Source: an uncultured Gammaproteobacteria bacterium (lineage in GTDB: Bacteria > Patescibacteriota > Microgenomatia > 2-02-FULL-39-11). From it: a DNA stretch of 64,000 nucleotides. A model generated the notes under the pieces. That model was not told the origin of the DNA, searched no databases, and saw only the letters and a program-made list of their open reading frames with translations. The stretch lies in NCBI GenBank assembly GCA_964544585.1, contig CAZJBV010000002.1, positions 131,468 through 195,467 of the forward strand, given 5' to 3'. Positions 1-64,000 of this stretch are shown here, one piece after another (position 1 is the stretch's first letter; every line of letters begins with the position of its first letter). The translations under genes were made by a program, and so were the position numbers.

Positions 1-2
1 CC

Positions 3-824
3 GGATCGACATTTAAATCACTCATCATGGCGGCAGCCCTAAATGAAGACAAAGTCAAACCAGAGCAAGAGTTTGCAGAAATCGGACCTGTGGAAGTGGG
101 AGGCTACACCATCCGCACCTGGAATAATGAATATATCGGCAAACTAACGGCTACAAATATATTGGAAAGATCATCGAATGTTGGCATGGTTCAAGTGGGA
201 AAACTTCTGGGAAAAGATAATCTTTACAAATATTTAGAAAGTTTTGGCTTTGGTCGACCTACTGGTATTGACCTTGAAGATGAACAATCACCAGATCTTC
301 GTCCAAAAGGTAGCATGTATGAAATAGACTTGGCGACCATATCATTTGGACAAGGAGTTGCCGTCACTCCAATCCAAATGATAAGAGCAGTGGCGAGTCT
401 GGCCAATAACGGAGATCTTATGGAGCCACACGTCGTCAAAACCATAATCGAGGCTACGGGTCAAAAAATAGATATTAAACCCAAAAAAATAATAAGTATC
501 GTTTCGCCAAAAACCGCAAGTGTAATCTCCGAAATGCTCGTTAAAGCCGCATCCCACGGAGAAGCAAAATTTGCTCTTCCCAAAGGTTACAGAATTGCAG
601 GTAAAACCGGTACGGCCCAGATTCCTATTGCCGGACACTACGATCCAGGGAAAACTATTGCCTCATTTATAGGGTTTGCCCCCGTCCCAAATCCCAAATT
701 TGTCATGCTCACCACCCTCAAAGAACCTGGCACATCGCCTTGGGGTTCAGAAACAGCCGCTCCACTTTTTTATGAAATAGCCCGAGATCTTTTCAATTAC
801 TACAAAATTCCCCCTAGCCAATGA
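3..824 (+). CDS. ftsI: Penicillin-binding protein transpeptidase domain (FtsI/PBP2-like), 3' part; the 5' end lies outside the window
   Basis: ORF runs to the window edge. KTGTA motif and the SxN region typical of the PBP transpeptidase C-terminus. It sits directly upstream of Mur ligase genes. Confidence 0.75.
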   Translation, partial: GSTFKSLIMAAALNEDKVKPEQEFAEIGPVEVGGYTIRTWNNEYIGKLTATNILERSSNVGMVQVGKLLGKDNLYKYLESFGFGRPTGIDLEDEQSPDLRPKGSMYEIDLATISFGQGVAVTPIQMIRAVASLANNGDLMEPHVVKTIIEATGQKIDIKPKKIISIVSPKTASVISEMLVKAASHGEAKFALPKGYRIAGKTGTAQIPIAGHYDPGKTIASFIGFAPVPNPKFVMLTTLKEPGTSPWGSETAAPLFYEIARDLFNYYKIPPSQ

Positions 825-852
825 TGAACATGATATAATTAATGTCTCTACT

Positions 853-2067
853 GTGCTCCAAATCATTAAGAATCAGATCCATGGCATAGAGGCAATTTTG
901 GCCAATGTTTGGTTTGGCTTTCCCTCCAGTAGTATGAAAGTCATTGGCGTGACTGGCACAGACGGCAAAACTACCACCACCGAACTTATCTACCATATTT
1001 TAAATACAGCCGGAAAAAAAGTAAGTGAGATCTCTACTGTCAAGGCAGTCATAAACGGAGAAGTATTCGATACTGGCTTCCACGTCACCACTCCCTCGGC
1101 CTTTTCCCTGCAAAGATTTTTTTCCCTAGCCAAAAAAGGTGGTACAGAATTCATGGTTCTAGAAACAACTTCCCATGCCCTCGATCAAGCAAGAACCGCA
1201 GGGATTAAATTTGATATCGCAGTTATTACCAATGTTTCTCACGAACATCTTGATTATCATAGAACATTTGATAATTACCTAAAAACTAAGGCCAAAATAA
1301 TCAAAAAAGTCCGCTTTGCCGTCCTCAATGCCGATGACAAGAATTTTACTAAACTAGCCTCACAAACCTCAGGAATAATTACCTTCGGCTTAAAAAAAGC
1401 TGATGTTAATCCAACCAATATTTCATATGAAACTTCACTAATAGGAGAATTTAATACTTACAATATTCTCGCCGCAGTAGCGGTAGCCAGACTCTATAAT
1501 ATCGATGATTCCACCATAAAAGAGGCCATAAAATCTTTTAAGGGGATAAAAGGAAGGATGGAAGAAGTAAAAACAAGTAGAAACTTTCGCATTTTTATCG
1601 ATTTTGCTCACAAAATCAATGCCCTCGAAAACGCCCTAAAAACTATAAAATCCATTGCCAAAAATAGAATAATTATCGTCTTTGGTTCGGCTGGCCTGCG
1701 CGATCAAGTAAAACGACCTATCATGGGAAAAATTGCCGGAAAACTTGCTGATATTTCTATTTTAACTGCCGAGGATCCCCGCACCGAAGACGTCAGAGAT
1801 ATAATTTCATCAATTGCCCAAGGTGCAAAGGTATATGCCAAAGAAACAAATAAAAGGAAGCATGGCCGAGACATTGTCGATGGACTGCATTATTTTTATC
1901 GCATCCCGGATAGACAGGAAGCAATCAACTTTGCCATAAGAGTCTTGGCAAAAAAAGATGACATTGTCCTTATTACAGGTAAAGGGCACGAAAAATCAAT
2001 GTGTTACGGAAAAAAAGAATATCCCTGGGATGAGTTTAAGGCGGTTGAAAAGTCGCTTCGAGGATAA
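853..2067 (+). CDS. murE: Mur ligase family protein, probably UDP-MurNAc-tripeptide synthetase MurE
   Basis: P-loop GVTGTDGKTTTT very near the N-terminus (the canonical N-terminal domain is missing). GRME motif. Apparent GTG start at 853. dcw context follows ftsI. Confidence 0.6.
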   Translation: MLQIIKNQIHGIEAILANVWFGFPSSSMKVIGVTGTDGKTTTTELIYHILNTAGKKVSEISTVKAVINGEVFDTGFHVTTPSAFSLQRFFSLAKKGGTEFMVLETTSHALDQARTAGIKFDIAVITNVSHEHLDYHRTFDNYLKTKAKIIKKVRFAVLNADDKNFTKLASQTSGIITFGLKKADVNPTNISYETSLIGEFNTYNILAAVAVARLYNIDDSTIKEAIKSFKGIKGRMEEVKTSRNFRIFIDFAHKINALENALKTIKSIAKNRIIIVFGSAGLRDQVKRPIMGKIAGKLADISILTAEDPRTEDVRDIISSIAQGAKVYAKETNKRKHGRDIVDGLHYFYRIPDRQEAINFAIRVLAKKDDIVLITGKGHEKSMCYGKKEYPWDEFKAVEKSLRG

Positions 2068-2070
2068 TTC

Positions 2071-2706
2071 ATGATCAGATCAATAAAATTATCAAAATTC
2101 ACCAACCTAAGTCACGGATTTACAACCAGAAGTGATAAAGTCAATTCCCAAATCAAAAACTCGATTAGGGGAGAGCAAATACATGGCACTAATGTTTTTA
2201 TAGTCGATACTCTAAATAATAAAACAATTCCTAATATAGATGGTCTCATTGCAACAAAAAGAAACATTACTATCTCTATAAAAACCGCAGATTGTGTTCC
2301 TCTTCTTCTTTTCGACCCTCTCGAAAAAATTATAGCCGCAGCCCATGCCGGTTGGAAAGGAACGCAAAAAGGTATACTAAAAGAAGTGGTTCAAAAAATG
2401 AAAAAATCGGGATCCCTCCCAAAAAACATCATTCTCTCTATAGGTCCTTCAATCGGACCATGCTGTTATGACATATCTGAAGAAAGGGGAAAACTATTTC
2501 GTCACCAAAGTATATTAAGAAAAGGAAAGATTTACTATTTAGACTTAAAAAAAGAAATCCTTTCTCAAGCCAAAGAAATTGGTTTGTCGGCAAAACATAT
2601 TGATGTATTAGACTTTTGTACATACCATCAAAGTGATCTTTTTTATTCATATCGTCGAGACAAGACCACCAAAAATAGAATGTACGCATTCATAGCTATG
2701 ATATGA
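2071..2706 (+). CDS. pgeF: PgeF/YfiH-family (DUF152) peptidoglycan editing factor / purine nucleoside phosphorylase-like
   Basis: IHGTNV, TADCVPLLLFDP and AAHAGWKG motifs characteristic of the YfiH/PgeF family. Confidence 0.7.
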   Translation: MIRSIKLSKFTNLSHGFTTRSDKVNSQIKNSIRGEQIHGTNVFIVDTLNNKTIPNIDGLIATKRNITISIKTADCVPLLLFDPLEKIIAAAHAGWKGTQKGILKEVVQKMKKSGSLPKNIILSIGPSIGPCCYDISEERGKLFRHQSILRKGKIYYLDLKKEILSQAKEIGLSAKHIDVLDFCTYHQSDLFYSYRRDKTTKNRMYAFIAMI

Positions 2707-4112
2707 GATCTAGTCTCAAAAAAATTCATTTTGTCGGCATAAAAGGAGTGGGACAGACTGCCTTGGCTGTCTATATGAAACAAAAGGGTATCGACGTCTC
2801 GGGGTCTGATACTAACGAAATTTATCATACCGATGAAATACTTAAAAAATATACAATAAATGTAAAGGCTGGGTTTTCTCCGCATAATATCCCCCAAAAT
2901 ACAGATCTTATCATCACCACCGGCGCCCATGATTCATTTAACAATCCCGAAAGTTTGGCAGGTATACGACGCGGTATAAGAACTATTACCCACGGCCAAG
3001 CGCTCGGAGAAGAAATGAAGGGGAAAGTTGGAATTTCAGTGGCCGGCACCCATGGTAAAACCACCACCACCAGCATGATAGCCACAATCGCAAAATTTGC
3101 TAACCTAGATCCCTCATATGTCATAGGCACAGCAAGTATCCCCTCATTAGGTGCGGCAGGCCATTATGGTAGAGGAAATTTGTTTATAGCCGAGGCCGAT
3201 GAATACATTACCGCTCCCAATATCGACAAAACTCCCCGATTTTTATGGCAAAGTCCTCGCGTTGCCATCATTACCTCGATTGAATACGATCATCCTGATG
3301 CTTATCAAAATATAGAAGAAATTGAAGGAGCTTTTTTTAAATTTGCCACAAAAGTTTCTCGGAAAGGTCTTTTAATTCTAGGTATAGATGACTCAAATGT
3401 CTTAAATCTCAAAAAGCATCTCCCCAAAACTATTCCCACCACATCATATGGCTTTTCCGACAAAGCTGATTATAAAATCGTAGACTACAAAGTAAGCAAA
3501 AAGGGAATAAGCTTTGTTGTTATTAATAAAAATCTCAATCTAGGGGAGTTTAACCTCCAAGTCCCAGGCACCCACAATGCCCAAAATGCCACAGCCGCGG
3601 CAGTCTCGGCTTTGTTTTTTGGCCTCAAACTTGAAACTATAAAAAATGCTCTTGTTAAATTCTCCGGTTCCAAGCGTCGCTTTGAAAAAGTAGGGAATTT
3701 GGGCAATATTCTTTTATATGATGACTACGCCCATCACCCGTCTGAAATAGAGGCCACATTAAAAGCTTTTAAGGATATCTATCCTAATAAACGTATTATG
3801 ACTATTTTTCAGCCACATACTTATTCTCGCACCTACGCCCTATTTCCAGATTTTGTGGATTCTTTTTTAGAAATTCAAGGCAAGATCGTAGTCACAGATA
3901 TTTTTGCATCCAAAAGAGAAAAGAAAGACGACAAAATAAACGCCCAGAAGCTTGTAGACGAAACCCGCAAGAAGGGGAAAAGTAACATCTTCTATTTTAA
4001 AACGAGAGAAGAAATTTTGTTATTTTTAGAAAAAAATAAAGACAAAATTGACATAATTTTAACCATGGGTGCAGGAGATATTTATAAACTTCATGAATAT
4101 CTTAAAAAATAA
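2703..4112 (+). CDS. murC: UDP-N-acetylmuramate--L-alanine ligase
   Basis: N-terminal IHFVGIKGVGQTALAVYMKQKGIDVSGSD Rossmann region typical of MurC. P-loop GTHGKTTTTSM. Overlaps the neighbours by 4 nt. Confidence 0.8.
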   Translation: MRSSLKKIHFVGIKGVGQTALAVYMKQKGIDVSGSDTNEIYHTDEILKKYTINVKAGFSPHNIPQNTDLIITTGAHDSFNNPESLAGIRRGIRTITHGQALGEEMKGKVGISVAGTHGKTTTTSMIATIAKFANLDPSYVIGTASIPSLGAAGHYGRGNLFIAEADEYITAPNIDKTPRFLWQSPRVAIITSIEYDHPDAYQNIEEIEGAFFKFATKVSRKGLLILGIDDSNVLNLKKHLPKTIPTTSYGFSDKADYKIVDYKVSKKGISFVVINKNLNLGEFNLQVPGTHNAQNATAAAVSALFFGLKLETIKNALVKFSGSKRRFEKVGNLGNILLYDDYAHHPSEIEATLKAFKDIYPNKRIMTIFQPHTYSRTYALFPDFVDSFLEIQGKIVVTDIFASKREKKDDKINAQKLVDETRKKGKSNIFYFKTREEILLFLEKNKDKIDIILTMGAGDIYKLHEYLKK

Positions 4113-5055
4113 CTTCGGCCCAAAACTTAAAGAAAATATCTCCCTTTCCTCATATACAACTATACAGTTGGGAGGACGCGCTAAATACTTCATTGAGGTC
4201 GAGGGAGTTGCAGAACTTAAAGACACGCTTCTCAAATCTATTCGTTCTCAAATTCCTTATTTCATTCTTGGTGGTGGTACAAATACTCTTATAAAAGATG
4301 AAAGGTTTGCCGGTCTAGTCATCCGCAACAAAAGCGGCAATATAAAAATAGTTGGCTTTAGAGGATCATTTAGAGACAACAAGTCAAATATCAAAGATAT
4401 CTATCTTGAAGTAGATTCTGGCGTTTTAGTAAATAGGCTGGTTCGCTTTTGCCTGGAAGAGTCTTTTGCCGGGTTGGAAAATTTTTTCCACCAGCCAGGC
4501 ACCGTCGGAGGTGCCGTCTATATAAATGCCCATAATATTGGTCAAAATGACTATTTTGGTAGTCATATCTTTGAAGCGAAGTTGATTACCAAAGAAGGGA
4601 AAGAAAAAAAAGTAGATAGGTCATATTTTAAATTCGGCTATGATTCTTCAACCATTCAAAAAACAAAAGATATAGTCCTCAGCGTATCTTTAAAATTGCA
4701 AAAAGGAGAAAAAAATTCATTATGGCAAAAAGCTTCTTTAGTTGCGGAATATAGAAAAAGTTCCCAACCTCAAGGAGTCAGAAGTCTAGGCTGCACCTTT
4801 AGAAACATTACCAAAGAAGAGGCATTCCGCTTGCATACCCCATCTTATACTCAATCGAGTGGGTATCTAATCGAAAGTGCAGGCCTCAAAGGCTACCAAA
4901 TTGGAAAATCTCGTTTTTCAACTAAACATGCAAACTTTATCGAGCATCTAGGTGGAGGCCACGCTTCTGATGTGCTACAATTAATAGCTCTAGCAAAGGA
5001 AAAGATAAAATCAAAATTCGGTGTAGATTTAAAAGAAGAGATAGTTATCATCTAG
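4093..5055 (+). CDS. murB: UDP-N-acetylenolpyruvoylglucosamine reductase
   Basis: SYTTIQLGGRAKYF, the FAD-binding region and the MurB C-terminal domain are present. The ORF-track start is 4069, but the in-frame ATG at 4093 avoids overlap with murC. Confidence 0.75.
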   Translation: MNILKNNFGPKLKENISLSSYTTIQLGGRAKYFIEVEGVAELKDTLLKSIRSQIPYFILGGGTNTLIKDERFAGLVIRNKSGNIKIVGFRGSFRDNKSNIKDIYLEVDSGVLVNRLVRFCLEESFAGLENFFHQPGTVGGAVYINAHNIGQNDYFGSHIFEAKLITKEGKEKKVDRSYFKFGYDSSTIQKTKDIVLSVSLKLQKGEKNSLWQKASLVAEYRKSSQPQGVRSLGCTFRNITKEEAFRLHTPSYTQSSGYLIESAGLKGYQIGKSRFSTKHANFIEHLGGGHASDVLQLIALAKEKIKSKFGVDLKEEIVII

Positions 5056-5079
5056 AACTAACTTCATAACTAAATTAAG

Positions 5080-6408
5080 ATGTATAAATTCGTAATTGCT
5101 GGCGGCAAACCACTGCGAGGGAGAATCAAAGTAGGAGGGGCCAAAAATGTGGCCATGAAAATTCCCGTCGCGGCCCTACTCACAGACGACAAACTAAAAA
5201 TTTCGGGCATGCCGCAAATATCCTCCGTTACCGGCACCCTCGATATTGTCCACTTACTTGGTGTAAAAAGTAAATTTACCAATCACACCCTCGAAATAGA
5301 AAGCCAAGGCATAAATAAATATAAAGTCCCCCTCGATACAGGTAGTCACCATAGGACCTCCACCATGGTTGTCGGCCCACTTCTTGCTCGTTTTGGCCGC
5401 GCCATAGTCCCAAATCCCGGAGGCTGCCGCATTGGCCTTCGTCCCATCAATCTCCATGTTTCGGCCCTGACTAAAATGGGAGCAAAAGTAAAATATAACT
5501 CCAAAGACGGATATTATTATTTAGAGGCAAGAAAAAGCCTCGAAGGCATTTCCTATACTTTTCCTAAAAATTCTCATACCGGTACCGAAACCATTATTTT
5601 GGCAGCAGTATTGGCAAATGGTACTACAATTATAGACAATGCCGCCGAAGAACCAGAAGTCGACGATCTTATCAAACTACTGACTTTAATGGGGGCCAAT
5701 ATCCAAAGGGTAAAACGAAAAATTATAATAAAAGGAGTCAAAAAACTCCATGGGACCGATTTTACCATCATGCCCGATCGAAACGAAACCGTGACTTTTG
5801 CCATAGCTGCTCTGGCAACAAATGGAGACGTAATTGTGGAAGGCACCGATCGTCACTATATCAAGTCATTTTTAAATAAATTAAATGACATTAATGCCGG
5901 TTGGGAACCTATAGGAAACTTAGAAACCAGATTTTATGGAACCGATAAAATATTAAACGCAACCACCGTAGAAACCGCTCCCTATCCTGGTTTTATGACT
6001 GATTGGCAAGCTCCCTGGACCGTCCTTATGACTCAATGTTCAGGAGGCTCCTCCGTCCATGAAACAGTTTTTGAGGATAGATTTTCCTACGTTTCCGAAT
6101 TAATAAAAACGGGTGCTAAAATTGATTTTTTCAATCCTAAATTAGAAAATCCTGATAAAATTTACAACTTCGATCTCAAGGGTAAAAAACCACACAACCA
6201 GGCTATAAGCATAACTGGTCCGACTCCCCTCCACGATGCTATACTAGAAACTGCCGATCTCCGCGCCGGGGCAACCCTAGTAATTGCCGGACTCGTAGCT
6301 ACAGGTACGACCCACGTTCATGGAGTAGAGCATATTGATCGTGGCTATGAAAGACTAGACGAAAGGCTAAAAACCCTTGGGGGGAGGATTAAAAGGATAA
6401 AAGAATAA
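5080..6408 (+). CDS. murA: UDP-N-acetylglucosamine 1-carboxyvinyltransferase
   Basis: N-terminus KFVIAGGKPLRGRIKVGGAKNVA and overall EPSP-synthase-like fold motifs of MurA. Confidence 0.85.
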   Translation: MYKFVIAGGKPLRGRIKVGGAKNVAMKIPVAALLTDDKLKISGMPQISSVTGTLDIVHLLGVKSKFTNHTLEIESQGINKYKVPLDTGSHHRTSTMVVGPLLARFGRAIVPNPGGCRIGLRPINLHVSALTKMGAKVKYNSKDGYYYLEARKSLEGISYTFPKNSHTGTETIILAAVLANGTTIIDNAAEEPEVDDLIKLLTLMGANIQRVKRKIIIKGVKKLHGTDFTIMPDRNETVTFAIAALATNGDVIVEGTDRHYIKSFLNKLNDINAGWEPIGNLETRFYGTDKILNATTVETAPYPGFMTDWQAPWTVLMTQCSGGSSVHETVFEDRFSYVSELIKTGAKIDFFNPKLENPDKIYNFDLKGKKPHNQAISITGPTPLHDAILETADLRAGATLVIAGLVATGTTHVHGVEHIDRGYERLDERLKTLGGRIKRIKE

Positions 6409-6411
6409 AAT

Positions 6412-7737
6412 ATGACCGATGCAGTTGTTCTCATTCTTGCTGGCGGTGATTCCACCCGCTTCTGGCCATTATCTCAAAAAGTTTTTACAGAATTTACCGG
6501 AAAACCGCTTTTATATTTTCGCTTAAAACAATTATATAAATATAACCTCAAAAAAATAGTCATCGTTGGCAATAAAGAAAATCAATCATTATTCTCAAAA
6601 TTTACTCTTCAGTATCCCGAATTTTCTTTTGAATTTATTCTCCAGACAGATCCCCGAGGCATGGCTGGCGCAGTCCTCTCGGCAAAGGAATATATAAAAG
6701 GAAATAAATTACTCGTCATAAAGCCGGTTGATATAGTCGAAGATACCCTCTTTGAATCATATTTACAGCAAATAAATAAAGATAAATCCATAGATGGCTT
6801 ATTGACCGGCGTCCACGTAGAATCTTATTTTCCGGGTGGCTATCTTACAGTCAAAGACGGCCTGCTTACCCAAATCATCGAAAAGCCGGGAGAAAAAAAT
6901 ATACCCAGCGACATAGTCAGGATAGTTTTTGATTATTTTCCTGATGCAAGTTTATTTTTGTCATACTTAGAGAAAGCAATCTCAAAACGCGATGATCACT
7001 ATGAAAAAGCTCTCGCACAAATGGTTAGAGATGGAAAAAAGATAAAGGTCTTAAATTACAAAGACTATTGGGGCTACCTGACATACCCTTGGCACGTATT
7101 GTCGGTCACAGATTTCTTTCTCAAAAAAATAAAGTCATATAAAGGCAAGGATGTAAAAATAGCCAAAAATGCTACCCTCATAGAACCGATAATATTAGAA
7201 GATGGAGTGAGACTCTTGGAAAATACCAAAATAGTTGGACCAGCCTATATTGGCAGAAATACTCTCGTCGGCAACAACTGTGTCGTTCGCGAATCAATGA
7301 TTGGGCCAAATTCTGTTTTAGGCTTCTCAACCGAGGTCACCAGATCGTATATAGCCGGAAACTGTTGGTTTCATTCCAATTATGTTGGAGATTCGGTCAT
7401 AGGGGATAATGTGGGTATGGGTAGCCGGGCCACAATTGCCAATTTTCGCCTTGATGAAAAAAGCATTTATTCCAAAGTAGAAGTAGATAAAATAAATACC
7501 GGCAAGACCAAATTTGGCTCCGTAATAGGCAACGACGTTCGTATAGGCATAGGCACACTTATCATGCCCGGCGTAAAAATAGGTCGCGGTAGTTTTGTCG
7601 GTTCTGGAGTCATTCTTTCCGAAGATCTTCCCGATGGCAAAGCCATTTTTGTCAATCAAACATATACCATAAAAGATAATAGAGAGAAGATAAATAAAAA
7701 CTCTCGCGAATCATTGCGTAAAGCATTAAAAATATAA
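6412..7737 (+). CDS. GlmU-like bifunctional sugar-1-phosphate nucleotidyltransferase / hexapeptide-repeat acyltransferase
   Basis: N-terminal NTP-transferase motif LILAGGDSTRFWPLS. C-terminal left-handed beta-helix hexapeptide repeats (IGxNxxIG...). Position immediately upstream of glmS. Confidence 0.55.
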   Translation: MTDAVVLILAGGDSTRFWPLSQKVFTEFTGKPLLYFRLKQLYKYNLKKIVIVGNKENQSLFSKFTLQYPEFSFEFILQTDPRGMAGAVLSAKEYIKGNKLLVIKPVDIVEDTLFESYLQQINKDKSIDGLLTGVHVESYFPGGYLTVKDGLLTQIIEKPGEKNIPSDIVRIVFDYFPDASLFLSYLEKAISKRDDHYEKALAQMVRDGKKIKVLNYKDYWGYLTYPWHVLSVTDFFLKKIKSYKGKDVKIAKNATLIEPIILEDGVRLLENTKIVGPAYIGRNTLVGNNCVVRESMIGPNSVLGFSTEVTRSYIAGNCWFHSNYVGDSVIGDNVGMGSRATIANFRLDEKSIYSKVEVDKINTGKTKFGSVIGNDVRIGIGTLIMPGVKIGRGSFVGSGVILSEDLPDGKAIFVNQTYTIKDNREKINKNSRESLRKALKI

Positions 7738-7777
7738 GTTTTGACTTTTGATTTTTGAGTTTTGAATTTTTATCAAT

Positions 7778-9544
7778 ATGTGCGGAATCTTTGGTTATGT
7801 AGGCAAAAATAAAAATGCCGGAGATCTCGTCCTTGAGGGCCTTCGCATCCTCGAATATCGAGGCTATGATTCCTGGGGTATAGCCACCTTAAATAATTCT
7901 TCTATAAAAATTACCAAAAAAGCCGGTAAAATTCCCCAATCAAAAATAAAATTTAACTCCTCGCCAATTGCGCTTGGTCATACCCGCTGGGCCACACACG
8001 GAGGAGTCACAGACATAAATGCTCATCCCCATCTTGACTGTACCGGAAATCTGGCCATCATCCACAACGGCATCATCGAAAACTATGACCAATTAAAAAA
8101 AACCCTTTCCCATTCCAATCATCGATTTTCTTCCGAAACCGATACCGAAATTGCCATTCACCTCATCGAATCATATAAAAGATCTGGCCTTTCCTTTCGC
8201 GAGGCAGTTCGCAAGGCTTTCAACCAATTTGAAGGCCTAAATGCCATCATCGTCATCGACGCCGAAACCAAAACCTTTATTGCCGCCAAAACCGGTTCTC
8301 CCCTTGTTGTTGGTCGTGGAAAGGGCGAAGGAAATTATATCGCTTCCGACGCTCCAGCCCTCATCAAACACACAAATATTCTTCATTTTGTGGAAGACGG
8401 CGAAATGATTGAAATGAACTCTATCGATATTAAATGCTTCGATCAAAAAACCGGCCGTCCAAAATCTCTTAAATGGCAAACGATTCACTGGAAATTCGAA
8501 TCAATAGACAAAGGTAAATATCCACATTTCATGCTCAAAGAAATTTATGAGCAGCCAAAAGTCATAAAATCAATTTTAAACCAGGGTGAGTCGACCATAA
8601 AAGACCTAGGCAAACTAATTAAACACTCATACGGCACTTACCTCGTAGCCTGTGGTACCGCAGCCTACGCTGCTCTTGCTGGCACATACCTTTTTTCTAA
8701 AATTGCCAAGCGTCACGTCAACTACACCGTCGGCAGCGAATTTGGATACCAGCTCGATTTTTTGAAAAAAGGAAGTTTGGTTATCGCCCTTTCCCAGTCT
8801 GGTGAAACCATCGACGTTATCGACGCGGTCAAAAAAGCAAAGGAACAGGAAGCCACAATTTATGCATTAGTAAATACCCTAGGTTCTACCCTTTATCGCA
8901 TGGCAGACTACAAAAGCCTTCTTCTTGCTGGCCCTGAAAAAGCTGTTGCTTCAACCAAGGCCTTCACCGCCAAACTCACTTATCTTATCCTTTTAGCATA
9001 CGCCCTTGCCGAAAGTCACAATAAAGGAAAAAAACTGGTTGAAAAGGCTATAATAGCGACCAATTTTATTTTCCAACACGAAATTGAAAATATCAAAAAT
9101 ATTGTCAAGGATATATTTAGGAGTCAGCACATTTATGCCATCGGTAGAGGACTAGCCTATCCAATAGCCCTCGAAGCTGCTCTCAAAATAAAAGAGATTT
9201 CCTACATTCACGCCGAAGGGATGGCCAGTGGTGAATTAAAGCATGGCCCAATTGCCCTAGTAGAGGAGGGAACACCTTGTATCGCCTTTCTACCCGACGA
9301 CGAGACTTATGGAGCCAATCTAGCTGGAGCCATGGAAATGGAGGCAAGAGGCGCCAAAATTATTGGCATTTCATTCAAAAACCACGAAGTCTTTGACTAT
9401 TTTATAGAGGTGAAAGATGCTGGTCCGGCTAGTATTATTCCCGAAACCATCGCAGTCCAACTTTTAGCATATTATCTATCCATCGCCCGCGGCCTCGACC
9501 CAGACAAACCAAGAAACCTCGCCAAATCCGTCACCGTCAAATAA
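7778..9544 (+). CDS. glmS: Glutamine--fructose-6-phosphate aminotransferase
   Basis: N-terminal MCGIFGY Ntn-amidotransferase start and two SIS domains. Only 40 nt of upstream spacer, so no room for a glmS ribozyme. Confidence 0.9.
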   Translation: MCGIFGYVGKNKNAGDLVLEGLRILEYRGYDSWGIATLNNSSIKITKKAGKIPQSKIKFNSSPIALGHTRWATHGGVTDINAHPHLDCTGNLAIIHNGIIENYDQLKKTLSHSNHRFSSETDTEIAIHLIESYKRSGLSFREAVRKAFNQFEGLNAIIVIDAETKTFIAAKTGSPLVVGRGKGEGNYIASDAPALIKHTNILHFVEDGEMIEMNSIDIKCFDQKTGRPKSLKWQTIHWKFESIDKGKYPHFMLKEIYEQPKVIKSILNQGESTIKDLGKLIKHSYGTYLVACGTAAYAALAGTYLFSKIAKRHVNYTVGSEFGYQLDFLKKGSLVIALSQSGETIDVIDAVKKAKEQEATIYALVNTLGSTLYRMADYKSLLLAGPEKAVASTKAFTAKLTYLILLAYALAESHNKGKKLVEKAIIATNFIFQHEIENIKNIVKDIFRSQHIYAIGRGLAYPIALEAALKIKEISYIHAEGMASGELKHGPIALVEEGTPCIAFLPDDETYGANLAGAMEMEARGAKIIGISFKNHEVFDYFIEVKDAGPASIIPETIAVQLLAYYLSIARGLDPDKPRNLAKSVTVK

Positions 9545-9548
9545 CATC

Positions 9549-10350
9549 CACCTTAGAGGTGTCCCAGATAGGACACCTTTGGTAAATATTACGATTCCAA
9601 AGTCAAATGTTTAATTGCAGCCAATCTTTTCTGGTAGTCTTTCTGATCTAAAGTAAATTCTTTGAAATCCTCAATGCTTTTAAAATACGATAAAATATCC
9701 TGCTTATGAACCAGGGGCTTACTTTCATTATTATCATTTAAAAACAGAGGCAGTGAAGAATACGGATAATTTAAGAGATCTTCTGTAGATTTAACAATAT
9801 ATGATGTATATGGATTTAGGTGAATGTATCGTGTAACGTGCATATATTGCTCATCGGATTCTATTAATACAGCCTTAAATTTTCCTTGAAATATTGGTCC
9901 ATACGTTTCATTTTTGACATTTAAGAAACGAGTATACCCATTTGAAATATTCCCGACAAATTTTGCTATACCATTATTCTTAATTTGTTGAAGAAGTAGA
10001 TGGAAATGACTAGGCATAAGACAGAAAGCATGGATTCTCACAATATAATCTTTTTTATTTAATAAATTTAAATATATACTTTCTCTTTGATCTCTACTTA
10101 ATTTTAGAAATCTAGAATAACGTAATGGGATGCTGGAAAACTGATAATAAAATAGTAGCTCAAGAAAACGACCATAACTTCTATTATTTATAAACACTTG
10201 CTGCCCATACGTACCCCGATTAAATACGTGATATATCTGATCCGTAATGAGAGGAATATTTCTTCCAGGCATAATATAAATATAGAGTTTATTTACCAAA
10301 GGTGTCAATAGAAATACACCTTAGAGGTGTATTAGCTAGGACACCTGGCT
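9549..10350 (-). mobile_element. IS200/IS605-like or REP-associated (RAYT-like) element: a Y1 HUH transposase gene between two subterminal hairpins
   Basis: Direct repeat caccttagaggtgt lies on both sides (9549-9562 and 10317-10330). Each repeat is followed by a hairpin: aggtgtcc-cagata-ggacacct at 9556-9577 and aggtgt-attagcta-ggacacct at 10325-10346. Transposase CDS 9589-10308 lies between. Confidence 0.6.
9589..10308 (-). CDS. Y1 (HUH) transposase, IS200-like / REP-associated tyrosine transposase-like
   Basis: YHVFNRGTYGQQ N-terminal motif and the HuH motif PSHFHLLL. Flanked by hairpins. Confidence 0.6.
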   Translation of the reverse strand: MTPLVNKLYIYIMPGRNIPLITDQIYHVFNRGTYGQQVFINNRSYGRFLELLFYYQFSSIPLRYSRFLKLSRDQRESIYLNLLNKKDYIVRIHAFCLMPSHFHLLLQQIKNNGIAKFVGNISNGYTRFLNVKNETYGPIFQGKFKAVLIESDEQYMHVTRYIHLNPYTSYIVKSTEDLLNYPYSSLPLFLNDNNESKPLVHKQDILSYFKSIEDFKEFTLDQKDYQKRLAAIKHLTLES

Positions 10351-10389
10351 CATATATCGTAAGTATGAGAAAATAATATAATTTGGTAA

Positions 10390-11118
10390 ATGGATTTTTC
10401 CTTTAATACAATACTTTTTGCAAGTCTAATTATCTTTTTTGCCTTTTATACAAGATCACTTTTCGGTTTTGGTGGGGCACTCATTTCCATACCCCTTCTA
10501 GCTTTTTTATTCGACCTTAAAATTGCCGTTCCGCTTGAAGCGATTTTTGAAGTGGCTCTAAGTCTTCTCCTAATTCGCGGAATCTGGAAAGATATAAACT
10601 GGAGAATTCTCTATTCTCTACTTATTGGTTCTGTCTTAGGAACAATACTAGGTACTTATTTTCTACAATCTTTTGCAAATATAATTTTACTCAAAATCCT
10701 TGGGTTTGTAATCATTATATTCTCATTAAATCTTCTGTTTAAACCGGATAAATATTTACACCTACCAAAAATATTTGGCGTTTTTGCTGGTATTATTGGC
10801 GGAACTCTCGGCGGGATGTTTGGCACAAGTGGCCCGCCTTACGTTTTGTACCTTGTCTATCAAATAAAGCCAAAAGAGATACTAAGAGCAACACTCATCG
10901 GTCTTTTTGCCTTCGATTTTATTTTCCGCCTAGGATATTTTGTCGTAAAGGGTCTTATAACCCAAGATATTCTTAGTATGACTTTTCTTCTGACCCCGGC
11001 TCTAATAGTAGGAACATTTCTAGGAAAAAGACATTTTACAGTATTTGATGAAAAGACATACAGAAAACTGGTAGTGATTCTTCTTATAGTAACAGGATTC
11101 TTGCTTATTCTGAAATAG
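10390..11118 (+). CDS. TauE/SafE-family (DUF81) membrane transporter
   Basis: Polytopic membrane protein with duplicated FGFGGALISIPLL / GGMFGTSGPPYV glycine-rich motifs. Confidence 0.6.
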   Translation: MDFSFNTILFASLIIFFAFYTRSLFGFGGALISIPLLAFLFDLKIAVPLEAIFEVALSLLLIRGIWKDINWRILYSLLIGSVLGTILGTYFLQSFANIILLKILGFVIIIFSLNLLFKPDKYLHLPKIFGVFAGIIGGTLGGMFGTSGPPYVLYLVYQIKPKEILRATLIGLFAFDFIFRLGYFVVKGLITQDILSMTFLLTPALIVGTFLGKRHFTVFDEKTYRKLVVILLIVTGFLLILK

Positions 11119-11123
11119 CACTA

Positions 11124-11966
11124 TTAAAGTTCTTTTATTATCACTGTAAAATCCTCATTTGCGTATTTTTTCGTGGCTTTCCTAAATTCTGCTTCAAGTC
11201 TCTTTAATACTGGAAATTTATCTCTTTTAACCTCGGCAAGAGCTAATGTCAGATCTTTACTCATATTTGCCATAGAAAAAAGTAGGGGATAGGTATTATT
11301 TACATAATTAGGTAGTTTTAAATTCATCATCGGTGACATTGCTGGAACAGTTTTGAGAACTGCCGCCACTTTTTCTCTTGATATTTTCATGCTATCGGCC
11401 AAAATCATCCCTTCAGCCAACCCTTCTATTGTTGTTGCCAAAACTTGATTGTTTATCATTTTCATCGCCTGGCCTGATCCATTTGGTCCCATATAATGAT
11501 GATTTTTCCCCATCGCCATTAAAACCGACTTAACTTTTTCATAAACATCACGATTTCCACCAATAAAAATTGTTAGTTCTCCAGTTATTGCCTTCGGAGT
11601 ACTACCTGTCACTGGTGCATCCAGAAATTTAATTGAATATTTTTCTAGTTTTTTGGCAATCCTTTTGGCGTAAGTCGGTCCGATTGTGCTCATATCGACG
11701 ACGATTAACCCCTTTTTTGCGTCTTTAACTACCCCGTTTTTTCCAAAAAGCACTTCTTCTACATCTTTGCCTGCCGTCACCATGGTGATGATAACATCTA
11801 CGATCTTTGCTAACTCTTGAGGAGATTTTGCAGTTTTGGCACTGTTCTGAAGTTGTTTAGATTTAGAGAGGGTGCGATTATAGACAGTTAAATCGAACCC
11901 AGCCTTAATTATGTTCTTGGACATGGGCATTCCCATCAATCCAAGACCAATAAATCCTACTTTCAT
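11124..11966 (-). CDS. NAD(P)-dependent 3-hydroxyisobutyrate dehydrogenase / beta-hydroxyacid dehydrogenase family
   Basis: MKVGFIGLGLMGMPMSKNI Rossmann N-terminus and the 6PGDH-like NAD-binding plus C-terminal domain. Confidence 0.75.
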   Translation of the reverse strand: MKVGFIGLGLMGMPMSKNIIKAGFDLTVYNRTLSKSKQLQNSAKTAKSPQELAKIVDVIITMVTAGKDVEEVLFGKNGVVKDAKKGLIVVDMSTIGPTYAKRIAKKLEKYSIKFLDAPVTGSTPKAITGELTIFIGGNRDVYEKVKSVLMAMGKNHHYMGPNGSGQAMKMINNQVLATTIEGLAEGMILADSMKISREKVAAVLKTVPAMSPMMNLKLPNYVNNTYPLLFSMANMSKDLTLALAEVKRDKFPVLKRLEAEFRKATKKYANEDFTVIIKEL

Positions 11967-12006
11967 AATTTGGGCCTATTATATCATTTTGTAGTAAAAT
12001 ATAGGC

Positions 12007-12732
12007 ATGATTCGCGATATTCCTATTCTCATCCTCCACGGGTGGAATTTAAGCGCGGAAAAATTCGCCCCATTGGTCAACGAACTGAGAATAAAAGGCT
12101 TTAATGCCCAGGCTTCCGACCTCCCCGGTTTTGGCACTTCCCCAAAGCCCAAAAATCCTCTCACTTTATCAGATTATGTGAGGTATGTCGACAAATACGT
12201 AAAAAGTAAAAATTGGTCAGAAATCGTCATCATAGGCCATTCCTTTGGTGGGAGATTGGCCATAAAGCTCGCCTCTCAAAACCCGAAATTTCTCAAGGCT
12301 CTCATTCTTTCAGGTGCGCCGGGTTACAACCCTGTTCCAAAGCTTAAAATCTTATTCTTTCTGTCACTCGCCAAATTAGGAAACGCCATATTCGCTCTAC
12401 CAATTTTAAAAAATTTTAGCACTCTTTCACGACATTTCCTCTATCGCGCCGCGCAAGCAACCGATTTTTACAATACAGATAAAAACATGAGAGACACATT
12501 CAAAAACATTGTCAAGGAAGAATTAGTTGACTATATGGCTCAAATAAAAGTTCCCACGCTATTAATCTGGGGTGAAAATGATCTTATTGTTCCTGTGTCC
12601 ATAGCAAAAAAAATGAGTAAAGTAATCCCCAATGCAAAATTGACAGTTATTCCCGATGCTCGCCACGGCGCCCCATGGACGCATCCAAAAGAATTTGTTG
12701 AGTCAGTAATCAAATTTTTAGATAAGATATGA
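12007..12732 (+). CDS. Alpha/beta-fold hydrolase
   Basis: Nucleophile elbow IIGHSFGG. Asp and His of the triad near the C-terminus (IPDARHG). Confidence 0.7.
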   Translation: MIRDIPILILHGWNLSAEKFAPLVNELRIKGFNAQASDLPGFGTSPKPKNPLTLSDYVRYVDKYVKSKNWSEIVIIGHSFGGRLAIKLASQNPKFLKALILSGAPGYNPVPKLKILFFLSLAKLGNAIFALPILKNFSTLSRHFLYRAAQATDFYNTDKNMRDTFKNIVKEELVDYMAQIKVPTLLIWGENDLIVPVSIAKKMSKVIPNAKLTVIPDARHGAPWTHPKEFVESVIKFLDKI

Positions 12733-14261
12733 ATATAATAGAAATTGGTTTATTCTTATATAGTGTATATATTCTTCGCAGAATTCTATTCGCTGTCTAC
12801 ATATGGCAGCTCAAAGAGTATAGAGCTGATCGGATGCTTTCTTTCCTTCGTACCCCGAACGGTAAGTCGCTTTTTCTAAATCCAATAGAATATTTCAAAT
12901 GGATTATTTGTACCGTTTCTTTTATCGCCATTATTTATCCAGCACGGGCAACAGATTTCATATTTCTAAGCATAATAGTATTTCTTGTTCTTATAACAAT
13001 TCCAATTTTATTCTACTCAATTACGGGATTTATAAGCCTAGTCAATTTATTTCGCCATAAATGGAAGACTCCCATTTTTACAGTCAAAGCTTTGACAATT
13101 TTAGCAATATTAATAGCTCTATTATCAATAAATTTAGGTATTTATTGGTTTGTTAATGGTTACTATCTTGGGTTTCTTTTACTCCTTTTATTCGACCTAT
13201 TCGTCCTTCCTATCACTGGAGTATTAGTCCTTTTACTAAATATTCCAACTACAATTTACAAAAATTATCTCGAAAGCGTAGCAAAAAGAAAAATCGAAAG
13301 CATGAAGAATCTGATAGTTTTAGGAATCACCGGTAGCGTAGGTAAAACCTCCACCAAAGAATTTTTAGCCAAAATTCTTGAGGCAAAATATAAGGTTGCC
13401 AAAACTCCAGAAAGCATCAATACAGAAATGGGTATTGCCAAATTTATTCTAAACGACTTAAAAGATGATACAGAAATTTTTATCGTCGAAATGGGAGCCT
13501 ACAAAAAGGGAGAAATAAAATCTATCTGCGATATGGTACATCCAAAAATTGGAATAATGACATATATAGGCACTCAGCATTTCGAATTGTTTGGAAACCT
13601 TCAAAACCTCATTGATGCAAAATATGAATTAATTGAATGTTTACCTCCCGATGGTTTGGCAGTATTAAATGAAGAAAACGAGATTTGTAGAAAACTTGCT
13701 CAAAAAGCAAAGGGAGAAGGAAGGGAAGTCCTATTATACGGTCGAAATAAAGCCAAATTAAAGTCCTATCCTGCTCCAAAACTTTTGGGAAAACAGATAA
13801 TTCCCAATCTACTTGCAGCTATCTCGGTTGCAGAATTCTTAAATATCCCATCAAATCAGATAAAAAAGCAAATTTCCCAGCTTACACCTCCAGTCCACAC
13901 CATGGAATCGGTAGGAAACTACAAAGGAGCAACGCTCATAGATGATACTTTCAATATAAGCCGAGAATCGAGCCTCGCTGCCATCGATTATATGAAGTCA
14001 TTTAAAGGTAAAAAAGTTTTAATTCTTTCACCCCTTATCGAATTAGGCACTCAAACAAGTAAGATAGGTCAGGAAGTGATAGGGAGAGCCCGAAAAATTT
14101 GCGATCTAGTTATTTTAGCAGATAAAAATTCGCCAGAAAAAACCAAACCCCAAATCGATAAATTAGTTGAAATTGATAGTATCATTTTATTTGAAGGCAA
14201 AGAAGCAAAAAAATATTTAGAATATTTAACTAAACGCTATACGCTAAACGCTATACGCTGA
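12729..14261 (+). CDS. murF: MurF-like Mur ligase (UDP-MurNAc-pentapeptide synthetase) fused to an N-terminal polytopic membrane domain
   Basis: About 190 aa of hydrophobic TM segments, then P-loop LGITGSVGKTSTKE and the MurF-type middle and C-terminal regions (IMTYIGTQHFELFG). Confidence 0.6.
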   Translation: MNIIEIGLFLYSVYILRRILFAVYIWQLKEYRADRMLSFLRTPNGKSLFLNPIEYFKWIICTVSFIAIIYPARATDFIFLSIIVFLVLITIPILFYSITGFISLVNLFRHKWKTPIFTVKALTILAILIALLSINLGIYWFVNGYYLGFLLLLLFDLFVLPITGVLVLLLNIPTTIYKNYLESVAKRKIESMKNLIVLGITGSVGKTSTKEFLAKILEAKYKVAKTPESINTEMGIAKFILNDLKDDTEIFIVEMGAYKKGEIKSICDMVHPKIGIMTYIGTQHFELFGNLQNLIDAKYELIECLPPDGLAVLNEENEICRKLAQKAKGEGREVLLYGRNKAKLKSYPAPKLLGKQIIPNLLAAISVAEFLNIPSNQIKKQISQLTPPVHTMESVGNYKGATLIDDTFNISRESSLAAIDYMKSFKGKKVLILSPLIELGTQTSKIGQEVIGRARKICDLVILADKNSPEKTKPQIDKLVEIDSIILFEGKEAKKYLEYLTKRYTLNAIR

Positions 14262-14266
14262 CAAAT

Positions 14267-15496
14267 ATGATTTCAATTGGCTTATCTCCTAATACCCAAA
14301 AAGATGACGTCTGGCAAGCGATAAAAACCATTTTCCAATTTTGGCAGTGGCAACATGGAAACTCTGTCTCCAAAGTAGAAGATTGGTTCAAAGACTATAT
14401 CTCAAATTTCGATATCTTTTCTACCAATAGCGGCCGGTCGGCTATGTGGTTCGTCCTAAAAACATTTGGTATTGGAAATGGAGACGAAGTTATCTTACAG
14501 GCATTTACCTGTCTTGCAGTTCCCGAAGTAATTATTTGGATAGGTGCAGTGCCCGTATTTGTAGATGTTGATGATTCAATAAATATTGATTATAGAAAGT
14601 TAGAAAGATCTATAACACCAAAAACGAAGGCAATAATTGTTCAACATACATTTGGTATACCAGCGAACATAAAAAAGATCAAAGAAATTGCTCAAAAGTA
14701 TAATCTTATCCTGATAGAAGACTGTGCACATTCTTTAGGAGCTACCGTTGAAGAGAAGAGAGTTGGTACTTTTGGCGATGCAGCCTTTTTTAGCTTCGGC
14801 AGAGACAAAGTCATATCCTCTGTCTTTGGCGGACTCGCAGCCATCAAAAAAACTCATCAAAACAAAAAATTAATCGAGAGAGCTCATAGTATTGATAAAG
14901 AGCTATCATATCCAAGTAATTTCTGGATTTTTCAACAACTACTTCATCCAATAATTTCTTGGTTGGCTCTTAGCCTCTATGATCTAGGCATCGGAAAACT
15001 ACTCTTGGTCATCTCTCAAAAATTAAACTTATTATCTTTTCCCATTTTCAAAGAAGAAAAGATGGGAAAAATGCCTGAAGTATTTCCCAAAAAAAACCCA
15101 AACGCTCTGGCAACTTTACTTCTTAATCAACTCCAAAAATTATATATATATAACCAGCATCGAATTAAAATAGCGAAAGCCTATCAAGAAGAATTGGGTA
15201 GAATTAAAAATATTACAATTCCCAAGGCAACTGAAGGATCAATTTTTCTTCGCTATAACATTTTAGTAGAAAATCCTGATAATATAAGAAAAAAGGCAAA
15301 ACAAGAAGGCTTTTTATTGGGTAATTGGTACCATGACACAATTGATCCAAAAGGTACAAGAAACTTGGTTGGTTACAAAAAAGGCAGCTGTCCACATGCC
15401 GAATCCATAGCCGAAAAATCTCTCAACTTACCCACGCATATCAAAATGCCACTCTCTTGGGTTGAAAGATTGATTTCAATAATTAAAAATTCCTAA
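14267..15496 (+). CDS. DegT/DnrJ/EryC1/StrS-family PLP-dependent sugar aminotransferase
   Basis: GDEVI, PVFVDVD, KAIIVQHTFG, IEDCAHSLGA, and FSFGRDKVIS with the putative PLP-binding lysine. Confidence 0.65.
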   Translation: MISIGLSPNTQKDDVWQAIKTIFQFWQWQHGNSVSKVEDWFKDYISNFDIFSTNSGRSAMWFVLKTFGIGNGDEVILQAFTCLAVPEVIIWIGAVPVFVDVDDSINIDYRKLERSITPKTKAIIVQHTFGIPANIKKIKEIAQKYNLILIEDCAHSLGATVEEKRVGTFGDAAFFSFGRDKVISSVFGGLAAIKKTHQNKKLIERAHSIDKELSYPSNFWIFQQLLHPIISWLALSLYDLGIGKLLLVISQKLNLLSFPIFKEEKMGKMPEVFPKKNPNALATLLLNQLQKLYIYNQHRIKIAKAYQEELGRIKNITIPKATEGSIFLRYNILVENPDNIRKKAKQEGFLLGNWYHDTIDPKGTRNLVGYKKGSCPHAESIAEKSLNLPTHIKMPLSWVERLISIIKNS

Positions 15497-15497
15497 T

Positions 15498-16499
15498 ATG
15501 TATTCTATTTCCGAAATAAACAATAAAGAAAAATGGGAAAATTTCATTAAGGACTACTCCCCCCAAAGCTACTTTCAATCTTGGAATTGGGGTGATGTAA
15601 TTAAAACCACGGGTTCAAATATCAAACGGATTGGGCTTTTCCATAAAAAAGAACTTATCGGGCTTTCTCAGATTACAACGCTAAAGGCTAAAAGGGGAAC
15701 ATTTCTCCATATAAGAAATGGACCAATATTAAAAGCATGGAATCCAAAATCGTTTAAGATACTATTAGATTATTTGCATCAATATGCCAAAGAGGAAGAA
15801 GCTTCTTTCATCCGCATTAGCCCCCTCATTCCCAACACCCAGCAAAACATTGAATTTGTGACAAAGTTTGGATTTAGACCGGCCCCCATCCACGCCATGG
15901 ACGGCGAATATGTTTGGGTTTTGGATTTAAACAAACCAGAGGAAGAAATATTGAGGGTTATGCGCAAAACCACTCGCTATTTAATAAAAAGGGCCCAAAA
16001 AATGGGAGTCGAGGTTAAAATTTCAAATAACATTAATGATTTTTACTCGCTCTATAGAGAAACAGCAAAAAGACACGGATTTATAGAGCATAAGGAAATA
16101 GAAGAAGAATTTAATATATTTTCAAAAGAAGGAAATGCAATTTTATTTGTAGGAAAGTATCACGGCAAACTAATTTCCGCGGCCATCATAGTTTTTTACC
16201 AAAATCAGGCAATTTATCGCCATGGAGCCTCTATCCCTTCTGATATCCCAGTTAGTTACCTAATCCAATGGCAGGGAATTTTAGAAGCCAAAAAAAGACG
16301 CATATCTATATATAATTTTTTTGGCATAGCTCCACCTAATAAGACCAATCATCCCTGGAATGGAATCACTCTTTTTAAAACTGGATTTGGCGGTAGAGTC
16401 ATTTCCTATTTACATGCCCAAGACAAAGCCCTCTCACCTAAATATTGGTTAAATTATCTGGTTGAATGGACAAGAAAAGTAAAAAAAGGATATACTTAA
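15498..16499 (+). CDS. FemAB-family peptidyltransferase (peptidoglycan interpeptide-bridge formation)-like
   Basis: N-terminal QSWNWGDV start typical of FemX/FemAB proteins. Length and acyltransferase-like C-terminal half. Confidence 0.5.
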   Translation: MYSISEINNKEKWENFIKDYSPQSYFQSWNWGDVIKTTGSNIKRIGLFHKKELIGLSQITTLKAKRGTFLHIRNGPILKAWNPKSFKILLDYLHQYAKEEEASFIRISPLIPNTQQNIEFVTKFGFRPAPIHAMDGEYVWVLDLNKPEEEILRVMRKTTRYLIKRAQKMGVEVKISNNINDFYSLYRETAKRHGFIEHKEIEEEFNIFSKEGNAILFVGKYHGKLISAAIIVFYQNQAIYRHGASIPSDIPVSYLIQWQGILEAKKRRISIYNFFGIAPPNKTNHPWNGITLFKTGFGGRVISYLHAQDKALSPKYWLNYLVEWTRKVKKGYT

Positions 16500-16511
16500 A
16501 GAACTTATACA

Positions 16512-16880
16512 ATGGAAGCGCTCCGAAGACATCATATTTCTTTCAAAAATGCTTTTGCCGGACTGTGGTGGTCCTTTAAAACTCAACCAAATTTTCGCGT
16601 CCACTTTTCTTTGGCTCTAATTTCGCTTCTGGCAGGATGGTATTTCCAAATTTCTTACCTAGAGATGGCGATTATCATTTTTGCCATATTTTTTGGCCTA
16701 GCTATGGAAATGGTGAATACTTCAATCGAAGAGATGACCGATCTTATTACGACCGAATGGAGAAAAGAAGCAAAAATAGCCAAAGACGTATCGGCAGGAA
16801 TGATGCTTTTATCTGCCTTGGCAACAGTGATCATCGCTGCCTTAATTTTACTACCGAGAATTGCTGAAAAATTCTTCTAG
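16512..16880 (+). CDS. dgkA: Diacylglycerol/undecaprenol kinase, DgkA family
   Basis: 122-aa, three-TM protein with NFRVHF and NTSIEEMTDL motifs. Confidence 0.7.
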   Translation: MEALRRHHISFKNAFAGLWWSFKTQPNFRVHFSLALISLLAGWYFQISYLEMAIIIFAIFFGLAMEMVNTSIEEMTDLITTEWRKEAKIAKDVSAGMMLLSALATVIIAALILLPRIAEKFF

Positions 16881-16892
16881 AATTAAATACTT

Positions 16893-17930
16893 ATGGGTTT
16901 TCGCTTAAGTTTGCTACTCTTATCATTTTTTTTGACCATATTTACTTTTATTCCCTTTATAAATCTCCTTTATAAATGGAAACTACAAAGGAAAAAGCAG
17001 GAGACAAAAGACGTCTTTCAAAAACCTACACCCATATTTGATAAACTCCATAGATTAAAAGCAGGCACACCCGTCGGCGGAGGACTATTGGTTATATTCG
17101 CGACCGTCATCCTTTTTCTTTTCTCATTCATTGCCCAATACTATTTTTGGATACCGATTACTTCCGTCTATCAAAATAGAGGTAGTGAAATAAAAATTCT
17201 CCTTTTTACATTTATCGCTTTTGGTATCTTGGGTTTATATGATGACGTTAGAAAAACTTTTTTTACAGAAGGTGAAAACTTTTTTGGCCTCCGTTTGAGA
17301 CACAAATTAATCTTGGAAATATTCCTTTCGCTAGTTGTAGGCTTCTGGCTTTTTACGGAACTTAAGATTAGTATCATTCACATTCCTCTTTTAGGCGTTT
17401 TTGAAATAGGTATACTCTTTATCCCATTTGCAGCCTTTGTCATTATTGCTTTCTCCAACGCCTTCAATATAACAGATGGATTGGATGGTTTGGCTTCTGG
17501 CCTTCTTATGATTGCAATTTCAGCATTTTGGGTAGTAGCCGCATCTATTCTGGATACTCCAATCTCAAATTTTATTGCCATCTGGATTGGAGCTCTTATT
17601 GCTTTTTTATACTTTAATATTTATCCGGCCAGAATTTTCTTGGGAGATGTTGGCTCGCTTTCTTTCGGAGCTACACTCGCTGTTATTGGTCTTATGACCG
17701 GCAAAGTGTTTTCACTTGTTATTATAGGAGGCCTATTTGTAGCCGAGGTCGGATCGTCACTTTTACAGATCCTAACCAAAAAATTTGTCGGAAAAAAACT
17801 TTTCAAAGTCGCACCTCTACACCTTCTTCTTCAGGAAGCCGGTTGGCCGGAAAGCAAAGTTGTCATGCGTGGTTGGATCACCGGAATCATTTTAGCTATC
17901 CTAGGACTCTGGTTGGCGCTCGTCAGATAG
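16893..17930 (+). CDS. mraY: Phospho-N-acetylmuramoyl-pentapeptide transferase
   Basis: NAFNITDGLDGLASG and the FLGDVGSLSFGA motif. Polytopic membrane protein. Confidence 0.85.
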   Translation: MGFRLSLLLLSFFLTIFTFIPFINLLYKWKLQRKKQETKDVFQKPTPIFDKLHRLKAGTPVGGGLLVIFATVILFLFSFIAQYYFWIPITSVYQNRGSEIKILLFTFIAFGILGLYDDVRKTFFTEGENFFGLRLRHKLILEIFLSLVVGFWLFTELKISIIHIPLLGVFEIGILFIPFAAFVIIAFSNAFNITDGLDGLASGLLMIAISAFWVVAASILDTPISNFIAIWIGALIAFLYFNIYPARIFLGDVGSLSFGATLAVIGLMTGKVFSLVIIGGLFVAEVGSSLLQILTKKFVGKKLFKVAPLHLLLQEAGWPESKVVMRGWITGIILAILGLWLALVR

Positions 17931-17946
17931 AATTCATTCATAACTT

Positions 17947-19065
17947 ATGAAGCGAAAGTATAGTAATATTCTCGTTCTTAAAAAGCAACAGGCCCACCGC
18001 GATTTTATCATTTTTCTTGTGACGGGATGTCTCTGTCTTTTTGGTCTAGTGATGGTTTTTGAATCATCCAATGTCAATGCCTTCAGAGATTTTGGTGATC
18101 AATATTACTTTGTAAAGGACCAGCTTGCATGGATTGTCCTAGGAACAGTCGGACTGGTATTTACCTCTTTTTATGACTACCATAAATATTATAAATTAGC
18201 TCTACCTCTTCTTATAGGTACGATTGTTCTTCTTGTTTTAGTTTTTATTCCTGGGTTAGGCATTCAGGCCCTGGGAGCTAGACGCTGGCTAGGAATAGGA
18301 AATTATAGCTTGCAGCCGGCAGAATTTGCCAAATTAACCATGGCCATATATTTAGCCGCCTGGTTTGCGCACAAGGAGAAAGGAAGACTTTTAGCTTTTC
18401 TCTTACTCGTAGGTCTAGTCGCAGGACTCGTAATTCTCGAACCAGACCTTGGCACTTCGTTGGTACTTCTATCTAGTGCCTTGGTAATGTACTTTATTTC
18501 TGGTGCTCCACTTTGGCATTTCGTCGCCATATTGCCTCTTGGATTATCAGGTATTCTCTTATTATCTATTACAGCTCCATATAGACTAAAGCGATTGACC
18601 ACTTTCTTAAATCCCAACGAAGATCCTCTCGGAGCATCATATCACATCAGGCAAATTTTAATTGCCTTGGGTTCAGGAGGATTATTTGGTTTAGGTTTCG
18701 GAGCATCCCGACAAAAATATGAATATCTTCCCGAGGCAACCACAGATTCCATTTTTGCCATAATTGGTGAGGAATTTGGTTTCTTGGGTGCTGCCATAAT
18801 TATTCTTCTTTATCTACTTTTACTCACAAGACTAATTAAAATTGTCATCAATGCTCCCGACAGATTTGGCATGTTTCTTGCCAGTGGTTTATTTTCGGTC
18901 ATCGCTACCCAAATTGTCTTAAACTTAGGCAGCATGACTACGGTTTTTCCCTTAACAGGCGTACCCCTTCCCCTGATTTCCTACGGTGGTTCCAACATGA
19001 TTGTAACTCTTACTTCAATTGGCATTCTCCTCAACATCAAAAAACAGGGCGTAACCAAAAAATAA
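17947..19065 (+). CDS. ftsW: SEDS-family peptidoglycan glycosyltransferase FtsW
   Basis: GARRWLGIG...QPAEFAK SEDS motifs. Position between mraY and murG. Confidence 0.8.
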   Translation: MKRKYSNILVLKKQQAHRDFIIFLVTGCLCLFGLVMVFESSNVNAFRDFGDQYYFVKDQLAWIVLGTVGLVFTSFYDYHKYYKLALPLLIGTIVLLVLVFIPGLGIQALGARRWLGIGNYSLQPAEFAKLTMAIYLAAWFAHKEKGRLLAFLLLVGLVAGLVILEPDLGTSLVLLSSALVMYFISGAPLWHFVAILPLGLSGILLLSITAPYRLKRLTTFLNPNEDPLGASYHIRQILIALGSGGLFGLGFGASRQKYEYLPEATTDSIFAIIGEEFGFLGAAIIILLYLLLLTRLIKIVINAPDRFGMFLASGLFSVIATQIVLNLGSMTTVFPLTGVPLPLISYGGSNMIVTLTSIGILLNIKKQGVTKK

Positions 19066-19066
19066 A

Positions 19067-19103
19067 ACACCTCGAAGGTGGCCGAATGGACTCCTTCGAG
19101 GTG
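19067..19103. repeat. Short-form GC-rich palindromic element between ftsW and murG
   Basis: acacctcgaagg-tggccgaatggact-ccttcgaggtg: an 11-bp perfect stem around the same tggccgaatggact loop that appears at 58541-58579. Confidence 0.7.
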
Positions 19104-19115
19104 AAAGAACCAATT

Positions 19116-20249
19116 ATGAATACACAAAAAATAATTATTACAGGCGGACATATTACTCCCGCCATATCTCTCATCGACATAATTGAAAAAATGAATAAAT
19201 TTGCCATCGTCTTTGTCGGTCGAAAGTATGCCCTGGAAAATGATGAAGAGACATCATTCGAATACAAAGAAGTTCATCAAAGAAACATACCTTTCTATAA
19301 TCTAAATGCCCCCAAACTCAAGAGAGAAAATCTTTTAACCTCCTTTCTTATTCCCATAAAACTTTTTACCGCAACCTTAAAAAGTATTGAAATTCTACTA
19401 AAAGAAAAACCAAGGGTAATTGTTTCCTTTGGCGGATACATAGCTCTACCTATTTGTCTCGCCGGGAAATTGTTGGGAATTCCAATCATAACCCATGAAC
19501 AAACAATGAGCATGGGCCTTGCCAATAAAATAATTGCTCGCACAGCTAATACAGTATGTATCTCATGGCCTGAAATGGATACATCCGGAATTCATACTAA
19601 GATAATCTACACTGGAAATCCCGTTCGCAAAGAATTCTTTGCCAAAACCCTGAGGATTCCAGAATTTTGGCCTGAAAAAGAAACTATACCCAAAATATTA
19701 ATAATGGGCGGAAGTCTAGGTTCTCATGCCATAAATGAAATCGTAGAAAAAAATCTAGAAACATTTCTTTCCTCTTACATTTTAATTCATATCTCCGGAA
19801 ACACGGCTCAATACCGAGATTTTGAAAGACTAACCATGGAAAAATCAAATCTCCCTCCAAGTCTTCACAATCGTTACCTCCTCTTCCCACATCTCTCGGC
19901 AGAAGAAGTCGCTTTTATCATGAAAAAAGCAGACATTCTTATCGGCAGGGCTGGGGCCAATACACTTTCAGAAATATTGATTTCAAAAATTACCGCTATT
20001 CTGATCCCTTTACCGAAGGGAGGAGGACAGGAACAAGAAATGCACGCCGATTATTTAACTTCCCTTGGAGTGGGTAAAAAGATTATCCAAAAGGGTTTAT
20101 CGGGGAATATTTTAACTGAATCAATCAAAAATGCTTTACAGGAAAAAGAAAAAATAAAGGCAGCGTTCTCAAAATTGGATCACACAAATAAATCAAAAGT
20201 CGCGGCTCTCAATCTTGTCAATGAAATAGAAAGTCTGGTGGTACAATAG
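19116..20249 (+). CDS. murG: Undecaprenyldiphospho-muramoylpentapeptide beta-N-acetylglucosaminyltransferase
   Basis: IIITGGHITPAIS N-terminus and GRAGANTLSEI C-terminal motif. The ORF-track start at 19086 lies inside the palindromic element, so the ATG at 19116 is preferred. Confidence 0.8.
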   Translation: MNTQKIIITGGHITPAISLIDIIEKMNKFAIVFVGRKYALENDEETSFEYKEVHQRNIPFYNLNAPKLKRENLLTSFLIPIKLFTATLKSIEILLKEKPRVIVSFGGYIALPICLAGKLLGIPIITHEQTMSMGLANKIIARTANTVCISWPEMDTSGIHTKIIYTGNPVRKEFFAKTLRIPEFWPEKETIPKILIMGGSLGSHAINEIVEKNLETFLSSYILIHISGNTAQYRDFERLTMEKSNLPPSLHNRYLLFPHLSAEEVAFIMKKADILIGRAGANTLSEILISKITAILIPLPKGGGQEQEMHADYLTSLGVGKKIIQKGLSGNILTESIKNALQEKEKIKAAFSKLDHTNKSKVAALNLVNEIESLVVQ

Positions 20250-20253
20250 GAGA

Positions 20254-20934
20254 GTGAAATCTCGTTCTAAACTGACTATTCTCGCGATTTCAATTATTTT
20301 CCTCACAGGAATTCTTTTCGTTATCTCCTCATTACGCCTCAAGCAAGTTTTTGTCATCACATCCGATAAAAACATTGCCGGCCTAAAAATACTAAAAAGC
20401 GAAAATCTCCTTTTTGTTAACGAGGAAAATATCAAGAAAAACCTATTAGACAAGAATCCCTGGATAGAGGAAGTTAACATTACAAAGAAATTGCCAGACA
20501 AACTTTTTATTTCCTTAAAACAAAGAAAACCAAAAATATATATCAAAAGCCTATCAGAAATATATCAGGTAGCAGAAGATGGCACCATTCTTGATATTAA
20601 AAAAGACGGTGAAAGTTTCGATTTACCCCTAATCAACATTGATGGATTAATCGTCAAAAAAGGAGACAAGCTTCCCAGTCCCATTAAAAATCTCGTTTCT
20701 TTTGTTATTTCTGATATTAGAAGCATAAAAATTTCTTCTTCAAACCTTGATTTAAAAACCCAGATCGCCACTATTGTTCTTAACGACGAAACAAAAATAA
20801 CCGTTCCCTTACATAATTTAGATCCAAACTTTCCCACCTCTTTACAAACAATCGTTGAGAGATTTAGAATAGAGGGTAAGTCATTAGCGGGCATAGATTT
20901 TCGTTTCGAAAAACCCGTTATCACATTTAAATAA
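20254..20934 (+). CDS. ftsQ: FtsQ/DivIB-like cell division protein (POTRA domain)
   Basis: GTG start, N-terminal TM segment, POTRA-like region. Position between murG and ftsA. Confidence 0.55.
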   Translation: MKSRSKLTILAISIIFLTGILFVISSLRLKQVFVITSDKNIAGLKILKSENLLFVNEENIKKNLLDKNPWIEEVNITKKLPDKLFISLKQRKPKIYIKSLSEIYQVAEDGTILDIKKDGESFDLPLINIDGLIVKKGDKLPSPIKNLVSFVISDIRSIKISSSNLDLKTQIATIVLNDETKITVPLHNLDPNFPTSLQTIVERFRIEGKSLAGIDFRFEKPVITFK

Positions 20935-20938
20935 ATAA

Positions 20939-22246
20939 ATGATGAAGCAAAAAGTCTTGGCGGGAATTGACATCGGAACATCAAAAGTAACCACAATTAT
21001 TGCCACATCGCCTCCAGACGGCCTAGTCAACGTCATGGGTGTAGCCACAGTCGAAAGTAAAGGCCTTCGTAAAGGTCAAGTAGTGGATATCGAAGATGCA
21101 ACCAGTTCTATCGTAGAAAGCCTGGAGGCAGCAGAAAGGATGGCGGGGTATTCAATTTCCGGCGCCTATCTCACCGTGGGAGGCGCCCACATTACTTCTC
21201 AGAATTCTCATGGAGTCGTGGCCGTTGCCGAACCACAAAAAGAGATAAATAGAGTCGATATAAGACGAGCAATAGACGCGGCCAAGGCAGTCCAGCTTCC
21301 CTCAACTCGAGAAATTCTCCACGTTTTACCTCGTGAATTTATTGTCGACTCTCAAGAAGGCATAAAAGATCCAGTCGGTATGACCGGAGTTCGACTCGAA
21401 GTAAATACTCATCTTATTACAGCCGGGATGACCGCCTTGCGAAATTTGGAAAAATGCGCCTCTCTCGTCGGCGTCGACGTCGAAGGATTTGTCTTTGGAG
21501 GACTAGCAAGTAGCATTTCAGTTCTTACCGAAACAGAAAAAGAACTCGGAGTAATACTCGTGGACATCGGTGGCGGAACAATTGATATATCGATCTATGT
21601 CGAAGGAGCACTGTCCTATTCATCAGTATTACCGATAGGCGCCAAAAATATTACCAATGATCTAGCCATCGGCCTCAGAGTATCACTCGAAAGCGCCGAA
21701 AAAATAAAGCTTGCCTTAAGTCGTGAACCTAAAGTTCTCACCTTGCCAGAGGAGCAACCTCACGAAAAAGATAAAAGGGGTAAAAGTGTCCCCGATGATA
21801 TTGATTTTTCTGAATTATCATTACCGGAGGGTGTCAAAAAGGTTTCCCGGAAGACCCTTATAGACGGAATAATTAAACCGAGGTTAAATGAAATATTTAC
21901 TATGGTCGGACTGGAATTAAAAAAAAGTGGTTTTGCCGGTATGACTCCGGCAGGTCTTGTAATCTGTGGCGGTGGAGCACTCACCACAGGTATCATCGAA
22001 ACCGCCAAAAGAAATCTTGCCATGCCAGTTCGGATCGGTGTACCAGGTAATATTTCCGGTCTTATTGACGAAATCCAGTCTCCATTGTATGCTTCTGCTG
22101 TGGGACTTCTTTTATACGGAGCCCAAGACCAGAAAGATCAAAATACCAGTCCTGCCCTCAAAAATTTCTCCGAGCTCACCCAAAAACTCCCCATAAAAGG
22201 GGTAGCGGGTAAAATCGTAGATATGGTAAAATCCTTCCTGCCTTAA
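20939..22246 (+). CDS. ftsA: Cell division protein FtsA
   Basis: Actin-fold signatures LAGIDIGTSKV and VDIGGGTIDISI. Confidence 0.85.
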   Translation: MMKQKVLAGIDIGTSKVTTIIATSPPDGLVNVMGVATVESKGLRKGQVVDIEDATSSIVESLEAAERMAGYSISGAYLTVGGAHITSQNSHGVVAVAEPQKEINRVDIRRAIDAAKAVQLPSTREILHVLPREFIVDSQEGIKDPVGMTGVRLEVNTHLITAGMTALRNLEKCASLVGVDVEGFVFGGLASSISVLTETEKELGVILVDIGGGTIDISIYVEGALSYSSVLPIGAKNITNDLAIGLRVSLESAEKIKLALSREPKVLTLPEEQPHEKDKRGKSVPDDIDFSELSLPEGVKKVSRKTLIDGIIKPRLNEIFTMVGLELKKSGFAGMTPAGLVICGGGALTTGIIETAKRNLAMPVRIGVPGNISGLIDEIQSPLYASAVGLLLYGAQDQKDQNTSPALKNFSELTQKLPIKGVAGKIVDMVKSFLP

Positions 22247-22257
22247 ATTGTTAAATT

Positions 22258-23367
22258 ATGCTCATCAAACCTGACATAGCCCGTTTTGCCAAAATTAAAG
22301 TCATCGGTATTGGTGGGGGAGGTTGTAACGCCGTAAATTCCATGATCACCACTTCCCAAATAAACGGTGTTGACTTCGTAGGAGTAAATACAGATGCTCA
22401 GGCTCTTCTTACCTCCCAAGCAAACACCAAAATCCAAATTGGAGAAAATCTCACCAAGGGCTTGGGTGCCGGAGGAAATCCCGAGATAGGCAGACAAGCA
22501 GGCGAGGAATCACGCGATAAAATAAAAGAAAATCTTATCGATGCAGACATGGTGTTTATTACCTGCGGGCAAGGTGGTGGTACAGGAACAGGTGCCGCCC
22601 CCATCATTGCTGAAATTGCCAAAGAGGTCGGTGCCCTCACCGTTGCCGTCGTCACTAAGCCATTTGCCTTTGAGGGATCTCGCCGCATGATGGCCGCAGA
22701 AGAAGGAGTTTTAAACCTCAGAGAAAAAGTCGATACCCTAATTGTTATCCCCAACCAGAGAATTCTCGACGTCGTCGACAAAAAAATGACTCTAATTGAA
22801 GCATTCCGTATTGTCGACTCCGTTCTTGGTCAAGGTGTCCAGGGTATATCAGATCTAATCACCATGCCCGGACTTATAAATGTCGATTTTGCTGATGTCC
22901 GGGCTATCATGAATAATGCCGGATCCGCCCTCATGGGAATAGGTACCGGAGTAGGCGAGAATAGGGCAACAGCCGCGGCCAGAATGGCAATTTCCTCACC
23001 CCTTCTTGAACTTTCCATCGATGGTGCCAAAGGAGTCTTATTTAATATAACCGGAGGCAGTGACCTGACCATGTCCGAAGTCGACGAAGCCTCAAAACTA
23101 ATTGCCTCAAGTGTCGACCCCGATGCCAACATCATCTTTGGCGCTACCATCGACGAGCAGATGGTCGACCAAATAAAAATAACCGTTGTCGCTACCGGAT
23201 TTGATGAGGCCAAGAAAAGGCTCGCCGATCTTTCCAGTAAAGTAGAATATAAGGAACAAACCCAAAGCCAGCTCCCCACAACAGTCATTCCTAATGGTTC
23301 CGACGAGCTTCCTCCCGAAGAAGACAAATGGGACATCCCCGCATTTTTAAGGCAAGGTAAAAATTAA
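22258..23367 (+). CDS. ftsZ: Cell division GTPase FtsZ
   Basis: [15 protein letters not shown] and the tubulin signature [10 protein letters not shown]. Confidence 0.95.
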
Positions 23368-23380
23368 CTAAGGACAAGTT

Positions 23381-23752
23381 TTAACTTCTGTTTAATACTT
23401 CTTCTAATTGATTTATCAATTTTTCCAAATGATTAATATTTTTTTCCCATCCAGAACTTCTACCTTCCGCTAGTCTTCTACAAGAAAGCAAAGCTAATTT
23501 ATAAGCTTGAGAAGCTATTGGATAACTGCCAATTGCTTCAAATGCTCCGCCTGCTGCATTAAAAGCACCATATGCTTTTAGATCCCATTCTACTTGCCCA
23601 GTGCGTTCGTATAATATATTAGCTATATTTCCTTTTTTAAATAATGCATCAGCCATTATGGGAAATAAATCCTGCCCGCCACGAAAAGCTTCTTTAGCAA
23701 TGCCTTCATTTTTTCTATATTCCGCTTCCAAGATCACTCTTTCGTTTTCCAT
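23381..23752 (-). CDS. Hypothetical protein
   Basis: 123-aa ORF with no recognisable motif. Fills the gap between ftsZ and ileS. Confidence 0.35.
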   Translation of the reverse strand: MENERVILEAEYRKNEGIAKEAFRGGQDLFPIMADALFKKGNIANILYERTGQVEWDLKAYGAFNAAGGAFEAIGSYPIASQAYKLALLSCRRLAEGRSSGWEKNINHLEKLINQLEEVLNRS

Positions 23753-23884
23753 ACAATATTTATATCATTACAATATTTAATTCGTCTGCAATCAATCACC
23801 TACTCTTTCTTTCTACCCCCTTTGCTATTTCTATCATTTGAATTGTAGCATAATTTACTCATTTTCTGTAAAATAAAGCCTATT

Positions 23885-26719
23885 ATGAGTTTTAAGCCAG
23901 TTTCGCCGCAGGTAAATTTTCCCGCACTTGAGGAAGAAATCCTCAAATATTGGAAAGAAAATAAAATATTTGAAAAATCTGTAGAAAGTCGTCCTGAAGA
24001 TAAAATTTGGACATTTCTGGATGGTCCTCCTTTTATTACAGGCACACCCCATTACGGCTCACTTTTATCAAGTATCCCCAAGGACGTTTTCCCCAGATTC
24101 TGGACCATGAAAGGCTACAGAGTCCGCCGCGTCTGGGGCTGGGACTGTCACGGTCTTCCGGCCGAAAACAAAGTCGAGACATCATTGGGGCTAAAATCAA
24201 AAAGAGAAATAGAAGAGAAAGTCGGCGTCAAAAAGTTCATCGAAGAATGTAAACGCTATGTCTCGACCACATCATCGGAATGGGATTGGTATATAGATCA
24301 CATTGGCCGTTGGGTCGATTTTAAAAATGCCTATAAAACCATGGATCTGCCTTATATGGAAACAGTCATGTGGGTTTTTAAGCAAATATATGACAAGGGA
24401 TATATCTATAAAGGTCTGCGGGTCTCTCTTTACTGTCCCCACTGCGCCACACCGATCTCCAATTTTGAAGTAGCAATGGACGCTGACAACTATAAAGAAA
24501 TAACAGAACCGGCAAACGTTTATAAATATAAATTAAAAAATGAGCAAAATACGTTTATTCTTGCTTGGTCAACAACACCATGGAATAAAATTGTGACCCC
24601 AGCTCTCGCTGTCAACCCCAAGCTAACCTATGTAAAAGTGAAACAGGGGAAAGAATATTATATTTTAGCTAAAGATACACAACGCATGTTGAAAGACGAA
24701 CCGTATAAAATTCTTCAAGAATTTCCCGGTGCATCATTAGTTGGGAAAAAATTCGAGCGGCATTTTGACTTTTATGAAATTGAGAAAGGAAAAAAGGGCG
24801 AAGTAATTATTCCTGGTGACTTTGTAACAGCAGAGGAAGGAACAGGAGTAGTGACAATTGCCGCATATGGAGAAGAAGATTTAGCAGTATCGCTGAAAGA
24901 AAATATACAAATTGTTCTTCAATTGGATGAAGAAGGATATTTGAAAGATTTTGTTCCGAAATGGGGAGGGATGTATTATCTAAAAGCCGATAAATACGTG
25001 AACGAAGATTTAGCAGGAAGAGGACTAATGTATCGTGAAGATCCTTACACACATACTGTACCCACATGTTGGCGTTGTCATACAAGACTTATCTATGCAC
25101 CTCAAGACGCCTGGTACGTCGACATTCAAAAACTTAAGCCCCTCCTTTTTAAAACAAATAAAAAAATAAATTGGTTTCCCAAACACTTTAAATACGGCCG
25201 ATTTCAAAAAAGCATGGAATTTGCTCCCGACTGGAACATATCAAGAAGTAGGTATTGGGGTTCTCCCGTTCCCGTCTGGGAATGTAGTCCGCCATCTGGT
25301 GGATGTGGTGAACGCTTTGTTCCCGGCTCAATTAAAGAGTTAGAAGAAGCCGCAGGCCAAAAAATAAACGACCTCCATAAGCCAGAAATAGACGATATCA
25401 AAATCACCTGCCAAAAATGTGGCAAAAAGGTTAGTAGAGTCCCGGAGGTTTTGGATAGTTGGATTGAGGCAGGGTCCGCCTCGTTTGCCGAGCGTCATTT
25501 TCCCTTTGAAAAAAAAATCAAACTCGAAGACTTTTTTCCTCCGGATTTTATCGCCGAATATACAGGCCAAATCCGCGCCTGGTTTTATGTCCTCCATGTA
25601 ATCGGCGCAGCCCTTTATAGATCTCCTGCATTCAAAAATGTCCTCGTCGAAGGAGTGATCCTTGGTACCGATGGCAGAAAAATGAGTAAAAATTATGGAA
25701 ATTACCCAGATCCTAGGCAACTTCTGCAAGAATACGGCGGCGACGCCTTAAGGCTTTATCTTCTTGGTTCACCCGTCATGAAAGGAGAAGACATCAGGAT
25801 TTCCGAAGAAGACTATCGCAATCAACTCCGCGGCCTGATGCTCATCCTCTGGAATGTCTATAACTTTTTTATAACCTATGCCAACGTCGATAAATGGAAA
25901 CCTCCTGCTCACTACAAACTACAAACTACAAACTACAAACTAGCCATACTCGATCGCTGGATTCTATCGCGACTACAAAAACTGATAGAAAATTTGACTC
26001 AAAAGTATGAAAATTTCAATACTATAGATGCTGTTACCAACTTGGATTTATTCATTCAGGAGCTCTCTACTTGGTATATCAGACGAAGTCGAGATAGAGT
26101 CGGTCCAACTGTTGGAAACCAAAGCGATAAAAATGCATTTTATTCAACATCATATTATATTCTGACGACGCTTTGTCAGCTCGCCGCACCCCTCATTCCT
26201 TTCCTTACCGATTCAATGTATAGAAACCTGACAGACAGTGAATCAGTCCACCTCAGCTCTTTTCCGGCTATCGATAAAAAATATATTTATCAAAAACTTG
26301 AAGAAGAAATGACTCTTGCCCTAAAAATTGTCGAAAAAGCGCACGCTCAAAGAAAAGAAGCAAAAATAAAAGTCCGCCAACCATTATTATCTTTATTTAC
26401 TGTCACAGCAGAACCTTTATCAAATGAGGTTTTACAAATTATTTCCAAAGAAATAAATGTCAAAGAGATAAAAAATAAAAAGGGAGAAACACTATCAGTT
26501 AGACTGGATAAAACAATTACCCCAGAGTTAAAAAAAGAGGGTGAAGCCAGAGAACTAGTAAGACAAATTCAATTAAGACGAAAAGAAATAGGATGCAAAA
26601 TCGACCAAAAGGTAATAGTCACCCTTCCTTCATGGCCAAAGGAGTTTGAAGAATATATTAAAAATGAAGTTCTGGCACAAAAACTAGAAAAAGGTAATCA
26701 ACTTGAGGTTAAATTTTGA
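23885..26719 (+). CDS. ileS: Isoleucine--tRNA ligase
   Basis: Class I HIGH-type motif region PPFITGTPHYGS, GWDCHGLP and KMSKN. Editing domain present. Contains a tandem heptanucleotide repeat at 25911-25938. Confidence 0.8.
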   Translation: MSFKPVSPQVNFPALEEEILKYWKENKIFEKSVESRPEDKIWTFLDGPPFITGTPHYGSLLSSIPKDVFPRFWTMKGYRVRRVWGWDCHGLPAENKVETSLGLKSKREIEEKVGVKKFIEECKRYVSTTSSEWDWYIDHIGRWVDFKNAYKTMDLPYMETVMWVFKQIYDKGYIYKGLRVSLYCPHCATPISNFEVAMDADNYKEITEPANVYKYKLKNEQNTFILAWSTTPWNKIVTPALAVNPKLTYVKVKQGKEYYILAKDTQRMLKDEPYKILQEFPGASLVGKKFERHFDFYEIEKGKKGEVIIPGDFVTAEEGTGVVTIAAYGEEDLAVSLKENIQIVLQLDEEGYLKDFVPKWGGMYYLKADKYVNEDLAGRGLMYREDPYTHTVPTCWRCHTRLIYAPQDAWYVDIQKLKPLLFKTNKKINWFPKHFKYGRFQKSMEFAPDWNISRSRYWGSPVPVWECSPPSGGCGERFVPGSIKELEEAAGQKINDLHKPEIDDIKITCQKCGKKVSRVPEVLDSWIEAGSASFAERHFPFEKKIKLEDFFPPDFIAEYTGQIRAWFYVLHVIGAALYRSPAFKNVLVEGVILGTDGRKMSKNYGNYPDPRQLLQEYGGDALRLYLLGSPVMKGEDIRISEEDYRNQLRGLMLILWNVYNFFITYANVDKWKPPAHYKLQTTNYKLAILDRWILSRLQKLIENLTQKYENFNTIDAVTNLDLFIQELSTWYIRRSRDRVGPTVGNQSDKNAFYSTSYYILTTLCQLAAPLIPFLTDSMYRNLTDSESVHLSSFPAIDKKYIYQKLEEEMTLALKIVEKAHAQRKEAKIKVRQPLLSLFTVTAEPLSNEVLQIISKEINVKEIKNKKGETLSVRLDKTITPELKKEGEARELVRQIQLRRKEIGCKIDQKVIVTLPSWPKEFEEYIKNEVLAQKLEKGNQLEVKF

Positions 26720-27767
26720 TCCTATACTCGTCCTTTCACTTGCTGGACTGTCCGGCTTTTCTCTTGCGGTAATTGCCAGTACAAACCCTAAATTATTTCC
26801 CAGCCAATTAATTTTTTTCTTACTCAGTGCTGGACTCTATATTATTTTCGCTAGACTTGACTATCGCGTTTATAAACCTCTCCTTGGTTTTCTCTATTTA
26901 GTTTCAGTAATAAGCCTCATCATTCCATTTATCGGTCCGGAAATAAGGGGCGCTCAAAGATGGATCGATATTTTGGGTTTTCGACTCCAAACTTCAGAAG
27001 TGGTTAAACCCGCAATCTTTGTTATCCTTGCCCAAATTCTTTCCCAAACAAAATTCCTTCACCTACCGTCAAAATTAGCCGCAGGCCTAGCCATTAGTCT
27101 TCCCATTCTTATTATTTTCAAACAACCCGATCTTGGAAACGTCATTGTTTACTTGGGAGTATTCGTCCTTCTTTTAATCGCAAGAGGGATAAAGATTCGC
27201 AATATTCTTAGTTTGGCCATTGTATCTGTTCTCTTCTTTCCCTTAATTTGGAATAATTTAGCAGAATATCAGAAATTAAGAATCATCACATTTTTAGATC
27301 CAGGAGCTGATCCTGCCGGAGCAGGATACAACGCCTTGCAGTCAACGATTGCCATCGGGTCGGGTGGGATTTTCGGCTTGGGTTTAGGCAGAGGAACACA
27401 GAGTCATTTAAGATTTTTGCCGGAATTTCATACAGATTTTGCTTTTGCCTCGCAAATTGAAGAATTTGGTTTTATCTCAGGAATATTTATTCTCGCCTGT
27501 TATTTCATCCTTTTGTTTAGACTTCTTCTCATTGCTAGACAGACGGCAGATTCATTTGGAAGGCTTATAGTTATTGCACTCTTTTCTCAAATTATTATCC
27601 AGCTATTTATTAATATTGGCATGAATATTGGTATCCTTCCCGTGACCGGTATTACCCTGCCATTCCTATCTTATGGTGGAAGCTCAATAATTGGACTTTC
27701 CATCGCCTTGGGTCTTGTATACTCTGTAGACTCACAAAACGTTGGGAAACCACTTGTTGTAGCCTAA
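26703..27767 (+). CDS. rodA: SEDS-family protein RodA/FtsW paralogue
   Basis: GAQRWIDILGFRLQTSEVVKPA and the PFLSYGGSS C-terminal SEDS motif. Confidence 0.7.
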   Translation: MRLNFDPILVLSLAGLSGFSLAVIASTNPKLFPSQLIFFLLSAGLYIIFARLDYRVYKPLLGFLYLVSVISLIIPFIGPEIRGAQRWIDILGFRLQTSEVVKPAIFVILAQILSQTKFLHLPSKLAAGLAISLPILIIFKQPDLGNVIVYLGVFVLLLIARGIKIRNILSLAIVSVLFFPLIWNNLAEYQKLRIITFLDPGADPAGAGYNALQSTIAIGSGGIFGLGLGRGTQSHLRFLPEFHTDFAFASQIEEFGFISGIFILACYFILLFRLLLIARQTADSFGRLIVIALFSQIIIQLFINIGMNIGILPVTGITLPFLSYGGSSIIGLSIALGLVYSVDSQNVGKPLVVA

Positions 27768-27792
27768 AGATTTTTGCTATAATTACACGTCT

Positions 27793-28137
27793 ATGTATGC
27801 AGTAATCGATATTGCAGGGAAACAATACAAAGTTTCACCAGAAGACAAAATAACCACGGAAAAAATAGAGGGAGCATTGGGAGATAAATTACTCTTTGAT
27901 AAAATCCTGCTTGTCAAAGATGGAGAATCAATCCTTTTTGGCACACCCTATATAAATGGTTTTAGAGTAAATGGACAAATTGTTTCTCAGACAAAAAGCG
28001 AAAAGATAAAAGTATCAAAATTCAAAGCAAAAGTTCGTTACAGAAAAACAACAGGATATCGCCCAAAGCTGACAGAAATAAAAATATTGTCACTGGTAAG
28101 ACCTAGAAAGAGCCAGTTGACAACCGTGAAAAAATAA
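27793..28137 (+). CDS. rplU: 50S ribosomal protein L21
   Basis: MYAVIDIAGKQYKVSPEDKI N-terminus. Confidence 0.9.
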   Translation: MYAVIDIAGKQYKVSPEDKITTEKIEGALGDKLLFDKILLVKDGESILFGTPYINGFRVNGQIVSQTKSEKIKVSKFKAKVRYRKTTGYRPKLTEIKILSLVRPRKSQLTTVKK

Positions 28138-28206
28138 AGTACCCTTTTCACAGTAAATTGCACTTCTGGAATTTAAAATTTGAAATTTATAATTTAAAAT
28201 TATTTT

Positions 28207-28452
28207 ATGGCCCATGTTAAAGCAGGAGCTACGACCAAAGGCAATAGAGATGCAGTCGGAAAAAGGCTGGGAGTAAAAATCTTCGGCGGGGCAAGTGCCC
28301 TGCCTGGTAATATTATCATCCGCCAAAGAGGAACCAGATATTTCCCAGGCGATGGAGTAAAAATGGGTCGGGATTTTACCATCTTTGCCGTTAAAAAGGG
28401 AATTGTTGCCTTTAAAACAAAACACGAAAAGCAGTACGTTGCTGTGATTTAA
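28207..28452 (+). CDS. rpmA: 50S ribosomal protein L27
   Basis: MAHVKAGATTKGNRDAVGKRLGVKIFGG. Confidence 0.9.
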   Translation: MAHVKAGATTKGNRDAVGKRLGVKIFGGASALPGNIIIRQRGTRYFPGDGVKMGRDFTIFAVKKGIVAFKTKHEKQYVAVI

Positions 28453-28466
28453 AATGATATAATACT

Positions 28467-29288
28467 ATGCAAACAACACCTCACGGCATGGAAATATTGG
28501 AAATTGACATAAACGAACTCCAACCAAATCCTCTCCAAGTAAGAGCTGTTATAAAATCCGAAAGCCTAGTTGATCTAGTCGAATCAATCAAAGAACACGG
28601 CGTTTTAGAGCCATTGGTTGTTGCTAAAACTCCGGCCGGCTACCAAATAGTTGCCGGTGAGCGCCGCTGGAGGGCCGCAAAAATAGTCGGTCTCAAAAAA
28701 CTTCCGGTGATAGTCAAGGAAACTACAGCTCAGGGAATGCTCGAACTGGCGCTGGTCGAAAATGTGCAAAGAGAAGATCTCAACGCCATCGAAAGAGCTC
28801 AGGGATTCCAAAGACTGCTCGATGAATTTGGACTTGGTGTCACTGAAATTTCTAAAAGAATCGGCAAAAGCCCAGCCTATGTTTCCAATACATTAAGACT
28901 TCTTTCCCTCCCCGATGCCATAAAAGACGGAATCATTTCTGGTCAAATATCAGAAGGTCACGCTCGTGCTATAGCAGGCCTAGGCGATCCAAAACTCATG
29001 GTGGAGGCCTTCAAAACCATCCTCGCCGAAGGAGCATCAGTCAGAAAAGCAGAAGAGCTTTCCCGAAAAATTAAGACATCTCTCCTTCACGGACCGAGGT
29101 CGGCAGTAGAACACATTTTTTCTTCAGAAATGGAAGATTTTGCCGAAAAAATAGGAAAATTGTTAGGCGCAACAGCATCTATTGTCCAGACTAAAAGCCG
29201 TGCCGTTGTTAAAATGACATTTGAAGGAGGAGTTCCCGAGACGACCCAAAAGATACATGATTTTTTTCAAAAGATTAACGTCTCTTAA
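28467..29288 (+). CDS. parB: ParB/Spo0J chromosome partitioning protein
   Basis: ParB box VAGERRWRAAKIVGLKKLPVIV and an HTH region. Confidence 0.8.
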   Translation: MQTTPHGMEILEIDINELQPNPLQVRAVIKSESLVDLVESIKEHGVLEPLVVAKTPAGYQIVAGERRWRAAKIVGLKKLPVIVKETTAQGMLELALVENVQREDLNAIERAQGFQRLLDEFGLGVTEISKRIGKSPAYVSNTLRLLSLPDAIKDGIISGQISEGHARAIAGLGDPKLMVEAFKTILAEGASVRKAEELSRKIKTSLLHGPRSAVEHIFSSEMEDFAEKIGKLLGATASIVQTKSRAVVKMTFEGGVPETTQKIHDFFQKINVS

Positions 29289-29290
29289 AA

Positions 29291-29854
29291 CTAATTCTCC
29301 GAAGAATAACTAATCGTAGCCAGTTTACCTAAACGCTGTGGAGGCCAATAGCGGAAAAATGCCCTCCCTACAATTTTCGCCTCGTCTACAGGTCCAAATT
29401 CTCTAGAATCAGAAGAATGAAAGCGATTGTCACCGAGGACAAAATAGTGACCCTCGGCAACCGTAATATCCAATCCTTCACTCATAAAGCCATTTCCTAA
29501 GATTGTCGTTTTATCAGGTTCATAAGCCTCTGCTAATTTTTGTCCATTGACGTATACTACACCAGCTTCTATTCTCACCGTTTCGCCAGGCAAAGCTATA
29601 ACTCTTTTAATGTAGTCAATATCTGGATTTTCCGGTGACTCAAACACTATTACATCTCCACGATTAGGTGTATTAAATTTATATGATATTTTATCTGTCA
29701 ATATATACTCGCCACTATGAAAATTTGGCAGCATCGAATCTCCCTTGACTTCATGTGGCTGCATCAGGAAAAGATAAATAACCACAAATATCGATGCACC
29801 GACGACAATCGTCTCTAAAAAATCCAAAAAAAATGTCCCTATCTTTTTCAGCAT
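29291..29854 (-). CDS. lepB: Signal peptidase I
   Basis: GDSMLPNF (catalytic-Ser box), a catalytic-Lys box and the GDNRFHSSDSR box. The ORF-track start at 29899 lies inside a palindromic element, so the internal ATG at 29854 is preferred. Confidence 0.8.
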   Translation of the reverse strand: MLKKIGTFFLDFLETIVVGASIFVVIYLFLMQPHEVKGDSMLPNFHSGEYILTDKISYKFNTPNRGDVIVFESPENPDIDYIKRVIALPGETVRIEAGVVYVNGQKLAEAYEPDKTTILGNGFMSEGLDITVAEGHYFVLGDNRFHSSDSREFGPVDEAKIVGRAFFRYWPPQRLGKLATISYSSEN

Positions 29855-29862
29855 ACTTAAAC

Positions 29863-29914
29863 CACCTCGGATGGTGGCAGTCCGCCATCTAGCGGACATG
29901 ACTCCTCCGAGGTG
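29863..29914. repeat. GC-rich palindromic element at the lepB 5' end
   Basis: cacctcggatggtgg ... ctcctccgaggtg arms (9-bp stem) with a nested ccgcc..gcgg palindrome in the loop. Confidence 0.65.
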
Positions 29915-29986
29915 AAGGAATCAGAACTATGGTAGATCTATAATTTAAGTGTAGTGGTATAATAAAAAACTGTCAAGGAAAAAATA

Positions 29987-30063
29987 GGACGCATAGCTCA
30001 GATGGCTAGAGCGTTGCATTCACATTGCAAAGGTCCCAGGTTCAAGTCCTGGTGCGTCCACCA
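29987..30063 (+). tRNA. tRNA-Val (anticodon CAC), with encoded CCA
   Basis: Hand-folded cloverleaf: acceptor ggacgca/tgcgtcc, D arm gctc..gagc, anticodon loop ttCACat, T arm ccagg-ttcaagt-cctgg, 3' CCA present. Confidence 0.85.
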
Positions 30064-30149
30064 AAAAAGAAAAGCTTGTTAAAAAATTTAAAAAAAAGAA
30101 AAAAAAAGGGGAAATAGGGCTATAATAAAAGCCTCTATAAAAAAAGGAA

Positions 30150-30344
30150 TTACGTTATTCTATTAAACGCTCTCCAGAAAGCTTCCTTTACATCTTCTAC
30201 AAAGTCTTCTCCTCGTTCGGTTAGAGCCTCCATATGCGAATTATAAAGCCCAGAAGACGCCAGATGTTGAGATTTTCCCATCTCATCAGCGGCTTCATAT
30301 CCGCATATCGGACATGTCCAATTCTCCATAAGTACCTTCCTCAC
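30150..30344 (-). CDS. Hypothetical small protein
   Basis: 64-aa ORF with a single CPIC motif and no other signal. Confidence 0.3.
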   Translation of the reverse strand: MRKVLMENWTCPICGYEAADEMGKSQHLASSGLYNSHMEALTERGEDFVEDVKEAFWRAFNRIT

Positions 30345-30435
30345 CCCCTTCCAAAAAATTTATAAATTAAACTATATTACCCGAAACTAATCAAGTAATC
30401 AATAAGAGAATTGTAAGAGGTTTGTAAGTGACATA

Positions 30436-30477
30436 GACACCTCCGAGGTGTGCGAATGCACTCCTCGGATGGTGGAG
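30436..30477. repeat. GC-rich palindromic element just past the stop of the convergent secreted-protein gene
   Basis: gacacctccgaggtg-tgcgaatgca-ctcctcggatggtgg. Same arms as the large elements, with a short loop. Confidence 0.7.
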
Positions 30478-30480
30478 GCT

Positions 30481-32724
30481 TTATATTCTTACCAAGGGAT
30501 TAACCGATGCTTTCTTTGGATTATAATTTACTATTAATTTTAATACTTTATTAACCTGCAGAGTAAATTTATATTCTTTCCAAGCTTCGCTTTTTCCTAA
30601 TTGATTATAACTAATTATATAATCTCCATCCTCACTAGGTGTAAATTCTAGACTGAATTTTCCAGATTTATCAGAATAATAGGTAATAATTCCTGAAGAA
30701 TCGGTCTCCAGCACCTCTCTTTTCAATGTTTTCAGAATAAATTTTCCAGGTTTGTTGCTAGTAATGCTAAATAGAGACTGAGTAGTTAGCTCGGGAAGTC
30801 TTTTTTCGTCAGCAACGGAAACTCCCTCAAGTCCCAAAAAATTTAAAATTTCTTGTATACTTTGAGTATTTTGTACCAACTGAATGTGATTGAGATTAAA
30901 AGTAAAACTGTTTGCGTCCTCTAGTTGGCTGCTCGATGTCAATACTGTTCCATCTCCTAAATCCGAATTTATTTTCTTTGTAGGTTTACCATCAACCCAA
31001 TTTCCCAACAGATTATCCATCGCGCTTGGCTTTTTTACCTCCAAATACTCTAAAGTTTTTTTCTCTATTCCAGAAATTGTCAAAACCGAAATATCATAAA
31101 AAGGCAATGAGAATTGATTATCTCGCAGCCAGGGATTTTCTCCTTCAATAAGATCGTCTTCCATTAATTGTCCATTCCACTTTATAAAATTAAATGTCGG
31201 CAGAATATCACGTATAGACGGTGATAGTGACTGTATCACCTGCCGCTTAGTTTCAAATGGATTTCCTAATCTAGTCCGGCAAAAATTAATTAGAGTATTT
31301 ACTGCTATCTTGTCGACTAAATTACTAGACCATATCTCACCATTTTCCCACAGAGGGTAGGCAAGTACCGTCCCCTGATGTGGAGTGCCCATCGTCACCA
31401 ACTTATCCACATTGTGATCTTCACCATTTTGCAGGATATAACTTCTGGCTACCAAACCACCCAAACTATGAGATACAATATCCACTTTTCCATTTGGTTG
31501 GATATTATCAATGAACTCCTTCAATTTTTGCCCGGCCGTCTCCATCGTCTGCCGCCAGTCGTATGCATAAACATAGAATTCCTCATTGAGTACCAATCCA
31601 GCATTTTGGCTCAAAGTTTGAATAATTCTATCGTAAATATCCGTATATGGAGCCATTATCCATGTATTACTTTGTGAAAGATTACAAGAAAGCAAGTCAT
31701 TTCTATTCCAACTCGCCCCCAGCCCGGGTATGAAAATGACTTTATTAGGTTTCGGCGTAGGTGTTGGCGGCAGTGGCGTAATCGGCACCCCCTCCGTCTC
31801 CTTCTCCGCATATCCGATTTGAAACTTTCCGGAAACACTGTTAAGCATACCAGTATACCAAGTTTTATCCATTCCACTCTCTCGCATTACAGTGTTACTA
31901 GCAACTCTATGATTATCAAAATCCTGATTTTGACCCTTATCAAGTACCGGATTCTCTGGATCACGGAACCAATTAATTCCATCATTAGACCAAGCGTGTC
32001 CAATTCCAGCTTCTCCCGTATACCACAATTCATAAATCCCACCATCGTAAATTGCCATAGGGCTTGTAGCTCCATTTTCCCATGAATAATTAGGATCATA
32101 AGCTAATACAGGATCTGCATTTTTATCCCAATTTATTCCATCAGTAGATGTTGCAAATCCAGTTTGCCAAATACTTCCCGAACCTCCTACAAACCACATA
32201 TAATAAGTATTCCCAAGCTTGATTACAGAGGGCGCACCAACTCCTTTATTATTCCAGTTAGCGTAAGGAACAATTACAGAGCTCGGATAAATATTCCAGC
32301 TAGTCCCATCCGACGATGTTGCATATTTTATTTCAAAACTCTGCCCATTATTAATTCGAATGTTATACCACATCTTGTACACCGAACCATCTTTTATCAC
32401 AGTTGGTTGTTCTGCATTGTTACCAAAAGAGAGTGGGTTATTAATATATTTTGTCCAAGTAATTCCATTAGATGATTCTGCATATCCTATGTACGAATTT
32501 GTCCAAGCAGAGGAATCTGTTCCTGTATACCATATTTTGTAAGTATCTCCATCTTTTATCACTGTTGGATCAGCGGCATGGTAGCTATCCCAACCAGAAG
32601 GAGAATTTGAAATTACTGGATTACTGCTCGATTTTGTCCAAGTTGCTAGGGTGTTTGAGGGAGTAAGTAAGGAAAAAGTCGAGATTAGTGCCAAGAAAAC
32701 TAAGGGCAAGATTAGTTTTCGCAT
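30481..32724 (-). CDS. Secreted two-part protein: N-terminal beta-propeller repeats (GH43/GH32/GH130-like) plus a C-terminal lipase-like alpha/beta hydrolase
   Basis: Signal peptide MRKLILPLVFLALISTFSLL. About six repeats of the form P(T/S)VIKDG-TYKMWYTG. Lipase nucleophile elbow VSHSLGGLVARSY. Confidence 0.5.
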   Translation of the reverse strand: MRKLILPLVFLALISTFSLLTPSNTLATWTKSSSNPVISNSPSGWDSYHAADPTVIKDGDTYKIWYTGTDSSAWTNSYIGYAESSNGITWTKYINNPLSFGNNAEQPTVIKDGSVYKMWYNIRINNGQSFEIKYATSSDGTSWNIYPSSVIVPYANWNNKGVGAPSVIKLGNTYYMWFVGGSGSIWQTGFATSTDGINWDKNADPVLAYDPNYSWENGATSPMAIYDGGIYELWYTGEAGIGHAWSNDGINWFRDPENPVLDKGQNQDFDNHRVASNTVMRESGMDKTWYTGMLNSVSGKFQIGYAEKETEGVPITPLPPTPTPKPNKVIFIPGLGASWNRNDLLSCNLSQSNTWIMAPYTDIYDRIIQTLSQNAGLVLNEEFYVYAYDWRQTMETAGQKLKEFIDNIQPNGKVDIVSHSLGGLVARSYILQNGEDHNVDKLVTMGTPHQGTVLAYPLWENGEIWSSNLVDKIAVNTLINFCRTRLGNPFETKRQVIQSLSPSIRDILPTFNFIKWNGQLMEDDLIEGENPWLRDNQFSLPFYDISVLTISGIEKKTLEYLEVKKPSAMDNLLGNWVDGKPTKKINSDLGDGTVLTSSSQLEDANSFTFNLNHIQLVQNTQSIQEILNFLGLEGVSVADEKRLPELTTQSLFSITSNKPGKFILKTLKREVLETDSSGIITYYSDKSGKFSLEFTPSEDGDYIISYNQLGKSEAWKEYKFTLQVNKVLKLIVNYNPKKASVNPLVRI

Positions 32725-32801
32725 AAAGAGATTAATATATTAAAAAATAAAGCAAGCAATTAGAATTGTCAATAATCTATTTGAGATGATAGAATTCATT
32801 C

Positions 32802-33674
32802 ATGCCCGAATGCAATGTATGTAAATCTACAAATATCATTGAATGGAAGAAAATCGATAAATACAAACTCCTCAAATGTAACCAATGTTTAATAATACAA
32901 ACTTTTCCTCAACTATCAGAGTCTGAACTTGAATATATTAATAATAGGTTTTACGGCAGACAACCCTTTACAAGTGTTGCTTATAACACGTCTGCAGAAT
33001 TTTTTTTTAAAAGAGGAATAAAATTTTATGAAGAAATAAAACTATTAAAAATTAAAGGTAAAAAACTATTAGATATTGGTTCTGGCTACGGATATAATCA
33101 ACTAGTCGCAAGAAATAACGGTTTAATTACCATCGGAATAGATCTCTCAAAAAATGCCGTTGAATTTGCAAGAAATATTTTTAATTTGAATGTAATCCAG
33201 GAGTCTTTCTATGCGTACAATTTTAAGAATTCGAAATTTAGTATCATCACAATGTATGATTCATTGGAGCATGTACGAAATCCAAAAGAAACAATTAAGA
33301 AGGTTAATAAACTTTTATCTGACGATGGTTATCTTATACTTCAGACGCCTAATATTGACAGTATAATGTATCTTCTAACTAAATCGAAATGGGTATGGTT
33401 ACTACTACCTTTTCATTTTTATCATTTCACGTCTGCTTCTATATCAAAAATACTTTCTGAATCAGGGTTTAGGATTGTAAAAATATATACATCGGATGAT
33501 AGGCAGGAATTTATCAAAAATATCTTATGGATAATTAAAATTAGAGAAGATGGAAAACTTAGATTTTTTTATAAACCTCTCTATATTTTTTTACATTTAC
33601 CATATTTTCTAAATTGGATTTGGAATCTATTTAATAAAGGAGGGCTACTTCATATTTATGCCCAGAAGATCTAA
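32802..33674 (+). CDS. Class I SAM-dependent methyltransferase with an N-terminal zinc-ribbon
   Basis: CNVCKS...CNQC at the N-terminus and SAM motif I LLDIGSGYGYN. Confidence 0.65.
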   Translation: MPECNVCKSTNIIEWKKIDKYKLLKCNQCLIIQTFPQLSESELEYINNRFYGRQPFTSVAYNTSAEFFFKRGIKFYEEIKLLKIKGKKLLDIGSGYGYNQLVARNNGLITIGIDLSKNAVEFARNIFNLNVIQESFYAYNFKNSKFSIITMYDSLEHVRNPKETIKKVNKLLSDDGYLILQTPNIDSIMYLLTKSKWVWLLLPFHFYHFTSASISKILSESGFRIVKIYTSDDRQEFIKNILWIIKIREDGKLRFFYKPLYIFLHLPYFLNWIWNLFNKGGLLHIYAQKI

Positions 33675-34500
33675 GATTACCGCCATTATTCTTACCCTCA
33701 ACGAAGAAAAAAATATTGCAGACTGTTTGAAGTCGGTGAAGTGGGTTGATGAGATTGTGGTAGTAGACTCGGGCAGTACAGACAAAACCATCGAGATAGC
33801 AAAAGAATATACAGATAAAATTTATTATCACAAATTTGAAAGCGATTTTTCAAAACAGAGAAATTTTGCCATCACCAAAGCAAAAGGGGAGTGGATACTA
33901 TTCTTAGACGCCGACGAGACTTTGCCAAAAGGCTCGGAAGAGAAAATAAAAGAACTCATTGCCAATACACCTTCCAGGAGTCCCTGCCTGCCGGCAGGCA
34001 GGCATTCCGGCCATCTGGAAGGTGAAACGATCGAAGGCTTTTGGTTTCCTCGTCGAAACTACATCAATAAAGCTAGGTACTTAAAACATGGATTATTTTA
34101 TCCTGATTGGCAATTAAGATTGTTAAGATACACAAAAGGCTTGCAATTTATTGGTAGCATCCACGAGCAGCCGGATATTTCTCATGATAAAACACAAAAA
34201 GTGAAAGATGTAGAAATATTCCACAACTCCTCTCGGACAAAATATGATTCCTTTTTTTCATTTTACCGCCTTTTTCCATTTATTAAAGCCGACGGGCAAA
34301 AATTAGCATCTTCATCTACTTCAACTACCCAGATTTTCTTATCTTCTTTTTCTACTTTTTTTCTGGAACTCTGGTGGAATCTGGTAAGAAGACAAGGACA
34401 TAAAGATGGATGGCCTGGAATTAGAGGTACTTTAATTTGGGCCTTGTACAAGGAACTTTCCGTGATTTACGCCCTCGTATCTCGTATAATAAAGAGGTGA
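33658..34500 (+). CDS. Family 2 glycosyltransferase carrying a palindromic-element insertion
   Basis: ITAIILTLNEEKNI...VVVDSGSTDKT GT2 N-terminus and the DADE motif. Element at 33968-34024 encodes PSRSPCLPAGRHSGHLEGE in frame. Confidence 0.75.
   Translation: MPRRSKITAIILTLNEEKNIADCLKSVKWVDEIVVVDSGSTDKTIEIAKEYTDKIYYHKFESDFSKQRNFAITKAKGEWILFLDADETLPKGSEEKIKELIANTPSRSPCLPAGRHSGHLEGETIEGFWFPRRNYINKARYLKHGLFYPDWQLRLLRYTKGLQFIGSIHEQPDISHDKTQKVKDVEIFHNSSRTKYDSFFSFYRLFPFIKADGQKLASSSTSTTQIFLSSFSTFFLELWWNLVRRQGHKDGWPGIRGTLIWALYKELSVIYALVSRIIKR
33968..34024. repeat. GC-rich palindromic element (variant arms) inside the GT2 gene
   Basis: acaccttccagg-agtc-cctgcctgccggcaggcagg-cattccggccat-ctggaaggtg. 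10-bp outer stem plus the cctgccggcagg core. Confidence 0.7.
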
Positions 34501-35630
34501 AAATCGCAGTCTTTTTTAATCTTCCCTCCGGAGGCGCCAAACGCGTTTTGTATGGACAAATAAAGCGACTATCAAAAAAGCATTTCGTAGATATATATAC
34601 TCTTTCAGGAGCCAATCACGAATTCTGCGATTTACGCAAGCTTGTGAAGAATTATTATATTGAGAAAATCTCCGCTGAATCTTTCATTGATTATATCCAT
34701 TATGTATATATAAAACTCCCTAAATTAGAAGAGAAAATTGCTCAAAAAATTGATAAGAAAAAATACGATGCTGTATTAGTCCATCCAGATTTCTACACGC
34801 AAGCGCCATACATTTTAAGATATTTAAAAACTCCATCGCTATATTACTGTCATGAAGTCCGTAGAGAGTTCTATGAAAATATCCCCCGGATTTCCAAATT
34901 CTTCACCTATTATGCCACTCTTCCTTTACGTTACCCCATAAAATTCATCGATCGATACAACATAAAAAAGGCAAATAAAATACTCGTAAATTCTCAATTT
35001 AGCCAAAAATTAGTGAAAAAATATTATGGTCTCGAATCAGAAGTAAATTATCCCGCAATTGACAACCAGAAATTCAAAAAAATATTAATTAAAAAAGAAA
35101 ATTTTATTCTTTCGGTAGGAGGATTTAATCTTCTCAAGGGTCATGATTTTATCATAAAAAGTCTTGCCCTTATTCCCGAAAAAATTCGCCCAAAGTACGT
35201 CATTGTCGGAAACGGGGGAGAGGATAAGAAATATTTACTAGAACTTGCCCAAAATAAAAAAGTAAAGCTCGAATTACACGAAAATGTCTCCGATTCAGAA
35301 TTGGTGAGTTGGTACAACAGGACAAAACTTTTTGTCTACGCCGCCCGAAATGAACCATTTGGCCTTGCTCCCCTCGAAGCATTATCTTACCACTTACCAA
35401 TTATTGCTGTTGAAGAGGGAGGAGTAACAGAAATACTCAAAGGTATAAAATTAGCCCAGCTTGTCGGTAGAAACGAAATAGAAATGAGTAATAAAATTAT
35501 CCAAATGTTGAAAACCAATTTCACACCCGAAGATTTTGAAAAAACAAACCAAATATTACACAAACGCCTTAATTGGGAAAAATCAGTTCATGAATTAGAT
35601 AATCATTTACAAAGTTTATGCCAAAAATAG
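34497..35630 (+). CDS. Family 1 (GT4-type) glycosyltransferase
   Basis: EPFGLAPLEALS motif. Probable GTG start at 34497 preceded by aagagg. The ORF-track start at 34437 would overlap the upstream gene by 64 nt. Confidence 0.7.
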   Translation: MKIAVFFNLPSGGAKRVLYGQIKRLSKKHFVDIYTLSGANHEFCDLRKLVKNYYIEKISAESFIDYIHYVYIKLPKLEEKIAQKIDKKKYDAVLVHPDFYTQAPYILRYLKTPSLYYCHEVRREFYENIPRISKFFTYYATLPLRYPIKFIDRYNIKKANKILVNSQFSQKLVKKYYGLESEVNYPAIDNQKFKKILIKKENFILSVGGFNLLKGHDFIIKSLALIPEKIRPKYVIVGNGGEDKKYLLELAQNKKVKLELHENVSDSELVSWYNRTKLFVYAARNEPFGLAPLEALSYHLPIIAVEEGGVTEILKGIKLAQLVGRNEIEMSNKIIQMLKTNFTPEDFEKTNQILHKRLNWEKSVHELDNHLQSLCQK

Positions 35631-36763
35631 CCCTGATTCGCGGACGCTACTTGAATGCATATGAAATGCAAACCTACGAAGAACTTGTGGCATTATATCA
35701 AATCACAGCATTTGGATCACTTACTGCTTTCCATAAAAACTTCATCTTCCCAGTAAAATTACTCCCAAGTCCCATCGATATCATCTCCCTGACTCACAAA
35801 ATAGGCATACCAGACAAATACATCCACGGAATTTTAAATAGATTATTGGTCGATGATCATTATCTTTTTGGCCTCATCGACCAACTCAAAGGATTTGATA
35901 TCGCTCATACTGCCGAAACATATTTTCACTTTACTCACCAATGCCTGAGTGCCAAGAAAAAAGGATATGTAAAAAAGGTAGTAGCCACAGTCTGGGAAAA
36001 TATTCCTTTTAATAACGAAGGCGTAAAAGGCAGAAAAGAGTTCAAATCTCAGGCACAAAAAGAAATAGACCACTTTATAGCCGTTTCCCTCAAAGCAAAG
36101 AAAGCTCTAGTCCAAGAAGGATGTGATGAGAAAAAAATTTCAGTAATACCAGTTGGAATTGACACACACCGCTTCCATCCCAGAAACAAAAATTCAAATA
36201 AAAAATTATGCATTTTATTCTCCGGCAGACTTGAAAGTGAAAAAGGGGTATTTGATGTAATTGATGCTATCGACCACCTTGCCAATCGATATCATTGGAT
36301 CCCAGATAGACTCGAGGCAATATTAGCTGGAAAAGGATCAGAGGAAAAACGTCTAAAAGACATGATTTTAAAAAGAAACATTTCCGACTTTTTTAACATT
36401 AGCCATTATCCTTATAGCCAAATGCCTTCTATATATCAGATAGCGGATATCTTTATCGCGCCAAGCCACAAAACTAAATATTGGCAGGAACAATTTGGGA
36501 TGGTATTTCTAGAGGCAATGGCATCGGGTCTACCTATAATTACTACAGATACAGGAAGTATCAAAGAGGTGACGGGAGATGCCGCAATTTATGTACCAGT
36601 TGGGAGGATAGAAGTGCTTTCTGATATACTTCAATCATTGCTCATAAATAGTCAAAAACGACTCGATTTAGGAAAAAAAGCAAGGGTAAGAGCATTGAAA
36701 TATTTTAATAGAAACTTAATCGCCGGTAAAATAGATAAACTTTATCAACAAGTAAATAAATGA
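35618..36763 (+). CDS. Family 1 (GT4-type) glycosyltransferase
   Basis: EQFGMVFLEAMASGLPIITTDTGS. Confidence 0.75.
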   Translation: MPKIALIRGRYLNAYEMQTYEELVALYQITAFGSLTAFHKNFIFPVKLLPSPIDIISLTHKIGIPDKYIHGILNRLLVDDHYLFGLIDQLKGFDIAHTAETYFHFTHQCLSAKKKGYVKKVVATVWENIPFNNEGVKGRKEFKSQAQKEIDHFIAVSLKAKKALVQEGCDEKKISVIPVGIDTHRFHPRNKNSNKKLCILFSGRLESEKGVFDVIDAIDHLANRYHWIPDRLEAILAGKGSEEKRLKDMILKRNISDFFNISHYPYSQMPSIYQIADIFIAPSHKTKYWQEQFGMVFLEAMASGLPIITTDTGSIKEVTGDAAIYVPVGRIEVLSDILQSLLINSQKRLDLGKKARVRALKYFNRNLIAGKIDKLYQQVNK

Positions 36764-37695
36764 ATAAAATATTTATTATCATACCCACTTATAACGGCTT
36801 GAAAGACACATTTGAATGTCTCAAAACAATTTCTAAACTAAATTATAATAACCAAGAAATAAAAACAGTTATTGTCGATAACGCCTCAACTGACAAAACT
36901 CCTGAATTCCTGGAGAAAGAAAAATCAAAATATAATCTCCGCAAAATCTTCAAAAACAATAAAAATCTCGGCTTTGCCAAAGCCTGCAATATAGGCATAA
37001 AGTATGCCTTAGAAAATAATGCAGACTACATCCTCCTCTTAAATAGCGACGTGGTAATAGATCAAAACTTCCTTCCATCTCTGATAGATTCTGATTTAGA
37101 CATCATCAGCCCCGTAGTACAATTTCCCCTCGATCCTGATGGAAAAGATTATCGCTACGATTATGGTGGATACGTCAATTGGTGGACAGGCCGCACATAT
37201 CACGACGACAGAAAAGTTTTTTCCAAAAGACATCGAGGCACCTCGGACGTAAAGACACCTCCGAGGTGGCCCGCCCGCCTGCCGGCAGGCAGGGAAGGGA
37301 CTCCTCGGACGGTGGAGGGAGCAGGAAAACCGGAATATATTCCCGTTGACTATATGTCCGGCTGCAGTTTACTCATCAAAGCAGAAGTTTTTAGAAAAAT
37401 CGGCCTTTTTGATGAAAAATTTTTTATGTATTTCGAAGACGTCGACTTCTGCGTCAGGGCCAAAAAGGCCGGTTTTAGAGTCGCGGTGGATCCGCAATCC
37501 CTCATATTCCACAAGCTCGGCGGATCGATCAAACGCTGGTCAACAAAGGCAATTTACTATAATATCTCCAGTAATGCCATTTTTATCCTCAAATACTGCG
37601 GCATAAAAACCCCAATTGCTCTGGGATATCTTTCACTTCTCACCGCCAAAATTATAATGGATAAGATTTTATATAAACTAGACGCTAGACGCTGA
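36760..37695 (+). CDS. Family 2 glycosyltransferase carrying a large palindromic-element insertion
   Basis: IIIPTYNGLKDTFECL...VIVDNASTD and the DxD motif. Element at 37238-37318 encodes [27 protein letters not shown] in frame. Confidence 0.75.
   Translation: MNKIFIIIPTYNGLKDTFECLKTISKLNYNNQEIKTVIVDNASTDKTPEFLEKEKSKYNLRKIFKNNKNLGFAKACNIGIKYALENNADYILLLNSDVVIDQNFLPSLIDSDLDIISPVVQFPLDPDGKDYRYDYGGYVNWWTGRTYHDDRKVFSKRHRGTSDVKTPPRWPARLPAGREGTPRTVEGAGKPEYIPVDYMSGCSLLIKAEVFRKIGLFDEKFFMYFEDVDFCVRAKKAGFRVAVDPQSLIFHKLGGSIKRWSTKAIYYNISSNAIFILKYCGIKTPIALGYLSLLTAKIIMDKILYKLDARR
37238..37318. repeat. GC-rich palindromic element, long form
   Basis: cacctcggacg-taaa-gacacctccgaggtgg-cccgcccg-cctgccggcagg-cagggaaggga-ctcctcggacggtgg. 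Confidence 0.85.
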
Positions 37696-37712
37696 TAAAC
37701 TAGACGCTAATT

Positions 37713-38462
37713 ATGATTTCCGCTGTAATCCTGACCAATAATTCTGCCAAATATCTTGAGAAATGTTTATCTTCGCTTTCTTTTTGTAGTGAAAAAATAG
37801 TTATTGACGATGAATCTACAGACGACACACTAAAAATCGCCAAAGATTTAGGAGCTATAGTATTTAATAGAAAACTAAATGGTAATTTTGCCGACCAAAG
37901 AAACTTTGGTTTGACAAATGCTACCCCCCCATGGGTACTTTTTATAGACAGCGATGAACTGGTATCAAAGGAATTATCAGAAGAAATCAAGGAGGCCATT
38001 AAATCCAACCAATACAATGGCTATTTCATCCCCCGTCTCGATATTTTTGACGGAAAGATTTTAAAATTCGGAGAAACCGGCAATATAAAACTTCTAAGAC
38101 TAGCAAAAAAGGATGTGGGAAGATGGGAGCGAAAAATCCACGAAACTTGGCACATCAAAGGCCCAATTGGTGAATTAAAAAGCCCAATATTACATTACCC
38201 ACATCCCACAGTCAGAGAATTTCTTTCTGAAATAAATGACTATTCCACCCTCCACGCCCAAGAATTAAGAAAAGAAGGAAAAATGGCAAATGTATTTACC
38301 ATCATTTTCTATCCAACTTTGAAATTTATTCAAAATTATTTTCTCAAATTTGGGTTTCTCGATGGTGTCCCAGGGTTTATATATGCCGCCATGATGAGTT
38401 TTCATTCCTTTCTTTCCCAGACAAAACTATGGCAAATACAAAACCCACAGCCCAAAATATAA
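37713..38462 (+). CDS. Family 2 glycosyltransferase
   Basis: ISAVILTNNSAKYL...VIDDESTDDT and DSDE. Confidence 0.75.
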   Translation: MISAVILTNNSAKYLEKCLSSLSFCSEKIVIDDESTDDTLKIAKDLGAIVFNRKLNGNFADQRNFGLTNATPPWVLFIDSDELVSKELSEEIKEAIKSNQYNGYFIPRLDIFDGKILKFGETGNIKLLRLAKKDVGRWERKIHETWHIKGPIGELKSPILHYPHPTVREFLSEINDYSTLHAQELRKEGKMANVFTIIFYPTLKFIQNYFLKFGFLDGVPGFIYAAMMSFHSFLSQTKLWQIQNPQPKI

Positions 38463-39661
38463 TAATTCTTTATTATTTATTATTAGCTATCCTCATTCTA
38501 TTTCCATTTGGCCAATTGACTCAAATCCCCTTTTTCCCCGGTCCGCGTGTCTATTTACACGACATTCTAGTAGGTTTAGTCTGGGTTTTTTTACTCTTTC
38601 ACTATCAGCAAATCAAAAATATAAGTAAAAATATACTTTTTTTCCCTTCAATATTATTTATATTTATTGCACTTTTATCCCTTATCATTTCTCTTTTATC
38701 AATTCCCGGGCGCGAGGTATTTGTAGGAAGCCTCTATCTTCTTCGCTGGATAGGATATTTGACAGTTGCGCTCGCAACGATTTTAGTTGTCAAAAGAAAA
38801 CCCGAATTCAAACAAAAAATCATTAAAACATTAATTTTTACTGGATCTGCAGCCTCCATTTTTGGCTTGGCCCAATATATCTTTTATCCAGACCTTAGAA
38901 ACCTCTATTATCTCGGATGGGATCCCCATTATCTGCGCGTCTTCGGCACTTTTTTTGACCCAAATTTCTTAGGATTAGTCATAGTCTTAACCATTATCAT
39001 GACGATTACTTCTCTAAATAATTCATGGCTCAAATATTCTCTTTTTTTCCTCAACACCCTCACCCTGGCCCTCACCTATTCCAGAAGTAGTTTTATTGCT
39101 CTTGCAGGATCTCTAATTTCACTTTTTTTCTACCGCAAATTTAATAAAACCATAGTTTTTATATTTATCATAGGACTCGTTACTCTTCTTTTTCTTCCCA
39201 AAGGACCCCAAAGCGAAGGAATCCAATTGGAAAGAATGGCTTCAGTTGAGGGCAGAGTGGAAAGCATCAATAAAGGAATAAGTTTATTTTTCAAGTCTCC
39301 TCTTTTTGGTGTAGGTTTTAATAATTTGAGGTCCTATCAAAAAATTCACCCTCAAGACTTTCGCGGAGATACAATTCCCGAAAATGCGGCCGGAGGTATA
39401 GAAAATAGTTTTATTTTTCTCTTGGCTACCACCGGCATCGCCGGATTTACCGCCTACATGATTTTATTGGTTGGTATGTTTATGGTGGGGGATCGTATCC
39501 TCAAAATCTCTCTTATCGCCATCCTCGTCCACAGTCTCTTTAATAATTCTCTTTTCTATCCCTGGGTAATGCTTTGGATTTGGATTCTAGTTGGAGTAAG
39601 TTCAAAACAAGACGCTAGACCTGCCCGCAATGCTACGCATAGCGTTGCAGGCGGGCGCTAA
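38429..39661 (+). CDS. O-antigen ligase/polymerase-like (Wzy/WaaL-type) polytopic membrane protein
   Basis: About 10 TM helices with a large loop. Placement at the end of the glycosyltransferase cluster. Confidence 0.45.
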   Translation: MANTKPTAQNIIILYYLLLAILILFPFGQLTQIPFFPGPRVYLHDILVGLVWVFLLFHYQQIKNISKNILFFPSILFIFIALLSLIISLLSIPGREVFVGSLYLLRWIGYLTVALATILVVKRKPEFKQKIIKTLIFTGSAASIFGLAQYIFYPDLRNLYYLGWDPHYLRVFGTFFDPNFLGLVIVLTIIMTITSLNNSWLKYSLFFLNTLTLALTYSRSSFIALAGSLISLFFYRKFNKTIVFIFIIGLVTLLFLPKGPQSEGIQLERMASVEGRVESINKGISLFFKSPLFGVGFNNLRSYQKIHPQDFRGDTIPENAAGGIENSFIFLLATTGIAGFTAYMILLVGMFMVGDRILKISLIAILVHSLFNNSLFYPWVMLWIWILVGVSSKQDARPARNATHSVAGGR

Positions 39662-39676
39662 CCAACTGGACGCCTA

Positions 39677-40387
39677 TTACGGTCGGTATTTCACTTTCCT
39701 CTCGATCTTAGACTGATTTCCGGCTACATCTGTTGCGATTATATTAAGAGTTGTCTCGCCTTCAGATAATTGCATTGAAAACTCAAAGCTTCCATCATCG
39801 TTTACGCGTACAAATCGATCATTTATATTGACCTCTACATCTGGATCAGTGGTTCCTTTTATCAATACCTCACGCTCATCTCCGACAAATTCTTTACTAT
39901 CTGATGGCTCACTAATTTCCAGTTTTGGCGGAGTTTTCTTGTAAATAATCCTCAAGACCGAAGAGGACGGACTCTCTTTTTTATCGCGAATAGCTTTAGC
40001 ACTTATCCTATTTTCTCCCTCCGAGAGTTTCACATCAGAAAAAATAAACTTACCATCTTTCCCCACCAAAACTTCTAAAACATCAGTCTCAGTTGCGATC
40101 TCCACAGTTTCTCCCTCATTAGCGTACCCTGATACTGAAATAGCGGCTGAATTTGTAGCTTCGGCAATAGCATCAAGTCTTGGAGCTACTAAAACCAATC
40201 TCTTGCTTTCCTCCTCTTTATTCGTTCCACTTGACGGCGCTAGCATAAGACTAAGACGGGTAAAAAGTTGGATACCAAAAATGGCAAAAAATCCCACCAA
40301 TAGAATCAAAATTCCTAAGTATAAATAAAAATTTCGTTTCTCTCGTTTTCGGCTCACTCGATCCAAATGAGAATACCGCCTCCCCAT
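39677..40387 (-). CDS. Membrane-anchored protein with two Ig-like beta-sandwich repeats
   Basis: N-terminal TM segment and two repeats of about 80 aa (…GETVEIATETD… / …GETTLNIIATDVAGN…). Confidence 0.35.
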   Translation of the reverse strand: MGRRYSHLDRVSRKREKRNFYLYLGILILLVGFFAIFGIQLFTRLSLMLAPSSGTNKEEESKRLVLVAPRLDAIAEATNSAAISVSGYANEGETVEIATETDVLEVLVGKDGKFIFSDVKLSEGENRISAKAIRDKKESPSSSVLRIIYKKTPPKLEISEPSDSKEFVGDEREVLIKGTTDPDVEVNINDRFVRVNDDGSFEFSMQLSEGETTLNIIATDVAGNQSKIERKVKYRP

Positions 40388-40454
40388 AATATATTAAGTA
40401 TATCAAAGAACTAATTTCTTGACATATATAGGAAAAGTCTAGTAGTGTATATAT

Positions 40455-41153
40455 GTGAAGCAGTTTTTAATCACGCTTACTATAGTATCATTGTATGTTT
40501 TAGCTTCTTCTGTTGCGGCTCAGGACTCAGTTGACCCCAGCCCCAAAATAGTTATGGAAAAACGACAAGAAGTTCGTGAAAATATAAAAGCGAAGCGAAT
40601 GGAGGTCAGGGATGAAATTAAAAAAAAGCGCGAAGAGTTACGACTGACAATAAAAGAAAAAAGAGAAGAGTTTAAAAAGAAAATCCAGACATTAAAAGAT
40701 GAAAGAAAGAAACAAATTGTTGAAAGACTTGATGAAAAGATGTCAATGATAAATACAAATATGACAGACCGCATGCTGGCACATCTGGAAAAGATGGAGG
40801 ATATCCTCTCAAGACTCCAGGAAAAAGTGGACACGGCCAAAAATGAAGGAAAAGATACAACAGCCGCCCAGAATGCCATCACAAACGCCCAAAGCTTAAT
40901 AGATACTGCCAAAGCCGCCGTCACAGAGCAAGCAGGCAAAGATTACACTCCCGCAATTCCAGATGAGACAACCTTAAGGGCCGTAGTTGGTACCTCAATG
41001 TCTGGTCTTCGTGCCGATCTATCTGCATTACACAAACAGGTTGTAGACGCAAAACAAGCCGTCATGAAAGCAGTCATGGAAGTCGCCAAACTTCGCGGGC
41101 AGACCAAAGAACCAACAACCGTCAAAACAGTAGAACCAACAATTACACCATAA
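40455..41153 (+). CDS. Secreted K/E/R-rich coiled-coil protein
   Basis: Signal peptide, then highly charged heptad-like repeats (KRQEVRENIKAKRMEVRDEIKKKREELR...). Confidence 0.4.
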   Translation: MKQFLITLTIVSLYVLASSVAAQDSVDPSPKIVMEKRQEVRENIKAKRMEVRDEIKKKREELRLTIKEKREEFKKKIQTLKDERKKQIVERLDEKMSMINTNMTDRMLAHLEKMEDILSRLQEKVDTAKNEGKDTTAAQNAITNAQSLIDTAKAAVTEQAGKDYTPAIPDETTLRAVVGTSMSGLRADLSALHKQVVDAKQAVMKAVMEVAKLRGQTKEPTTVKTVEPTITP

Positions 41154-41158
41154 AAAAT

Positions 41159-41512
41159 ATGGATACAACACAGAATACAACAACAAGCCCACCACCAACA
41201 GCTCCAAATACAAATGTAACTCCACCTCCCGTAATCCCTACAGAGAACAAAGAGGGGAATAATAAATTCATCATATTTTTGATAGGAATAACTCTTTTCG
41301 TACTTCTAGGCTTGGGTGGGTTTATTATTATGACTGTCGTAAATAAATCACAAGAATCATCTGATCAAAATAGAGTTAACACCATATCTGCTCCAACTAT
41401 TCCTCCATCAACACCGACACCTGCATCCGAAGAAGAGGAGATATCAAACCTCAACATCGAAGACCCCAATGCCGAAATCGACGCCCTCAACCAAGACCTC
41501 AATTCACTATAA
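41159..41512 (+). CDS. Pro/Thr-rich single-pass membrane protein
   Basis: PT-rich N-terminus, one TM helix, and a P/T/S-rich acidic tail. Confidence 0.35.
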   Translation: MDTTQNTTTSPPPTAPNTNVTPPPVIPTENKEGNNKFIIFLIGITLFVLLGLGGFIIMTVVNKSQESSDQNRVNTISAPTIPPSTPTPASEEEEISNLNIEDPNAEIDALNQDLNSL

Positions 41513-41523
41513 ATTACTTTTTG

Positions 41524-41596
41524 AGCCGACAGTCGGTCTCGAACCGACGACCTACGCTTTACGAAAGCGCCGCTCTGCCAACTGAGCTATGTCGGC
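41524..41596 (-). tRNA. tRNA-Thr (anticodon CGT), no encoded CCA
   Basis: Reverse-complement cloverleaf: acceptor gccgaca/tgtcggc, D arm gctc-agttggca-gagc, anticodon loop ttCGTaa, T arm gtcgg-ttcgaga-ccgac. Confidence 0.85.
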
Positions 41597-41646
41597 AATC
41601 TTCTCTTATATATTCTACCAAAAAAAGATATAATGTTTAAAATCTA

Positions 41647-42510
41647 ATGAACAAAAGGAAATTCATCTTCTTGGTTTATCTCTTTGTCGTCACTCTAATA
41701 ATCCTCGTTGGCTCGGCTTTCATTATTAATAAACCAAAACTAAATAATGTCGCCGGCCTCCAGATTAGTTTACAAGTTTCTCCTACCCAAAACCCAACAT
41801 CACCTCCCACCCCAACACTAATTCCATTCTCCGTAACTATCAAAAATGCTCCCAAAGAAATTACAGAAGGTGGGTTGGCCACATTTACCTGGAGTATAAA
41901 TGGAGCTTCTGGTGTAATCCATACAACCACAATCTATTATGGCGAAAAAAGTAACCCCCAAGTTTTTACAACGAGCATGACTCCCGAAAATTCACAATAT
42001 ACTTTTGCCCTAAAAGATTTTTTACAAGGAAACTATGTTATACCCCTAGAGTTTATCGCAAATGCAGAAAATGTTCCCTCCGGTACATATTATTTTCGCG
42101 GCTATGCTTTCATAAATGGCCAGCATTACTGGACCAATGAGCAAATTTTTTTAGTTAAGGAAAAACCCCTCCCATCAATTACCATAATAGACCCACCCAC
42201 CAAAGTCCGAGCTAATGAAAATTTCTCCTTCACCTGGGACATATCAGGACCTACGGCAAGTACAGATTATACAACCATAGTTGCATCCAGAGAGTCAAAA
42301 CCGGGATTGATTGAAAATACTATCGACAGAAGTCAGACTCCATATAATAATGTTTTAGTAGACGAATTTACTCAAGGAAAATACGATGTGCCTCTTAGAT
42401 TTGTAGGTAACACCTCAATTTCAGAATCCGGCACCTACTACATCCGCGCCACAGCCAAAATAAATGACAAATATCTCTGGTCAGACGAATATACTCTGAA
42501 AATCGAATAA
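41647..42510 (+). CDS. Secreted protein with an internal tandem duplication of a domain of about 100 aa
   Basis: Signal/TM anchor. The two halves share TWSINGASG…GNYVIPLEFIANAENVPSGTYYFRGYAFINGQHYWTNE and FTWDISGPTAS…GKYDVPLRFVGNTSISESGTYYIRATAKINDKYLWSDE. Confidence 0.4.
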   Translation: MNKRKFIFLVYLFVVTLIILVGSAFIINKPKLNNVAGLQISLQVSPTQNPTSPPTPTLIPFSVTIKNAPKEITEGGLATFTWSINGASGVIHTTTIYYGEKSNPQVFTTSMTPENSQYTFALKDFLQGNYVIPLEFIANAENVPSGTYYFRGYAFINGQHYWTNEQIFLVKEKPLPSITIIDPPTKVRANENFSFTWDISGPTASTDYTTIVASRESKPGLIENTIDRSQTPYNNVLVDEFTQGKYDVPLRFVGNTSISESGTYYIRATAKINDKYLWSDEYTLKIE

Positions 42511-42620
42511 TCTCTTTTCAAACACCCCCTTTGTCAAAAGGAATTTGAATTATATTTTTCCACAATATCATTACAGCCTCTATAAAAGCATATATTATCG
42601 GTATCTGCTACTATGTAAAT

Positions 42621-43133
42621 GTGAATAAGAAAAACAAAATGAGAAAAAGGAAAAATAAACCAATAGTATATGCCTTTATAGATAGCCAAAACCTAAATCT
42701 TGGAGTTAGATCGCAAGGGTGGGAATTGGACTTTCGACGTTTTCGAATTTATTTGCACGAAAAATACAATGTAAAAAATGCATATCTATGTATAGGATAT
42801 ATTCCTAACAATAAAAAGTTATATGATTTTCTAAAGGAAGCAAAATACATTTTGATTTATAAACCAGTCTTGGAGCCAAAACATGCCAAAGTGAAAGTAA
42901 AAGGGAATGTTGACGCCGAGTTAGTATTGCATGCAATGATTGAATTCCCAAAGTACAACAAAGCAATTATTGTTAGTGGAGACGGAGACTTTCATTGTCT
43001 TATTGAATATCTCCATGGAAAAAACAAATTAGCAAAGATAATTGTGCCAAATAAGAAATACTCCTCTCTTTTAAGGAAATTTAGCAATTATATAGTCAAT
43101 ATCGATTTGATGAAGAGCAAATTAAAACAATAA
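42621..43133 (+). CDS. NYN-domain (LabA/PIN-like) putative ribonuclease
   Basis: IVYAFIDSQNLNLG…and the IVSGDGDF motif. Confidence 0.6.
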   Translation: MNKKNKMRKRKNKPIVYAFIDSQNLNLGVRSQGWELDFRRFRIYLHEKYNVKNAYLCIGYIPNNKKLYDFLKEAKYILIYKPVLEPKHAKVKVKGNVDAELVLHAMIEFPKYNKAIIVSGDGDFHCLIEYLHGKNKLAKIIVPNKKYSSLLRKFSNYIVNIDLMKSKLKQ

Positions 43134-43322
43134 AAAATGAGAGGCATTCCCTCGGGACGAAACCCTTTGGTAGTCCTCTCATCGTGATTGAATTTATAAT
43201 ATCAAATCGGATATAGAAAGTCAACCCAAATACTATATTCCATACAAAAAATTTCTATAGAACTAATTCCTTGAGTCGTCGAACAAACGTGTCAATTTCT
43301 TCTTTGGTAGTATCAAAAGAGG

Positions 43323-44156
43323 TTACAAGTCTTCCTTAATCTGCTGATATAAATACGCACACATATCATTTGCCCATTTTGCATTCTTCTTCCAGATTTC
43401 CTTCTCAAAGAAAGGAATAAACTGCCCAGAAAGATAGCGCATCTTTGAATAAAGCTGCATACCCTGTTTTTGTAAAATTTCAAAATCCTGCTGATAATTT
43501 TTATTGAAAATTACCACCGCCTCAGCAAACATCAATCCATTTTTCGTTCCTCCCAATGAGACAATATCGGGCTTGGAAGCTCTTACCATGTCCTCAAGTG
43601 ATACATTTAATGATACGGCTGCATTATAAATGCGGCAAAAATCGATATGAAATAAAAGATTATGTTTTTTGCAGAATTTAGACATTTTTTGTAGCTCGGA
43701 AAGGCTATATACCGTACCATATTCAGTAGATTGAGCAATTGAAAGCATGCGAGGCCTTGGTCCATGAGGTATATTATCCAATTGCCGTAACACAAGTTCT
43801 TCTGCAACCTCAAGATCGATTTTTCCGTGAGTAACAGGAATCGGAACAAGTTTATTTTGAGCTATTGCTTCGGGCGCTCCAGCCTCATTTGTATTTAAGT
43901 GGCTTGTCTCAGCAACAAGGACTGACTCCGTCGATTTCAAACACTGTTTGATGCTTAATACATTTGCAGCCGTTCCGGTCAAGACCAAATAAACGTGAGC
44001 CCCTTCATCTCCAAGTGTCTTTTGGATTATTTTCTTTGCGGCAGCTGTATAGTCGTCATTGCCATAGGCCCGGGCGTGTCCAGTATTTATTTCCCCTAGG
44101 TATTCCAATATTTCGGGTGAAACAGAGCTATAATTATCACTAGCTAAACTTTTCAT
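43323..44156 (-). CDS. Low-specificity threonine aldolase-family PLP enzyme, apparently disrupted near the 3' end
   Basis: LTGTAAN, HIDFCRIYNAAV and SLGGTKNG motifs align with LtaE. The last ~25 codons of the family (GRLVTSFDTTKEEIDTFVRRLKELVL*) are in another frame at 43255-43335. Confidence 0.6.
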   Translation of the reverse strand: MKSLASDNYSSVSPEILEYLGEINTGHARAYGNDDYTAAAKKIIQKTLGDEGAHVYLVLTGTAANVLSIKQCLKSTESVLVAETSHLNTNEAGAPEAIAQNKLVPIPVTHGKIDLEVAEELVLRQLDNIPHGPRPRMLSIAQSTEYGTVYSLSELQKMSKFCKKHNLLFHIDFCRIYNAAVSLNVSLEDMVRASKPDIVSLGGTKNGLMFAEAVVIFNKNYQQDFEILQKQGMQLYSKMRYLSGQFIPFFEKEIWKKNAKWANDMCAYLYQQIKEDL

Positions 44157-44184
44157 AGCAATTGCTATTTTAACATCTTATACT

Positions 44185-44934
44185 TTAATTTATTATTTGA
44201 AATAGTCTTTTAGCGCCTAAAACCAATCTCGGCCCTGGTGTATTTAAAAGAGCATCATCTATAAAATATATTTTTCCCTCAGAAACGGCTCGTAAATCAC
44301 CCCACCCTTTTCGATTTTTAATCTCTTCCGGCTTGTAAATGTCGCCAGCTCCACACCAATGACAGACTATTATATCAGGATCAAAATGCCGAATTTCATC
44401 CAATGTCACTTCGCGACTCCTTTCCCCAGGCTTTACCAAATCTTCTCTTCCCCCCGAAACCTCCAAAATATCCGGCACCCAATTTCCCGATACAAATGGC
44501 GGCGTATGCCATTCTTCCATATATACTTTCGGCCTCCTTCTACTTTTCTTGCCATCGCCAATTTTTCTAAATTCCTCTTTCATTTTCTCTACAATCGATC
44601 TCCCTTTTGCTTCTTTCCCCACCGTCCTTGCCATAGTCATTATTGCTCCGAATACTCCATCAAGCGTTCTGGGGTCTACAAAAACTATTTTTTCTTTTCC
44701 CTCCCATTTTTCCAACTCCCTCGGCAAATATGAAGATGTAAAAATAAGATCAGCATCATATAAAGAAAGTTTTTCCACTTCTGTCCTAATCCACGTCCCA
44801 ATCTTTGGCTTTTTCTTGATACTAGGAGGATAATCACAAAGATGAGTCACCGCAACCAACTCATCTTCACACCCCAAAGCGCAAAGTATTTCCGTCGTAG
44901 CAGGGGAGAGGGAAATATACTTCATACTAACCAA
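44185..44934 (-). CDS. BtuF/FepB-like periplasmic-binding-protein-fold protein (Peripla_BP_2); no signal peptide
   Basis: ISLSPATTEILCALGCEDELVAVTHLCDYPP…KPKIG…LYDADLIFTS pattern characteristic of cobalamin/siderophore-binding proteins. Confidence 0.55.
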   Translation of the reverse strand: MVSMKYISLSPATTEILCALGCEDELVAVTHLCDYPPSIKKKPKIGTWIRTEVEKLSLYDADLIFTSSYLPRELEKWEGKEKIVFVDPRTLDGVFGAIMTMARTVGKEAKGRSIVEKMKEEFRKIGDGKKSRRRPKVYMEEWHTPPFVSGNWVPDILEVSGGREDLVKPGERSREVTLDEIRHFDPDIIVCHWCGAGDIYKPEEIKNRKGWGDLRAVSEGKIYFIDDALLNTPGPRLVLGAKRLFQIIN

Positions 44935-45424
44935 AAGGAATTTCCATTGTATATTTCCACCTATCTGGCTCTTGGGTTACGGGCGTGACAATAAATTTGT
45001 CAACTGTAAATGAGGATTGCGTCATCTTTATTTCATTAGCAACTTTTTCTCTGGTTTGCATATCATGATCTCCATATAAAAGGCTGATATGTGGCATAAA
45101 AACAGTATTTTCCATCCTAAACTGCCTTTTTAATTCCAGATTTATTTGCAGCAATTCTGCTGTAGAATCTACCCTGACAAAAACTGATTGAAAATATGTC
45201 GTACTGAATGAAACCTGGCCCAAAGTTAGTTTCAGCTTATTTAATTTTGAAGCAACAAGCGAAGTTTTTTCCTTAATTTCATCTAAATTTTTTTCTATAT
45301 TTCCCAAAATTGTCATGTGCGGCTCAAAAGTCGGCCCACGATATTTTCCCGCCAAATTCTTAATGATGGACTTAAGCCTCCCATATACCGGCTCCGGCGG
45401 CACAACCCATATACTATATTCCAT
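44927..45424 (-). CDS. 2H phosphoesterase (LigT / 2'-5' RNA ligase-like cyclic phosphodiesterase)
   Basis: Two H-x-T/S-x motifs (HMTIL and HISLLY) at the correct spacing. Confidence 0.6.
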   Translation of the reverse strand: MEYSIWVVPPEPVYGRLKSIIKNLAGKYRGPTFEPHMTILGNIEKNLDEIKEKTSLVASKLNKLKLTLGQVSFSTTYFQSVFVRVDSTAELLQINLELKRQFRMENTVFMPHISLLYGDHDMQTREKVANEIKMTQSSFTVDKFIVTPVTQEPDRWKYTMEIPFG

Positions 45425-45433
45425 ATTTTATTG

Positions 45434-45505
45434 AGCGGGCGATGGGCTTTGCACCCACGACCTTCTCCTTGGGAAGGAGACATTCTACTCCTGAACTACG
45501 CCCGC
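45434..45505 (-). tRNA. tRNA-Gly (anticodon CCC) with an atypical T-loop
   Basis: Reverse complement folds: acceptor gcgggcg/cgcccgc, anticodon loop ttCCCaa, T arm gtggg-tgcaaag-cccat (G at position 55 in place of the conserved U). Confidence 0.55.
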
Positions 45506-45544
45506 ATTATATCCATTATATCAAATCGGGCGCGCAGAACTGTT

Positions 45545-46189
45545 TTATCTTTGGATCTTTAACACATTACCTGTATGAATCGTATCAGGATGAACGAGTT
45601 TATTTGCTTGTGCAATTTTTACCCAACTGTAACCGTCCCCGTATGCTCTAACCGCAATATCCCAAAGGTAGTCACCTTCTTTAACTGTATAAGAATCTGA
45701 CGTAATTCGGGAAGTAGAAGTTGCGGAAATCTCCCCTCCCACAGTAATAGTCTGAGAAGATGGAATATTAAGTTCCTGCCCTACTTCAATAGTATCAGGA
45801 TCGGCAAGCTTATTTTCATTTGCAATTGTCACCCAATTGTATCCGCTGCGATAATATTTTTCAGCTATCGACCAGAGATTTTCCCCGACTGCAACTTTAT
45901 GAACCGTTGGTATAGGAAAAGCCGGCGCAACTTCCGGACCTGGCTGCGACGTTTCAATCTCTCCTCTTTGAGGAGCTTGCGTCATCTTTCCTCGATTTAC
46001 AAAATTAAAGATCAATAATCCGGCAACAACTACCACCAGAAACCCAAGACCCATCGAAATGTACGATTCGGGAAATTTCAACGACTTAGTATATTCTTTC
46101 CACATTAAAACTAATCCTCCTTTCCGGGGCAGAAATTTTGGGGCAGTCCGCCAGCTGGCGGATGGAAGCAAAACGTAATAAATTTGCAA
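45545..46189 (-). CDS. LysM-domain peptidoglycan-binding protein (two LysM repeats) with an N-terminal TM anchor
   Basis: YTVKEGDYLWDIAVRAYGDGYSWVKIAQANKL and a second copy VAVGENLWSIAEKYYRSGYNWVTIANENKL. Confidence 0.75.
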   Translation of the reverse strand: MQIYYVLLPSASWRTAPKFLPRKGGLVLMWKEYTKSLKFPESYISMGLGFLVVVVAGLLIFNFVNRGKMTQAPQRGEIETSQPGPEVAPAFPIPTVHKVAVGENLWSIAEKYYRSGYNWVTIANENKLADPDTIEVGQELNIPSSQTITVGGEISATSTSRITSDSYTVKEGDYLWDIAVRAYGDGYSWVKIAQANKLVHPDTIHTGNVLKIQR

Positions 46190-46243
46190 AGCAAGTTTAA
46201 ACGTTTCAGCAACGTTGATCCGCCAGAGGCGGATCTCTCGTTG

Positions 46244-46318
46244 CGGGGCCGGCGGGACTCGAACCCGTAACCTTCGCCGTGACAGGGCGATGCTCTAACC
46301 AAATTGAGCTACGACCCC
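46244..46318 (-). tRNA. tRNA-Asp (anticodon GTC)
   Basis: Reverse complement folds: acceptor ggggtcg/cggcccc, anticodon loop ctGTCac, T-loop ttcgagt. Confidence 0.8.
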
Positions 46319-46382
46319 AAGGACAGGCTTAAAAGGCATAATAACAAATGATTGAGACAGGGTCAATACGTATGATACACTT

Positions 46383-48170
46383 TTGACAATGACAAATCAC
46401 GAAATAGCCAAACTTCTCCAAAACATTGCCGCCGCCTACACAATTTTAGGCGCCATGCCTGCCGGCAGGCAGGAAAATCGTTTTAAAATCCTAGCCTACG
46501 AAAATGCAGCCAAAGGTGTAGAGTCATCAAATAGAGAAATAGAAGATCTCTGGAAAGAGAAAAAATTATCCGAAGTCGAAGGCATTGGCAGTTCAATTGC
46601 CTCCCATCTAGATGAGCTATTTCGCAAGGGAAAAGTAGCCCATTTTGAGTCCATTATCAAAAGAGTTCCTGAAGCTGTATTTCCACTTCTTGAAATTCCC
46701 GGTTTTGGAGCCAAAAAATCGTATAAATTGGCCAAAGTGCTAAATTTAAAATCGGCAAAAACAGTAATTTCTGATCTCGAAAAAGCTGCCCGTCAGGGAA
46801 AAATAGCCAAAATTGAAGGTTTTGGAGAGAAATCTCAACATGACATTCTAGAATCAATTGCGTTATATAAATCCCTCGGCGGTAGAGAGCGCCGTATGCC
46901 CCTTCCCACAGCCGGAGAACTGGCTAAAAAAATAGTTTCTTATTTAAAAAGATATTCAGAAACACTCGATATTGCTCCGATGGGAAGCCTGCGCCGCATG
47001 AAAGAAACTGTTGGTGATATTGACCTCGCTGTTGCTACCACCAAACCTGACAAAGTAATTCAGGCTTTTTTATCTTTTCCTGGCATTTCCAAAATAGTCG
47101 AAGAGGGAAAAGAGGGAGCTACCATCCTTTTACAAAACGATGAGCATATTGATCTGCGGATTATAGACCCTCAAAGGTGGGGGTCTATGCTCCAATATTT
47201 TACCGGCAGTAAAAACCACAATATTAACCTGCGTGAGTTTGCCCTCAAAAAAAATCTTTCCCTGAACGAATACGGCATAAAAAATCTAAAAACGGGAAAA
47301 ATGAATACATTTAAAACTGAGAAGGATTTTTATAAATTCTTAGGCCTTCCCTGGATTCCGCCTGAAATCCGGGAAGACAGAGGAGAAATAGAGGTAGCCA
47401 TCAACAGTAAATTACCTCACCTGGTAGAACTTGCCGACGTCAGGGGTGATCTTCAGGTACACTCAAATTACCCCATCAAACCTAGCCACGATTTAGGCCG
47501 AGATTCAATGGAGGATATCCTCCATAAAGCAAAAAGCTTAGGTTACGAATATATTGCTTTCACCGAGCACAACCCCAATGTATCAAATTTAAAAGAAAAA
47601 GAAATAATAGAAATTATGAAGCGACGAAAATCAAAAATTGAGCAACTAAAATCGAAAACAAAAAGTGTTCGAATACTCAATCTACTCGAAATAGACATTT
47701 TAGCAAATGGTAAATTGGCTTTACCTGAAAATGCCTTTGCTTATATCGACGCCGGCCTAGCCTCGATCCATTCTAGCTTCAATCAGGACAAAGATGCAAT
47801 GACAAATAGAATCCTCAAAGGATTAAGCCACCCTAAAATAAAAATATATGCCCATCCAACGGCCAGACTCATCAATAAACGCGAGGGTATAAAAGCCGAC
47901 TTCAATGTGATTTTTAACTTTTGCGCCAAACAAAAAAAAGCACTCGAAATAAATTCATATCCTCTCCGTCTTGATCTTCCGGACGATTTGATAATCGATG
48001 CCAAGAAAAAAGGTTGTAAGTTTTCCCTGGGAACGGACGCCCATGATAGTGCCGGGATGTTTCTTATGCCTTATGGCGTGGCCATGGCCAAACGAGGCTG
48101 GCTAACCAAAAATGACATAATAAACACAATGGAGTATAATGAACTTTATTCTTGGCTGACGAGGAGGTGA
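46383..48170 (+). CDS. polX: Family X DNA polymerase with a C-terminal PHP phosphoesterase domain (PolX)
   Basis: HhH / Pol-beta-like N-terminal half ([27 protein letters not shown]) and a PHP domain with His/Asp motifs. The 16-nt core of the palindromic element (cctgccggcaggcagg) at 46458-46473 encodes MPAGRQE. Confidence 0.75.
46458..46473. repeat. Remnant core of a palindromic element inside polX
   Basis: Exact 16-mer cctgccggcaggcagg shared with the long-form elements. Confidence 0.5.
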
Positions 48171-48180
48171 CCACAAATTT

Positions 48181-48738
48181 ATGAATATAACGCTATGGAT
48201 AATCATCGCAATTGTAGGCTTGATAGTACTCTTTTTCTGGAGTCTCTACAACGGCTTGGTCACCCTCAAACTGCGTGTCAAAGAGGCATGGAGTCAGATA
48301 GACGTCCAGCTCAAAAGAAGAGCCGATCTTATCCCAAATCTTGTTAACACCGTCAAAGGCTACGCCAAACACGAAAAAAGTGTCTTTGAAAATGTGACTA
48401 AGGCTAGAAGCGCGCTTATGAAGGCGGATACGCCGGCGGGAAAAGCACAGGCCAATAATATGTTGACCGATGCTCTAAAGTCGCTTTTTGCCGTAGCCGA
48501 AAACTACCCTCAGCTCCGGGCAAGTGAAAACTTCAATGCTTTGCAAAAAGAACTATCAGACACAGAAGATAAGGTAGCTTATTCAAGACAATTCTATAAT
48601 TCTACTGTTCTTGAATATAACAGAACAATTAAAGTCTTCCCTAATGTCCTTTTTGCCGGAATGTTCGGTTTTACCGAGGAGCAGTTTTTTGAAACAAAGG
48701 GACAAGAGAGGGAAAAAGTTGAGGTGAAATTTGATTAA
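48181..48738 (+). CDS. lemA: LemA-family membrane protein
   Basis: N-terminal TM helix and the LemA signature region [19 protein letters not shown]. Confidence 0.8.
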
Positions 48739-49632
48739 ATGGCTAATATCTATAGTCAGGTCGAATCCAACAAGACAAAAACCATAATTATCATGGTTTT
48801 ATTTGTTGCATTTATTTCTCTTGTAGCATTTATTTTTGGTAAGGCAACAGGTTACGGTCTTTCGTTTGTTGGTATTGCCCTCATAATTTCCGGACTTTTG
48901 AGTTTGGGCAGCTACTACTGGGGAGACAAAATGATTTTGGCCATGTCCGGCGCCAAGCCTGCAGATAGAAACAGAGACTTTGATTTTTTTACCGTGGCCG
49001 AAAATTTGTCAATCGCCGCCGGCATCCCTAAACCAAAACTCTATATAATAGACGACACGGCCCCAAATGCTTTTGCCACCGGACGGGATCCGCAACACGC
49101 AGTCGTTGTAGCAACCTCTGGGATACTCCAAAAACTCGAAAGGACAGAACTCGAAGGAGTCATTGCCCACGAACTTTCGCATGTCAAAAACTACGACATT
49201 AGACTCCTGGCAGTCGTCTCCATTTTGGTTGGGACGGTAGCTTTTCTTTCCGATTTATTTCTGCGTAACCTCTGGTGGGGAGGAGGAAGAAGAAGTAGTC
49301 GGGACTCGGGTGGGATCTTTATCATAATCGGCATTGTTTTAGCAATTCTCTCGCCTTTTATAGCCAGTCTCATTCATCTTGCAGTTTCCCGAAGAAGAGA
49401 ATTTCTAGCCGATGCATCTGGTGCCCTTCTTACTCGATATCCTGAAGGTCTTGCCCGGGCACTCGAAAAGATATCCAAAGACAAAGAAGTCTTGGAAGTT
49501 GCCAACAACGCCACAGCTTCACTCTACATAATCAATCCTTTTAAAGGAAAAGACTTCGGAAGCATGTTTGCCAATCTTTTCAATACCCATCCTCCAATTG
49601 AGGAAAGGATAAAAATATTAAGATCAATGTAA
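48739..49632 (+). CDS. htpX: M48-family zinc metalloprotease HtpX-like
   Basis: HEXXH as AHELSHV. TM segments. A LemA-HtpX pair is a common arrangement. Confidence 0.8.
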   Translation: MANIYSQVESNKTKTIIIMVLFVAFISLVAFIFGKATGYGLSFVGIALIISGLLSLGSYYWGDKMILAMSGAKPADRNRDFDFFTVAENLSIAAGIPKPKLYIIDDTAPNAFATGRDPQHAVVVATSGILQKLERTELEGVIAHELSHVKNYDIRLLAVVSILVGTVAFLSDLFLRNLWWGGGRRSSRDSGGIFIIIGIVLAILSPFIASLIHLAVSRRREFLADASGALLTRYPEGLARALEKISKDKEVLEVANNATASLYIINPFKGKDFGSMFANLFNTHPPIEERIKILRSM

Positions 49633-49644
49633 ATATGCAATACT

Positions 49645-51009
49645 ATGAATCAAATCCTCATTCTTCTCGGCAAAATCATTTCTGCCCTCAGTAAAATTAC
49701 CAACCTTGGTAGTGGTAGCACCTGGCCGGGTGAAATAGCGTTAATAACAAATCCAAATATTTTGGCTCATTTTTTTAACAAAGTAAAAAAAGGAATCATT
49801 ATAATCGCCGGCACAAATGGTAAAACCACTACCGCAAAAATGGTTCAAGAAATGATAAGCTCACAGTATCCCATAGACACTATAGTTCACAACGATTCAG
49901 GTGCCAACCTCTTAAACGGCATAACTTCAGCCTTTATAAAAAAGGCCAAAATTATTACGAACAGTTATTTTGACTGGGCAGTCTTGGAAGTCGACGAAAA
50001 TACTCTTCCCATTTTACTTAAATATCACCTCAGCCATAAAGACACCTCGGATGGTGTGCGCATAAAGACACCTCCGAGGTGGCCCGCCCGCCTGCCGGCA
50101 GGCAGGGAAGGGACTCCTCGGATGGTGGAGAAACCAGCAAAGCCCAAAATTGTCATTGCCCTTTTAAATCTTTTTCGCGACCAGCTCGATAGATATGGAG
50201 AGGTAGATACCATTGTCTCAAAATGGTTGTCTGCCCTCAAAAATTATTTGGGAAAAGTCAATCTCATTACCAATGCCGATGATCCCACCATTGCCTACAT
50301 GGGTCTTTCTTGTCAAAAGAATGTCACTTTTTTTGGTATAGACAAGGCAAAAGGCATAAAAGAAATAGAGCATGCTACAGACTCCATCTTTTGCCCGCTA
50401 TGTGGACATAAATTAAGTTATGAGGCCGTCTATTATTCTCATATAGGTAGATGGGCTTGTCCATCATGCAACCTTAATCGTCCTAAAATCCAAACCGCAA
50501 GTATAAAAACCAAATTACCAGGTCTATACAATTTTTATAATACACAATGCGCCGTATTAATTGCTCAAACAATCGGAATAAAAGAATCTAATATAAAGTC
50601 AGCTCTCCAAAATTTTACCCCCGCCTTTGGCCGCCAAGAGGAATTCAGCATCAATGGTAAAAAAATTAAAATCTTCCTCTCCAAAAACCCAGTCGGCTTC
50701 AATGAATCTCTAAAAACTGTCATCGATCTCGGCGCCAGGCAAGTGCTTCTCGTTTTAAACGATAGGATACCCGACGGCCGCGACGTCTCCTGGATTTGGG
50801 ACGTAGACTTTGAAATAATTCCTGAAAACACCCAAATCATAGCTTCAGGAGAAAGATGCTATGACCTTGCCCTCCGCCTCAAATACGCAGGCAAAAAATT
50901 TGAAATAGAAAAAGACTTGAGAAAATCCATCCAGTCAGATTATATTTTGCCTACCTATTCGGCCATGCTCGAAGTTCGAAAAATTTTGACGGGCAAAAAA
51001 ATTCTTTAA
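49645..51009 (+). CDS. murT: Mur-ligase-like lipid II isoglutaminyl synthase subunit MurT, carrying a palindromic-element insertion
   Basis: Mur ligase P-loop IIAGTNGKTTTA, Cys4 ribbon CPLCGH…CPSCN, and a DUF1727-like C-terminus. Element at 50041-50129 encodes [31 protein letters not shown] in frame. Confidence 0.65.
   Translation: MNQILILLGKIISALSKITNLGSGSTWPGEIALITNPNILAHFFNKVKKGIIIIAGTNGKTTTAKMVQEMISSQYPIDTIVHNDSGANLLNGITSAFIKKAKIITNSYFDWAVLEVDENTLPILLKYHLSHKDTSDGVRIKTPPRWPARLPAGREGTPRMVEKPAKPKIVIALLNLFRDQLDRYGEVDTIVSKWLSALKNYLGKVNLITNADDPTIAYMGLSCQKNVTFFGIDKAKGIKEIEHATDSIFCPLCGHKLSYEAVYYSHIGRWACPSCNLNRPKIQTASIKTKLPGLYNFYNTQCAVLIAQTIGIKESNIKSALQNFTPAFGRQEEFSINGKKIKIFLSKNPVGFNESLKTVIDLGARQVLLVLNDRIPDGRDVSWIWDVDFEIIPENTQIIASGERCYDLALRLKYAGKKFEIEKDLRKSIQSDYILPTYSAMLEVRKILTGKKIL
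50041..50129. repeat. GC-rich palindromic element, long form
   Basis: gacacctcggatggtg-tgcgcataaa-gacacctccgaggtgg-cccgcccg-cctgccggcagg-cagggaaggga-ctcctcggatggtgg. Confidence 0.85.
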
Positions 51010-51026
51010 CTACCAAACTACAAACT

Positions 51027-51854
51027 ATGAACTACAAACTAACTATCGGCTGGCTCTATCCTGATTACATGTCGACCTATGGAGATCGTGGTAATATTAT
51101 TTGTCTGACCAAACGATGCCAATGGAGAAAAATTAATGTCGAAATTAAGAAAATAGAATTTGAAACACTCCCACAAGAAATCGATTCTTGCGATTTGATT
51201 ATCGGCGGCGGAGCCCAAGATAGGCAACAGGAATTGGTGGCAAAAGATCTTTTAAAGAAAAAAAATATTTTTAGAATATTATTTAATAGGGGAGTGCCAG
51301 GTCTTTTTGTCTGCGGCTCTCCCCAACTTCTTGGTCACTATTACATGACAGGGGATGGGAAAAAATTGGCAGGCCTAGGAATTTTCGACTATGTTACCAA
51401 GCATTTCGGACATGACAAACCCCGCTGCATCGGCAACACAGTCGCAAAAGTCATCGGCATAAACACCTCGGATGGAAAGACACCTCCGAGGTGGCCCGCC
51501 CGCCTGCCGGCGAGGCAGGAAGGGACTCCTCGGATGGTGGAAGGATCACAAACCATCGTCGGTTTTGAAAATCATGGTGGTAGAACATATTTAGGCTCCA
51601 GCGCAAATCCCTTTGCCAAAGTTTTAGCTGGCTATGGCAATAATGGGGAAGATGGATACGAAGGCGCAATCTACAAAAATGTCATCGCCTGCTACTACCA
51701 CGGCCCCTTTCTTCCCAAAAATCCCCATATTGCAGATTGGCTTCTTACCCGCGCACTTGAAGTCAAATACAAAAAAGTTATACAATTGGGACCTCTCGAT
51801 GATGGACTTGAATGGCAAGCGCATGATTTTATATTAAATAGGGTCAGACCTTAA
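51027..51854 (+). CDS. gatD: CobB/CobQ-type glutamine amidotransferase GatD (lipid II isoglutaminyl synthase glutaminase subunit), carrying a palindromic-element insertion
   Basis: LYPDYMSTYGDRGNI N-terminus characteristic of GatD. Catalytic Cys in FVCGSPQLLGHY. Sits directly downstream of murT. Element at 51463-51542 encodes [27 protein letters not shown]. Confidence 0.65.
   Translation: MNYKLTIGWLYPDYMSTYGDRGNIICLTKRCQWRKINVEIKKIEFETLPQEIDSCDLIIGGGAQDRQQELVAKDLLKKKNIFRILFNRGVPGLFVCGSPQLLGHYYMTGDGKKLAGLGIFDYVTKHFGHDKPRCIGNTVAKVIGINTSDGKTPPRWPARLPARQEGTPRMVEGSQTIVGFENHGGRTYLGSSANPFAKVLAGYGNNGEDGYEGAIYKNVIACYYHGPFLPKNPHIADWLLTRALEVKYKKVIQLGPLDDGLEWQAHDFILNRVRP
51463..51542. repeat. GC-rich palindromic element, long form (core variant cctgccggcgaggcagg)
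   Basis: aacacctcggatgg-aaa-gacacctccgaggtgg-cccgcccg-cctgccggcgaggcagg-aagggactcctcggatggtgg. Confidence 0.85.
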
Positions 51855-51876
51855 ACGCATTCAAGGTTGACCCTGA

Positions 51877-52617
51877 ATGCAGTCCAAAGTGAAAAATTAT
51901 TCTAACGAACTAAAAGATCTCAAAAAAGAGCTTTCTTTTCTTTACAAAGTGGCTCAATCTGTCCATAGTCTGGAGCTCGAGGAATTATTAAAAGAAATTG
52001 TTAAAATAGCTAAGGATGTGAGTAGGGCAGATTCAGTCCTGGTGTATATACTGGATAAAGTAAAGCAATCGCTAATTCTTCGTTCTTCTCTCAATCCCCA
52101 TCGCGACCTTTTAAAAGCAATCAAAATGAAAATGGGGGAGGGGATAACCGGCTGGGTAGCCAAAGAAAAAAAACCCGTCGCCATTCTCGAAGGAGCAAGT
52201 CTCGATCCGCGCTTTAAATATTTCCGAAGCCTTCCCGAAGATAAATTTGAAGCCTTTCTTTCCGTTCCTATTATTAACAAAGTTGGCGTAGTCGGAGTTA
52301 TAAACGTCCAACACAAAAAAAGACACCCGCATTCCCAAATGGAAATAAATCTTCTGTCTGCAATTGGAAAGCTAGTGGGGGGCGCAGTCGAAAATGCCCT
52401 TTTAGTCGAAGAATCCATGGCCCTACGAGAAGCACTCGAGATGAGAAAACTCATAGAAAAAGCCAAAGGTATTTTAATGAAAAGAAAAAATATTAGTGAG
52501 CAGGAAGCATATAGAGAAATACAAAAAGAGAGCATGGATAGCAGAAAATCTCTCAAAGAGGTTGCTGAAGCAGTGATTCTAGCCGATAAATTAAATTTAG
52601 GGGTTGACAGAAGATAA
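51877..52617 (+). CDS. GAF-ANTAR RNA-binding antitermination regulator
   Basis: GAF domain (GITGWVAKEKKPV…) followed by the ANTAR helix region AKGILMKRKNISEQEAYREIQKESMDSRKSL. Confidence 0.65.
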   Translation: MQSKVKNYSNELKDLKKELSFLYKVAQSVHSLELEELLKEIVKIAKDVSRADSVLVYILDKVKQSLILRSSLNPHRDLLKAIKMKMGEGITGWVAKEKKPVAILEGASLDPRFKYFRSLPEDKFEAFLSVPIINKVGVVGVINVQHKKRHPHSQMEINLLSAIGKLVGGAVENALLVEESMALREALEMRKLIEKAKGILMKRKNISEQEAYREIQKESMDSRKSLKEVAEAVILADKLNLGVDRR

Positions 52618-52741
52618 AATTTGCATTAGGATGTACTATATTCTTGCAAAGAAGCGAGAGTTGACAAGGAAGTCTTCCAGATTTCGCAACGAGCGAATGA
52701 GGAAGATTTTTTATTGGAATTATTAAATAAAGGAGAGCTTT

Positions 52742-54175
52742 ATGACTTTTCGAGAAATAAAAACAACCATCAAATCCAAAGGCATTAAAATTATTGATCT
52801 CAAGTTTGTCGATATTAGAGGAGTTTGGCAGCATGCTTCTATTCCGGTCAGTGAATTTGACGAATCATCAATCACTCGCGGGATTGGCTTTGACGGTTCT
52901 TCAATCAAAGGATTCCAACAGATCCACGAGTCTGATATGATACTGTTGCCAGATATCACTACCGCCCATCTCGATCCCTTTACCGAAATACCTACTCTTA
53001 CAGTTATCTGTGACGTCTTTGATCCTCTAAAAAAGGAATATTTCTCCCGTGATCCGCGAAACTTAGCCAAAAAAGCGGAAAACTATCTCAAAAAATCGGG
53101 AATCGCCGATAAAAGTTATTGGGGGCCGGAAGCAGAATTTTTCCTATTTAGTAGTCTGTCTTATAATATAGAACCTTATCACAATAGTTATCAATTAGAC
53201 AGTCGTGAGGCTCACTGGAATGCAGGTAAAAATGGCGAGCCCAATACTCATATTACAATTAGACCCAAAGAAGGCTATTATCCCGTCCCACCCCAAGATA
53301 CACTCCAGGATATAAGAAGCGAGATGGTACTAACCCTTGAATCTTGGGATATACCAGTCGAAATGCAGCACCATGAAGTCGCCGCGCCAGGACAGGCCGA
53401 GATTGATATGCGCTTTGATACCCTCACCAAAATGGCCGATAATGTCATGTCTTATAAATATATTGTCAAAAATACGGCTAAAAAACATGAAATGGTGGCC
53501 ATCTTTATGCCCAAACCAGTTTTTGGCGACAATGGCAGTGGCATGCACGTCCATCAAAGCTTGTGGAAAGGTTCTAACAATCTATTTTATGACGAGAAAG
53601 GCTACGCCGAGCTTTCCAAAACCGCTCTTTACTATATTGGCGGCCTCCTGACTCACATTGATGCGCTTCTTGCCTTCTGTGCTCCGACGACAAATTCATA
53701 CAGACGGCTCGTGCCGCATTATGAAGCTCCCGTCAATGTGGCATTTTCCAAAAGGAATAGAAGTGCCGCAGTCAGAATCCCAATGTACTTCTCTGGCCCT
53801 AAAAATGCCAAGAGTAAAAGAATTGAATTTAGGCCGCCAGATGTGGCCGCCAATCCTTATCTTGCCTTTGCCGCCATGCTCATGGCTGGAATTGACGGTA
53901 TTAAAAATAAAATTGATCCAATAAAAGCAGGCTTCGGACCTTTAGACAAAAACATTTATGAACTCGCGCCCGAAGAGGCCAAAAAAGTAAGAAGTGTACC
54001 TGGATCACTTTTTGAAGTAATTAGAGCGCTCGAAAAAGATCATAAATTCTTACTCGAGGCAGGTGTATTTACCGAGGATATATTAGATACGTGGATCAAT
54101 CTCAAAAGGGGCGAAGCTCAAGAGGTTTCCATCCGTCCTACACCCTACGAATTCTATCTTTACGCAGACATGTAA
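52742..54175 (+). CDS. glnA: Glutamine synthetase type I
   Basis: Beta-grasp N-terminus (IKIIDLKFVDIRGVWQH) and catalytic-domain motifs (MPKPVFGDNGSGMHVHQS, SYRRLVPHYEAP). No adenylylation-loop tyrosine was examined. Confidence 0.85.
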   Translation: MTFREIKTTIKSKGIKIIDLKFVDIRGVWQHASIPVSEFDESSITRGIGFDGSSIKGFQQIHESDMILLPDITTAHLDPFTEIPTLTVICDVFDPLKKEYFSRDPRNLAKKAENYLKKSGIADKSYWGPEAEFFLFSSLSYNIEPYHNSYQLDSREAHWNAGKNGEPNTHITIRPKEGYYPVPPQDTLQDIRSEMVLTLESWDIPVEMQHHEVAAPGQAEIDMRFDTLTKMADNVMSYKYIVKNTAKKHEMVAIFMPKPVFGDNGSGMHVHQSLWKGSNNLFYDEKGYAELSKTALYYIGGLLTHIDALLAFCAPTTNSYRRLVPHYEAPVNVAFSKRNRSAAVRIPMYFSGPKNAKSKRIEFRPPDVAANPYLAFAAMLMAGIDGIKNKIDPIKAGFGPLDKNIYELAPEEAKKVRSVPGSLFEVIRALEKDHKFLLEAGVFTEDILDTWINLKRGEAQEVSIRPTPYEFYLYADM

Positions 54176-55590
54176 AGGTTTCTTTTCACCCTCTGCACAT
54201 CATCAGCGAATGGTTCTCGCATGATTTCATCCTTATAATTATTTAACATGAAATCAATTAACTCAGAACATGCTATTCTGTTTTCAGTTGGTAAGGCGTC
54301 ATCAGAATAAAATCCCGCCCAAAGTTTTACAATTGCCGGTTTGATATGCATGGGAAGTAAAACTACATAATCTTTCAAAATAGTTGCGGAAGGATATATT
54401 CCTTCTACTGGATTCCATGTCCTCGGCTCACCATTTTCAGTTACAGCAAAAGCAGCCAAAGATCTACCCTCCGCCACTCTTTCACCACAAATAACCCGAA
54501 TCGCCTCGGCAATATCTTTTCTCGTCGTTGCTGAATGATTAAGTATAAATAATACTGCCTCTGCATTTTGAAATTCTTCATATGTAGGAACGTCTGATAG
54601 CAAATTGACAGGCTTTATAACAATGCGTCCTGAGGAATCTCTGGGATGGTCTACAGGATCTAATGTCAGATGATGCAATAACCACCCTCGTTTTGAATCA
54701 CTACTAGTATCTCCCAAATATTTAAATAACCACTTTTTTCCATGCTGTTGCTGTATAAGCCATAAATTACGCTTTGGATGCTTAAATCTATATTCATCCA
54801 TCGCCTCAATCAATGATTCAAATGATTTTTGGAAAAAAAGATATGAGAGTAAATCAGTCCGGTCCCTATAAAGCTTTCTTCTAGCAAGTTCTAGATTAAC
54901 CGCCTCTTTATCTTTAAAATCAAAAAATTTCATTGGTTCGCCATGCCAAGTTTCTTTCATAGCTCGGTGAGCTGAAATAATATTTTCGTTAGAAACTAGA
55001 AAAACGCCACCTCTTCCATTTTTTCTGTCTCTATTTGAGGGGTCGGAATCTTCAAGTGCCACTCTTACATGCATTAAAGTTTCAGAATCAGTATGAGTAA
55101 CCGGCTTATTTGCCCATACAAGGTAAAAGCTTATACCTCTTTCTTCCAATTCTTCTCCAATACCAGAATGCAGTTTTTCACCGATTACTTCTGCCATATC
55201 AGATCCAATAATCATCAAATAAGTATCGCTTTCAGGAGTTCCATTTATAGCTTTCACCGTAAGTTTCTCTAACTCATTCAAAGTTTCTAGTGTATGATCT
55301 TCGCTCAGTCCATGAAAAACTATTCTTTCTTCTGGATCAATACGATCTGCAAATTGTAGTAGAGCTTTCGATAAAAAATCACTCGGATGAGGATTATTTA
55401 TTCCTCCCACTCTTACACCAGCAATCTCATCACTAAAAGGCGTTCCACCTCCAAGAAGAATAGTTGTTCTTCCATGATAAGAAGTACGCTCTTTTATTGA
55501 TGGTCGTATTCTTACTTCAGGCCAAAAGATTATCCCAATCTTGTCTCGCAAACTTACTAATTCTTTCTTCATAAGCCTATAATTATACAC
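54160..55590 (-). CDS. Conserved hypothetical protein (476 aa), function unknown
   Basis: Long ORF with motifs GGGTPFSDEIAGVRVGG and HGLSEDH and no family I can assign. Lies between glnA and gatCAB. Confidence 0.4.
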   Translation of the reverse strand: MYNYRLMKKELVSLRDKIGIIFWPEVRIRPSIKERTSYHGRTTILLGGGTPFSDEIAGVRVGGINNPHPSDFLSKALLQFADRIDPEERIVFHGLSEDHTLETLNELEKLTVKAINGTPESDTYLMIIGSDMAEVIGEKLHSGIGEELEERGISFYLVWANKPVTHTDSETLMHVRVALEDSDPSNRDRKNGRGGVFLVSNENIISAHRAMKETWHGEPMKFFDFKDKEAVNLELARRKLYRDRTDLLSYLFFQKSFESLIEAMDEYRFKHPKRNLWLIQQQHGKKWLFKYLGDTSSDSKRGWLLHHLTLDPVDHPRDSSGRIVIKPVNLLSDVPTYEEFQNAEAVLFILNHSATTRKDIAEAIRVICGERVAEGRSLAAFAVTENGEPRTWNPVEGIYPSATILKDYVVLLPMHIKPAIVKLWAGFYSDDALPTENRIACSELIDFMLNNYKDEIMREPFADDVQRVKRNLYMSA

Positions 55591-55640
55591 ATTCTTTCTT
55601 CCCCTTTAAAATAGATACTATCCGCCATATAATACGTCCA

Positions 55641-55946
55641 ATGAAAAAAACCCAAAACAAATTAACCCTAGATACCGTCAAACACGTTGCCGATCTAGCT
55701 AAACTACAATTAAATAAAGAAGATATAAATAAATTTCAGGAACAATTATCCGATATTTTAGATTTTGTTGCTAAATTAGGCGAAGTTGATACCAAAAACA
55801 TTCCTCCCACGAGCCAAGTCACCGGTGTTGAAAATGTATTTAGAGAAGATAAAGTAAGAAAATCACTTTCCCAAGACGAAGCACTAGCAAACGCCAAAAG
55901 AAAACACAATGGTTATTTTGTCGTCAGAGCCATTTTCGAAGAATAA
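55641..55946 (+). CDS. gatC: Asp/Glu-tRNA(Asn/Gln) amidotransferase subunit C
   Basis: Length 101 aa. LTLDTVKHVADLAKLQL…FVAKLGEVDT pattern. Position upstream of gatA. Confidence 0.75.
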   Translation: MKKTQNKLTLDTVKHVADLAKLQLNKEDINKFQEQLSDILDFVAKLGEVDTKNIPPTSQVTGVENVFREDKVRKSLSQDEALANAKRKHNGYFVVRAIFEE

Positions 55947-55950
55947 GAAT

Positions 55951-57357
55951 ATGTTAGTTGATTTATCCATAGAAGAACTCTCAAAAGGGTTGAAAGAAAA
56001 GAAATTTTCCTCGGTAGACATTCTCAAAGAATGTATTGCCAATATAGGCCGTTTGAATCCATCACTAAATGCATTTATTACTCTACGTGATGAAAAAGAC
56101 CTTTTAGCCGAAGCTCGTCAAAAAAATAAGGAACGTACAACGGAAAGTTCTATCCTCCACGGTCTGCCATACGTCATCAAAGATGCATATAACACCTCGG
56201 GTCTTAGAACAACCGCTGCCTCAAATGTCTTAAAAGATTATATTCCTCCCTATAGCGCTACTGTCTACCAAAAACTTCAGGATGCCGGAGCAATTCTTTT
56301 AGGCAAAACCAATATGGACGCCTGGGGACACGGCGCATCATCTGAAAATACTGACTTTGGGCCAGTTAAAAATCCGTGGGATTTATCGCGAGTCGCAGGT
56401 GGCTCAAGTGGAGGAAATGCGGCGGCAATCGCAACTGGCATGGCAGTCTTTGGCATCGGTGAAGATACTGGAGGTTCAATTCGAAATCCATCTGGCTGGT
56501 GTAATATAACGGGTTTGAAAGTAACCTATGGTAGAGTTTCGAGATACGGCTGTATCGCCTACGTCTCATCGTTTGACACCATGGGTCCTATGGCAAAAAC
56601 ATCAGAAGATTGTGCTCATATTTTAAAAGCCATTGCCGGATTCGATCCCTACGATGCCACCAGTTCCAATAAAGGCGTGCCAGACTATGGAAAAATTATC
56701 AGACAAAATTTGAAAAAAATAACCATCGGCATGCCCAAAGAATTTTTTGGCAGGGGAGTGGATCATGAAATTATAGATCTTATTAAAAGTGCAACCATAG
56801 AATTTCATAAAATGGGACACGAAATAAAAGAAATTTCTATGCCCATGCTTGCTTTTGGCGTACCCGTCTATTATCTCATAGGAACAAGCGAGACAAGTAC
56901 GAATTTAGCAAGATACGACGGAATAAGATATGGAAACGGTAGAGACCAATTTACCAAAGAAACCATGCGCCGCATCATGCTCGGAACTTACGCCCTTTCG
57001 GCTGGATATTACGATGCTTATTATAAAAAAGCCCAACAAGGCAGAACTCTTTTTATCAAAGAATATCAACAGGCTCTATCAGAATGCGATGTTATTCTCA
57101 TGCCAGTCGAGCCAATGGCCGCGACAAAAATAGGAGAATTAATCAACAATCCCATTCAAAATATGCTAGCAGATATTTTCACCTGTCAAACGCCTGTTGG
57201 AGTTCCCTCGATTGCTCTCCCTTGCGGTTTTACCAAAGAAAAATTACCAGTCGGCATGCAACTTATAGGCAATATGTTTACAGAAGACTTGCTACTCCAG
57301 CTAGGCTACTCATATCAGGAGCGTACCGATTGGCATAAGATAAAACCAAATCTATGA
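55951..57357 (+). CDS. gatA: Asp/Glu-tRNA(Asn/Gln) amidotransferase subunit A
   Basis: Amidase signature [15 protein letters not shown] with the Ser-cisSer-Lys triad region. The start is moved to the ATG at 55951 just after the gatC stop. Confidence 0.85.
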
Positions 57358-58883
57358 ACAATTACGAACCAATAATTGGTCTTGAAATTCACGTCGAACT
57401 AAAGACCAAATCAAAAATGTTCTGTGGTTGCAGGGCCGATTGGTTTGGTTTGCCCCCAAATTCCAATACTTGCCCTGTTTGTCTAGGTCTACCTGGTGCA
57501 CTTCCGGTTCCCAACAAAAAAGCAGTCGAATGGTGTATCATGCTCGGCCTTGCCCTAAATTGCCAAATCCCCGAAACATCTAAATTTAATCGAAAAAATT
57601 ATTTTTACCCCGATCTTCCCAAAGGTTATCAGATATCACAATACGATCAACCCCTTGCGATAAATGGATGGTTGGAAATAAATAAGCCACAAGACACCTC
57701 GGATGGTGGCGAAGCAACGACTTCGACTCCTCCGAAGGTGCGAAGGGACCGGAAAAGAATAGGCATCACCCGCGTCCACATGGAGGAAGATACAGGCAAA
57801 CTTCTCCATGCCAAAGTCGAGGGTTCAAACGTTTCCTTAGTCGATTTTAATAGAAGCGGCGTCCCTCTCGTCGAAATAGTTACAGAACCTGACATAAGAA
57901 GTAGTGAGGAAGCTCGAACTTTTCTTAAAAAACTCCACCAAATAATTCGCTACTTGGGTATTTCCGACGCCGATATGGAAAAAGGCTCCATGCGCCTCGA
58001 GCCAAATATCTCTCTCCGAAAAAGAACAGGCGACAAAGACACCTCGGACGGTGTCCGCCAGCCGGCGGACTCCTCCGAGGTAAAGACACCTCCGAGGTGG
58101 CCCGCCCGCCTGCCGGCAGGCAGGGAAGGGACTCCTCGGATGGTGGAGGAAGCATTACCAAACTATAAAGTCGAAGTCAAAAATATCAACTCATTTAATT
58201 TTGTTAAAAAAGCAATCGATTTTGAATTAGAGCGCCATACGGATATTTTAGAAAGGGGTGAGTTGCCTATACAAGAAACTCGCGGCTGGGACGAAAAAAA
58301 AGGCATAACATATTCTCAAAGATCAAAAGAAGAAGCCCACGACTACCGCTATTTTCCCGAACCAGATATTCCTCCAATGAGATGGGGAAAAGAGCAAATA
58401 TCAAAAATCAAAGATCAAAAACCCGAACTTCCCGATGCTAAAATAAAAAGATTTATCAAAGATTATAAGTTGTCAGAATACGACGCAACAATTTTGACAG
58501 ACGAAAAATCAACCGCTGACTATTTCGAAAAAGCCTTAAAGACACCTCGGGGGTGGCCGAATGGACTCCCCCGAGGTGGAGAGACCGGAATAAACCCCAA
58601 AACCATCGCCAATTGGATTATAAACAAACGGATTGATACATCAAGGATTTCGCCAGAAGAACTCATCAAATTGATAACAAGTAAAACACAAACTATTCAA
58701 ATAGATGAAAAAGAATTGGAATCAATCATCAAAAGAGTCCTCTCTCAAAACCCCAAAGCCGTCTCCGACTACAAAGCCGGAAAACAACAAGCTATAATGT
58801 TTCTAGTCGGCCAAGTAATGCGAGAAACCAAAGGAAAAACTGATGCGAAAAAGATAAAAACAAAGCTAAAAAATATGATATAA
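57354..58883 (+). CDS. gatB: Asp/Glu-tRNA(Asn/Gln) amidotransferase subunit B, interrupted in frame by three palindromic elements
   Basis: N-terminus [23 protein letters not shown] and the C-terminal YqeY/GatB tail. Insertions at 57693-57740, 58038-58148 and 58541-58579 are all in frame. Confidence 0.85.
57693..57740. repeat. GC-rich palindromic element (short arm-only form with a nested cgaag..cttcg hairpin)
   Basis: gacacctcggatggtgg-cgaagcaacgacttcg-actcctccgaaggtg. Confidence 0.7.
58038..58148. repeat. Composite GC-rich palindromic element: an arm-only unit followed by a full long-form unit
   Basis: gacacctcggacggtg-tccgccagccggcgga-ctcctccgaggt-aaa-gacacctccgaggtgg-cccgcccg-cctgccggcagg-cagggaaggga-ctcctcggatggtgg. 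Confidence 0.85.
58541..58579. repeat. Short-form GC-rich palindromic element; same loop as the 19067 copy but with a co-varied stem
   Basis: gacacctcggggg-tggccgaatggact-cccccgaggtgg. The stem cgaagg/ccttcg in the 19067 copy is cggggg/cccccg here. Confidence 0.75.
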
Positions 58884-58893
58884 TCAGCTTAGT

Positions 58894-59118
58894 ATGAAAA
58901 AACTTCAGAAATTACCAGCAAATTATGATTTTTTCATTAAAACAGACACATCATCTTATAAAGGTGAATGGATTGCAATTACCGGTAAGAAAATTATATA
59001 TCACGGTAAAGATGCTCAAGAAGTCTACAGAAAAGCAAAGCAAAAATATCCAACTGCCAATGTTTCACTCGCCAAAGTTCCCGACGAGCAAATTCTGATA
59101 TTAAGATTCTCCCAATGA
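58894..59118 (+). CDS. Small hypothetical protein (74 aa), probably co-transcribed with the downstream aspartic protease
   Basis: 4-nt overlap with the next ORF. No assignable motif. Confidence 0.4.
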   Translation: MKKLQKLPANYDFFIKTDTSSYKGEWIAITGKKIIYHGKDAQEVYRKAKQKYPTANVSLAKVPDEQILILRFSQ

Positions 59119-59522
59119 TTATTTTCCGCTATAAAGAAGAACCATCTGGCAAGAAAAACGAACTAATCAAAAGACCAATTGCTGATATATATATTAGAAG
59201 CAAATCCGGGCCCTGGATAGAATTTCATCCCTATATAGATTCAGGTGCGGATGTCACTCTTATCCCTCTGACTCTCGGAAACCTTATTGGACTAAAAGTT
59301 GATGAAAAGAAAATTGAACAAATAGGAGGCATTAGAGGTAGTGTTCCTGCCATTTATTCTCAAGAAAAAATACGAATTGGAGACAATATACTCTCAGCTC
59401 GCATCGCTTGGGCCTTAATTGAAGAAGTTCCACCTCTCCTCGGACGCACTGATATCTTTGATAGTTTCCATGTCACTTTCAAACAAAACCAAGGAATAAT
59501 TATTTTCGATGAACGAAAATAA
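59115..59522 (+). CDS. Retropepsin-like (clan AA) single-domain aspartic protease
   Basis: Catalytic motif YIDSGADVTLIP (D-S-G-A) and the flap-like LLGRTDIFDSFHVTF. Confidence 0.6.
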   Translation: MIIFRYKEEPSGKKNELIKRPIADIYIRSKSGPWIEFHPYIDSGADVTLIPLTLGNLIGLKVDEKKIEQIGGIRGSVPAIYSQEKIRIGDNILSARIAWALIEEVPPLLGRTDIFDSFHVTFKQNQGIIIFDERK

Positions 59523-59669
59523 TTACCCAAAGCCATCTCCGACTACAAAGCCGGCAAAGTTAAAGTTATAATGTTTCTAGTCGGTCAGGTAATGAAAGAA
59601 CTCAAAGGGAAAGGAAACGCAGGAGCGATTAAAGAGAAATTATTAAATTACTTATCAAAATATGGATAG
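59523..59669 (+). pseudogene. Orphan duplicate of the gatB 3' end (no start codon)
   Basis: Encodes [32 protein letters not shown]…* . About 85% nt identity with gatB 58752-58836 ([29 protein letters not shown]). Confidence 0.7.
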
Positions 59670-60360
59670 ATTTGGCGGCGAGCGCAGATATCGCCCAATT
59701 CCTCCAAATAAAGAAGCACTTATAAAAACTAGAATTCAGGCCTTAACTCCTAGAGTAGCCTCCTTAAGACAACGATTGCAGAATGGAGAATTGTTACCAG
59801 AAAGATTCGATGAAAATATAGTTAGGATGATTGTGGCGAGAGAGCTTTTAACAGAAAGAGCTAAATTAAGAGACTTAATTGACGATAAAACTCAACTTCC
59901 CAATTCAAAATGGTTTGGACGAGAACTTCAAGAAAGAATAGAGAGAGTAAAAAAAGAAGGAGGATCAATAGGAATAATTATGCTTGATATTGACAATTTT
60001 GGAGAAATAAATAAAAGGATTGGGCAGCAAGCTGGAGATGAAGTTTTACGTCAAGTAGCCTTGCAAATTGAACTTAATACTAGACTTGAAGATTTCCCCG
60101 CAAGGTGGGGCGGAGAAGAATTTATAGTCATTACAGAAGTAGAAGATCCACAAATACTTAAAGATATTAGTGAGAGAATAAGAAAAGGTGTTGCTGAAGG
60201 GAGTTATGGAAATGCTGGTTCACAATCAGTTAGTATGGGCGGTACCATTTACACAGATGGAGAGAGAGCAGAAGATTTTATTCAAAGAGCCAATAATGCA
60301 ATGATATTATCGAAAAATACAGGCAAAAACAAAGTTTCTATACCTGAACTGGGTAAATAA
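59662..60360 (+). CDS. GGDEF-domain diguanylate cyclase (no sensor domain)
   Basis: IMLDIDNFGEIN… and the active-site motif RWGGEEF. Confidence 0.7.
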   Translation: MDRFGGERRYRPIPPNKEALIKTRIQALTPRVASLRQRLQNGELLPERFDENIVRMIVARELLTERAKLRDLIDDKTQLPNSKWFGRELQERIERVKKEGGSIGIIMLDIDNFGEINKRIGQQAGDEVLRQVALQIELNTRLEDFPARWGGEEFIVITEVEDPQILKDISERIRKGVAEGSYGNAGSQSVSMGGTIYTDGERAEDFIQRANNAMILSKNTGKNKVSIPELGK

Positions 60361-60388
60361 ATATGAACAAAGCATCGTAATTCATTTT

Positions 60389-60442
60389 ATGTCTGATTTT
60401 GTTCACCTTCACTGCCATCCAGAATATTCAATGTACAGTTAA
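60389..60442 (+). pseudogene. Orphan duplicate of the dnaE 5' end (17 codons then stop)
   Basis: atgtctgattttgttcaccttcactgccatccagaatattca… matches the dnaE start at 61121 (atgtctgattttgttcatcttcactgtcattcggaatattca…) with 4 substitutions. Encodes MSDFVHLHCHPEYSMYS*. Confidence 0.7.
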
Positions 60443-60535
60443 ACAAACTATAGGATATTGACAAATCCTACCATTATGGTAATATGTGATGACTAAACTC
60501 TCCTGCAACACCGCAAGGTCTTTGCAGGATTTTTT

Positions 60536-61117
60536 TTGGCCAACTCATGTATAATAAGTCTGATGAAGCAGGAAAGATGTATAATTCTTGTTGATGGCAG
60601 TAACTTCTATTTTAAACTCAAGGACCTAAATCTCCATCGATTAATTAATTTTGATTTCTCCAGTTTCTCAAAAACATTGGCAGGAGATAGACAACTTACC
60701 TACGCCACATATTATATTGGCGCAGTACGGAGTGATAATACTAAAAAGACACAAAAATTATTCAATCAACAGCGTAAATTACTCAACCATCTAAGAAAAC
60801 ATAATTTTAAATACTCTTTAGGATATCTTTTGAAATCCAACGGTCGGTTTCGTGAGAAGGGTGTAGATGTGAATATAGCCGTCGATATACTAGTTTCTGT
60901 ATATGAAAATCTTTGTGATTATATAATCCTGGTTTCTTCAGATACCGATCTTCTTCCTGCAATCAAAAAAGCAAAAGAGAAAGGGAAAACCGTAGAATAT
61001 ATAGGGTTTTCCCATAGACCGAGTATTGCTATGGTAGCAAATTGTTCAAAGTCAAGGTTGTGGACAAAAGAAGATCTTTTACCTTTTATAAGAAAGGCAA
61101 ATAAACAGAAAAAATAA
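60536..61117 (+). CDS. NYN-domain (LabA/PIN-like) putative ribonuclease, paralogue of 42621-43133
   Basis: CIILVDGSNFYFKLKDL… and ILVSSDTDLLPAIKKAKEKGKTVEYIGF. Confidence 0.6.
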   Translation: MANSCIISLMKQERCIILVDGSNFYFKLKDLNLHRLINFDFSSFSKTLAGDRQLTYATYYIGAVRSDNTKKTQKLFNQQRKLLNHLRKHNFKYSLGYLLKSNGRFREKGVDVNIAVDILVSVYENLCDYIILVSSDTDLLPAIKKAKEKGKTVEYIGFSHRPSIAMVANCSKSRLWTKEDLLPFIRKANKQKK

Positions 61118-61120
61118 GCT

Positions 61121-64000
61121 ATGTCTGATTTTGTTCATCTTCACTGTCATTCGGAATATTCACTTTTGGACGGACTTTCCAAGATTCCAGACTTACTCGT
61201 CCGCACCAAAGAACTGGGTATGGATTCCCTCGCCCTTACAGATCATGGCGCCATGTATGGCGCCATCGAATTTTATACCAAAGCAGAGGATGCAGGCATA
61301 AAGCCAATTATTGGCATGGAGGCATACCAAGCGGCTCGATCCAGATTTGATAAAGAAGCTGGCCAAGACCGCGATCAGTACCACCTCGTCCTTCTCGCCA
61401 AAAACAAAACCGGCTATCACAATCTTATTAAACTGACAACCCTCTCCCACTTGGAAGGTTTTTATTATAAACCCCGCATCGACATGGATTTATTACGGGA
61501 GTATAAAGACGGACTCATTGCCCTTTCAGGCTGCATGAATGGGTTGATCCCGAGTCTTCTTCGCGATAATCAAATTGATTCCGCCGAAAAAAAAGCCTTA
61601 GAATTCTTGGAAATTTTTGGCAAAGACCATTATTATTTTGAAATCCAAAAGCACTCCAAAATACCAGAACTCGATAAAATCAATGATCAATTAATTACCC
61701 TTTCGCGAAAACTTGGTATTCCCCTCGTTGCTACAAATGATGCTCATTATCTCACCCCGGAAGATGTCGAGGCCCAGGAAATTTTACTTTGTATAGGCAC
61801 ACAAAGAACAATCCTCGAAAAAAATCGACCCCTGTCTATGATCTCATCTCCCGATTTTTATCTTCGTTCGGCAGAAGAGATGAAAGGCCTTTTTTTAAAG
61901 CATCCCGAGGCAATAGAGAATACTAAAAAAATTGCCGAGCTTTGTAATTTGGAAATAGATCTTGGCAACTGGATTCTGCCTCATTTTACCGTTCCGCCTG
62001 ATTTTACCGCCAATACATACCTCAAAAAACTTGCCTTTGATGGGGGTAAGATGCGCTTTGGAAAAATCACCGATGAAATAAAGCAAAGGTTGGATTATGA
62101 ATTGGAAATTATCGCCCATAAAGGCTACTCGACATATTTTTTGGTCGTTGCCGATTTCGTTAACTGGGCCAAGGAAAAAGGCATCGCCGTTGGTCCAGGC
62201 AGAGGTTCAGCAGCCGGAAGCCTGGTTGCTTACTGCATGCGCATTACCGATCTCGATCCTCTATTTCATGAACTTCCCTTTGAAAGATTTTTAAATCCCA
62301 ATCGCCCCTCCCCTCCGGATATTGATTTGGATTTTGCCGACAATCGTCGCGACGAAGTCATTGAGTACGTTACCCATAAATATGGCCAAGACAAAGTAGC
62401 CCAAATAATAACCTTTGGTACCATGGAGGCTCGCCAGGCCGTCCGCGATGTAGGTAGAGCCCTCGGCATGCCCTACGCCCAACCCGACAGAATAGCTAAA
62501 TTGATCCCCATAGGGGCCCAAGGATTCCCCATGACCATAGAAAAGGCTCTCGAGCTATCTCCCGAATTATCTTATGCCTATCAACACGAGGCAGACACAA
62601 AGCGCCTGATTGATCTGGCACGCAAACTCGAGGGGGTCGCTCGCCACGCCTCCGTCCACGCCGCCGGCGTGGTCATCGCCGATAAGCCTCTTACTCAATA
62701 TGTACCCCTGCAAAAAGAAACCAAAGGAGACAGAGTCATTACTCAATACGATATGTATTGTCTCGATCTCAATGCTGCGGGAGGAGGAAAAGCAGTCGGC
62801 CTTCTTAAAATGGATCTATTGGGGCTAAGAAACCTCTCCATTTTGGAAAAGGCTGTCAAATTTGTTAAAGATAGCCGTGGGGTAGAGGTCGATTTTCACA
62901 GCATCCCGCTCGATGAAAAAAAAGCCTACGAAATCATTGCCTCCGGAGAAACGACGGGTATTTTTCAACTAGAATCACCTGGCATGCGTCGACTAGCCAA
63001 AGACCTCAAGCCCACCAAATTTACAGATATCTCGGCCATGGTTGCCCTTTTTCGTCCCGGGCCCATGGATTGGATACCCATTTTTATCGAAGCCAAGCAA
63101 AATCTAAAAAAAATAAAATACCCTCACGAAGCCCTAAAACCGATTCTCTCAGAAACCTATGGTATAGCAGTCTATCAGGAGCAATGTATGCAGATAGCCC
63201 ACGTTATGGCAGGTTATTCCCTCGTTGAAGCAGATAAATTGAGAATGGCCATAGGCAAAAAAAAGCCGGAGGTAATGAAAAAGGAGAAGGAGAAGTTTAT
63301 CTCAGGATGTATCAAGCAAGGATACTCAAAAAGTGTAGCCGAAAACGTCTTTTCACTTATAGAAAAATTTGCCGGCTACGGCTTCAACAAAGCCCACAGT
63401 GCCTCTTACGGCATGATTGCTTATCAGACCGCATATATGAAGGCCAAATATCCCATAGAATTTATGTGCGCAGTTTTGGCAGCCGAATCTCATGGATCGG
63501 GTCCAGCCCGAGATGAGAAAGTCGCCCAAGCCGTCATGGAGTGCAAAAGAAATAATATCCCTCTCCTTCCGCCCGACATAAACAATTCGGATAGCGATTT
63601 TACTATCGAAAACCTGCCTGCCCGTCCGGCAGGCGGGCCTGCCGGCAGGCAAGGAGAAAAAATTCGCTTCGGCCTCTCAGCCGTCAAAAACGTAGGCACA
63701 GCCGCAATCGACTCTATTCTTTCCGCCCGCATAAAAGGAGGACTTTTTGTTTCTTTAACCGATTTTATCTCCCGCGTCGATCTCCAAAAGGTAAATAAAA
63801 AAACTCTTGAAAGCCTCATCAAAGCAGGGTGTCTTGATAGATTTGGCAAAAGGGCAAGTTTACTTGCCGCCATACCCCAGTTTGTTGAAATTGCCCACAA
63901 AAGACAAAAAGAATACGAATCAGGCCAGGCAAGCCTCTTTTCCGATGAAGAAACTTCGACCGTTATCGATGTATTGCCCGAACTGGACGAATTTTCCCAA
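61121..64000 (+). CDS. dnaE: DNA polymerase III alpha subunit, 5' part; runs off the window end. Carries a palindromic-element-derived insertion
   Basis: PHP domain start MSDFVHLHCHSEYSLLDG and polymerase core motifs (GPGRGSAAGSLVAYC, PDIDLDF). Hand translation found no stop through position 64000. Element at 63603-63650 encodes NLPARPAGGPAGRQGE. Confidence 0.85.
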   Translation, partial: MSDFVHLHCHSEYSLLDGLSKIPDLLVRTKELGMDSLALTDHGAMYGAIEFYTKAEDAGIKPIIGMEAYQAARSRFDKEAGQDRDQYHLVLLAKNKTGYHNLIKLTTLSHLEGFYYKPRIDMDLLREYKDGLIALSGCMNGLIPSLLRDNQIDSAEKKALEFLEIFGKDHYYFEIQKHSKIPELDKINDQLITLSRKLGIPLVATNDAHYLTPEDVEAQEILLCIGTQRTILEKNRPLSMISSPDFYLRSAEEMKGLFLKHPEAIENTKKIAELCNLEIDLGNWILPHFTVPPDFTANTYLKKLAFDGGKMRFGKITDEIKQRLDYELEIIAHKGYSTYFLVVADFVNWAKEKGIAVGPGRGSAAGSLVAYCMRITDLDPLFHELPFERFLNPNRPSPPDIDLDFADNRRDEVIEYVTHKYGQDKVAQIITFGTMEARQAVRDVGRALGMPYAQPDRIAKLIPIGAQGFPMTIEKALELSPELSYAYQHEADTKRLIDLARKLEGVARHASVHAAGVVIADKPLTQYVPLQKETKGDRVITQYDMYCLDLNAAGGGKAVGLLKMDLLGLRNLSILEKAVKFVKDSRGVEVDFHSIPLDEKKAYEIIASGETTGIFQLESPGMRRLAKDLKPTKFTDISAMVALFRPGPMDWIPIFIEAKQNLKKIKYPHEALKPILSETYGIAVYQEQCMQIAHVMAGYSLVEADKLRMAIGKKKPEVMKKEKEKFISGCIKQGYSKSVAENVFSLIEKFAGYGFNKAHSASYGMIAYQTAYMKAKYPIEFMCAVLAAESHGSGPARDEKVAQAVMECKRNNIPLLPPDINNSDSDFTIENLPARPAGGPAGRQGEKIRFGLSAVKNVGTAAIDSILSARIKGGLFVSLTDFISRVDLQKVNKKTLESLIKAGCLDRFGKRASLLAAIPQFVEIAHKRQKEYESGQASLFSDEETSTVIDVLPELDEFSQ
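63603..63650. repeat. Degenerate GC-rich palindromic element (two adjacent core palindromes) inside dnaE
   Basis: cctgcctgcccgtccggcaggcgggcctgccggcagg. Contains the exact cctgccggcagg core. Confidence 0.6.

Follow-up and report, generated by a model that had tools for sequence, protein, structure and literature searches.

The MurT/GatD complexes of S. aureus, S. pneumoniae and S. pyogenes (PDB 6GS2, 6H5E, 6FQB, 9SQ9) are encoded by two-gene operons. In the solved structures MurT comprises a Mur-ligase middle domain with a Cys4 ribbon joined to a MurT_C domain, without the UDP-binding N-terminal domain, and GatD is a CobQ-type class I glutaminase with HGP instead of HPE. The Cys4 ribbon of the middle domain has been described, and mutagenesis in S. 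aureus, in a study that also noted the HGP motif, showed that activity needs GatD C94 and H189 together with MurT D349, E108 and GTNGKT (PMC6113224). The published distribution of the pair comprises Actinobacteria, Chloroflexi, Firmicutes and Cyanobacteria (PMC6085368).

Several families of small palindromic repeats have also been characterized. Rickettsia palindromic elements (RPEs) lie in frame in unrelated housekeeping genes of a small genome, are translated, and are judged compatible with the protein fold (review PMC10969869). REPs are defined by a GTAG or CGTC tag and a mostly extragenic location, and intragenic REPs are reported in several species (PMC3733652). REPs and REPINs are short GC-rich hairpins, often paired into a larger hairpin and associated with RAYT transposases such as E. 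coli TnpA_REP (PDB 4ER8). The PATEs and MITEs derived from IS200/IS605 have subterminal hairpins that are recognised by a Y1 transposase on single-stranded DNA, and their insertion is strand-biased.

We examined a window of 64,000 nucleotides (assembly GCA_964544585.1, contig CAZJBV010000002.1, positions 131,468-195,467, forward strand; coordinates below are those of the window) from an uncultured groundwater bacterium, Candidatus Gottesmanbacteria, a CPR organism and thus from a group absent from the distribution given above. Two adjacent plus-strand genes, murT (49645-51009; 454 aa) and gatD (51027-51854; 275 aa), had been proposed in a sequence-only reading to encode the Mur-ligase-type and glutaminase subunits of lipid II isoglutaminyl synthase, and this assignment is borne out by conserved catalytic residues, by predicted folds closest to solved MurT and GatD, and by synteny in relatives. 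The gatD start lies 17 nt past murT, and a terminator scan of the junction found none. The murT-gatD order is kept in the related Gottesmanbacteria L103 and L104, and the syntenic block in relatives reads PolX-LemA-HtpX-MurT-GatD-GatCAB. At lower coordinates the window contains murE (853-2067), murC (2703-4112) and another ligase (12729-14261), and murT brings its Mur-ligase-like genes to four, as had also been proposed.

The MurT product matches Pfam MurT_C (DUF1727, PF08353) at 98.9 bits against a cut-off of 25, with residues 345-441 spanning the full profile, and Mur_ligase_M at 45.5 bits. Among PDB sequences it is matched best by MurT chains (7q8e, 6fqb and 6gs2; E ~1e-52), and MurT chains are likewise the top Foldseek matches of its AlphaFold model (mean pLDDT 87). 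The Cys4 ribbon (CPLCGH...CPSCN; C250, C253, C272 and C275) is invariant in 60 homologues. The GTNGKT loop (G56-T61) aligns with that of S. aureus and S. pneumoniae MurT; in the homologue alignment G56-T-N-G-K60 and T62 show no variation and T61 almost none. The Mg-binding acidic residues E115, D117 and E118 are conserved among homologues together with D380, E115 corresponding to S. aureus E108 and D380, within NDRIPDGRD, to D349, the Asp of the GatD triad, as mapped from PMC6113224 and PMC6085368. GatD matches the CobB/CobQ-type profile GATase_3 (PF07685) at 105 bits, with GatD chains 5n9m and 6gs2 as its best PDB sequence matches (E ~1e-44). Foldseek aligns its AlphaFold model (pLDDT 91.5) with 6gs2_A at a target-normalised TM-score of 0.89; C96 aligns with S. 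aureus C94, H225-G-P aligns with H189-G-P, and R133 is invariant. The two profile matches that the sequence-only reading had called for, DUF1727 and GATase_3, are both present.

The pair thus shares with known MurT/GatD the domain composition outlined above, the Cys-His-(MurT)Asp triad, GTNGKT, the Mg-binding acidic residues and the G-A-N substrate loop. It differs in that identity to the solved proteins is only ~26-37% (Foldseek alignments), the DNAAD motif of known MurT reads DRIPD, and each subunit has a repeat-derived loop of ~30-35 aa. NCBIfam equivalog cut-offs are missed by both proteins, although the correct families rank highest: NF045635, whose alignment on MurT is split by the repeat insert, scores 223 bits against 800 and is the top family by a wide margin, and NF052463 (181 against 450) and NF045636 (164 against 400) are the top two for GatD. 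The inserts depress profile scores and help to push a real MurT and a real GatD under the NCBI naming cut-offs.

On sequence and modelled structure, murT-gatD is predicted to be an intact operon for lipid II isoglutaminyl synthase. GatD would hydrolyse glutamine, and the catalytic triad would span the subunit interface, with GatD Cys96 and His225 joined by MurT Asp380. The host would then be expected to have amidated peptidoglycan, and CPR bacteria would join the lineages predicted to amidate peptidoglycan D-Glu, consistent with a Gram-positive-like envelope; a literature search for CPR or Patescibacteria with MurT/GatD returned nothing relevant. MurT/GatD here is an ordinary further member of its family, and it is the intragenic repeat family, rather than the enzyme, that is the interesting part of this locus.

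The murT insert (50038-50130, plus strand; K132-E162) begins with a solo arm (50038-50056), followed by a linker and a long form (50065-50130), with a probable tail to ~50141, and its DNA folds at -26 kcal/mol (z -4.6). The gatD insert (51462-51542, plus strand; N146-E172) consists of a partial arm and a long form, with a probable tail to ~51552. Both genes had been described as interrupted in frame by the same long-form repeat, and this holds: the inserts share a 32-nt core and are missing from orthologues. The core is identical at 37254, 50067, 51479 and 58085, where the chance expectation is 0 matches, and in all four host genes it reads as the same peptide or a close variant. Alignment of the four long-form copies shows that in gatD the frame is kept by a 1-base insertion and a nearby 1-base deletion. 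The repeat has a GC content of ~62-64%, versus 39% in the window. L104 is the closest available relative with syntenic MurT, GatD and GatB orthologues, and its MurT and GatD lack ~34 aa and ~30 aa, respectively, exactly where the repeats sit. These empty sites are orthologues without the insert rather than pre-insertion alleles, the nearest relative being 56% identical by BLASTP (62% in a multiple alignment).

In MurT the insert comes after the helix next to the Mg/ATP strand and before the strand leading to NLFRDQLDRYG, and in GatD it occupies the tip of the loop between R133-IGN and VGFENHGGRT. AlphaFold models both as coil, with pLDDT of 42-50 in MurT and 52-61 in GatD. The MurT loop is a hot spot for unrelated inserts among 120 homologues and the GatD loop is of variable length among homologues; in L103 the equivalent MurT loop contains a different palindrome and the equivalent GatD loop a heptamer array. 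Because the host loops vary in length among relatives, each insert is most likely a tolerated, disordered surface loop and not a functional addition. All six frames of the repeat are free of stop codons and the inserts are multiples of three bases, which suggests that they are simply translated. A second assembly, GCA_016186845.1, contains the same inserts. We also considered whether repeat mobility lay behind the differences between that assembly and the window, but these are a 17-nt duplication and 73- and 131-nt deletions that are unrelated to the repeats.

The window contains about a dozen repeat copies, all on the plus strand, and one RAYT-like gene. A long-form copy (37239-37320) lies within a family-2 glycosyltransferase gene (36760-37695) in the same reading frame as those of murT and gatD. 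The gatB gene (57354-58883) hosts three copies: an in-frame medium form (57691-57740), a compound medium-plus-long form (58036-58150; DNA fold -42.5 kcal/mol, z -6.6) and an in-frame short form (58539-58578), and L104 GatB lacks ~26, ~39 and ~11 aa exactly at these three positions. A short-form copy in the intergenic region between ftsW and murG (19064-19103) shows compensatory changes in its stem relative to the short form of gatB. A medium-form copy (29862-29914) is located at the 5' end of minus-strand ORF 29291-29899, whose listed start codon it overlaps, upstream of tRNA-Val, and a further short form (30436-30474) lies just past the stop codon of a minus-strand gene.

The repeat is composed of two conserved self-palindromic arms flanking a variable inner stem-loop. 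The arms take the forms (A)AGACACCTC-S-GA(N)GGTG and GGACTCCTC-S-GA(N)GGTG, the dispersed arm sequences being AAGACACCTCCGAGGTGG and GGGACTCCTCGGATGGTGG. The element is modular, with interchangeable inner hairpins set within the arms and an overall length of 36-110 nt; across genera the inner module varies while the arms and 3' tail GGTGGAGGAATCAGAAA are conserved. A short direct repeat, CCTCGGAYG, is present on each side of the long form. In 87/87 copies the two arms have complementary variable central bases (51 C/G, 36 G/C), stem changes between copies are compensatory, and fold z-scores range from -2.9 to -7.8. The hairpin is under constraint.

A survey with a looser two-arm sequence pattern recovered 72 distinct sites in Gottesmanbacteria, Woesebacteria and Microgenomates assemblies and metagenomes, with the family present in ~95 contigs from many projects. 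Host genes elsewhere include those for ArgRS, UvrD, RtcB, DHQ synthase and a P-type ATPase. Fifty-three of the 72 sites fall inside ORFs of at least 200 codons, where the repeat is read in the three sense frames 28, 12 and 4 times and in antisense nine times (sense:antisense 44:9, p ~1e-6). Being read in three sense frames and sometimes in antisense, the repeat is a DNA- or RNA-level element and not a protein module. The exact long-form core had no match in a set of species-representative genomes that does not include the source genome. A protein-database search with the 42-aa repeat peptide also gave no match, although the database holds MurT itself, and such a search is unsuited to a census. 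The literature on CPR or Patescibacteria yielded nothing relevant on palindromic in-frame repeats.

A candidate mobiliser is encoded on the minus strand at 9592-10272. The ~225-aa product is a RAYT-like Y1 (HUH) transposase that matches Pfam Y1_Tnp at 29.6 bits (cut-off 23) and the NCBIfam REP-associated tyrosine transposase model at 50 bits, below its cut-off of 80. Its best PDB match is 4er8, E. coli TnpA_REP, to which its HUH motif and Tyr align (MPSHFHLL, YIHLNP). Downstream of the gene is a palindrome, CACCTTAGAGGTG, with a GGACACCT hairpin (9548-9587), and upstream is a nested hairpin with ACACCTTAGAGGTGT (10292-10346; z -5.6); a flanking palindrome reads CACCTCTAAGGTG. These CACCT-NNN-AGGTG palindromes resemble the repeat arms, and (C/A)ACCT-NNN-AGGT(G/T) palindromes occur both up- and downstream at 10/10 transposase-family loci examined, that of the window included. 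Flanks and dispersed arms share CACCT/AGGTG stems and a similar GGGAC...GGTGGA context, although the flanks have CTA/TAG, GGG or GAA centres versus CCG/CGGAT in the dispersed arms, and arms do not co-vary with flanks in L064. Dispersed copies were absent from six transposase loci chosen without regard to the repeat (~40 kb in total), and neither a target-site duplication nor an insertion polymorphism was seen. The gene for the transposase resembles a single-copy cassette set amid differing housekeeping neighbours. A search for RAYTs in the CPR and Patescibacteria literature gave nothing relevant. The repeat may be mobilised by this transposase, albeit the link is weak.

In its behaviour the element resembles RPEs, in that an in-frame palindromic repeat occurs in unrelated genes, is missing from orthologues and falls in predicted surface loops; the likeness is one of behaviour only and we claim no homology. 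It is set apart from RPEs by length (36-110 nt versus ~100-150 bp) and host phylum, and also by its modular arms with interchangeable inner hairpins and its several reading frames. Rickettsia and the present host both depend on another organism. We know of no transposase linked to RPEs, whereas the repeat family here comes with a candidate, a RAYT-like gene with similar flanking palindromes nearby. With about three-quarters of its sites intragenic, essential genes among them, in any frame and missing from close orthologues, the family is to our knowledge the second large natural case, after RPEs, of proteins lengthened by mobile palindromes. The REP/RAYT system is similar in its GC-rich hairpins and in having a Y1 HUH gene, with HUH and Tyr conserved, flanked on both sides by related palindromes. 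Unlike REPs, the element has no GTAG/CGTC tag, AAGA/GGGA standing in its place, and is mainly intragenic rather than extragenic; its arms show conservation between genera, the palindromes at the transposase gene are not the same as the dispersed arms, and the transposase has ~225 aa and scores under the RAYT cut-off. The hairpins and strand bias also recall IS200/IS605-derived elements, but here tnpB is lacking, left and right ends are not distinct, and no target tetranucleotide is identified.

The explanation that we think likely is that the locus is an intact lipid II isoglutaminyl synthase operon with tolerated selfish hairpin inserts, probably copied by a Y1 transposase. The repeat would act as selfish DNA in the manner of RPEs, and copying probably proceeds via a single-stranded DNA hairpin intermediate handled by the RAYT-like enzyme (9592-10272). 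The strong sense-strand bias, however, could point to an RNA-level function, with the repeat kept, for example, as a stable mRNA hairpin that pauses or tunes translation or stabilises the message. The arms are anti-Shine-Dalgarno-like (CACCTCC) and Shine-Dalgarno-like (GGAGGTG, tail GGTGGAGGAATC), 44 of the 53 intragenic copies are in sense orientation, even the intergenic copies of the window are on the plus strand, and some copies are near gene starts; conservation of the arms and tail around a variable inner module, and RNA folds of -40 to -49 kcal/mol, fit as well. Copies nevertheless occur at unrelated positions in unrelated genes and are missing from orthologues, nine are antisense, and the strand bias is explicable also by single-strand-specific transposition together with gene co-orientation. 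Rfam at gathering thresholds reported only tRNAs, and at E<=1 around the genes one meaningless snoRNA match, so no known RNA family explains the hairpin. We regard an RNA function as unlikely.

It is improbable that the inserted peptide is an adaptive Pro/Arg/Gly-rich loop serving interaction or localisation of cell-envelope and translation enzymes. The four long-form copies of the window do share one frame and the same peptide, and the paired insertion and deletion in gatD preserve it, but DNA of the family read in three sense frames and in antisense gives unrelated peptides, the inserts are predicted to be disordered, and the closest orthologues do without them. We consider it very improbable that the insertions have inactivated murT and gatD, leaving decaying pseudogenes. 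Inserts of ~30-35 aa are large and the NCBIfam scores are under the equivalog cut-offs; both ORFs are full length, though, all catalytic and structural residues tested are conserved, the remainder of each fold is confidently predicted, the loops that host the inserts differ in length across many homologues, and essential genes (gatB here; argS and uvrD in relatives) carry the element too. We find it scarcely credible that the repeats arose as artefacts of assembly, or that splicing or ribosomal bypassing takes them out ahead of translation, despite their strong hairpins and the CCTCGGAYG direct repeat on either side of the long form: the second assembly contains the inserts, the family is spread over contigs of many projects, inserts that are stop-free and multiples of three make bypass needless, and no ribozyme or intron family matches. 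Intein, intron and bypass readings were likewise rejected, as the insert is short, stop-free, a multiple of three and without a matching family.

The reading of an intact operon with tolerated selfish inserts might be extended, although only tentatively and with some doubt on our part, to a REPIN-like population of hairpins living mainly inside genes of Microgenomates-group CPR bacteria and seeded by a conserved RAYT-like Y1 transposase into permissive loops of essential enzymes. Together with mini-palindromes and 7-nt arrays at the same loops, these hairpins would rank among the major sources of lineage-specific loops inserted in CPR proteins, and a co-opted role in translation would be hinted at by the orientation bias and by the Shine-Dalgarno- and anti-Shine-Dalgarno-like arms. 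Such inserts break assemblies, and in CPR genomes they can be mistaken for lineage-specific protein features.

Tandem Repeats Finder identified a heptanucleotide array, (AACTACA)x4.7, at 51008-51041 on the plus strand, which spans the murT stop, the 17-nt spacer and the gatD ATG and codons 1-5; in relatives the murT/gatD junction is instead an ATGA stop/start overlap. The start of gatD is thus built, as the sequence-only reading had it, from a heptanucleotide repeat in common with ileS: an array (ACTACAA)x4.6, with units 100% identical, lies at 25911-25942 within an ileS-like ORF.

The genes at 49645-51009 (murT, plus strand, 454 aa) and 51027-51854 (gatD, plus strand, 275 aa) had been read from sequence alone as a Mur-ligase paralogue with a Cys4 ribbon followed by a CobQ-type amidotransferase, that is, as MurT/GatD, and domains, PDB matches, residues and folds agree with this assignment. 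The profile searches proposed with that reading found MurT_C (DUF1727) in the first gene (Pfam, 98.9 bits over the whole profile, plus Mur_ligase_M) and GATase_3 in the second (Pfam, 105 bits). The top PDB sequence matches of MurT are the S. aureus, S. pneumoniae and S. pyogenes MurT proteins (E ∼1e-52), and with all PDB sequences searched the top match of the gatD product is GatD (E ∼1e-44). The residues functionally tested in the S. aureus complex (GatD C94, and H189 in HGP; MurT D349, E108, GTNGKT and the Cys4 ribbon; PMC6113224) are all kept, as are the S. pneumoniae G-A-N and D-E motifs (PMC6085368) in MurT; the counterparts are C96, R133 and H225-G-P in GatD, and G56-T61, G86-A87-N88, E115/D117/E118, C250/C253/C272/C275 and D380 in MurT. 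Compared with PDB folds, the AlphaFold model of MurT (60 homologues, mean pLDDT 87.0) best matches MurT chains (E 1e-31 to 1e-24), and that of GatD (57 homologues, mean pLDDT 91.5) best matches GatD chains, with a target-normalised TM-score of up to 0.91.

At 100% identity the window MurT matches the NCBI entry 'Mur ligase family protein [Candidatus Gottesmanbacteria bacterium]' located on JACPKX010000011.1 (assembly GCA_016186845.1), a contig that matches window positions 39453-52252 at 99.2–99.9% identity. This places the organism in the candidate phyla radiation (CPR; Patescibacteria, Microgenomates group). Among NCBIfam families the MurT and GatD equivalog models rank first but score far below their cut-offs (223 vs 800 and 181 vs 450 bits), which is presumably why NCBI gives only the family name; JGI and UniRef already name some close homologues 'lipid II isoglutaminyl synthase'. 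An operon survey lists Actinobacteria, Chloroflexi, Firmicutes and Cyanobacteria and leaves the CPR unmentioned (PMC6085368), and our literature search found no paper joining MurT, GatD and Patescibacteria. Judged by its sequence, the pair belongs to the MurT/GatD family as a divergent but regular member, and is ordinary by itself; the observation made in the sequence-only reading is confirmed and its interpretation supported. The interest of the locus, which is moderate, lies rather in an intragenic hairpin family and its possible transposase.

Long-form copies of this GC-rich hairpin repeat had been reported in frame within both genes, and a shared 32-nt core together with syntenic orthologues that lack the segments bears this out. 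The core, GACACCTCCGAGGTGGCCCGCCCGCCTGCCGG, occurs four times on the plus strand, where chance predicts none, with one copy each in a glycosyltransferase gene, murT, gatD and gatB, and it is read in one common frame to give the same peptide or a close variant. In the gatD copy two single-base changes, an insertion and a deletion separated by ten bases, turn PAGREG into PARQEG and keep the frame. The element-derived stretches span 50038-50130 in murT (plus strand, 31 codons, 62% GC including a tail) and 51462-51542 in gatD (plus strand, 27 codons, 64% GC), in a window of 39% GC. The best evidence that they are insertions comes from L104, a syntenic contig of another Gottesmanbacteria member, whose orthologues align throughout and are gapped only at the repeats, by ∼34 aa in MurT and ∼30 aa in GatD; its GatB is gapped at the repeat positions by ∼26, 39 and 11 aa, and its PolX by 7 aa. 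The PDB alignments of MurT and of GatD each break in two exactly at the repeat, and the inserts are modelled at pLDDT 42–61 and without secondary structure, with confident strands and helices adjoining.

Both host loops are permissive. Among 120 homologues the MurT loop between EVDENxLP and LNLFRDQLDRYG carries from 0 to ∼45 extra residues of unrelated sequence, and the GatD loop between RxIGN and VGFENHxGRT varies in length. In L103 (JACQHE010000024.1), the second syntenic Gottesmanbacteria contig, the same MurT loop holds a different nested palindrome (−22 kcal/mol) and the same GatD loop an (ATCAGCT)x4 array. The L103 palindrome, at 2096-2200 of that contig, reads TTGTCATCGCGAG...GAAGCGATCTC...GAGATTGCTTC...CTCGCAATGACAA and is read as SDGEAIS...EIASS; since it is unrelated to that of the window, it points to several families of palindromic repeats inserting into coding loops in this lineage. 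We also note a mini-palindrome, GCCTGCCGGCAGGC, which forms the core of the long form and stands alone at 46448-46475 (polX), 33975-34030 (glycosyltransferase) and 63613-63673. The polX copy is a 7-aa insert, GAMPAGR, absent from the L104 orthologue, and the copy at 33975 sits between different arms, CACCTTCCAG/CTGGAAGGTG.

In each copy of the repeat two arms enclose an inner module; the left arm reads (A)AGACACCTC-S-GA(N)GGTG and the right arm GGACTCCTC-S-GA(N)GGTG. The short, medium and long forms differ in this module alone, which is usually a small hairpin. Each arm is nearly palindromic alone (CACCT-NNN-AGGTG), and together the two form a stem of 11 bp that has a single bulged base; folded as single-stranded DNA, the copies are 2.9–7.8 standard deviations better than shuffled sequences. 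A census using the two-arm pattern, with the variable central base left free, gave six copies in the window, 70 contigs in JGI metagenomes and 25 contigs in species-representative genomes, the last mostly from Candidatus Gottesmanbacteria MAGs plus one Woesebacteria and one Microgenomates MAG. The central arm bases are complementary in all 87 copies (51 C/G, 36 G/C), and between the copies at 19064 and 58539 the changes, GAA/TTC vs GGG/CCC, are compensatory, which shows that the hairpin is under constraint. Five repeat-bearing contigs (L075, L082, L084, L095 and L096) come from MAGs labelled Gammaproteobacteria or Planctomycetia, labels that may be binning errors; L096 additionally encodes a CPR-typical NYELRIK-type repeat peptide.

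After merging of resampled identical sites, 72 distinct sites remained, 53 of them inside ORFs of at least 200 codons. These intragenic sites are strongly biased to the sense orientation (44 sense, in frames 28/12/4, and nine antisense; binomial p ∼1e-6), and direct reading of the long form finds no stop codon in any of the six frames. Hosts in other genomes include genes for arginyl-tRNA synthetase, UvrD helicase, RtcB, dehydroquinate synthase and a P-type ATPase, and because the same repeat DNA yields unrelated peptides across hosts, selection acts at the nucleic-acid level rather than on a protein motif. The RtcB gene of L079 (JACREK010000120.1) also has a weak Pfam intein-splicing-domain match (35.2 bits vs a 35.8 cut-off), and may hold two kinds of insert.

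The repeat behaves like the Rickettsia palindromic elements, which are in-frame, translated and fold-compatible (PMC10969869), and it resembles the intragenic REPs of several proteobacteria (PMC3733652). It differs in being small, modular, mostly intragenic and conserved across genera, and in adjoining a gene like those for REP-associated tyrosine transposases (RAYTs) that has similar flanking palindromes. The searchable literature yielded no description of it.

The RAYT-like Y1 transposase ORF (9592-10272, minus strand) scores above the Pfam Y1_Tnp cut-off and reaches 50 bits against the NCBIfam REP-associated tyrosine transposase model, under its 80-bit cut-off; its best PDB match is E. coli RAYT 4er8 (E 0.03), with the HUH motif and catalytic Tyr aligned. 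Its family comprises at least 519 proteins of ∼225 aa from Gottesmanbacteria, Woesebacteria, Shapirobacteria and related bacteria. Hairpins on either side of the window gene contain CACCTTAGAGGTG and GACACCT, and at all nine other loci examined, each with different housekeeping neighbours, a (C/A)ACCT-NNN-AGGT(G/T) palindrome lies 50–70 nt upstream of the start and another 25–30 nt past the stop. As in the classical REP-RAYT arrangement, the gene is flanked by palindromes whose stems are those of the repeat arms, and the downstream context GGGAC.CCTC...GGTGGA is similar to the right arm. The flanking palindromes have a centre unlike that of the dispersed arms, and the two do not co-vary; six RAYT loci chosen independently of the repeats showed no dispersed copies in ∼40 kb, and for the repeat we saw no target duplications and no polymorphic insertions. 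We consider mobilisation by this enzyme a real possibility, albeit at slightly under even chances, and the case is incomplete. An inverted pair, GACACCTTTGGTAAATA / TATTTACCAAAGGTGTC, also brackets the gene (9548-10346), and the nine homologous loci elsewhere are bracketed in the same way.

The gatD start had been placed within a heptanucleotide array whose unit recurs in an ileS-like ORF, and Tandem Repeats Finder recovers both, the array at 51008-51041 as (AACTACA)x4.7 and the one in the ileS-like ORF, at 25911-25942, as (ACTACAA)x4.6 without a mismatch. The murT stop codon of L104 and L103 shares bases with the gatD start in an ATGA overlap, in place of which the window has ∼29 nt of array; this contains the TAA stop, 17 nt of spacer, the ATG and a further two codons (GatD N-termini MNYKLTIG in the window, MKLTIA in L103 and MKIIIG in L104). 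Five other period-7 arrays of ∼26–32 nt, with differing units and mostly placed immediately before start codons, lie at 7739-7770, 14230-14259, 28170-28201, 37678-37709 and 58395-58421, making seven of ∼4–4.7 copies and roughly 26–34 nt. Five of the seven cover a start codon or end within ∼10 nt upstream of one, and two share the unit ACTACAA, for which a rough estimate of the chance probability is ∼1%. The period-7 arrays may represent a separate type of short insertion. Relative to the window, the same-population NCBI assembly (L001) is shorter by 73 nt in polX and by 131 nt at the start of lemA, and a 17-nt tandem duplication in it shifts the htpX reading frame (window positions 46516-46590, 48177-48308 and 48988). 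The two deletions have short direct repeats at their borders and are unrelated to the hairpin repeats; the differences are either assembly or population variants.

The window also encodes a set of cell-wall and division genes, namely a PBP transpeptidase, murE, murC, murB, murA, glmU, glmS, ftsW, murG, ftsA, ftsZ and a third Mur ligase (12729-14261), so murT is, as had been counted, the fourth Mur-ligase-like gene, after murE, murC and that ligase. The murE ORF (853-2067) is only 404 aa and its alignment to MurE models begins at about position 80, so it seems either to lack the N-terminal UDP-binding domain or to have a miscalled start; the ORF before it ends at 824. The PolX-LemA-HtpX-MurT-GatD-GatC-GatA-GatB block is present in L104 and L103 too. 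There gatC-gatA-gatB directly follow gatD, whereas in the window a GAF-ANTAR regulator, a glutamine synthetase and an unassigned 476-aa minus-strand ORF occupy 51877-55590 between gatD and gatA, and a glutamine-supply module is positioned between two glutamine-dependent amidotransferase systems. Downstream of gatB are two direct-repeat pairs of 84–91% identity (58752-58838/59526-59612 and 60388-60430/61120-61162), the first of which duplicates GatB C-terminal (YqeY-like) coding sequence and suggests a partial gene duplication.

Follow-up and report, generated by a model that had tools for sequence, protein, structure and literature searches.

What are the three GC-rich segments through which the gatB reading frame runs without interruption, and how does the gene of a presumably essential enzyme come to harbour them? 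We addressed this within a window of 64,000 nucleotides, the whole stretch of DNA that was analysed. The product of the host ORF is GatB, subunit B of the tRNA-dependent amidotransferase GatCAB: it matches Pfam GatB_N (E=6e-111) and, in its C-terminal YqeY-type domain, GatB_Yqey (E=5e-18), its best-matching solved structure is 3al0_B (E=3e-124), its model matches solved GatB chains in Foldseek with a probability of 1.0, and it retains every residue that is invariant in a 92-sequence alignment. The GatC and GatA genes lie upstream, in the order gatC-gatA-gatB. No second gatB was found within the window, where just a 3' fragment of one is present. The initial annotation had described gatB as one ORF passing through three elements (57693-57740, 58038-58148 and 58541-58579), and this description, together with the peptides that it quoted, proved correct on re-reading. 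The inserts measure 48, 111 and 39 nt, each length being divisible by three, and code for just 13-37 aa. Their GC content is 0.60, 0.71 and 0.72, compared with 0.392 in the rest of gatB and in the window.

The three inserts are copies of a dispersed hairpin repeat family. The core of a unit consists of two conserved complementary boxes, CCTCGGATGGTG and CCTCCGAGGTG, which occur in either order and pair into an 11-bp stem. They enclose an interior that varies freely but is always self-complementary, and the unit is bordered by short conserved flanks (..TAA followed by AGAC..., and ...GGAG followed by GAATCAGAAA). Units are 40-70 nt long and GC-rich within an AT-rich genome. The window holds 11 of them at nine sites, about one site per 7 kb, all 11 on the same strand and six of the nine sites intragenic (Table 1). 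The box motif was matched 21 times in the window for 1.2 matches expected, and a stricter box pattern gave 20 matches on the + strand, to which the - strand adds five palindromic overlaps; shuffled sequences gave about 0.2 for both strands together. Folding energies of the gatB units range from -22 to -40 kcal/mol (z between -3.4 and -6.3), the stability at site 2 reaching -72.5 kcal/mol; throughout the family, 56 of 56 parsed variants fold as a single continuous hairpin, with unrelated interiors, and compensatory changes were found in the stems. In each folded unit, the terminal GGAGG(A) stays unpaired.

Table 1. Units of the hairpin family in the window, and the gatB gene that hosts four of them.
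Feature	Position	Strand	Fold	Description
gatB	57354..58883	+		509 aa, uninterrupted; host of four hairpin units at three sites
Insert 1	57690..57745	+	-22.2 kcal/mol, z=-3.4	One box-inner-box hairpin unit, 3' arm slightly degraded; encodes a 19-letter peptide
Insert 2a	58035..58081	+	-32.5 kcal/mol, z=-6.3	Complete short unit CCTCGGACGG-inner-CTCCTCCGAGG; DTS frame
Insert 2b	58082..58150	+	-39.5 kcal/mol	Long unit, nested palindrome GCCTGCCGGCAGGC in interior; TPP frame, 22-letter peptide
Insert 3	58538..58582	+	-28.1 kcal/mol, z=-4.6	Short unit, perfect 11-bp stem CACCTCGGGGG/CCCCCGAGGTG; encodes a 15-letter peptide
GT2 glycosyltransferase copy	37237..37320	+		Partial unit then long unit, in-frame (ORF 36760-37695)
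MurT copy	50038..50131	+		Partial unit then long unit, in-frame (ORF 49645-51009)
GatD copy	51460..51545	+		Partial unit then long unit, in-frame in peptidoglycan amidotransferase GatD (ORF 51027-51854)
Intergenic copy	30433..30480	+	-27.1 kcal/mol, z=-5.4	Inner hairpin TGCGAATGCA
Copy next to tRNA gene	29860..29925	+		At or before the 5' end of minus-strand ORF 29291-29899, adjoining a tRNA gene
Intergenic copy	19063..19110	+		Between ORFs 17947-19065 and ~19116-20249; compensatory G-C to A-T stem change

The three insertion sites recorded in the initial annotation stand, with the refinement that the second one contains two tandem hairpin units, so that gatB carries four units at three sites. 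The long unit of this site, insert 2b, is identical to the MurT copy and has near-identical copies in the glycosyltransferase and in GatD. Each of the four long copies in this genome lies immediately behind an older, partial unit. Over the whole set, window copies included, another box lies within 80 nt in 9 of 90 copies.

We then compared the window with its relatives. A syntenic relative devoid of inserts (P0013/L096) encodes a GatB of 438 aa, 77% identical to the present one. Its 21 kb contain no box, and what its MurT, GatD and GatB lack is precisely the segments that carry elements here. At the three gatB insert segments, both this relative and the solved GatB structures show gaps, of 26, 39 and 9 aa. 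The MurT copy likewise corresponds to a gap of 32 aa in the insert-free relative and to a gap versus PDB 7q8e, and the GatD copy to a gap of 27 aa in this relative and to a gap versus PDB 5n9m; the equivalent GatD position carries a remnant of the family in another relative (L004). The possibility that the window consists of concatenated contigs, the public contig starting at 52112, was rejected, as an ORF crosses this position and the gene order is that of the insert-free relative.

The source is a metagenome-assembled genome and the sole public record of this exact GatB is a 14.6-kb contig. The inserts could thus be assembly or binning artefacts, i.e. chimeric joins at repeats, an eventuality already considered in the initial annotation. 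However, the same elements are present at the same gatB codons, all of them in frame, in independent NCBI, ENA and JGI assemblies, and the family occurs on 87 further contigs. This recurrence indicates that the inserts are not assembly artefacts, an explanation to which we give practically no weight.

In the AlphaFold model of GatB, insert 1 forms a coil between strands E102-110 and E133-145 (pLDDT 61-72). Insert 2 forms a coil between strands E213-223 and E273-276, with a pLDDT below 50 for unit 2a, in a loop that we take to belong to the catalytic domain, called the cradle domain in published GatCAB structures. Insert 3 is predicted to form a loop between helices H385-396 and H415-423. In GatB from the model and the gaps versus solved structures, and in MurT and GatD from such gaps, the insert positions are predicted to be compatible with the fold. 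The earlier suggestion that the inserts are tolerated in surface loops fits this picture of low-pLDDT coils lying between predicted secondary-structure elements. Amino acid identity of GatB among relatives is 70-82% with silent sites saturated, and the gene is, judging from these sequences, under strong purifying selection.

The reading frame was kept in 42 of the 46 copies that have coding sequence on both sides (p=3e-16), and the four exceptions are all located at gene ends or gene junctions; the frame counts, like the strand counts, include orthologous copies and correspond to fewer independent events than they imply. More than half of the variants (29 of 57) are stop-free in all six frames, versus 6% of shuffled sequences. 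Frame preservation, stop depletion and location in low-confidence loops together suggest that, in all likelihood, the elements are translated and tolerated instead of being removed.

The initial annotation had also envisaged a removal mechanism. The elements would then be absent from the protein, either through RNA excision and religation or through ribosomal bypassing, of which phage T4 gene 60 is an example. Such stable hairpins in an essential gene do look costly to translate. In addition, there is a mitochondrial precedent for bypassed palindromic inserts, the 'byp' elements of Magnusiomyces capitatus, which the ribosome skips (PMC6649704), while in Nematomorpha both arms of coding palindromes encode conserved protein regions (PMC6649704). 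The units described here resemble these two cases as hairpin-forming sequences within essential protein-coding genes, but they leave the frame intact and contribute loop residues that are not conserved. Moreover, neither the 42 preserved frames nor the depletion in stops would be needed if the elements were skipped, and gatB shows no stop or frame break after any putative take-off site. A bypass element of the byp or T4 gene 60 type was therefore rejected. A self-splicing intron or an intein was rejected as well: no Rfam family, intron families included, was found over gatB at gathering thresholds or at E<=1, and units coding for so few residues are far below the size of either. Skipping or removal of the elements thus appears very improbable.

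Another interpretation would be that the inserts are adaptive, lineage-specific loops selected for their peptide, for example for new transamidosome contacts, their repeat nature being incidental. The 16-letter peptide of site 1 is indeed conserved in several relatives, and the DTS sense frame is over-represented (36/53). However, species differ in the frame in which they read the same DNA at a given GatB site, so that the resulting peptides are unrelated, and one and the same peptide also turns up in unrelated enzymes. Silent positions are conserved too, the loops are predicted to be disordered, and relatives live without the inserts. We therefore give this interpretation very little credence.

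Beyond the window, one stringent two-ended pattern identified the family on the 87 metagenome contigs as 57 sequence variants, and its host is a subclade of Candidatus Gottesmanbacteria (Microgenomates, CPR). Copies were found in LeuRS, a P-type ATPase, MnmA, a Cdc48-like ATPase and glycosyltransferases, and at least 42 of 90 copies elsewhere sit well inside ORFs. One 51-nt variant is present in sense orientation in GatB, in antisense orientation in a GT4 glycosyltransferase family, and also in a large membrane protein; it occurs again, with its boxes in reverse order, in a WecG-type transferase. Genes unrelated to one another thus share identical variants, which occur on both strands and in each of the three phases; the copies show a bias towards the sense orientation (61 of 82). 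The variant of the intergenic copy at 30433..30480 is present on three metagenome contigs, which makes four copies when that of the window is counted. A full-length form of 143 nt with AT-rich arms, seen in one lineage, matched in the fetched loci at least 13 sites with unrelated outer flanks, and some of these sites may be one site sampled repeatedly. Its arms are partly complementary (TAAATTGGACT/AGTCCAATTTA), and it has TATA at both its start and its end, so that a TA duplication is conceivable. The family is mobile: copies land in, or are copied into, many genes.

Direct repeats flanking the units were not commoner than in a shuffled control, the true ends of the element being uncertain and no closely related pair of filled and empty sites having been found. 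A longer element with the same ends was not found among the fetched loci, nor was a transposase or other mobilising gene identified in the sequences analysed. Viral contigs contained no copy of the family. When the 22-nt core was compared with genome-species representatives, a set that does not include the source genome, the sole match was a chance one in a high-GC actinobacterium.

The hairpins might alternatively be selected nucleic-acid signals, either binding sites for a protein (recombinase, nucleoid or uptake factor) or mRNA structures, the peptide being a by-product. For mRNA structures, one could think of pacing of translation or stabilisation of transcripts. Several observations are in line with a signal. 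The boxes, and even the loops, hardly differ between genomes in which silent sites have reached saturation; stems stay paired through compensatory changes and the varying interiors always pair; the 11 window units share one strand and the copies as a whole show the sense bias; and each unit has the unpaired GGAGG(A) tail. However, the close relative with the same gene order has zero units, so the units are dispensable, and orthologous sites may be empty (site 1 in L007) or filled with a different interior (L095). The identical variants in unrelated genes and the multi-copy 143-nt form rather resemble transposition, no Rfam family matches, and about one site per 7 kb is a low density for an uptake or Chi-like signal. 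We consider a selected signal quite unlikely. A DNA-uptake or Chi-like signal in particular was judged unlikely, the units being inserted segments of low density with zero copies in a close relative.

We next considered the distribution of sites. The initial annotation had proposed a local insertion preference, possibly for the motif gacacctcgg preceding several copies. The first part of this proposal stands, gatB being a genuine hot spot with three of the nine window sites in 64 kb (Poisson p=0.0014). The motif, in contrast, is not a target, since it is the element's own 5' box. Relatives have the same three GatB loops occupied, either by this family or by unrelated inserts. Among 121 GatBs, peptide words derived from the boxes were found 7, 14 and 6 times at the three sites, as against 5 times in 51,650 other residues. 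As for targeting, the sole hint is that long copies directly follow partial older units. For the unrelated inserts in P0006, the folding signal was no more than moderate.

The unit of site 1 is identical at 46-48 of 48 nt in five genomes (48 of 48 between loci L003 and L004), whereas the silent sites of gatB show 39-51% identity. Orthologous sites nevertheless vary: site 1 is empty in L007 and has the same boxes around a different interior in L095. The stem variant of insert 3 is found at the same site in the relative L006. Plain vertical descent combined with purifying selection was considered as the origin of the near-identical site-1 unit, and is weakened by the interior found in L095 and by the identical variants present elsewhere. 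Such a unit also fits poorly with a 'selfish and decaying' model.

Our preferred explanation, to which we assign a probability of about 0.75, is that the inserts are non-autonomous, dispersed hairpin repeats of Gottesmanbacteria that are read through in-frame in permissive loops. Selection would purge the insertions that break a frame or a folded core, and in an essential enzyme the survivors would be in-frame copies in a few permissive loops. In GatB, these would be the turn of a beta-hairpin, the catalytic-domain loop and the H385-396/H415-423 loop ahead of the YqeY-type domain. The element would be part of the gene's transcript and would give rise to a disordered peptide at the protein surface, the sequence of which would be set by the frame alone. 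The same three loops may have been colonised repeatedly because permissive sites are so few in compact genomes, and the interior of a resident unit would be replaced or extended through nested insertion. The hairpin design, the failure to detect target-site duplications and the fact that all window units share one strand point to movement by an activity that recognises hairpins or single strands, or by recombination between copies, over classical cut-and-paste transposition.

A bolder proposal, which we regard as unlikely, is that an active machinery specific for hairpins recognises the boxes and prefers occupied loops, with in-frame 'homing' that swaps or nests interior cassettes. Such a machinery would explain the near-identical boxes across deeply diverged Gottesmanbacteria, the different interiors at the same three GatB loops across species, and the position of the four long copies of this genome, each next to an older partial unit. 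Co-option of the hairpins as DNA or mRNA signals is a related possibility.

The read-through repeats of our preferred explanation may be compared with several known systems. According to the accounts of Ogata et al. (2000, 2002) given in PMC10969869 and PMC6649704, Rickettsia palindromic elements (RPE) are palindromic repeats located in-frame in housekeeping genes. They would be the closest known analogue, as in-frame palindromes in many unrelated housekeeping genes of a small-genome bacterium, with intergenic copies too, and with extra peptide segments compatible with fold and activity; translation is, for the present family, deduced from sequence. The host is here a CPR bacterium and not an alphaproteobacterium, and the two families are apparently unrelated in sequence. 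RPE measure ~100-150 bp against ~40-70 nt for the units described here. The latter stand out from their AT-rich genome by a high GC content and have a modular build, in which the boxes stay constant and the interiors can be exchanged. RPE are reported to lose their repeat identity over time (PMC6649704), whereas the present boxes are near-identical between genomes despite the saturation of silent sites, and a given loop is used repeatedly, with interiors that differ.

REP/REPIN sequences, which RAYT transposases mobilise, lie outside genes and have GTAG or CGTC as a tag (PMC3733652). As in our family, each is a small imperfect palindrome that is rich in GC and present many times over. REPs lack target-site duplications, which were likewise not detectable for our units, and are recognised as hairpins. 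Unlike them, the units described here are mostly intragenic in the window, and GTAG or CGTC occurred just three times over 90 copies, either end being counted. Bacterial MITEs, such as ERIC, Correia and BOX, have been reported within ORFs (PMC10969869). The Gottesmanbacteria units share with them a short, non-autonomous, multi-copy nature, inverted-repeat ends (the complementary boxes and the AT-rich arms of the 143-nt form) and unrelated flanks. Classical MITEs are 100-400 bp long, mostly intergenic and usually gene-disrupting when intragenic, with target-site duplications and a recognisable parent insertion sequence, and none of these features was demonstrated for the present units.

Yeast mitochondrial GC clusters are short, GC-rich, palindromic, mobile-looking modules of an AT-rich genome, occasionally found in-frame (VAR1). 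The present units resemble them as short GC-rich palindromic modules scattered in an AT-rich genome and sometimes in-frame, but GC clusters belong to an organelle, lie mostly between genes and have unrelated sequences. We know of no described bacterial counterpart of GC clusters in housekeeping enzymes.

No prior description of such elements in CPR bacteria was found in the literature, and the family seems to have gone undescribed in this very large group of bacteria, which is little understood and has tiny, gene-dense genomes. If our preferred explanation is correct, 'selfish DNA inside protein-coding genes' extends from Rickettsia to the Candidate Phyla Radiation. Conservation of the boxes past silent-site saturation, together with the turnover of interiors at fixed sites, may provide a lead to a new mobilisation mechanism. 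The copies would also constitute a natural map of insertion-tolerant loops in essential enzymes (GatB, MurT, GatD and LeuRS). Caution would be required in annotation, as GC-rich in-frame segments, and start codons within them, would derive from repeats. The family would finally explain part of the length variation of CPR housekeeping proteins; among close relatives, the length of GatB varies between 429 and 558 aa.

The window contains at 57354-58883 (+) a single ORF of 509 aa, identified as GatB by the Pfam domains GatB_N (E=6e-111) and GatB_Yqey and by its top match among solved structures, T. maritima GatB (3al0_B, E=3e-124). The GatC and GatA genes lie directly upstream. Three segments of the ORF are GC-rich (see table) compared with the remainder of gatB and with the whole window (both 0.392). 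Alignments with solved GatBs break or are gapped at inserts 1 and 2 and are gapped or poorly aligned at insert 3, and precisely these segments are missing from an insert-free 438-aa ortholog (P0013, 77% identical, in the syntenic locus L096; gaps of 26, 39 and 9 aa). The three elements reported in the initial annotation are real, and the peptides quoted for them were correct. L096 has the same gene order as the window from MurT to the ATP synthase genes; its MurT, GatD and GatB lack precisely the segments that bear elements in the window, and no box of the repeat family was found across 21 kb.

With inserts discounted, the GatB proteins of this clade still fall some 40 residues short of solved GatBs (~438 versus 466-483 aa). 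Residues ~398-440 (window 58545-58673), between the helical and tail regions, amount to ~42 residues versus ~69 in T. maritima GatB. The gatA and gatB genes overlap by 4 nt (ATGA, 57354-57357), without a synthetase gene between them. In two relatives an AspRS-type gene is found at this position (L004 6327-7682, L005 1426-2796), which fits an Asp-tRNA(Asn) transamidation route.

Repeat units, gatB inserts, GatB loops and downstream genes (window positions unless residues are indicated)
Feature	Position	Strand	Length	GC	Remarks
gatB insert segment 1	57693-57740		48 nt	0.60	
gatB insert segment 2	58038-58148		111 nt	0.71	
gatB insert segment 3	58541-58579		39 nt	0.72	
gatB site 1 unit	57690-57745	+			
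gatB site 2 tandem units	58035-58081; 58082-58150	+			
gatB site 3 unit	58538-58582	+			
GT2 glycosyltransferase unit	37237-37320	+			
MurT unit	50038-50131	+			
Peptidoglycan amidotransferase GatD unit	51460-51545	+			
Intergenic / gene-edge units (three)	19063-19110; 29860-29925; 30433-30480	+			
GatB insert 1 loop	residues ~111-130				pLDDT 61-72; between strands E102-110 and E133-145
GatB insert 2 loop	residues 229-259				pLDDT <50; between strands E213-223 and E273-276
GatB insert 3 loop	residues 405-409				pLDDT <50; between helices H385-396 and H415-423
DUF5678 protein	58894-59118				cassette gene
ORF without Pfam match	59115-59522		135 aa		cassette gene
Duplicate of last ~130 nt of gatB	59526-59669				called as 44-aa GatB_Yqey ORF

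The inserts belong to a dispersed family. With one mismatch allowed, GACACCTCGG matched the window 21 times (1.2 expected), and a stricter box pattern gave 20 matches, all on the + strand, against ~0.2 in shuffles. In each unit a 5' box, AAAGACACCTC[C/G]GA..GGTG, is complementary to a 3' box, GACTCCTC[G/C]GA..GGTGGAG, and a variable interior is enclosed. The motif gacacctcgg, previously proposed as an insertion target preceding the copies, turned out on reading the sites and hairpin folds to be the 5' box of the element itself. In all, there are 11 units at 9 sites of the window, four of them at the three gatB sites. All 11 lie on the + strand, and every unit folds as a strong hairpin (-22 to -40 kcal/mol, z -3.4 to -6.3), the two units of gatB site 2 jointly reaching -72.5 kcal/mol. 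The four long copies (GT2, MurT, GatD and the second unit of GatB site 2) are identical or near-identical across 65 nt and share orientation and codon phase, placing the same 22-residue peptide in four unrelated enzymes.

GC skew is negative throughout the window, in every 4-kb block; AT skew is mostly positive and most genes lie on the + strand. One paper reports an unusual strand composition disparity in another Microgenomates genome (PMC7143001).

Beyond the window, we scanned with a two-ended pattern (both boxes and an interior of 10-40 nt), which has 4 copies in the window against 0 expected. It was found in 87 metagenome contigs, and no copy was detected in viral contigs. The metagenome matches comprised 57 sequence variants in two box orders, and each of the 56 that could be parsed folds into a single continuous hairpin, with interiors unrelated in sequence. 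Identical variants were found in unrelated hosts: a GT4 glycosyltransferase family and a large membrane protein also carry the 51-nt variant of gatB site 1 in antisense orientation, and a WecG-type transferase carries its interior with the box order swapped. Pfam-verified hosts include LeuRS, a P-type ATPase, a Cdc48-like AAA ATPase, MnmA, NAD(P)H-hydrate dehydratase and a Wzt ABC transporter. Overall, 61 of 82 copies are in sense orientation. Flank comparison indicates that the unit reaches ~8-10 nt past the boxes, with G-N-N-N-T-A-A before and GAATCAGAAA after them; flanking direct repeats showed no excess over the shuffled control.

One lake-metagenome group has the hairpin enclosed by partly complementary AT-rich arms (TATAGAACTCACATTTGTAAATTGGACTTAA-[hairpin]-GAATCAGAAAAACGATAGTCCAATTTATGGATGTTATGTGTATA). 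This 143-nt form has at least 13 intergenic hit sites in the fetched loci (L014, L020, L035, L038, L040, L043, L077, L079 and others), some possibly one site resampled across samples. The outer flanks of the copies are unrelated to each other, and a multi-copy form with unrelated flanks is the usual signature of recent transposition. The form starts and ends with TATA; a TA target duplication is possible.

The initial annotation had left two explanations for an intact gatB, tolerance in surface loops or a removal mechanism. Matching frames on the two sides of a unit would be unnecessary if it were cut out of the mRNA or bypassed by the ribosome. The frame was kept in 42 of 46 non-redundant copies whose two sides each have 60 or more open codons on one strand (~15 expected otherwise, p=3e-16), and 29 of 57 variants were stop-free in all six frames (versus 6% of shuffles). 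Some of the copies are orthologous, leaving fewer independent events than counted, with >25 distinct host families contributing. The four exceptions lie at gene ends or junctions of adjacent genes, for example where a HisH-like ORF ends and a HisF-like ORF follows. No Rfam intron family was detectable across gatB. Removal is thus unsupported, and these sequence features suggest that the units are read through.

Tolerance in loops is supported by structure prediction. The AlphaFold2 model of GatB (92 homologues; mean pLDDT 84.8, pTM 0.82) matched all solved GatB chains with Foldseek probability 1.0 and TM-scores of 0.68-0.85 (target-length normalised). Its pLDDT collapses only at the inserts, predicted as low-confidence coils that coincide with gaps versus solved structures, and at two short conserved loops (~90-92, 320-340), with a milder dip at ~41-50. 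The MurT and GatD copies also lie in gaps versus solved structures. Every invariant residue of the family alignment is present in this GatB. The gene is under strong purifying selection: relatives share 70-82% amino-acid identity while third-codon positions at identical residues are just 39-51% identical.

An identical GatB is on record from MAG GCA_016186845.1; the nearest homologues are named Candidatus Gottesmanbacteria (Microgenomates, CPR), the best just 73% identical. The 120 best homologues are 429 to 558 aa long, and in the alignment of 121 sequences the three hypervariable positions are the three insert positions, with at least 6 extra residues in 55, 36 and 19 of 121 sequences at sites 1, 2 and 3. 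Box-derived 4-residue words occur 7, 14 and 6 times there versus 5 in the other 51,650 aligned residues. In the closest relatives the box family occupies these sites too, and is often read there in other frames (DTSDG/DTSEV, TPPRW, HLGGG, DSSDGGG); in more distant Microgenomates the peptides at these sites are unrelated. Some of these unrelated peptides are repeat-like (VIARSKATKQSIEIATLTPFARNDN, IATSPSAPRNDN, LRDPSTSVGMTG, SRNLSQMR). In one distant ortholog (P0006, L097 6001-7578) the three unrelated inserts are GC-enriched with small hairpins in the DNA, a weaker signal. Palindromic inserts that keep the frame may be a general feature of this superphylum.

At site 1 the 48-nt unit is identical (48/48) between the relatives L003 and L004, and in L005 and L006 one compensatory pair differs (CGAAG..CTTCG to CGAGG..CCTCG). 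This identity persists despite saturated silent sites in the surrounding gatB and ends sharply at the unit's edges. Site 1 is empty in L007, and in L095 the same boxes enclose a wholly different interior. At site 3, the window and L006 share a derived stem variant with differing interiors and frames. These patterns do not fit a simple "decaying parasite" picture and do not point to a single ancient insertion. They suggest that permissive loops at fixed positions are recurrently re-colonised or undergo cassette replacement or gene conversion, or else that the units spread between lineages recently. All four long copies in this genome directly follow a partial older unit, whereas only 9 of 90 copies (window copies included) have another box within 80 nt; self-targeting is thus a possibility.

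The box family represents coding palindromic repeats, a kind already known. Its closest behavioural analogue is the Rickettsia palindromic elements (RPEs), palindromic repeats that sit in-frame in numerous housekeeping genes without being incompatible with the function of the protein (PMC10969869, PMC6649704). Judged from descriptions of RPEs, the family is no member by sequence, size or host. It is short, GC-rich and modular, and its boxes stay conserved, whereas decay is reported for RPEs (PMC6649704). Two features that define REPs, extragenic location and the GTAG/CGTC tag (PMC3733652), do not apply to it, with only 3 tag occurrences at either end across the 90-copy set; nor do the defining features of bypass elements. 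With MITEs it shares shortness, multi-copy state and inverted ends. A literature search with limited full-text coverage found, among the papers listed, no earlier description of palindromic, MITE or RPE-like elements in CPR/Patescibacteria/Microgenomates/Gottesmanbacteria.

The window also has another palindrome, GCCTGCCGGCAGGC, present at 6 loci (0.04 expected). It stands alone at 33968-34025, 46450-46475 and 63602-63662, in-frame in a GT2 glycosyltransferase, a PolX/PHP polymerase and dnaE (peptides LPAGR/PAGRQ), and is nested in the interior of long box units at 37277, 50090 and 58108, which suggests modules inserting into one another's loops. A variant at L062 8049-8111 (AGACACCTCGGATGGTGTGCGAAGCCGAGTCTGACTCGGCGAATGCAC...) resembles the common TGCGAATGCA interior whose loop has received a second mini-hairpin, GCCGAGTCTGACTCGGC, with GAA doubled on both sides, possibly the footprint of a nested insertion with a 3-nt duplication. 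Outside the box family, a GC-rich hairpin at 39618-39659, GACCTGCCCGCAATGCTACGCATAGCGTTGCAGGCGGGCGCT, forms the final 14 codons of a Wzy-like ORF (38429-39661).

Mechanical ORF calls start inside units at 19086 (ORF 19086-20249, the ATG being the unit's GAATGG loop) and 29899 (ORF 29291-29899, minus strand). The true starts probably lie further in, e.g. at the ATG at 19116; in such genomes, gene callers could be misled by start codons that come from repeats. Most units end in an unpaired GGAGG(A) tail just past the stem (e.g. 58140-58150), resembling a Shine-Dalgarno sequence; CACCTCC, present within the boxes, resembles the 16S rRNA 3' end. No start codon follows the tails at a suitable distance, and the likeness may be coincidence. 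Rfam identified four tRNA genes (29987-30060, 41524-41596, 45434-45505, 46244-46318), the first flanked by the units at 29860-29925 and 30433-30480.

Directly after gatB (58894-59669) lie a two-gene cassette and then a partial gatB duplicate, with ~80% mean column identity in a MAFFT alignment, lower toward the 3' end. Because a GGDEF gene directly follows gatB in L003, L004 and L095, the cassette appears to have inserted into the 3' end of gatB, bringing or duplicating a replacement end.

Follow-up and report, generated by a model that had tools for sequence, protein, structure and literature searches.

The window, as we call the whole 64-kb stretch of DNA analyzed here, contains an intact gatB gene (509 aa; positions 57354–58883, + strand), the putative insertion target, whose open reading frame matches the Pfam models GatB_N (E = 6e-111) and GatB_Yqey (E = 5e-18). 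Ten nucleotides past its stop codon (spacer 58884–58893, +) begins a gene of 74 aa (58894–59118, +), which belongs to the DUF5678 family (Pfam PF18929, E = 2.8e-16, above the curated cut-off) and overlaps by 4 nt (ATGA) a gene of 135 aa (59115–59522, +) with a DSGA motif. Both reading frames and the motif had been pointed out in a sequence-only reading of this DNA, and are confirmed here. A promoter scan of the spacer returned nothing promoter-like; because 10 nt is too short for a promoter, the cassette (0.63 kb) probably shares a transcript with gatB.

Downstream of the two cargo genes lies a second copy of the gatB 3′ end (59526–59669, +), comprising 47 codons and a stop and still recognized by GatB_Yqey (E = 3e-10). 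The head of this orphan tail has no start codon, the first ATG being at 59571. Positions 59526–59612 are 84% identical to 58752–58838 over 87 nt, close to the ~85% given in the sequence-only reading, and weaker similarity continues to both stops, for a repeat length of 87–132 nt; the left copy (58752–58883, +) is the tail attached to the working gene. At the protein level, the two tails show 67% identity over 43 residues, and a flank-versus-flank blastn comparison gives E = 1.5e-20. Across the 64-kb window and ~0.9 Mb from other gatB loci, just three such short-range repeats were found, and two of them fall in the same 3-kb stretch of the window. The stop codon of the orphan overlaps (ATGGATAG, 59662–59669) the start of a GGDEF diguanylate-cyclase gene (59662–60360, +; Pfam GGDEF, E = 1.3e-33), and the NCBI record annotates a 44-aa gene on the orphan itself. 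The NCBI MAG GCA_016186845.1 shows the same junction of cassette, orphan and GGDEF gene, as do Logan assemblies made independently from five sequencing runs, which rules out an assembly artefact.

A perfect 12-bp inverted repeat, TAATTATTTTCG / CGAAAATAATTA with loop ATGAA (59497–59525, strand not assigned; MFE –11.3 kcal/mol, z = –6.0), runs across the protease stop and terminates right at the orphan-tail junction. As a family-wide recombination site this hairpin was rejected, since z < –2 was found in only 3/53 cassettes (mean z –0.56). Likewise discarded was a read-through fusion of protease and orphan: the orphan keeps the reading frame of the protease in the window and locus L134, whereas in L174 the two are out of frame. 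An Rfam scan of 58500–61400 gave no match at E ≤ 1. GC and GC3 are alike for the tails, cargo and neighbouring genes, making composition uninformative.

Farther downstream, a second cassette has the same architecture as the first, duplicating in this case the 5′ end of dnaE. Its left repeat is an orphan dnaE 5′ end (60388–60442, +; MSDFVHLHCHPEYS, three codons and a stop; 43 nt at 91% identity), and its right repeat is the true dnaE start (61120–61162, +; ATG at 61121), which begins 2 nt past the stop of the cargo gene. That gene encodes an NYN-domain protein of 184 aa when read from the ATG of the NCBI record (60563–61117, +; Pfam NYN, E = 7e-20; PADLOC HEC-09, E = 3e-17), and the promoter scan found a promoter-like TTGACA-16-TAATAT ahead of it at 60458–60485. 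In the source contig, dnaE is called as a protein of 1071 aa with PHP and DNA_pol3_alpha domains.

The cargo genes

DUF5678 is encoded directly upstream of the protease gene in 82 of 90 homologue loci, and a protein search found more than 480 homologues of the pair. Its AlphaFold model (pLDDT 73) has a small beta-beta-alpha-beta fold, for which a fold search returned no PDB match, nuclease-like folds included. Zero matches were obtained against NCBIfam, PADLOC and PHROGs, and a literature search on DUF5678 function found none. We consider the protein a candidate partner or antitoxin of the protease.

For the 135-aa protein, the AlphaFold model (pLDDT 86) is matched by Foldseek with probability 1.00 to HIV-1 PR, EIAV PR, Rickettsia APRc and Ddi1, at TM-scores of ~0.5–0.7, and residues D42, S43, G44 and A45 are invariant across 21 homologues. 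Judging by the model, the protein is of the retropepsin fold, with the D-S/T-G-A motif. In the HMM search that had been proposed for both proteins, DUF5678 scored above its cut-off and the protease families stayed below the Pfam gathering thresholds (Asp_protease_2, 16.9 against 24.3 bits; RVP, 16.2 against 20.7; gag-asp_proteas, 13.9 against 28.2); PADLOC gave a weak match to PDC-M52B (E = 2e-4). Searches of Pfam, NCBIfam, PHROGs and folds detected no nuclease in either protein. Two small co-directional genes with a 4-nt overlap, found as a unit in diverse genomic contexts, form a layout like that of type II toxin-antitoxin systems. Searches of Pfam and NCBIfam linked the pair to none of the established toxin and antitoxin families; it is most likely a toxin-antitoxin-like addiction or defence module.

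Empty sites and the two tails

The sequence-only reading had suggested looking for empty sites in related genomes, and these exist: gatB is followed directly by the GGDEF gene in seven Microgenomates loci (L008, L011, L015, L016, L017, L020 and L021) and, after 46 nt, in L179, the closest gatB relative (73% aa identity). In such cassette-free relatives, all of them other species (at most 73% aa identity) rather than sibling strains, the gatB stop usually overlaps the GGDEF start (ATGGATGA in L008), and the gatB tail, repeated over more than 30 bp in the window, is single-copy. When an empty site was sought at the population level, all contigs with an identical GGDEF protein (5/5) carried the cassette. 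These comparisons support the view that the cassette was inserted between gatB and its native neighbour GGDEF, and that the downstream tail is the displaced end of gatB.

The tail now attached to gatB in the window is of a short type, termed alpha, which ends in KLKNMI and a stop. An alpha tail (KLK.M[IL] and a stop) with a spacer of 9–15 nt stands upstream of DUF5678 in the window, L175, L182 and L183; the closest gatB body, that of L179, has a tail of another type, and there the cassette is absent.

Signals as to which tail is native conflict. The overlap with GGDEF points to the right end of the orphan as native, whereas the closer homologues favour the attached tail: of the 20 top-ranking gatB homologues, 19 end in a tail that resembles it more than the orphan; scoring on 80 species-level gatB loci was tied, 39 versus 38. 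We could reconcile these signals only by a model with a chimeric crossover or a close-relative donor, and any assignment of the foreign tail is tentative. The closeness of the attached tail to relatives fits that model, yet was no prediction of it. No identity jump at the junction was seen on comparing the window with L182, L183, L175, L176 and L179, the segments being ~55–77% identical at the nucleotide level. Among the gatB-linked cassettes sampled, tail and cargo alike are ~70–77% identical in nucleotides, and no recent donor was found; it is possible that gatB and cassette have long been inherited together vertically.

Divergence between the two copies is informative about their origin. 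We estimated dN/dS by the Nei–Gojobori method; an orphan evolving neutrally since a local duplication predicts a value of at least 0.5. For the tails in the window, dN/dS is 0.44 (dS 0.65), a value that, taken alone, would still be compatible with a local duplicate that has since decayed. Elsewhere in the family the ratio is far lower: 0.022 in L174, 0.038 at uvrA in L134 (85 codons, dS 0.62), 0.11 in L184, 0.15 in L105, 0.19 in L176 and 0.20 in L183. In L089, 13 codons are identical in amino acids and carry six synonymous nucleotide changes. The mostly synonymous differences in the best cases (dN/dS 0.02–0.2) argue for alleles of different lineages rather than a decaying local duplicate. They support the idea that the two tails are such alleles, as would be expected had incoming DNA supplied one of them.

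Recurrence at other loci

A right repeat begins no more than 25 nt after the protease stop in 11/52 cassettes, compared with 3/157 mock positions on the same contigs (Fisher p = 1.8e-5). An earlier test, which counted any flank similarity, gave 19/58 cassettes versus 4/169 shuffled pairs. The flanking repeat is absent from ~40/52 cassettes. The cassette family occurs at no fewer than nine target genes, each with its own duplicated end, on both strands and in one instance at a 5′ end. The targets, conserved housekeeping genes, are gatB, rplA, iPGM, NAD(P)H-hydrate dehydratase, UvrA, ATP-dependent DNA ligase, a radical-SAM gene, a class II aaRS (5′ end) and a membrane protein. Repeat lengths by locus are ~31, 34–50, 40, 46, 51, 75, 87–132, 90, 113 and 261 nt, and the copies are 84% identical in the window and 80–91% at other loci, with divergence of the synonymous type. 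Two other short-range repeats were encountered in gatB loci, one due to tandem paralogues (L018) and one of 128 nt (L039).

The cargo-side junction is tight: in 9–10 cases it lies 0–9 nt past the stop, and in L176 it falls inside the gene, among its final 20 nt. The window and L183 have one junction point and the ATCTCCGACTAC motif at the left end of the orphan in common, their last cargo genes being different; the junction points of L176 and L184 are unlike theirs. Identical runs occur at or near the left edge in the window (9 and 19 nt) and in L174 (32 nt), whereas the longest run in L134 is toward the right, and no crossover core motif common across loci was seen. A conserved left end or spacer was considered and dismissed, as spacers of unrelated sequence range from 0 to 90 nt (with an outlier of 318 nt in L156) and the left terminus is undefined.

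The gatB slot also receives other, toxin-antitoxin-like cargo. In L183 it holds DUF5678 with DUF4258/DUF2283, and in L184 a HigB/HigA-like pair, an orphan tail being present in both; the slot and its duplication are independent of cargo type. The same gene order does occur with no duplicated tail in one relative (L175), a finding that had been expected to speak against insertion, alongside three relatives with orphans. Nor do the orphans amount to a conserved independent small gene, since their length, start and parent gene vary.

In agreement with the sequence-only reading, we found no integrase among the window ORFs scanned: Pfam searches of 36 ORFs, among them all 20 unidentified ORFs of integrase size, revealed no tyrosine or serine recombinase. 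The sole mobility gene met in the window, an IS200-like Y1 transposase (9589–10308), is 49 kb away. The same reading had proposed a search for a recombinase near the cassette. Among 106 ORFs flanking 32 cassette loci none was recurrent, no family appearing more than twice and the recurrent ones being housekeeping, and none was found within 5 kb in the annotated neighbour tables of cassette loci.

Proposed mode of spread

We put at about 60% the probability that the cassette is horizontally acquired cargo residing in a slot at the gatB 3′ end, a case of 'insertion with long target duplication' that is spread by homologous recombination. The upstream tail copy completes the working gatB, and the downstream copy would be the displaced tail, its last codons still joined to GGDEF. 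That one gene end arrived with incoming DNA, its counterpart being left behind, had already been proposed from the sequence; the empty sites, the retained GGDEF overlap and the allele-like tails support it. The left arm of the unit would end at the gatB stop and the right arm would begin at PKAISDY, 43 codons upstream of the stop. Because the cargo would thus be flanked by overlapping pieces of one conserved gene end, homologous recombination could carry the unit. After DNA uptake, the unit (tail end, spacer, cargo and partial tail) might enter a related genome via gatB homology alone. Integration would re-create the duplication, leaving one donor-type and one largely native tail; an integrase would be unnecessary, and cargo could be exchanged between the arms. 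The recombination route we infer is of the RecA type, with natural transformation, and the model would apply to the spread of existing units rather than to the first duplication event. Against recombination alone stands the very tight cargo-side junction, which it leaves unexplained.

A broader version of this reading, which we advance tentatively, treats such loci as 'knock-in' cassettes that target themselves and need no nuclease. With selfish toxin-antitoxin or defence cargo set between overlapping pieces of one conserved gene end, the unit might be integrated by the homologous recombination of any related cell taking in such DNA, regardless of gene order, and the duplication might be regenerated at every transfer. 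The ends of conserved housekeeping genes, gatB among them, might then serve CPR bacteria as reusable slots for trading accessory genes with no need of integrases, transposases or plasmids.

Other explanations account for some of these observations. Conceivably, each event was an independent case of homology-facilitated illegitimate recombination, in which linear donor DNA was anchored on one side in the conserved gene and had its other end joined illegitimately slightly upstream of that anchor, thereby producing the duplication, the arms not being self-propagating. Such events are documented in transformable bacteria and have been invoked for orphan arrays (PMC5361080; PMC4615327). The targets are conserved genes that might serve as anchors, the recipient-side junction varies (window and L183 versus L176 versus L184), and L175 is orphan-free. 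However, variable donor DNA would be expected after the cargo, whereas the orphan nearly always begins 0–9 nt past the stop, and the window and L183 share a junction despite their different last cargo genes. While we think this unlikely as a general account, it could well describe the first event within the recombination model. Somewhat more doubtful is site-specific integration, with an att core in the gatB 3′ end, either by an integrase-bearing element or by a cis-mobilizable, integrase-less remnant served in trans. Elements that integrate into the 3′ ends of tRNA or protein genes bring a replacement end with them, and the old end survives beyond the element as a partial duplicate; they depend on a dedicated recombinase of the tyrosine or serine type and on a single cognate target, and integrase-less, cis-mobilizable derivatives exist. 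The replacement-end layout is seen here, the order of body, new tail, cargo and old tail resembling attL plus attR at protein-gene targets, and one can add the junction point common to the window and L183 and the short identical runs near the left edge of several repeats. But an associated recombinase is absent from the scanned window ORFs, from the 5 kb around the cassettes and, as a recurrent gene, from the 106 flanking ORFs. Moreover, one cassette family uses at least nine targets on either strand, one of them a 5′ end, the repeats range from 30 to 261 nt, the L176 and L184 junctions differ, and unrelated cargo occupies the same slot. All of this speaks against the proposal in the sequence-only reading that the cassette is a remnant of a site-specific integrase element.

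We give little credence to a purely local origin, in which the gatB tail was duplicated in tandem or segmentally and then decayed or was converted, with no horizontal input, or in which the orphan is a selected small gene. The window value, dN/dS 0.44, would fit partial relaxation, the L183 copies are ~95% identical over a central 80 nt, suggesting gene conversion, and a 44-aa gene is annotated on the orphan. Yet in six other cases dN/dS is 0.02–0.2 at dS 0.4–1.1, which is impossible for a neutral copy, and the alpha-type tail is linked to cargo across lineages. Orphans also derive from many parent genes, vary in length and do not consistently carry a start codon or ribosome-binding site. Least probable, in our estimation, is a self-mobile cassette, in which DUF5678, the retropepsin-like protein or both would cleave or join DNA like the endonuclease of a mitochondrial mobile ORF. 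Mitochondrial mobile ORFs have this same gene-hybrid architecture (PMC3630166), the right end is tightly defined, and DUF5678 is without known function. On the other hand, the modelled protease shows a plain retropepsin fold together with the protease motif, DUF5678 has 74 aa and no nuclease-like fold match, and HigBA-like and NYN cargo show the duplication in the absence of DUF5678 and retropepsin.

Relation to known systems

How CPR bacteria (Patescibacteria) gain accessory genes is poorly understood, because their genomes are tiny, few mobile elements are recognizable in them and there is almost no genetics. CPR bacteria (Saccharibacteria) are naturally competent (PMC10633639). Of the systems compared, the best match is the 'insertion with long target duplication' known from restriction-modification (RM) genes, a mode attributed to Nobusato et al. 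(2000, Gene 259:99) by Furuta et al. (2010, NAR; PMC2853133). As described there, RM complexes are inserted with variable duplications of >30 bp, without mobility genes, and mostly in naturally competent species. Common to those cases and ours are a small selfish or addiction-type complex with no mobility gene and direct duplications of >30 bp and variable length, derived from sequence that is single-copy at empty sites; some RM duplications overlap gene 3′ ends, as at gatB. In contrast, the cargo here is DUF5678/retropepsin, other toxin-antitoxin-like pairs or an NYN gene, and the hosts are CPR. The repeats here are 70–91% identical with differences of the synonymous type, whereas the RM copies are nearly identical (44/46, 417/423). 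The repeats here also lie systematically at the ends of housekeeping genes, one slot taking different cargo.

Two further systems leave displaced gene ends. Fungal mitochondrial mobile-ORF hybrids (Allomyces atp6; Glomus atp6, atp9, cox2 and nad3; PMC3630166) have the order seen here, namely gene body, inserted C-terminal part, mobile ORF and displaced native C-terminal remnant. Their C-terminal copies are diverged in nucleotides and conserved in amino acids, which was interpreted as horizontal transfer (PMC3630166). Unlike the bacterial chromosomal cassette, they owe their mobility to an encoded homing endonuclease of the LAGLIDADG or GIY-YIG type. [quoted passage not shown] In these polymorphic toxin loci the displaced part has a different function, whereas the cassettes here duplicate a conserved housekeeping-gene end and carry their cargo as an operon of its own.

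If the recombination model is true, a recombinase-free route would move addiction or defence cassettes between species by DNA uptake followed by homologous recombination at duplicated conserved gene ends, and would explain stray gene-end fragments in CPR genomes. It would extend 'insertion with long target duplication' past RM systems and link it to the fungal mitochondrial gene hybrids. A gene end that is directly repeated in homeologous form and abuts a small cargo gives a signature searchable genome-wide, and the uncharacterized DUF5678/retropepsin pair would be a mobile two-gene module, a candidate for toxin-antitoxin or defence activity.

The cargo protease, for its part, has relatives in fold. 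Bacterial retropepsin-like aspartic proteases such as APRc, and the RVP domains of Ddi1, have the fold and the D-S/T-G-A catalytic motif in common with it. APRc of Rickettsia (PDB 5c9f) is a membrane-embedded enzyme that processes autotransporters, whereas the window protease is soluble, has 135 aa, is similar in sequence at a sub-Pfam level and is usually paired with DUF5678 (82/90).

The gatB locus

The working gatB gene (57354-58883, plus strand) is followed, ten bases past its end, by the start of a gene for a 74-aa DUF5678 protein (58894-59118, plus strand; Pfam DUF5678, E=2.8e-16), which overlaps in an ATGA with a gene for a 135-aa protease carrying an invariant D-S-G-A motif (59115-59522, plus strand). 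Three bases past the protease stop, the C-terminus of GatB is repeated by 47 codons that lack a start codon (59526-59669, plus strand; Pfam GatB_Yqey, E=3e-10). This orphan tail, as opposed to the tail attached to the working gene, is 84% identical over 87 nt to 58752-58838, with weaker similarity onward to both stop codons. The sequence-only reading had described a duplicated gatB end beside a two-gene cassette, and the ORFs, Pfam matches and repeat alignment bear out all its features. The same structure is present in an NCBI MAG (GCA_016186845.1, Candidatus Gottesmanbacteria, CPR/Patescibacteria) and in assemblies made independently from five sequencing runs, which rules out an assembly artefact.

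Spanning the protease stop is a perfect inverted repeat of 12 bp with a 5-nt loop (59497-59525; z=-6 versus shuffles), which ends exactly at the orphan-tail junction; it is missing from most other cassettes. The NCBI record names the product of 58894-59118 (P0241) 'succinyl-CoA synthetase subunit alpha'. We found nothing to support this name, Pfam and NCBIfam giving DUF5678 alone, and the label is probably a misannotation.

Empty sites and the displaced tail

The cassette is absent from all 80 species-level gatB loci examined. In seven Microgenomates loci a GGDEF gene lies directly 3′ of gatB, usually with the gatB stop and GGDEF start overlapping (ATGGATGA in L008; ATGA in L011, L016 and L017). 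In the window, the overlap with the GGDEF start (ATGGATAG, 59662-59669) is kept by the orphan tail and not by the working gatB. The locus with the closest gatB found (L179, 73% aa identity) reads gatC, gatA, gatB, 46 nt, GGDEF, and is an empty site. By sequence comparison, the cassette is an insertion and the downstream tail a displaced gatB end.

Duplicated gene ends as a recurrent footprint

We compared the 400-600 nt on either side of each cassette. For 11 of 52 cassettes, the flanks shared a direct repeat with its right copy starting at most 25 nt from the protease stop, versus 3 of 157 mock positions on the same contigs (Fisher P = 1.8e-5); a separate flank-similarity test gave 19/58 cassettes versus 4/169 shuffled pairs. 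Where the repeat is clear, its right copy begins 0-9 nt past the protease stop; its left copy finishes at the neighbouring gene's stop (or start) codon, leaving 10-90 nt to the DUF5678 ATG. What is duplicated is the end of a conserved housekeeping gene, namely one for GatB, ribosomal protein L1, iPGM, NAD(P)H-hydrate dehydratase, UvrA (261 nt), an ATP-dependent DNA ligase, a radical-SAM enzyme or a membrane protein; at one locus it is the 5′ end of a gene for a class II aminoacyl-tRNA synthetase. Target genes lie on either strand; for minus-strand targets (L089, L105), the copy attached to the gene is the one adjoining the protease stop.

The gatB slot accepts different cargo

The nearest relatives of the window's cassette likewise lie 3′ of gatB. 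In L175 (protease 80% identical in aa) the order is gatB, 15 nt, cassette, with no orphan tail; in L176 (protease 77%) the orphan starts about ten codons later than in the window and reaches into the last protease codons. We predicted a cassette behind those gatB homologues that share the window's short alpha tail (...KLK.M[IL]*), and found one at both homologues looked up, L182 (gatB, 9 nt, DUF5678, protease) and L183. At the latter (cargo region 3245-4147), gatB, 9 nt and DUF5678 are followed by a DUF4258/DUF2283 pair in place of the protease, and an orphan gatB tail lies 10 nt past this pair; its start point is that of the window's orphan, with ATCTCCGACTAC at the left end of both. In L184 (4596-5345), a HigB/HigA-like pair (Gp49 and HTH_3) lies 17 nt past gatB and precedes an orphan tail with 83% identity over 87 nt. 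Because L183 and L184 carry different cargo in the same slot with an orphan tail, the slot and the duplication are independent of the cargo.

A second cassette in the window (60388-61162), an NYN gene between an orphan copy of the dnaE 5′ end and the real dnaE start, shares this architecture and supports cargo independence. The orphan copy comprises the first 14 dnaE codons (60389-60430), then 3 codons and a stop; the repeat (left copy 60388-60430) is 43 nt long and 91% identical. The NYN-domain gene (60563-61117; PADLOC HEC-09, E=3e-17) is preceded by a spacer with a promoter-like TTGACA-16-TAATAT site, and the true dnaE start (61121) lies 2 nt past its stop. L179 has a different 231-aa gene, of unassigned family, between GGDEF and dnaE. 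In a Moraniibacteria gatB neighbourhood (L039), a 128-nt direct repeat (507-634 and 1265-1392; 91% identical, 758 nt apart) lies in a region with no clear genes and may be another long-duplication insertion.

Origin of the two copies and a possible mechanism

If one copy had drifted neutrally since duplication in place, dN/dS between the two should be at least about 0.5. Nei-Gojobori estimates were 0.022 for the radical SAM gene of L174 (dS 1.0), 0.038 for uvrA of L134 (85 codons; dS 0.62), 0.15 for iPGM of L105 (dS 1.65) and, for gatB, 0.11 in L184 (dS 1.08), 0.19 in L176 (dS 1.59), 0.20 in L183 (dS 0.44) and 0.44 in the window (dS 0.65). The L089 copies share all 13 codons at the amino acid level, with six synonymous nucleotide changes. 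Both copies therefore served as ends of functional genes through most of the time they diverged and came together only afterwards; they are alleles of different lineages. The window's own value does not settle the matter: conservation of the GatB tail is low, and decay of the orphan may already have begun.

Some repeats are mosaic. In L134 (4576-4660), the 261-nt uvrA duplication contains an uninterrupted run of 54 identical nucleotides near its 3′ end, the remainder being about 85% identical, and the L183 gatB tails are about 95% identical over a central 80 nt and diverged at both ends. These patterns suggest crossover or gene-conversion tracts within the repeats.

The sequence-only reading had proposed site-specific integration, with the cassette as a possible remnant of an integrase-bearing element. 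Its picture of a gene end arriving with the cargo, the displaced native end being left behind, agrees with our data. The integrase does not: no tyrosine or serine recombinase was found among 36 window ORFs scanned, including all integrase-sized ORFs without prior identification, and no recombinase recurs among 106 ORFs flanking 32 cassettes, where no Pfam family occurs more than twice and the recurrent ones are all housekeeping. Classical att-site integration also fails on two defining features, with no recombinase among the ORFs scanned and many targets.

We propose instead that the transferable unit would consist of an alpha-type tail end, a short spacer, the cargo and the left portion of an orphan tail. 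Its two arms would derive from one gene end and overlap from the junction point (PKAISDY...) to the stop. Two crossovers with a naive gatB, one of them in the body or tail and the other in the tail, would bring in the cargo and re-make the duplication, leaving a donor-type attached tail and an orphan with a native right part. DNA uptake and RecA-type recombination would be required, all steps being inferred; natural competence has been demonstrated in CPR Saccharibacteria (PMC10633639). The first event at each new gene could have been homology-facilitated illegitimate recombination. Such overlapping arms would explain why the GGDEF overlap is native, why alpha tails go with the cargo, why the window and L183 share a junction point, why the copies have diverged homeologously, how cargo is swapped and why no recombinase is found; they do not account for how tightly the junction sits on the cargo side. 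In the window, tails of close gatB relatives match the attached tail better than the orphan in 19 of the top 20, and no recent donor was found among the sampled lineages, identity being about 70-77% throughout. We put the probability that this self-propagating mechanism operates at roughly one in three; if demonstrated, it would give the finding greater significance.

Among bacteria, the nearest precedent is 'insertion with long target duplication' (PMC2853133), in which restriction-modification complexes, small addiction modules without mobility genes, insert with variable duplications of >30 bp that in some cases overlap gene 3′ ends; most examples come from competent species. Its features are seen here save repeat identity, our repeats being 80-91% identical and homeologous. 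Architecturally, the gatB cassette is closest to the mobile-ORF gene hybrids of fungal mitochondria, with the order foreign C-terminus, ORF, native C-terminus (PMC3630166), although those ORFs encode homing endonucleases. The orphan 3′ ends of T6SS/Rhs/CDI loci (PMC5361080) are a looser parallel to the orphan gatB tail. New here are the cargo family, the bacterial group, the homeologous arms and the reused slot at a conserved gene end.

The cargo module

A protein search returned 488 protease homologues, mostly unnamed Patescibacteria proteins (58-80% identity), and a DUF5678 gene lies immediately upstream of the protease gene in 82 of 90 loci, in surroundings that vary (L11/L1 operon, ParE pair, purD, uvrA and others). 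Pfam aspartyl-protease matches fall below cut-off; the AlphaFold model (pLDDT 86) resembles HIV-1 and EIAV proteases, Rickettsia APRc and Ddi1, which justifies the label 'retropepsin-like'. In its layout and its scattered distribution the pair resembles toxin-antitoxin or defence modules, and it shares the gatB slot with recognised toxin-antitoxin types. Since it has no homology to known toxin-antitoxin families, only a weak match to PADLOC candidate PDC-M52B (E=2e-4), and we found neither a fold match for DUF5678 nor literature on it, we infer rather than identify an addiction or defence module.

At one locus (L092, 4347-4814), an ORF with a GIY-YIG domain (155 aa) overlaps the DUF5678 gene start. 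GIY-YIG enzymes power the mobility of free-standing homing endonuclease genes; this ORF may lie there by coincidence, or it may be a clue to how the cassettes were first inserted.

Palindromic units and a Y1 transposase-like gene

GC-rich palindromic repeat units (GACACCTCSGAKG ... GACTCCTCGGATGG; >62% GC in a genome of 39% GC) are inserted in frame within protein-coding genes of the window: in gatB (57690-57745, 58035-58146 and 58537-58580), a MurT-like gene (50038-50129) and a CobQ/GatD-like gene (51476-51541), with further units near 29900, 30436 and 37254. They add stretches to GatB, one of 39 residues, and the third gatB insert is missing from the L176 gatB. The units are reminiscent of Rickettsia palindromic elements and may be REP-like; close to them, breaks occur in several short-read assemblies of this genome. 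Directly after glmS lies an IS200-like Y1 / REP-associated tyrosine transposase-like gene (9589-10308, minus strand, region 9536-10346; NCBIfam NF047646, E=2.5e-13; Pfam Y1_Tnp, E=8e-7), with a direct repeat of 43 nt (79% identical) on its flanks; the repeat takes in the final 9 nt of glmS as well as palindromes (CACCTTAGAGGTG). The gene or its repeat may have a connection with the GC-rich units described above.
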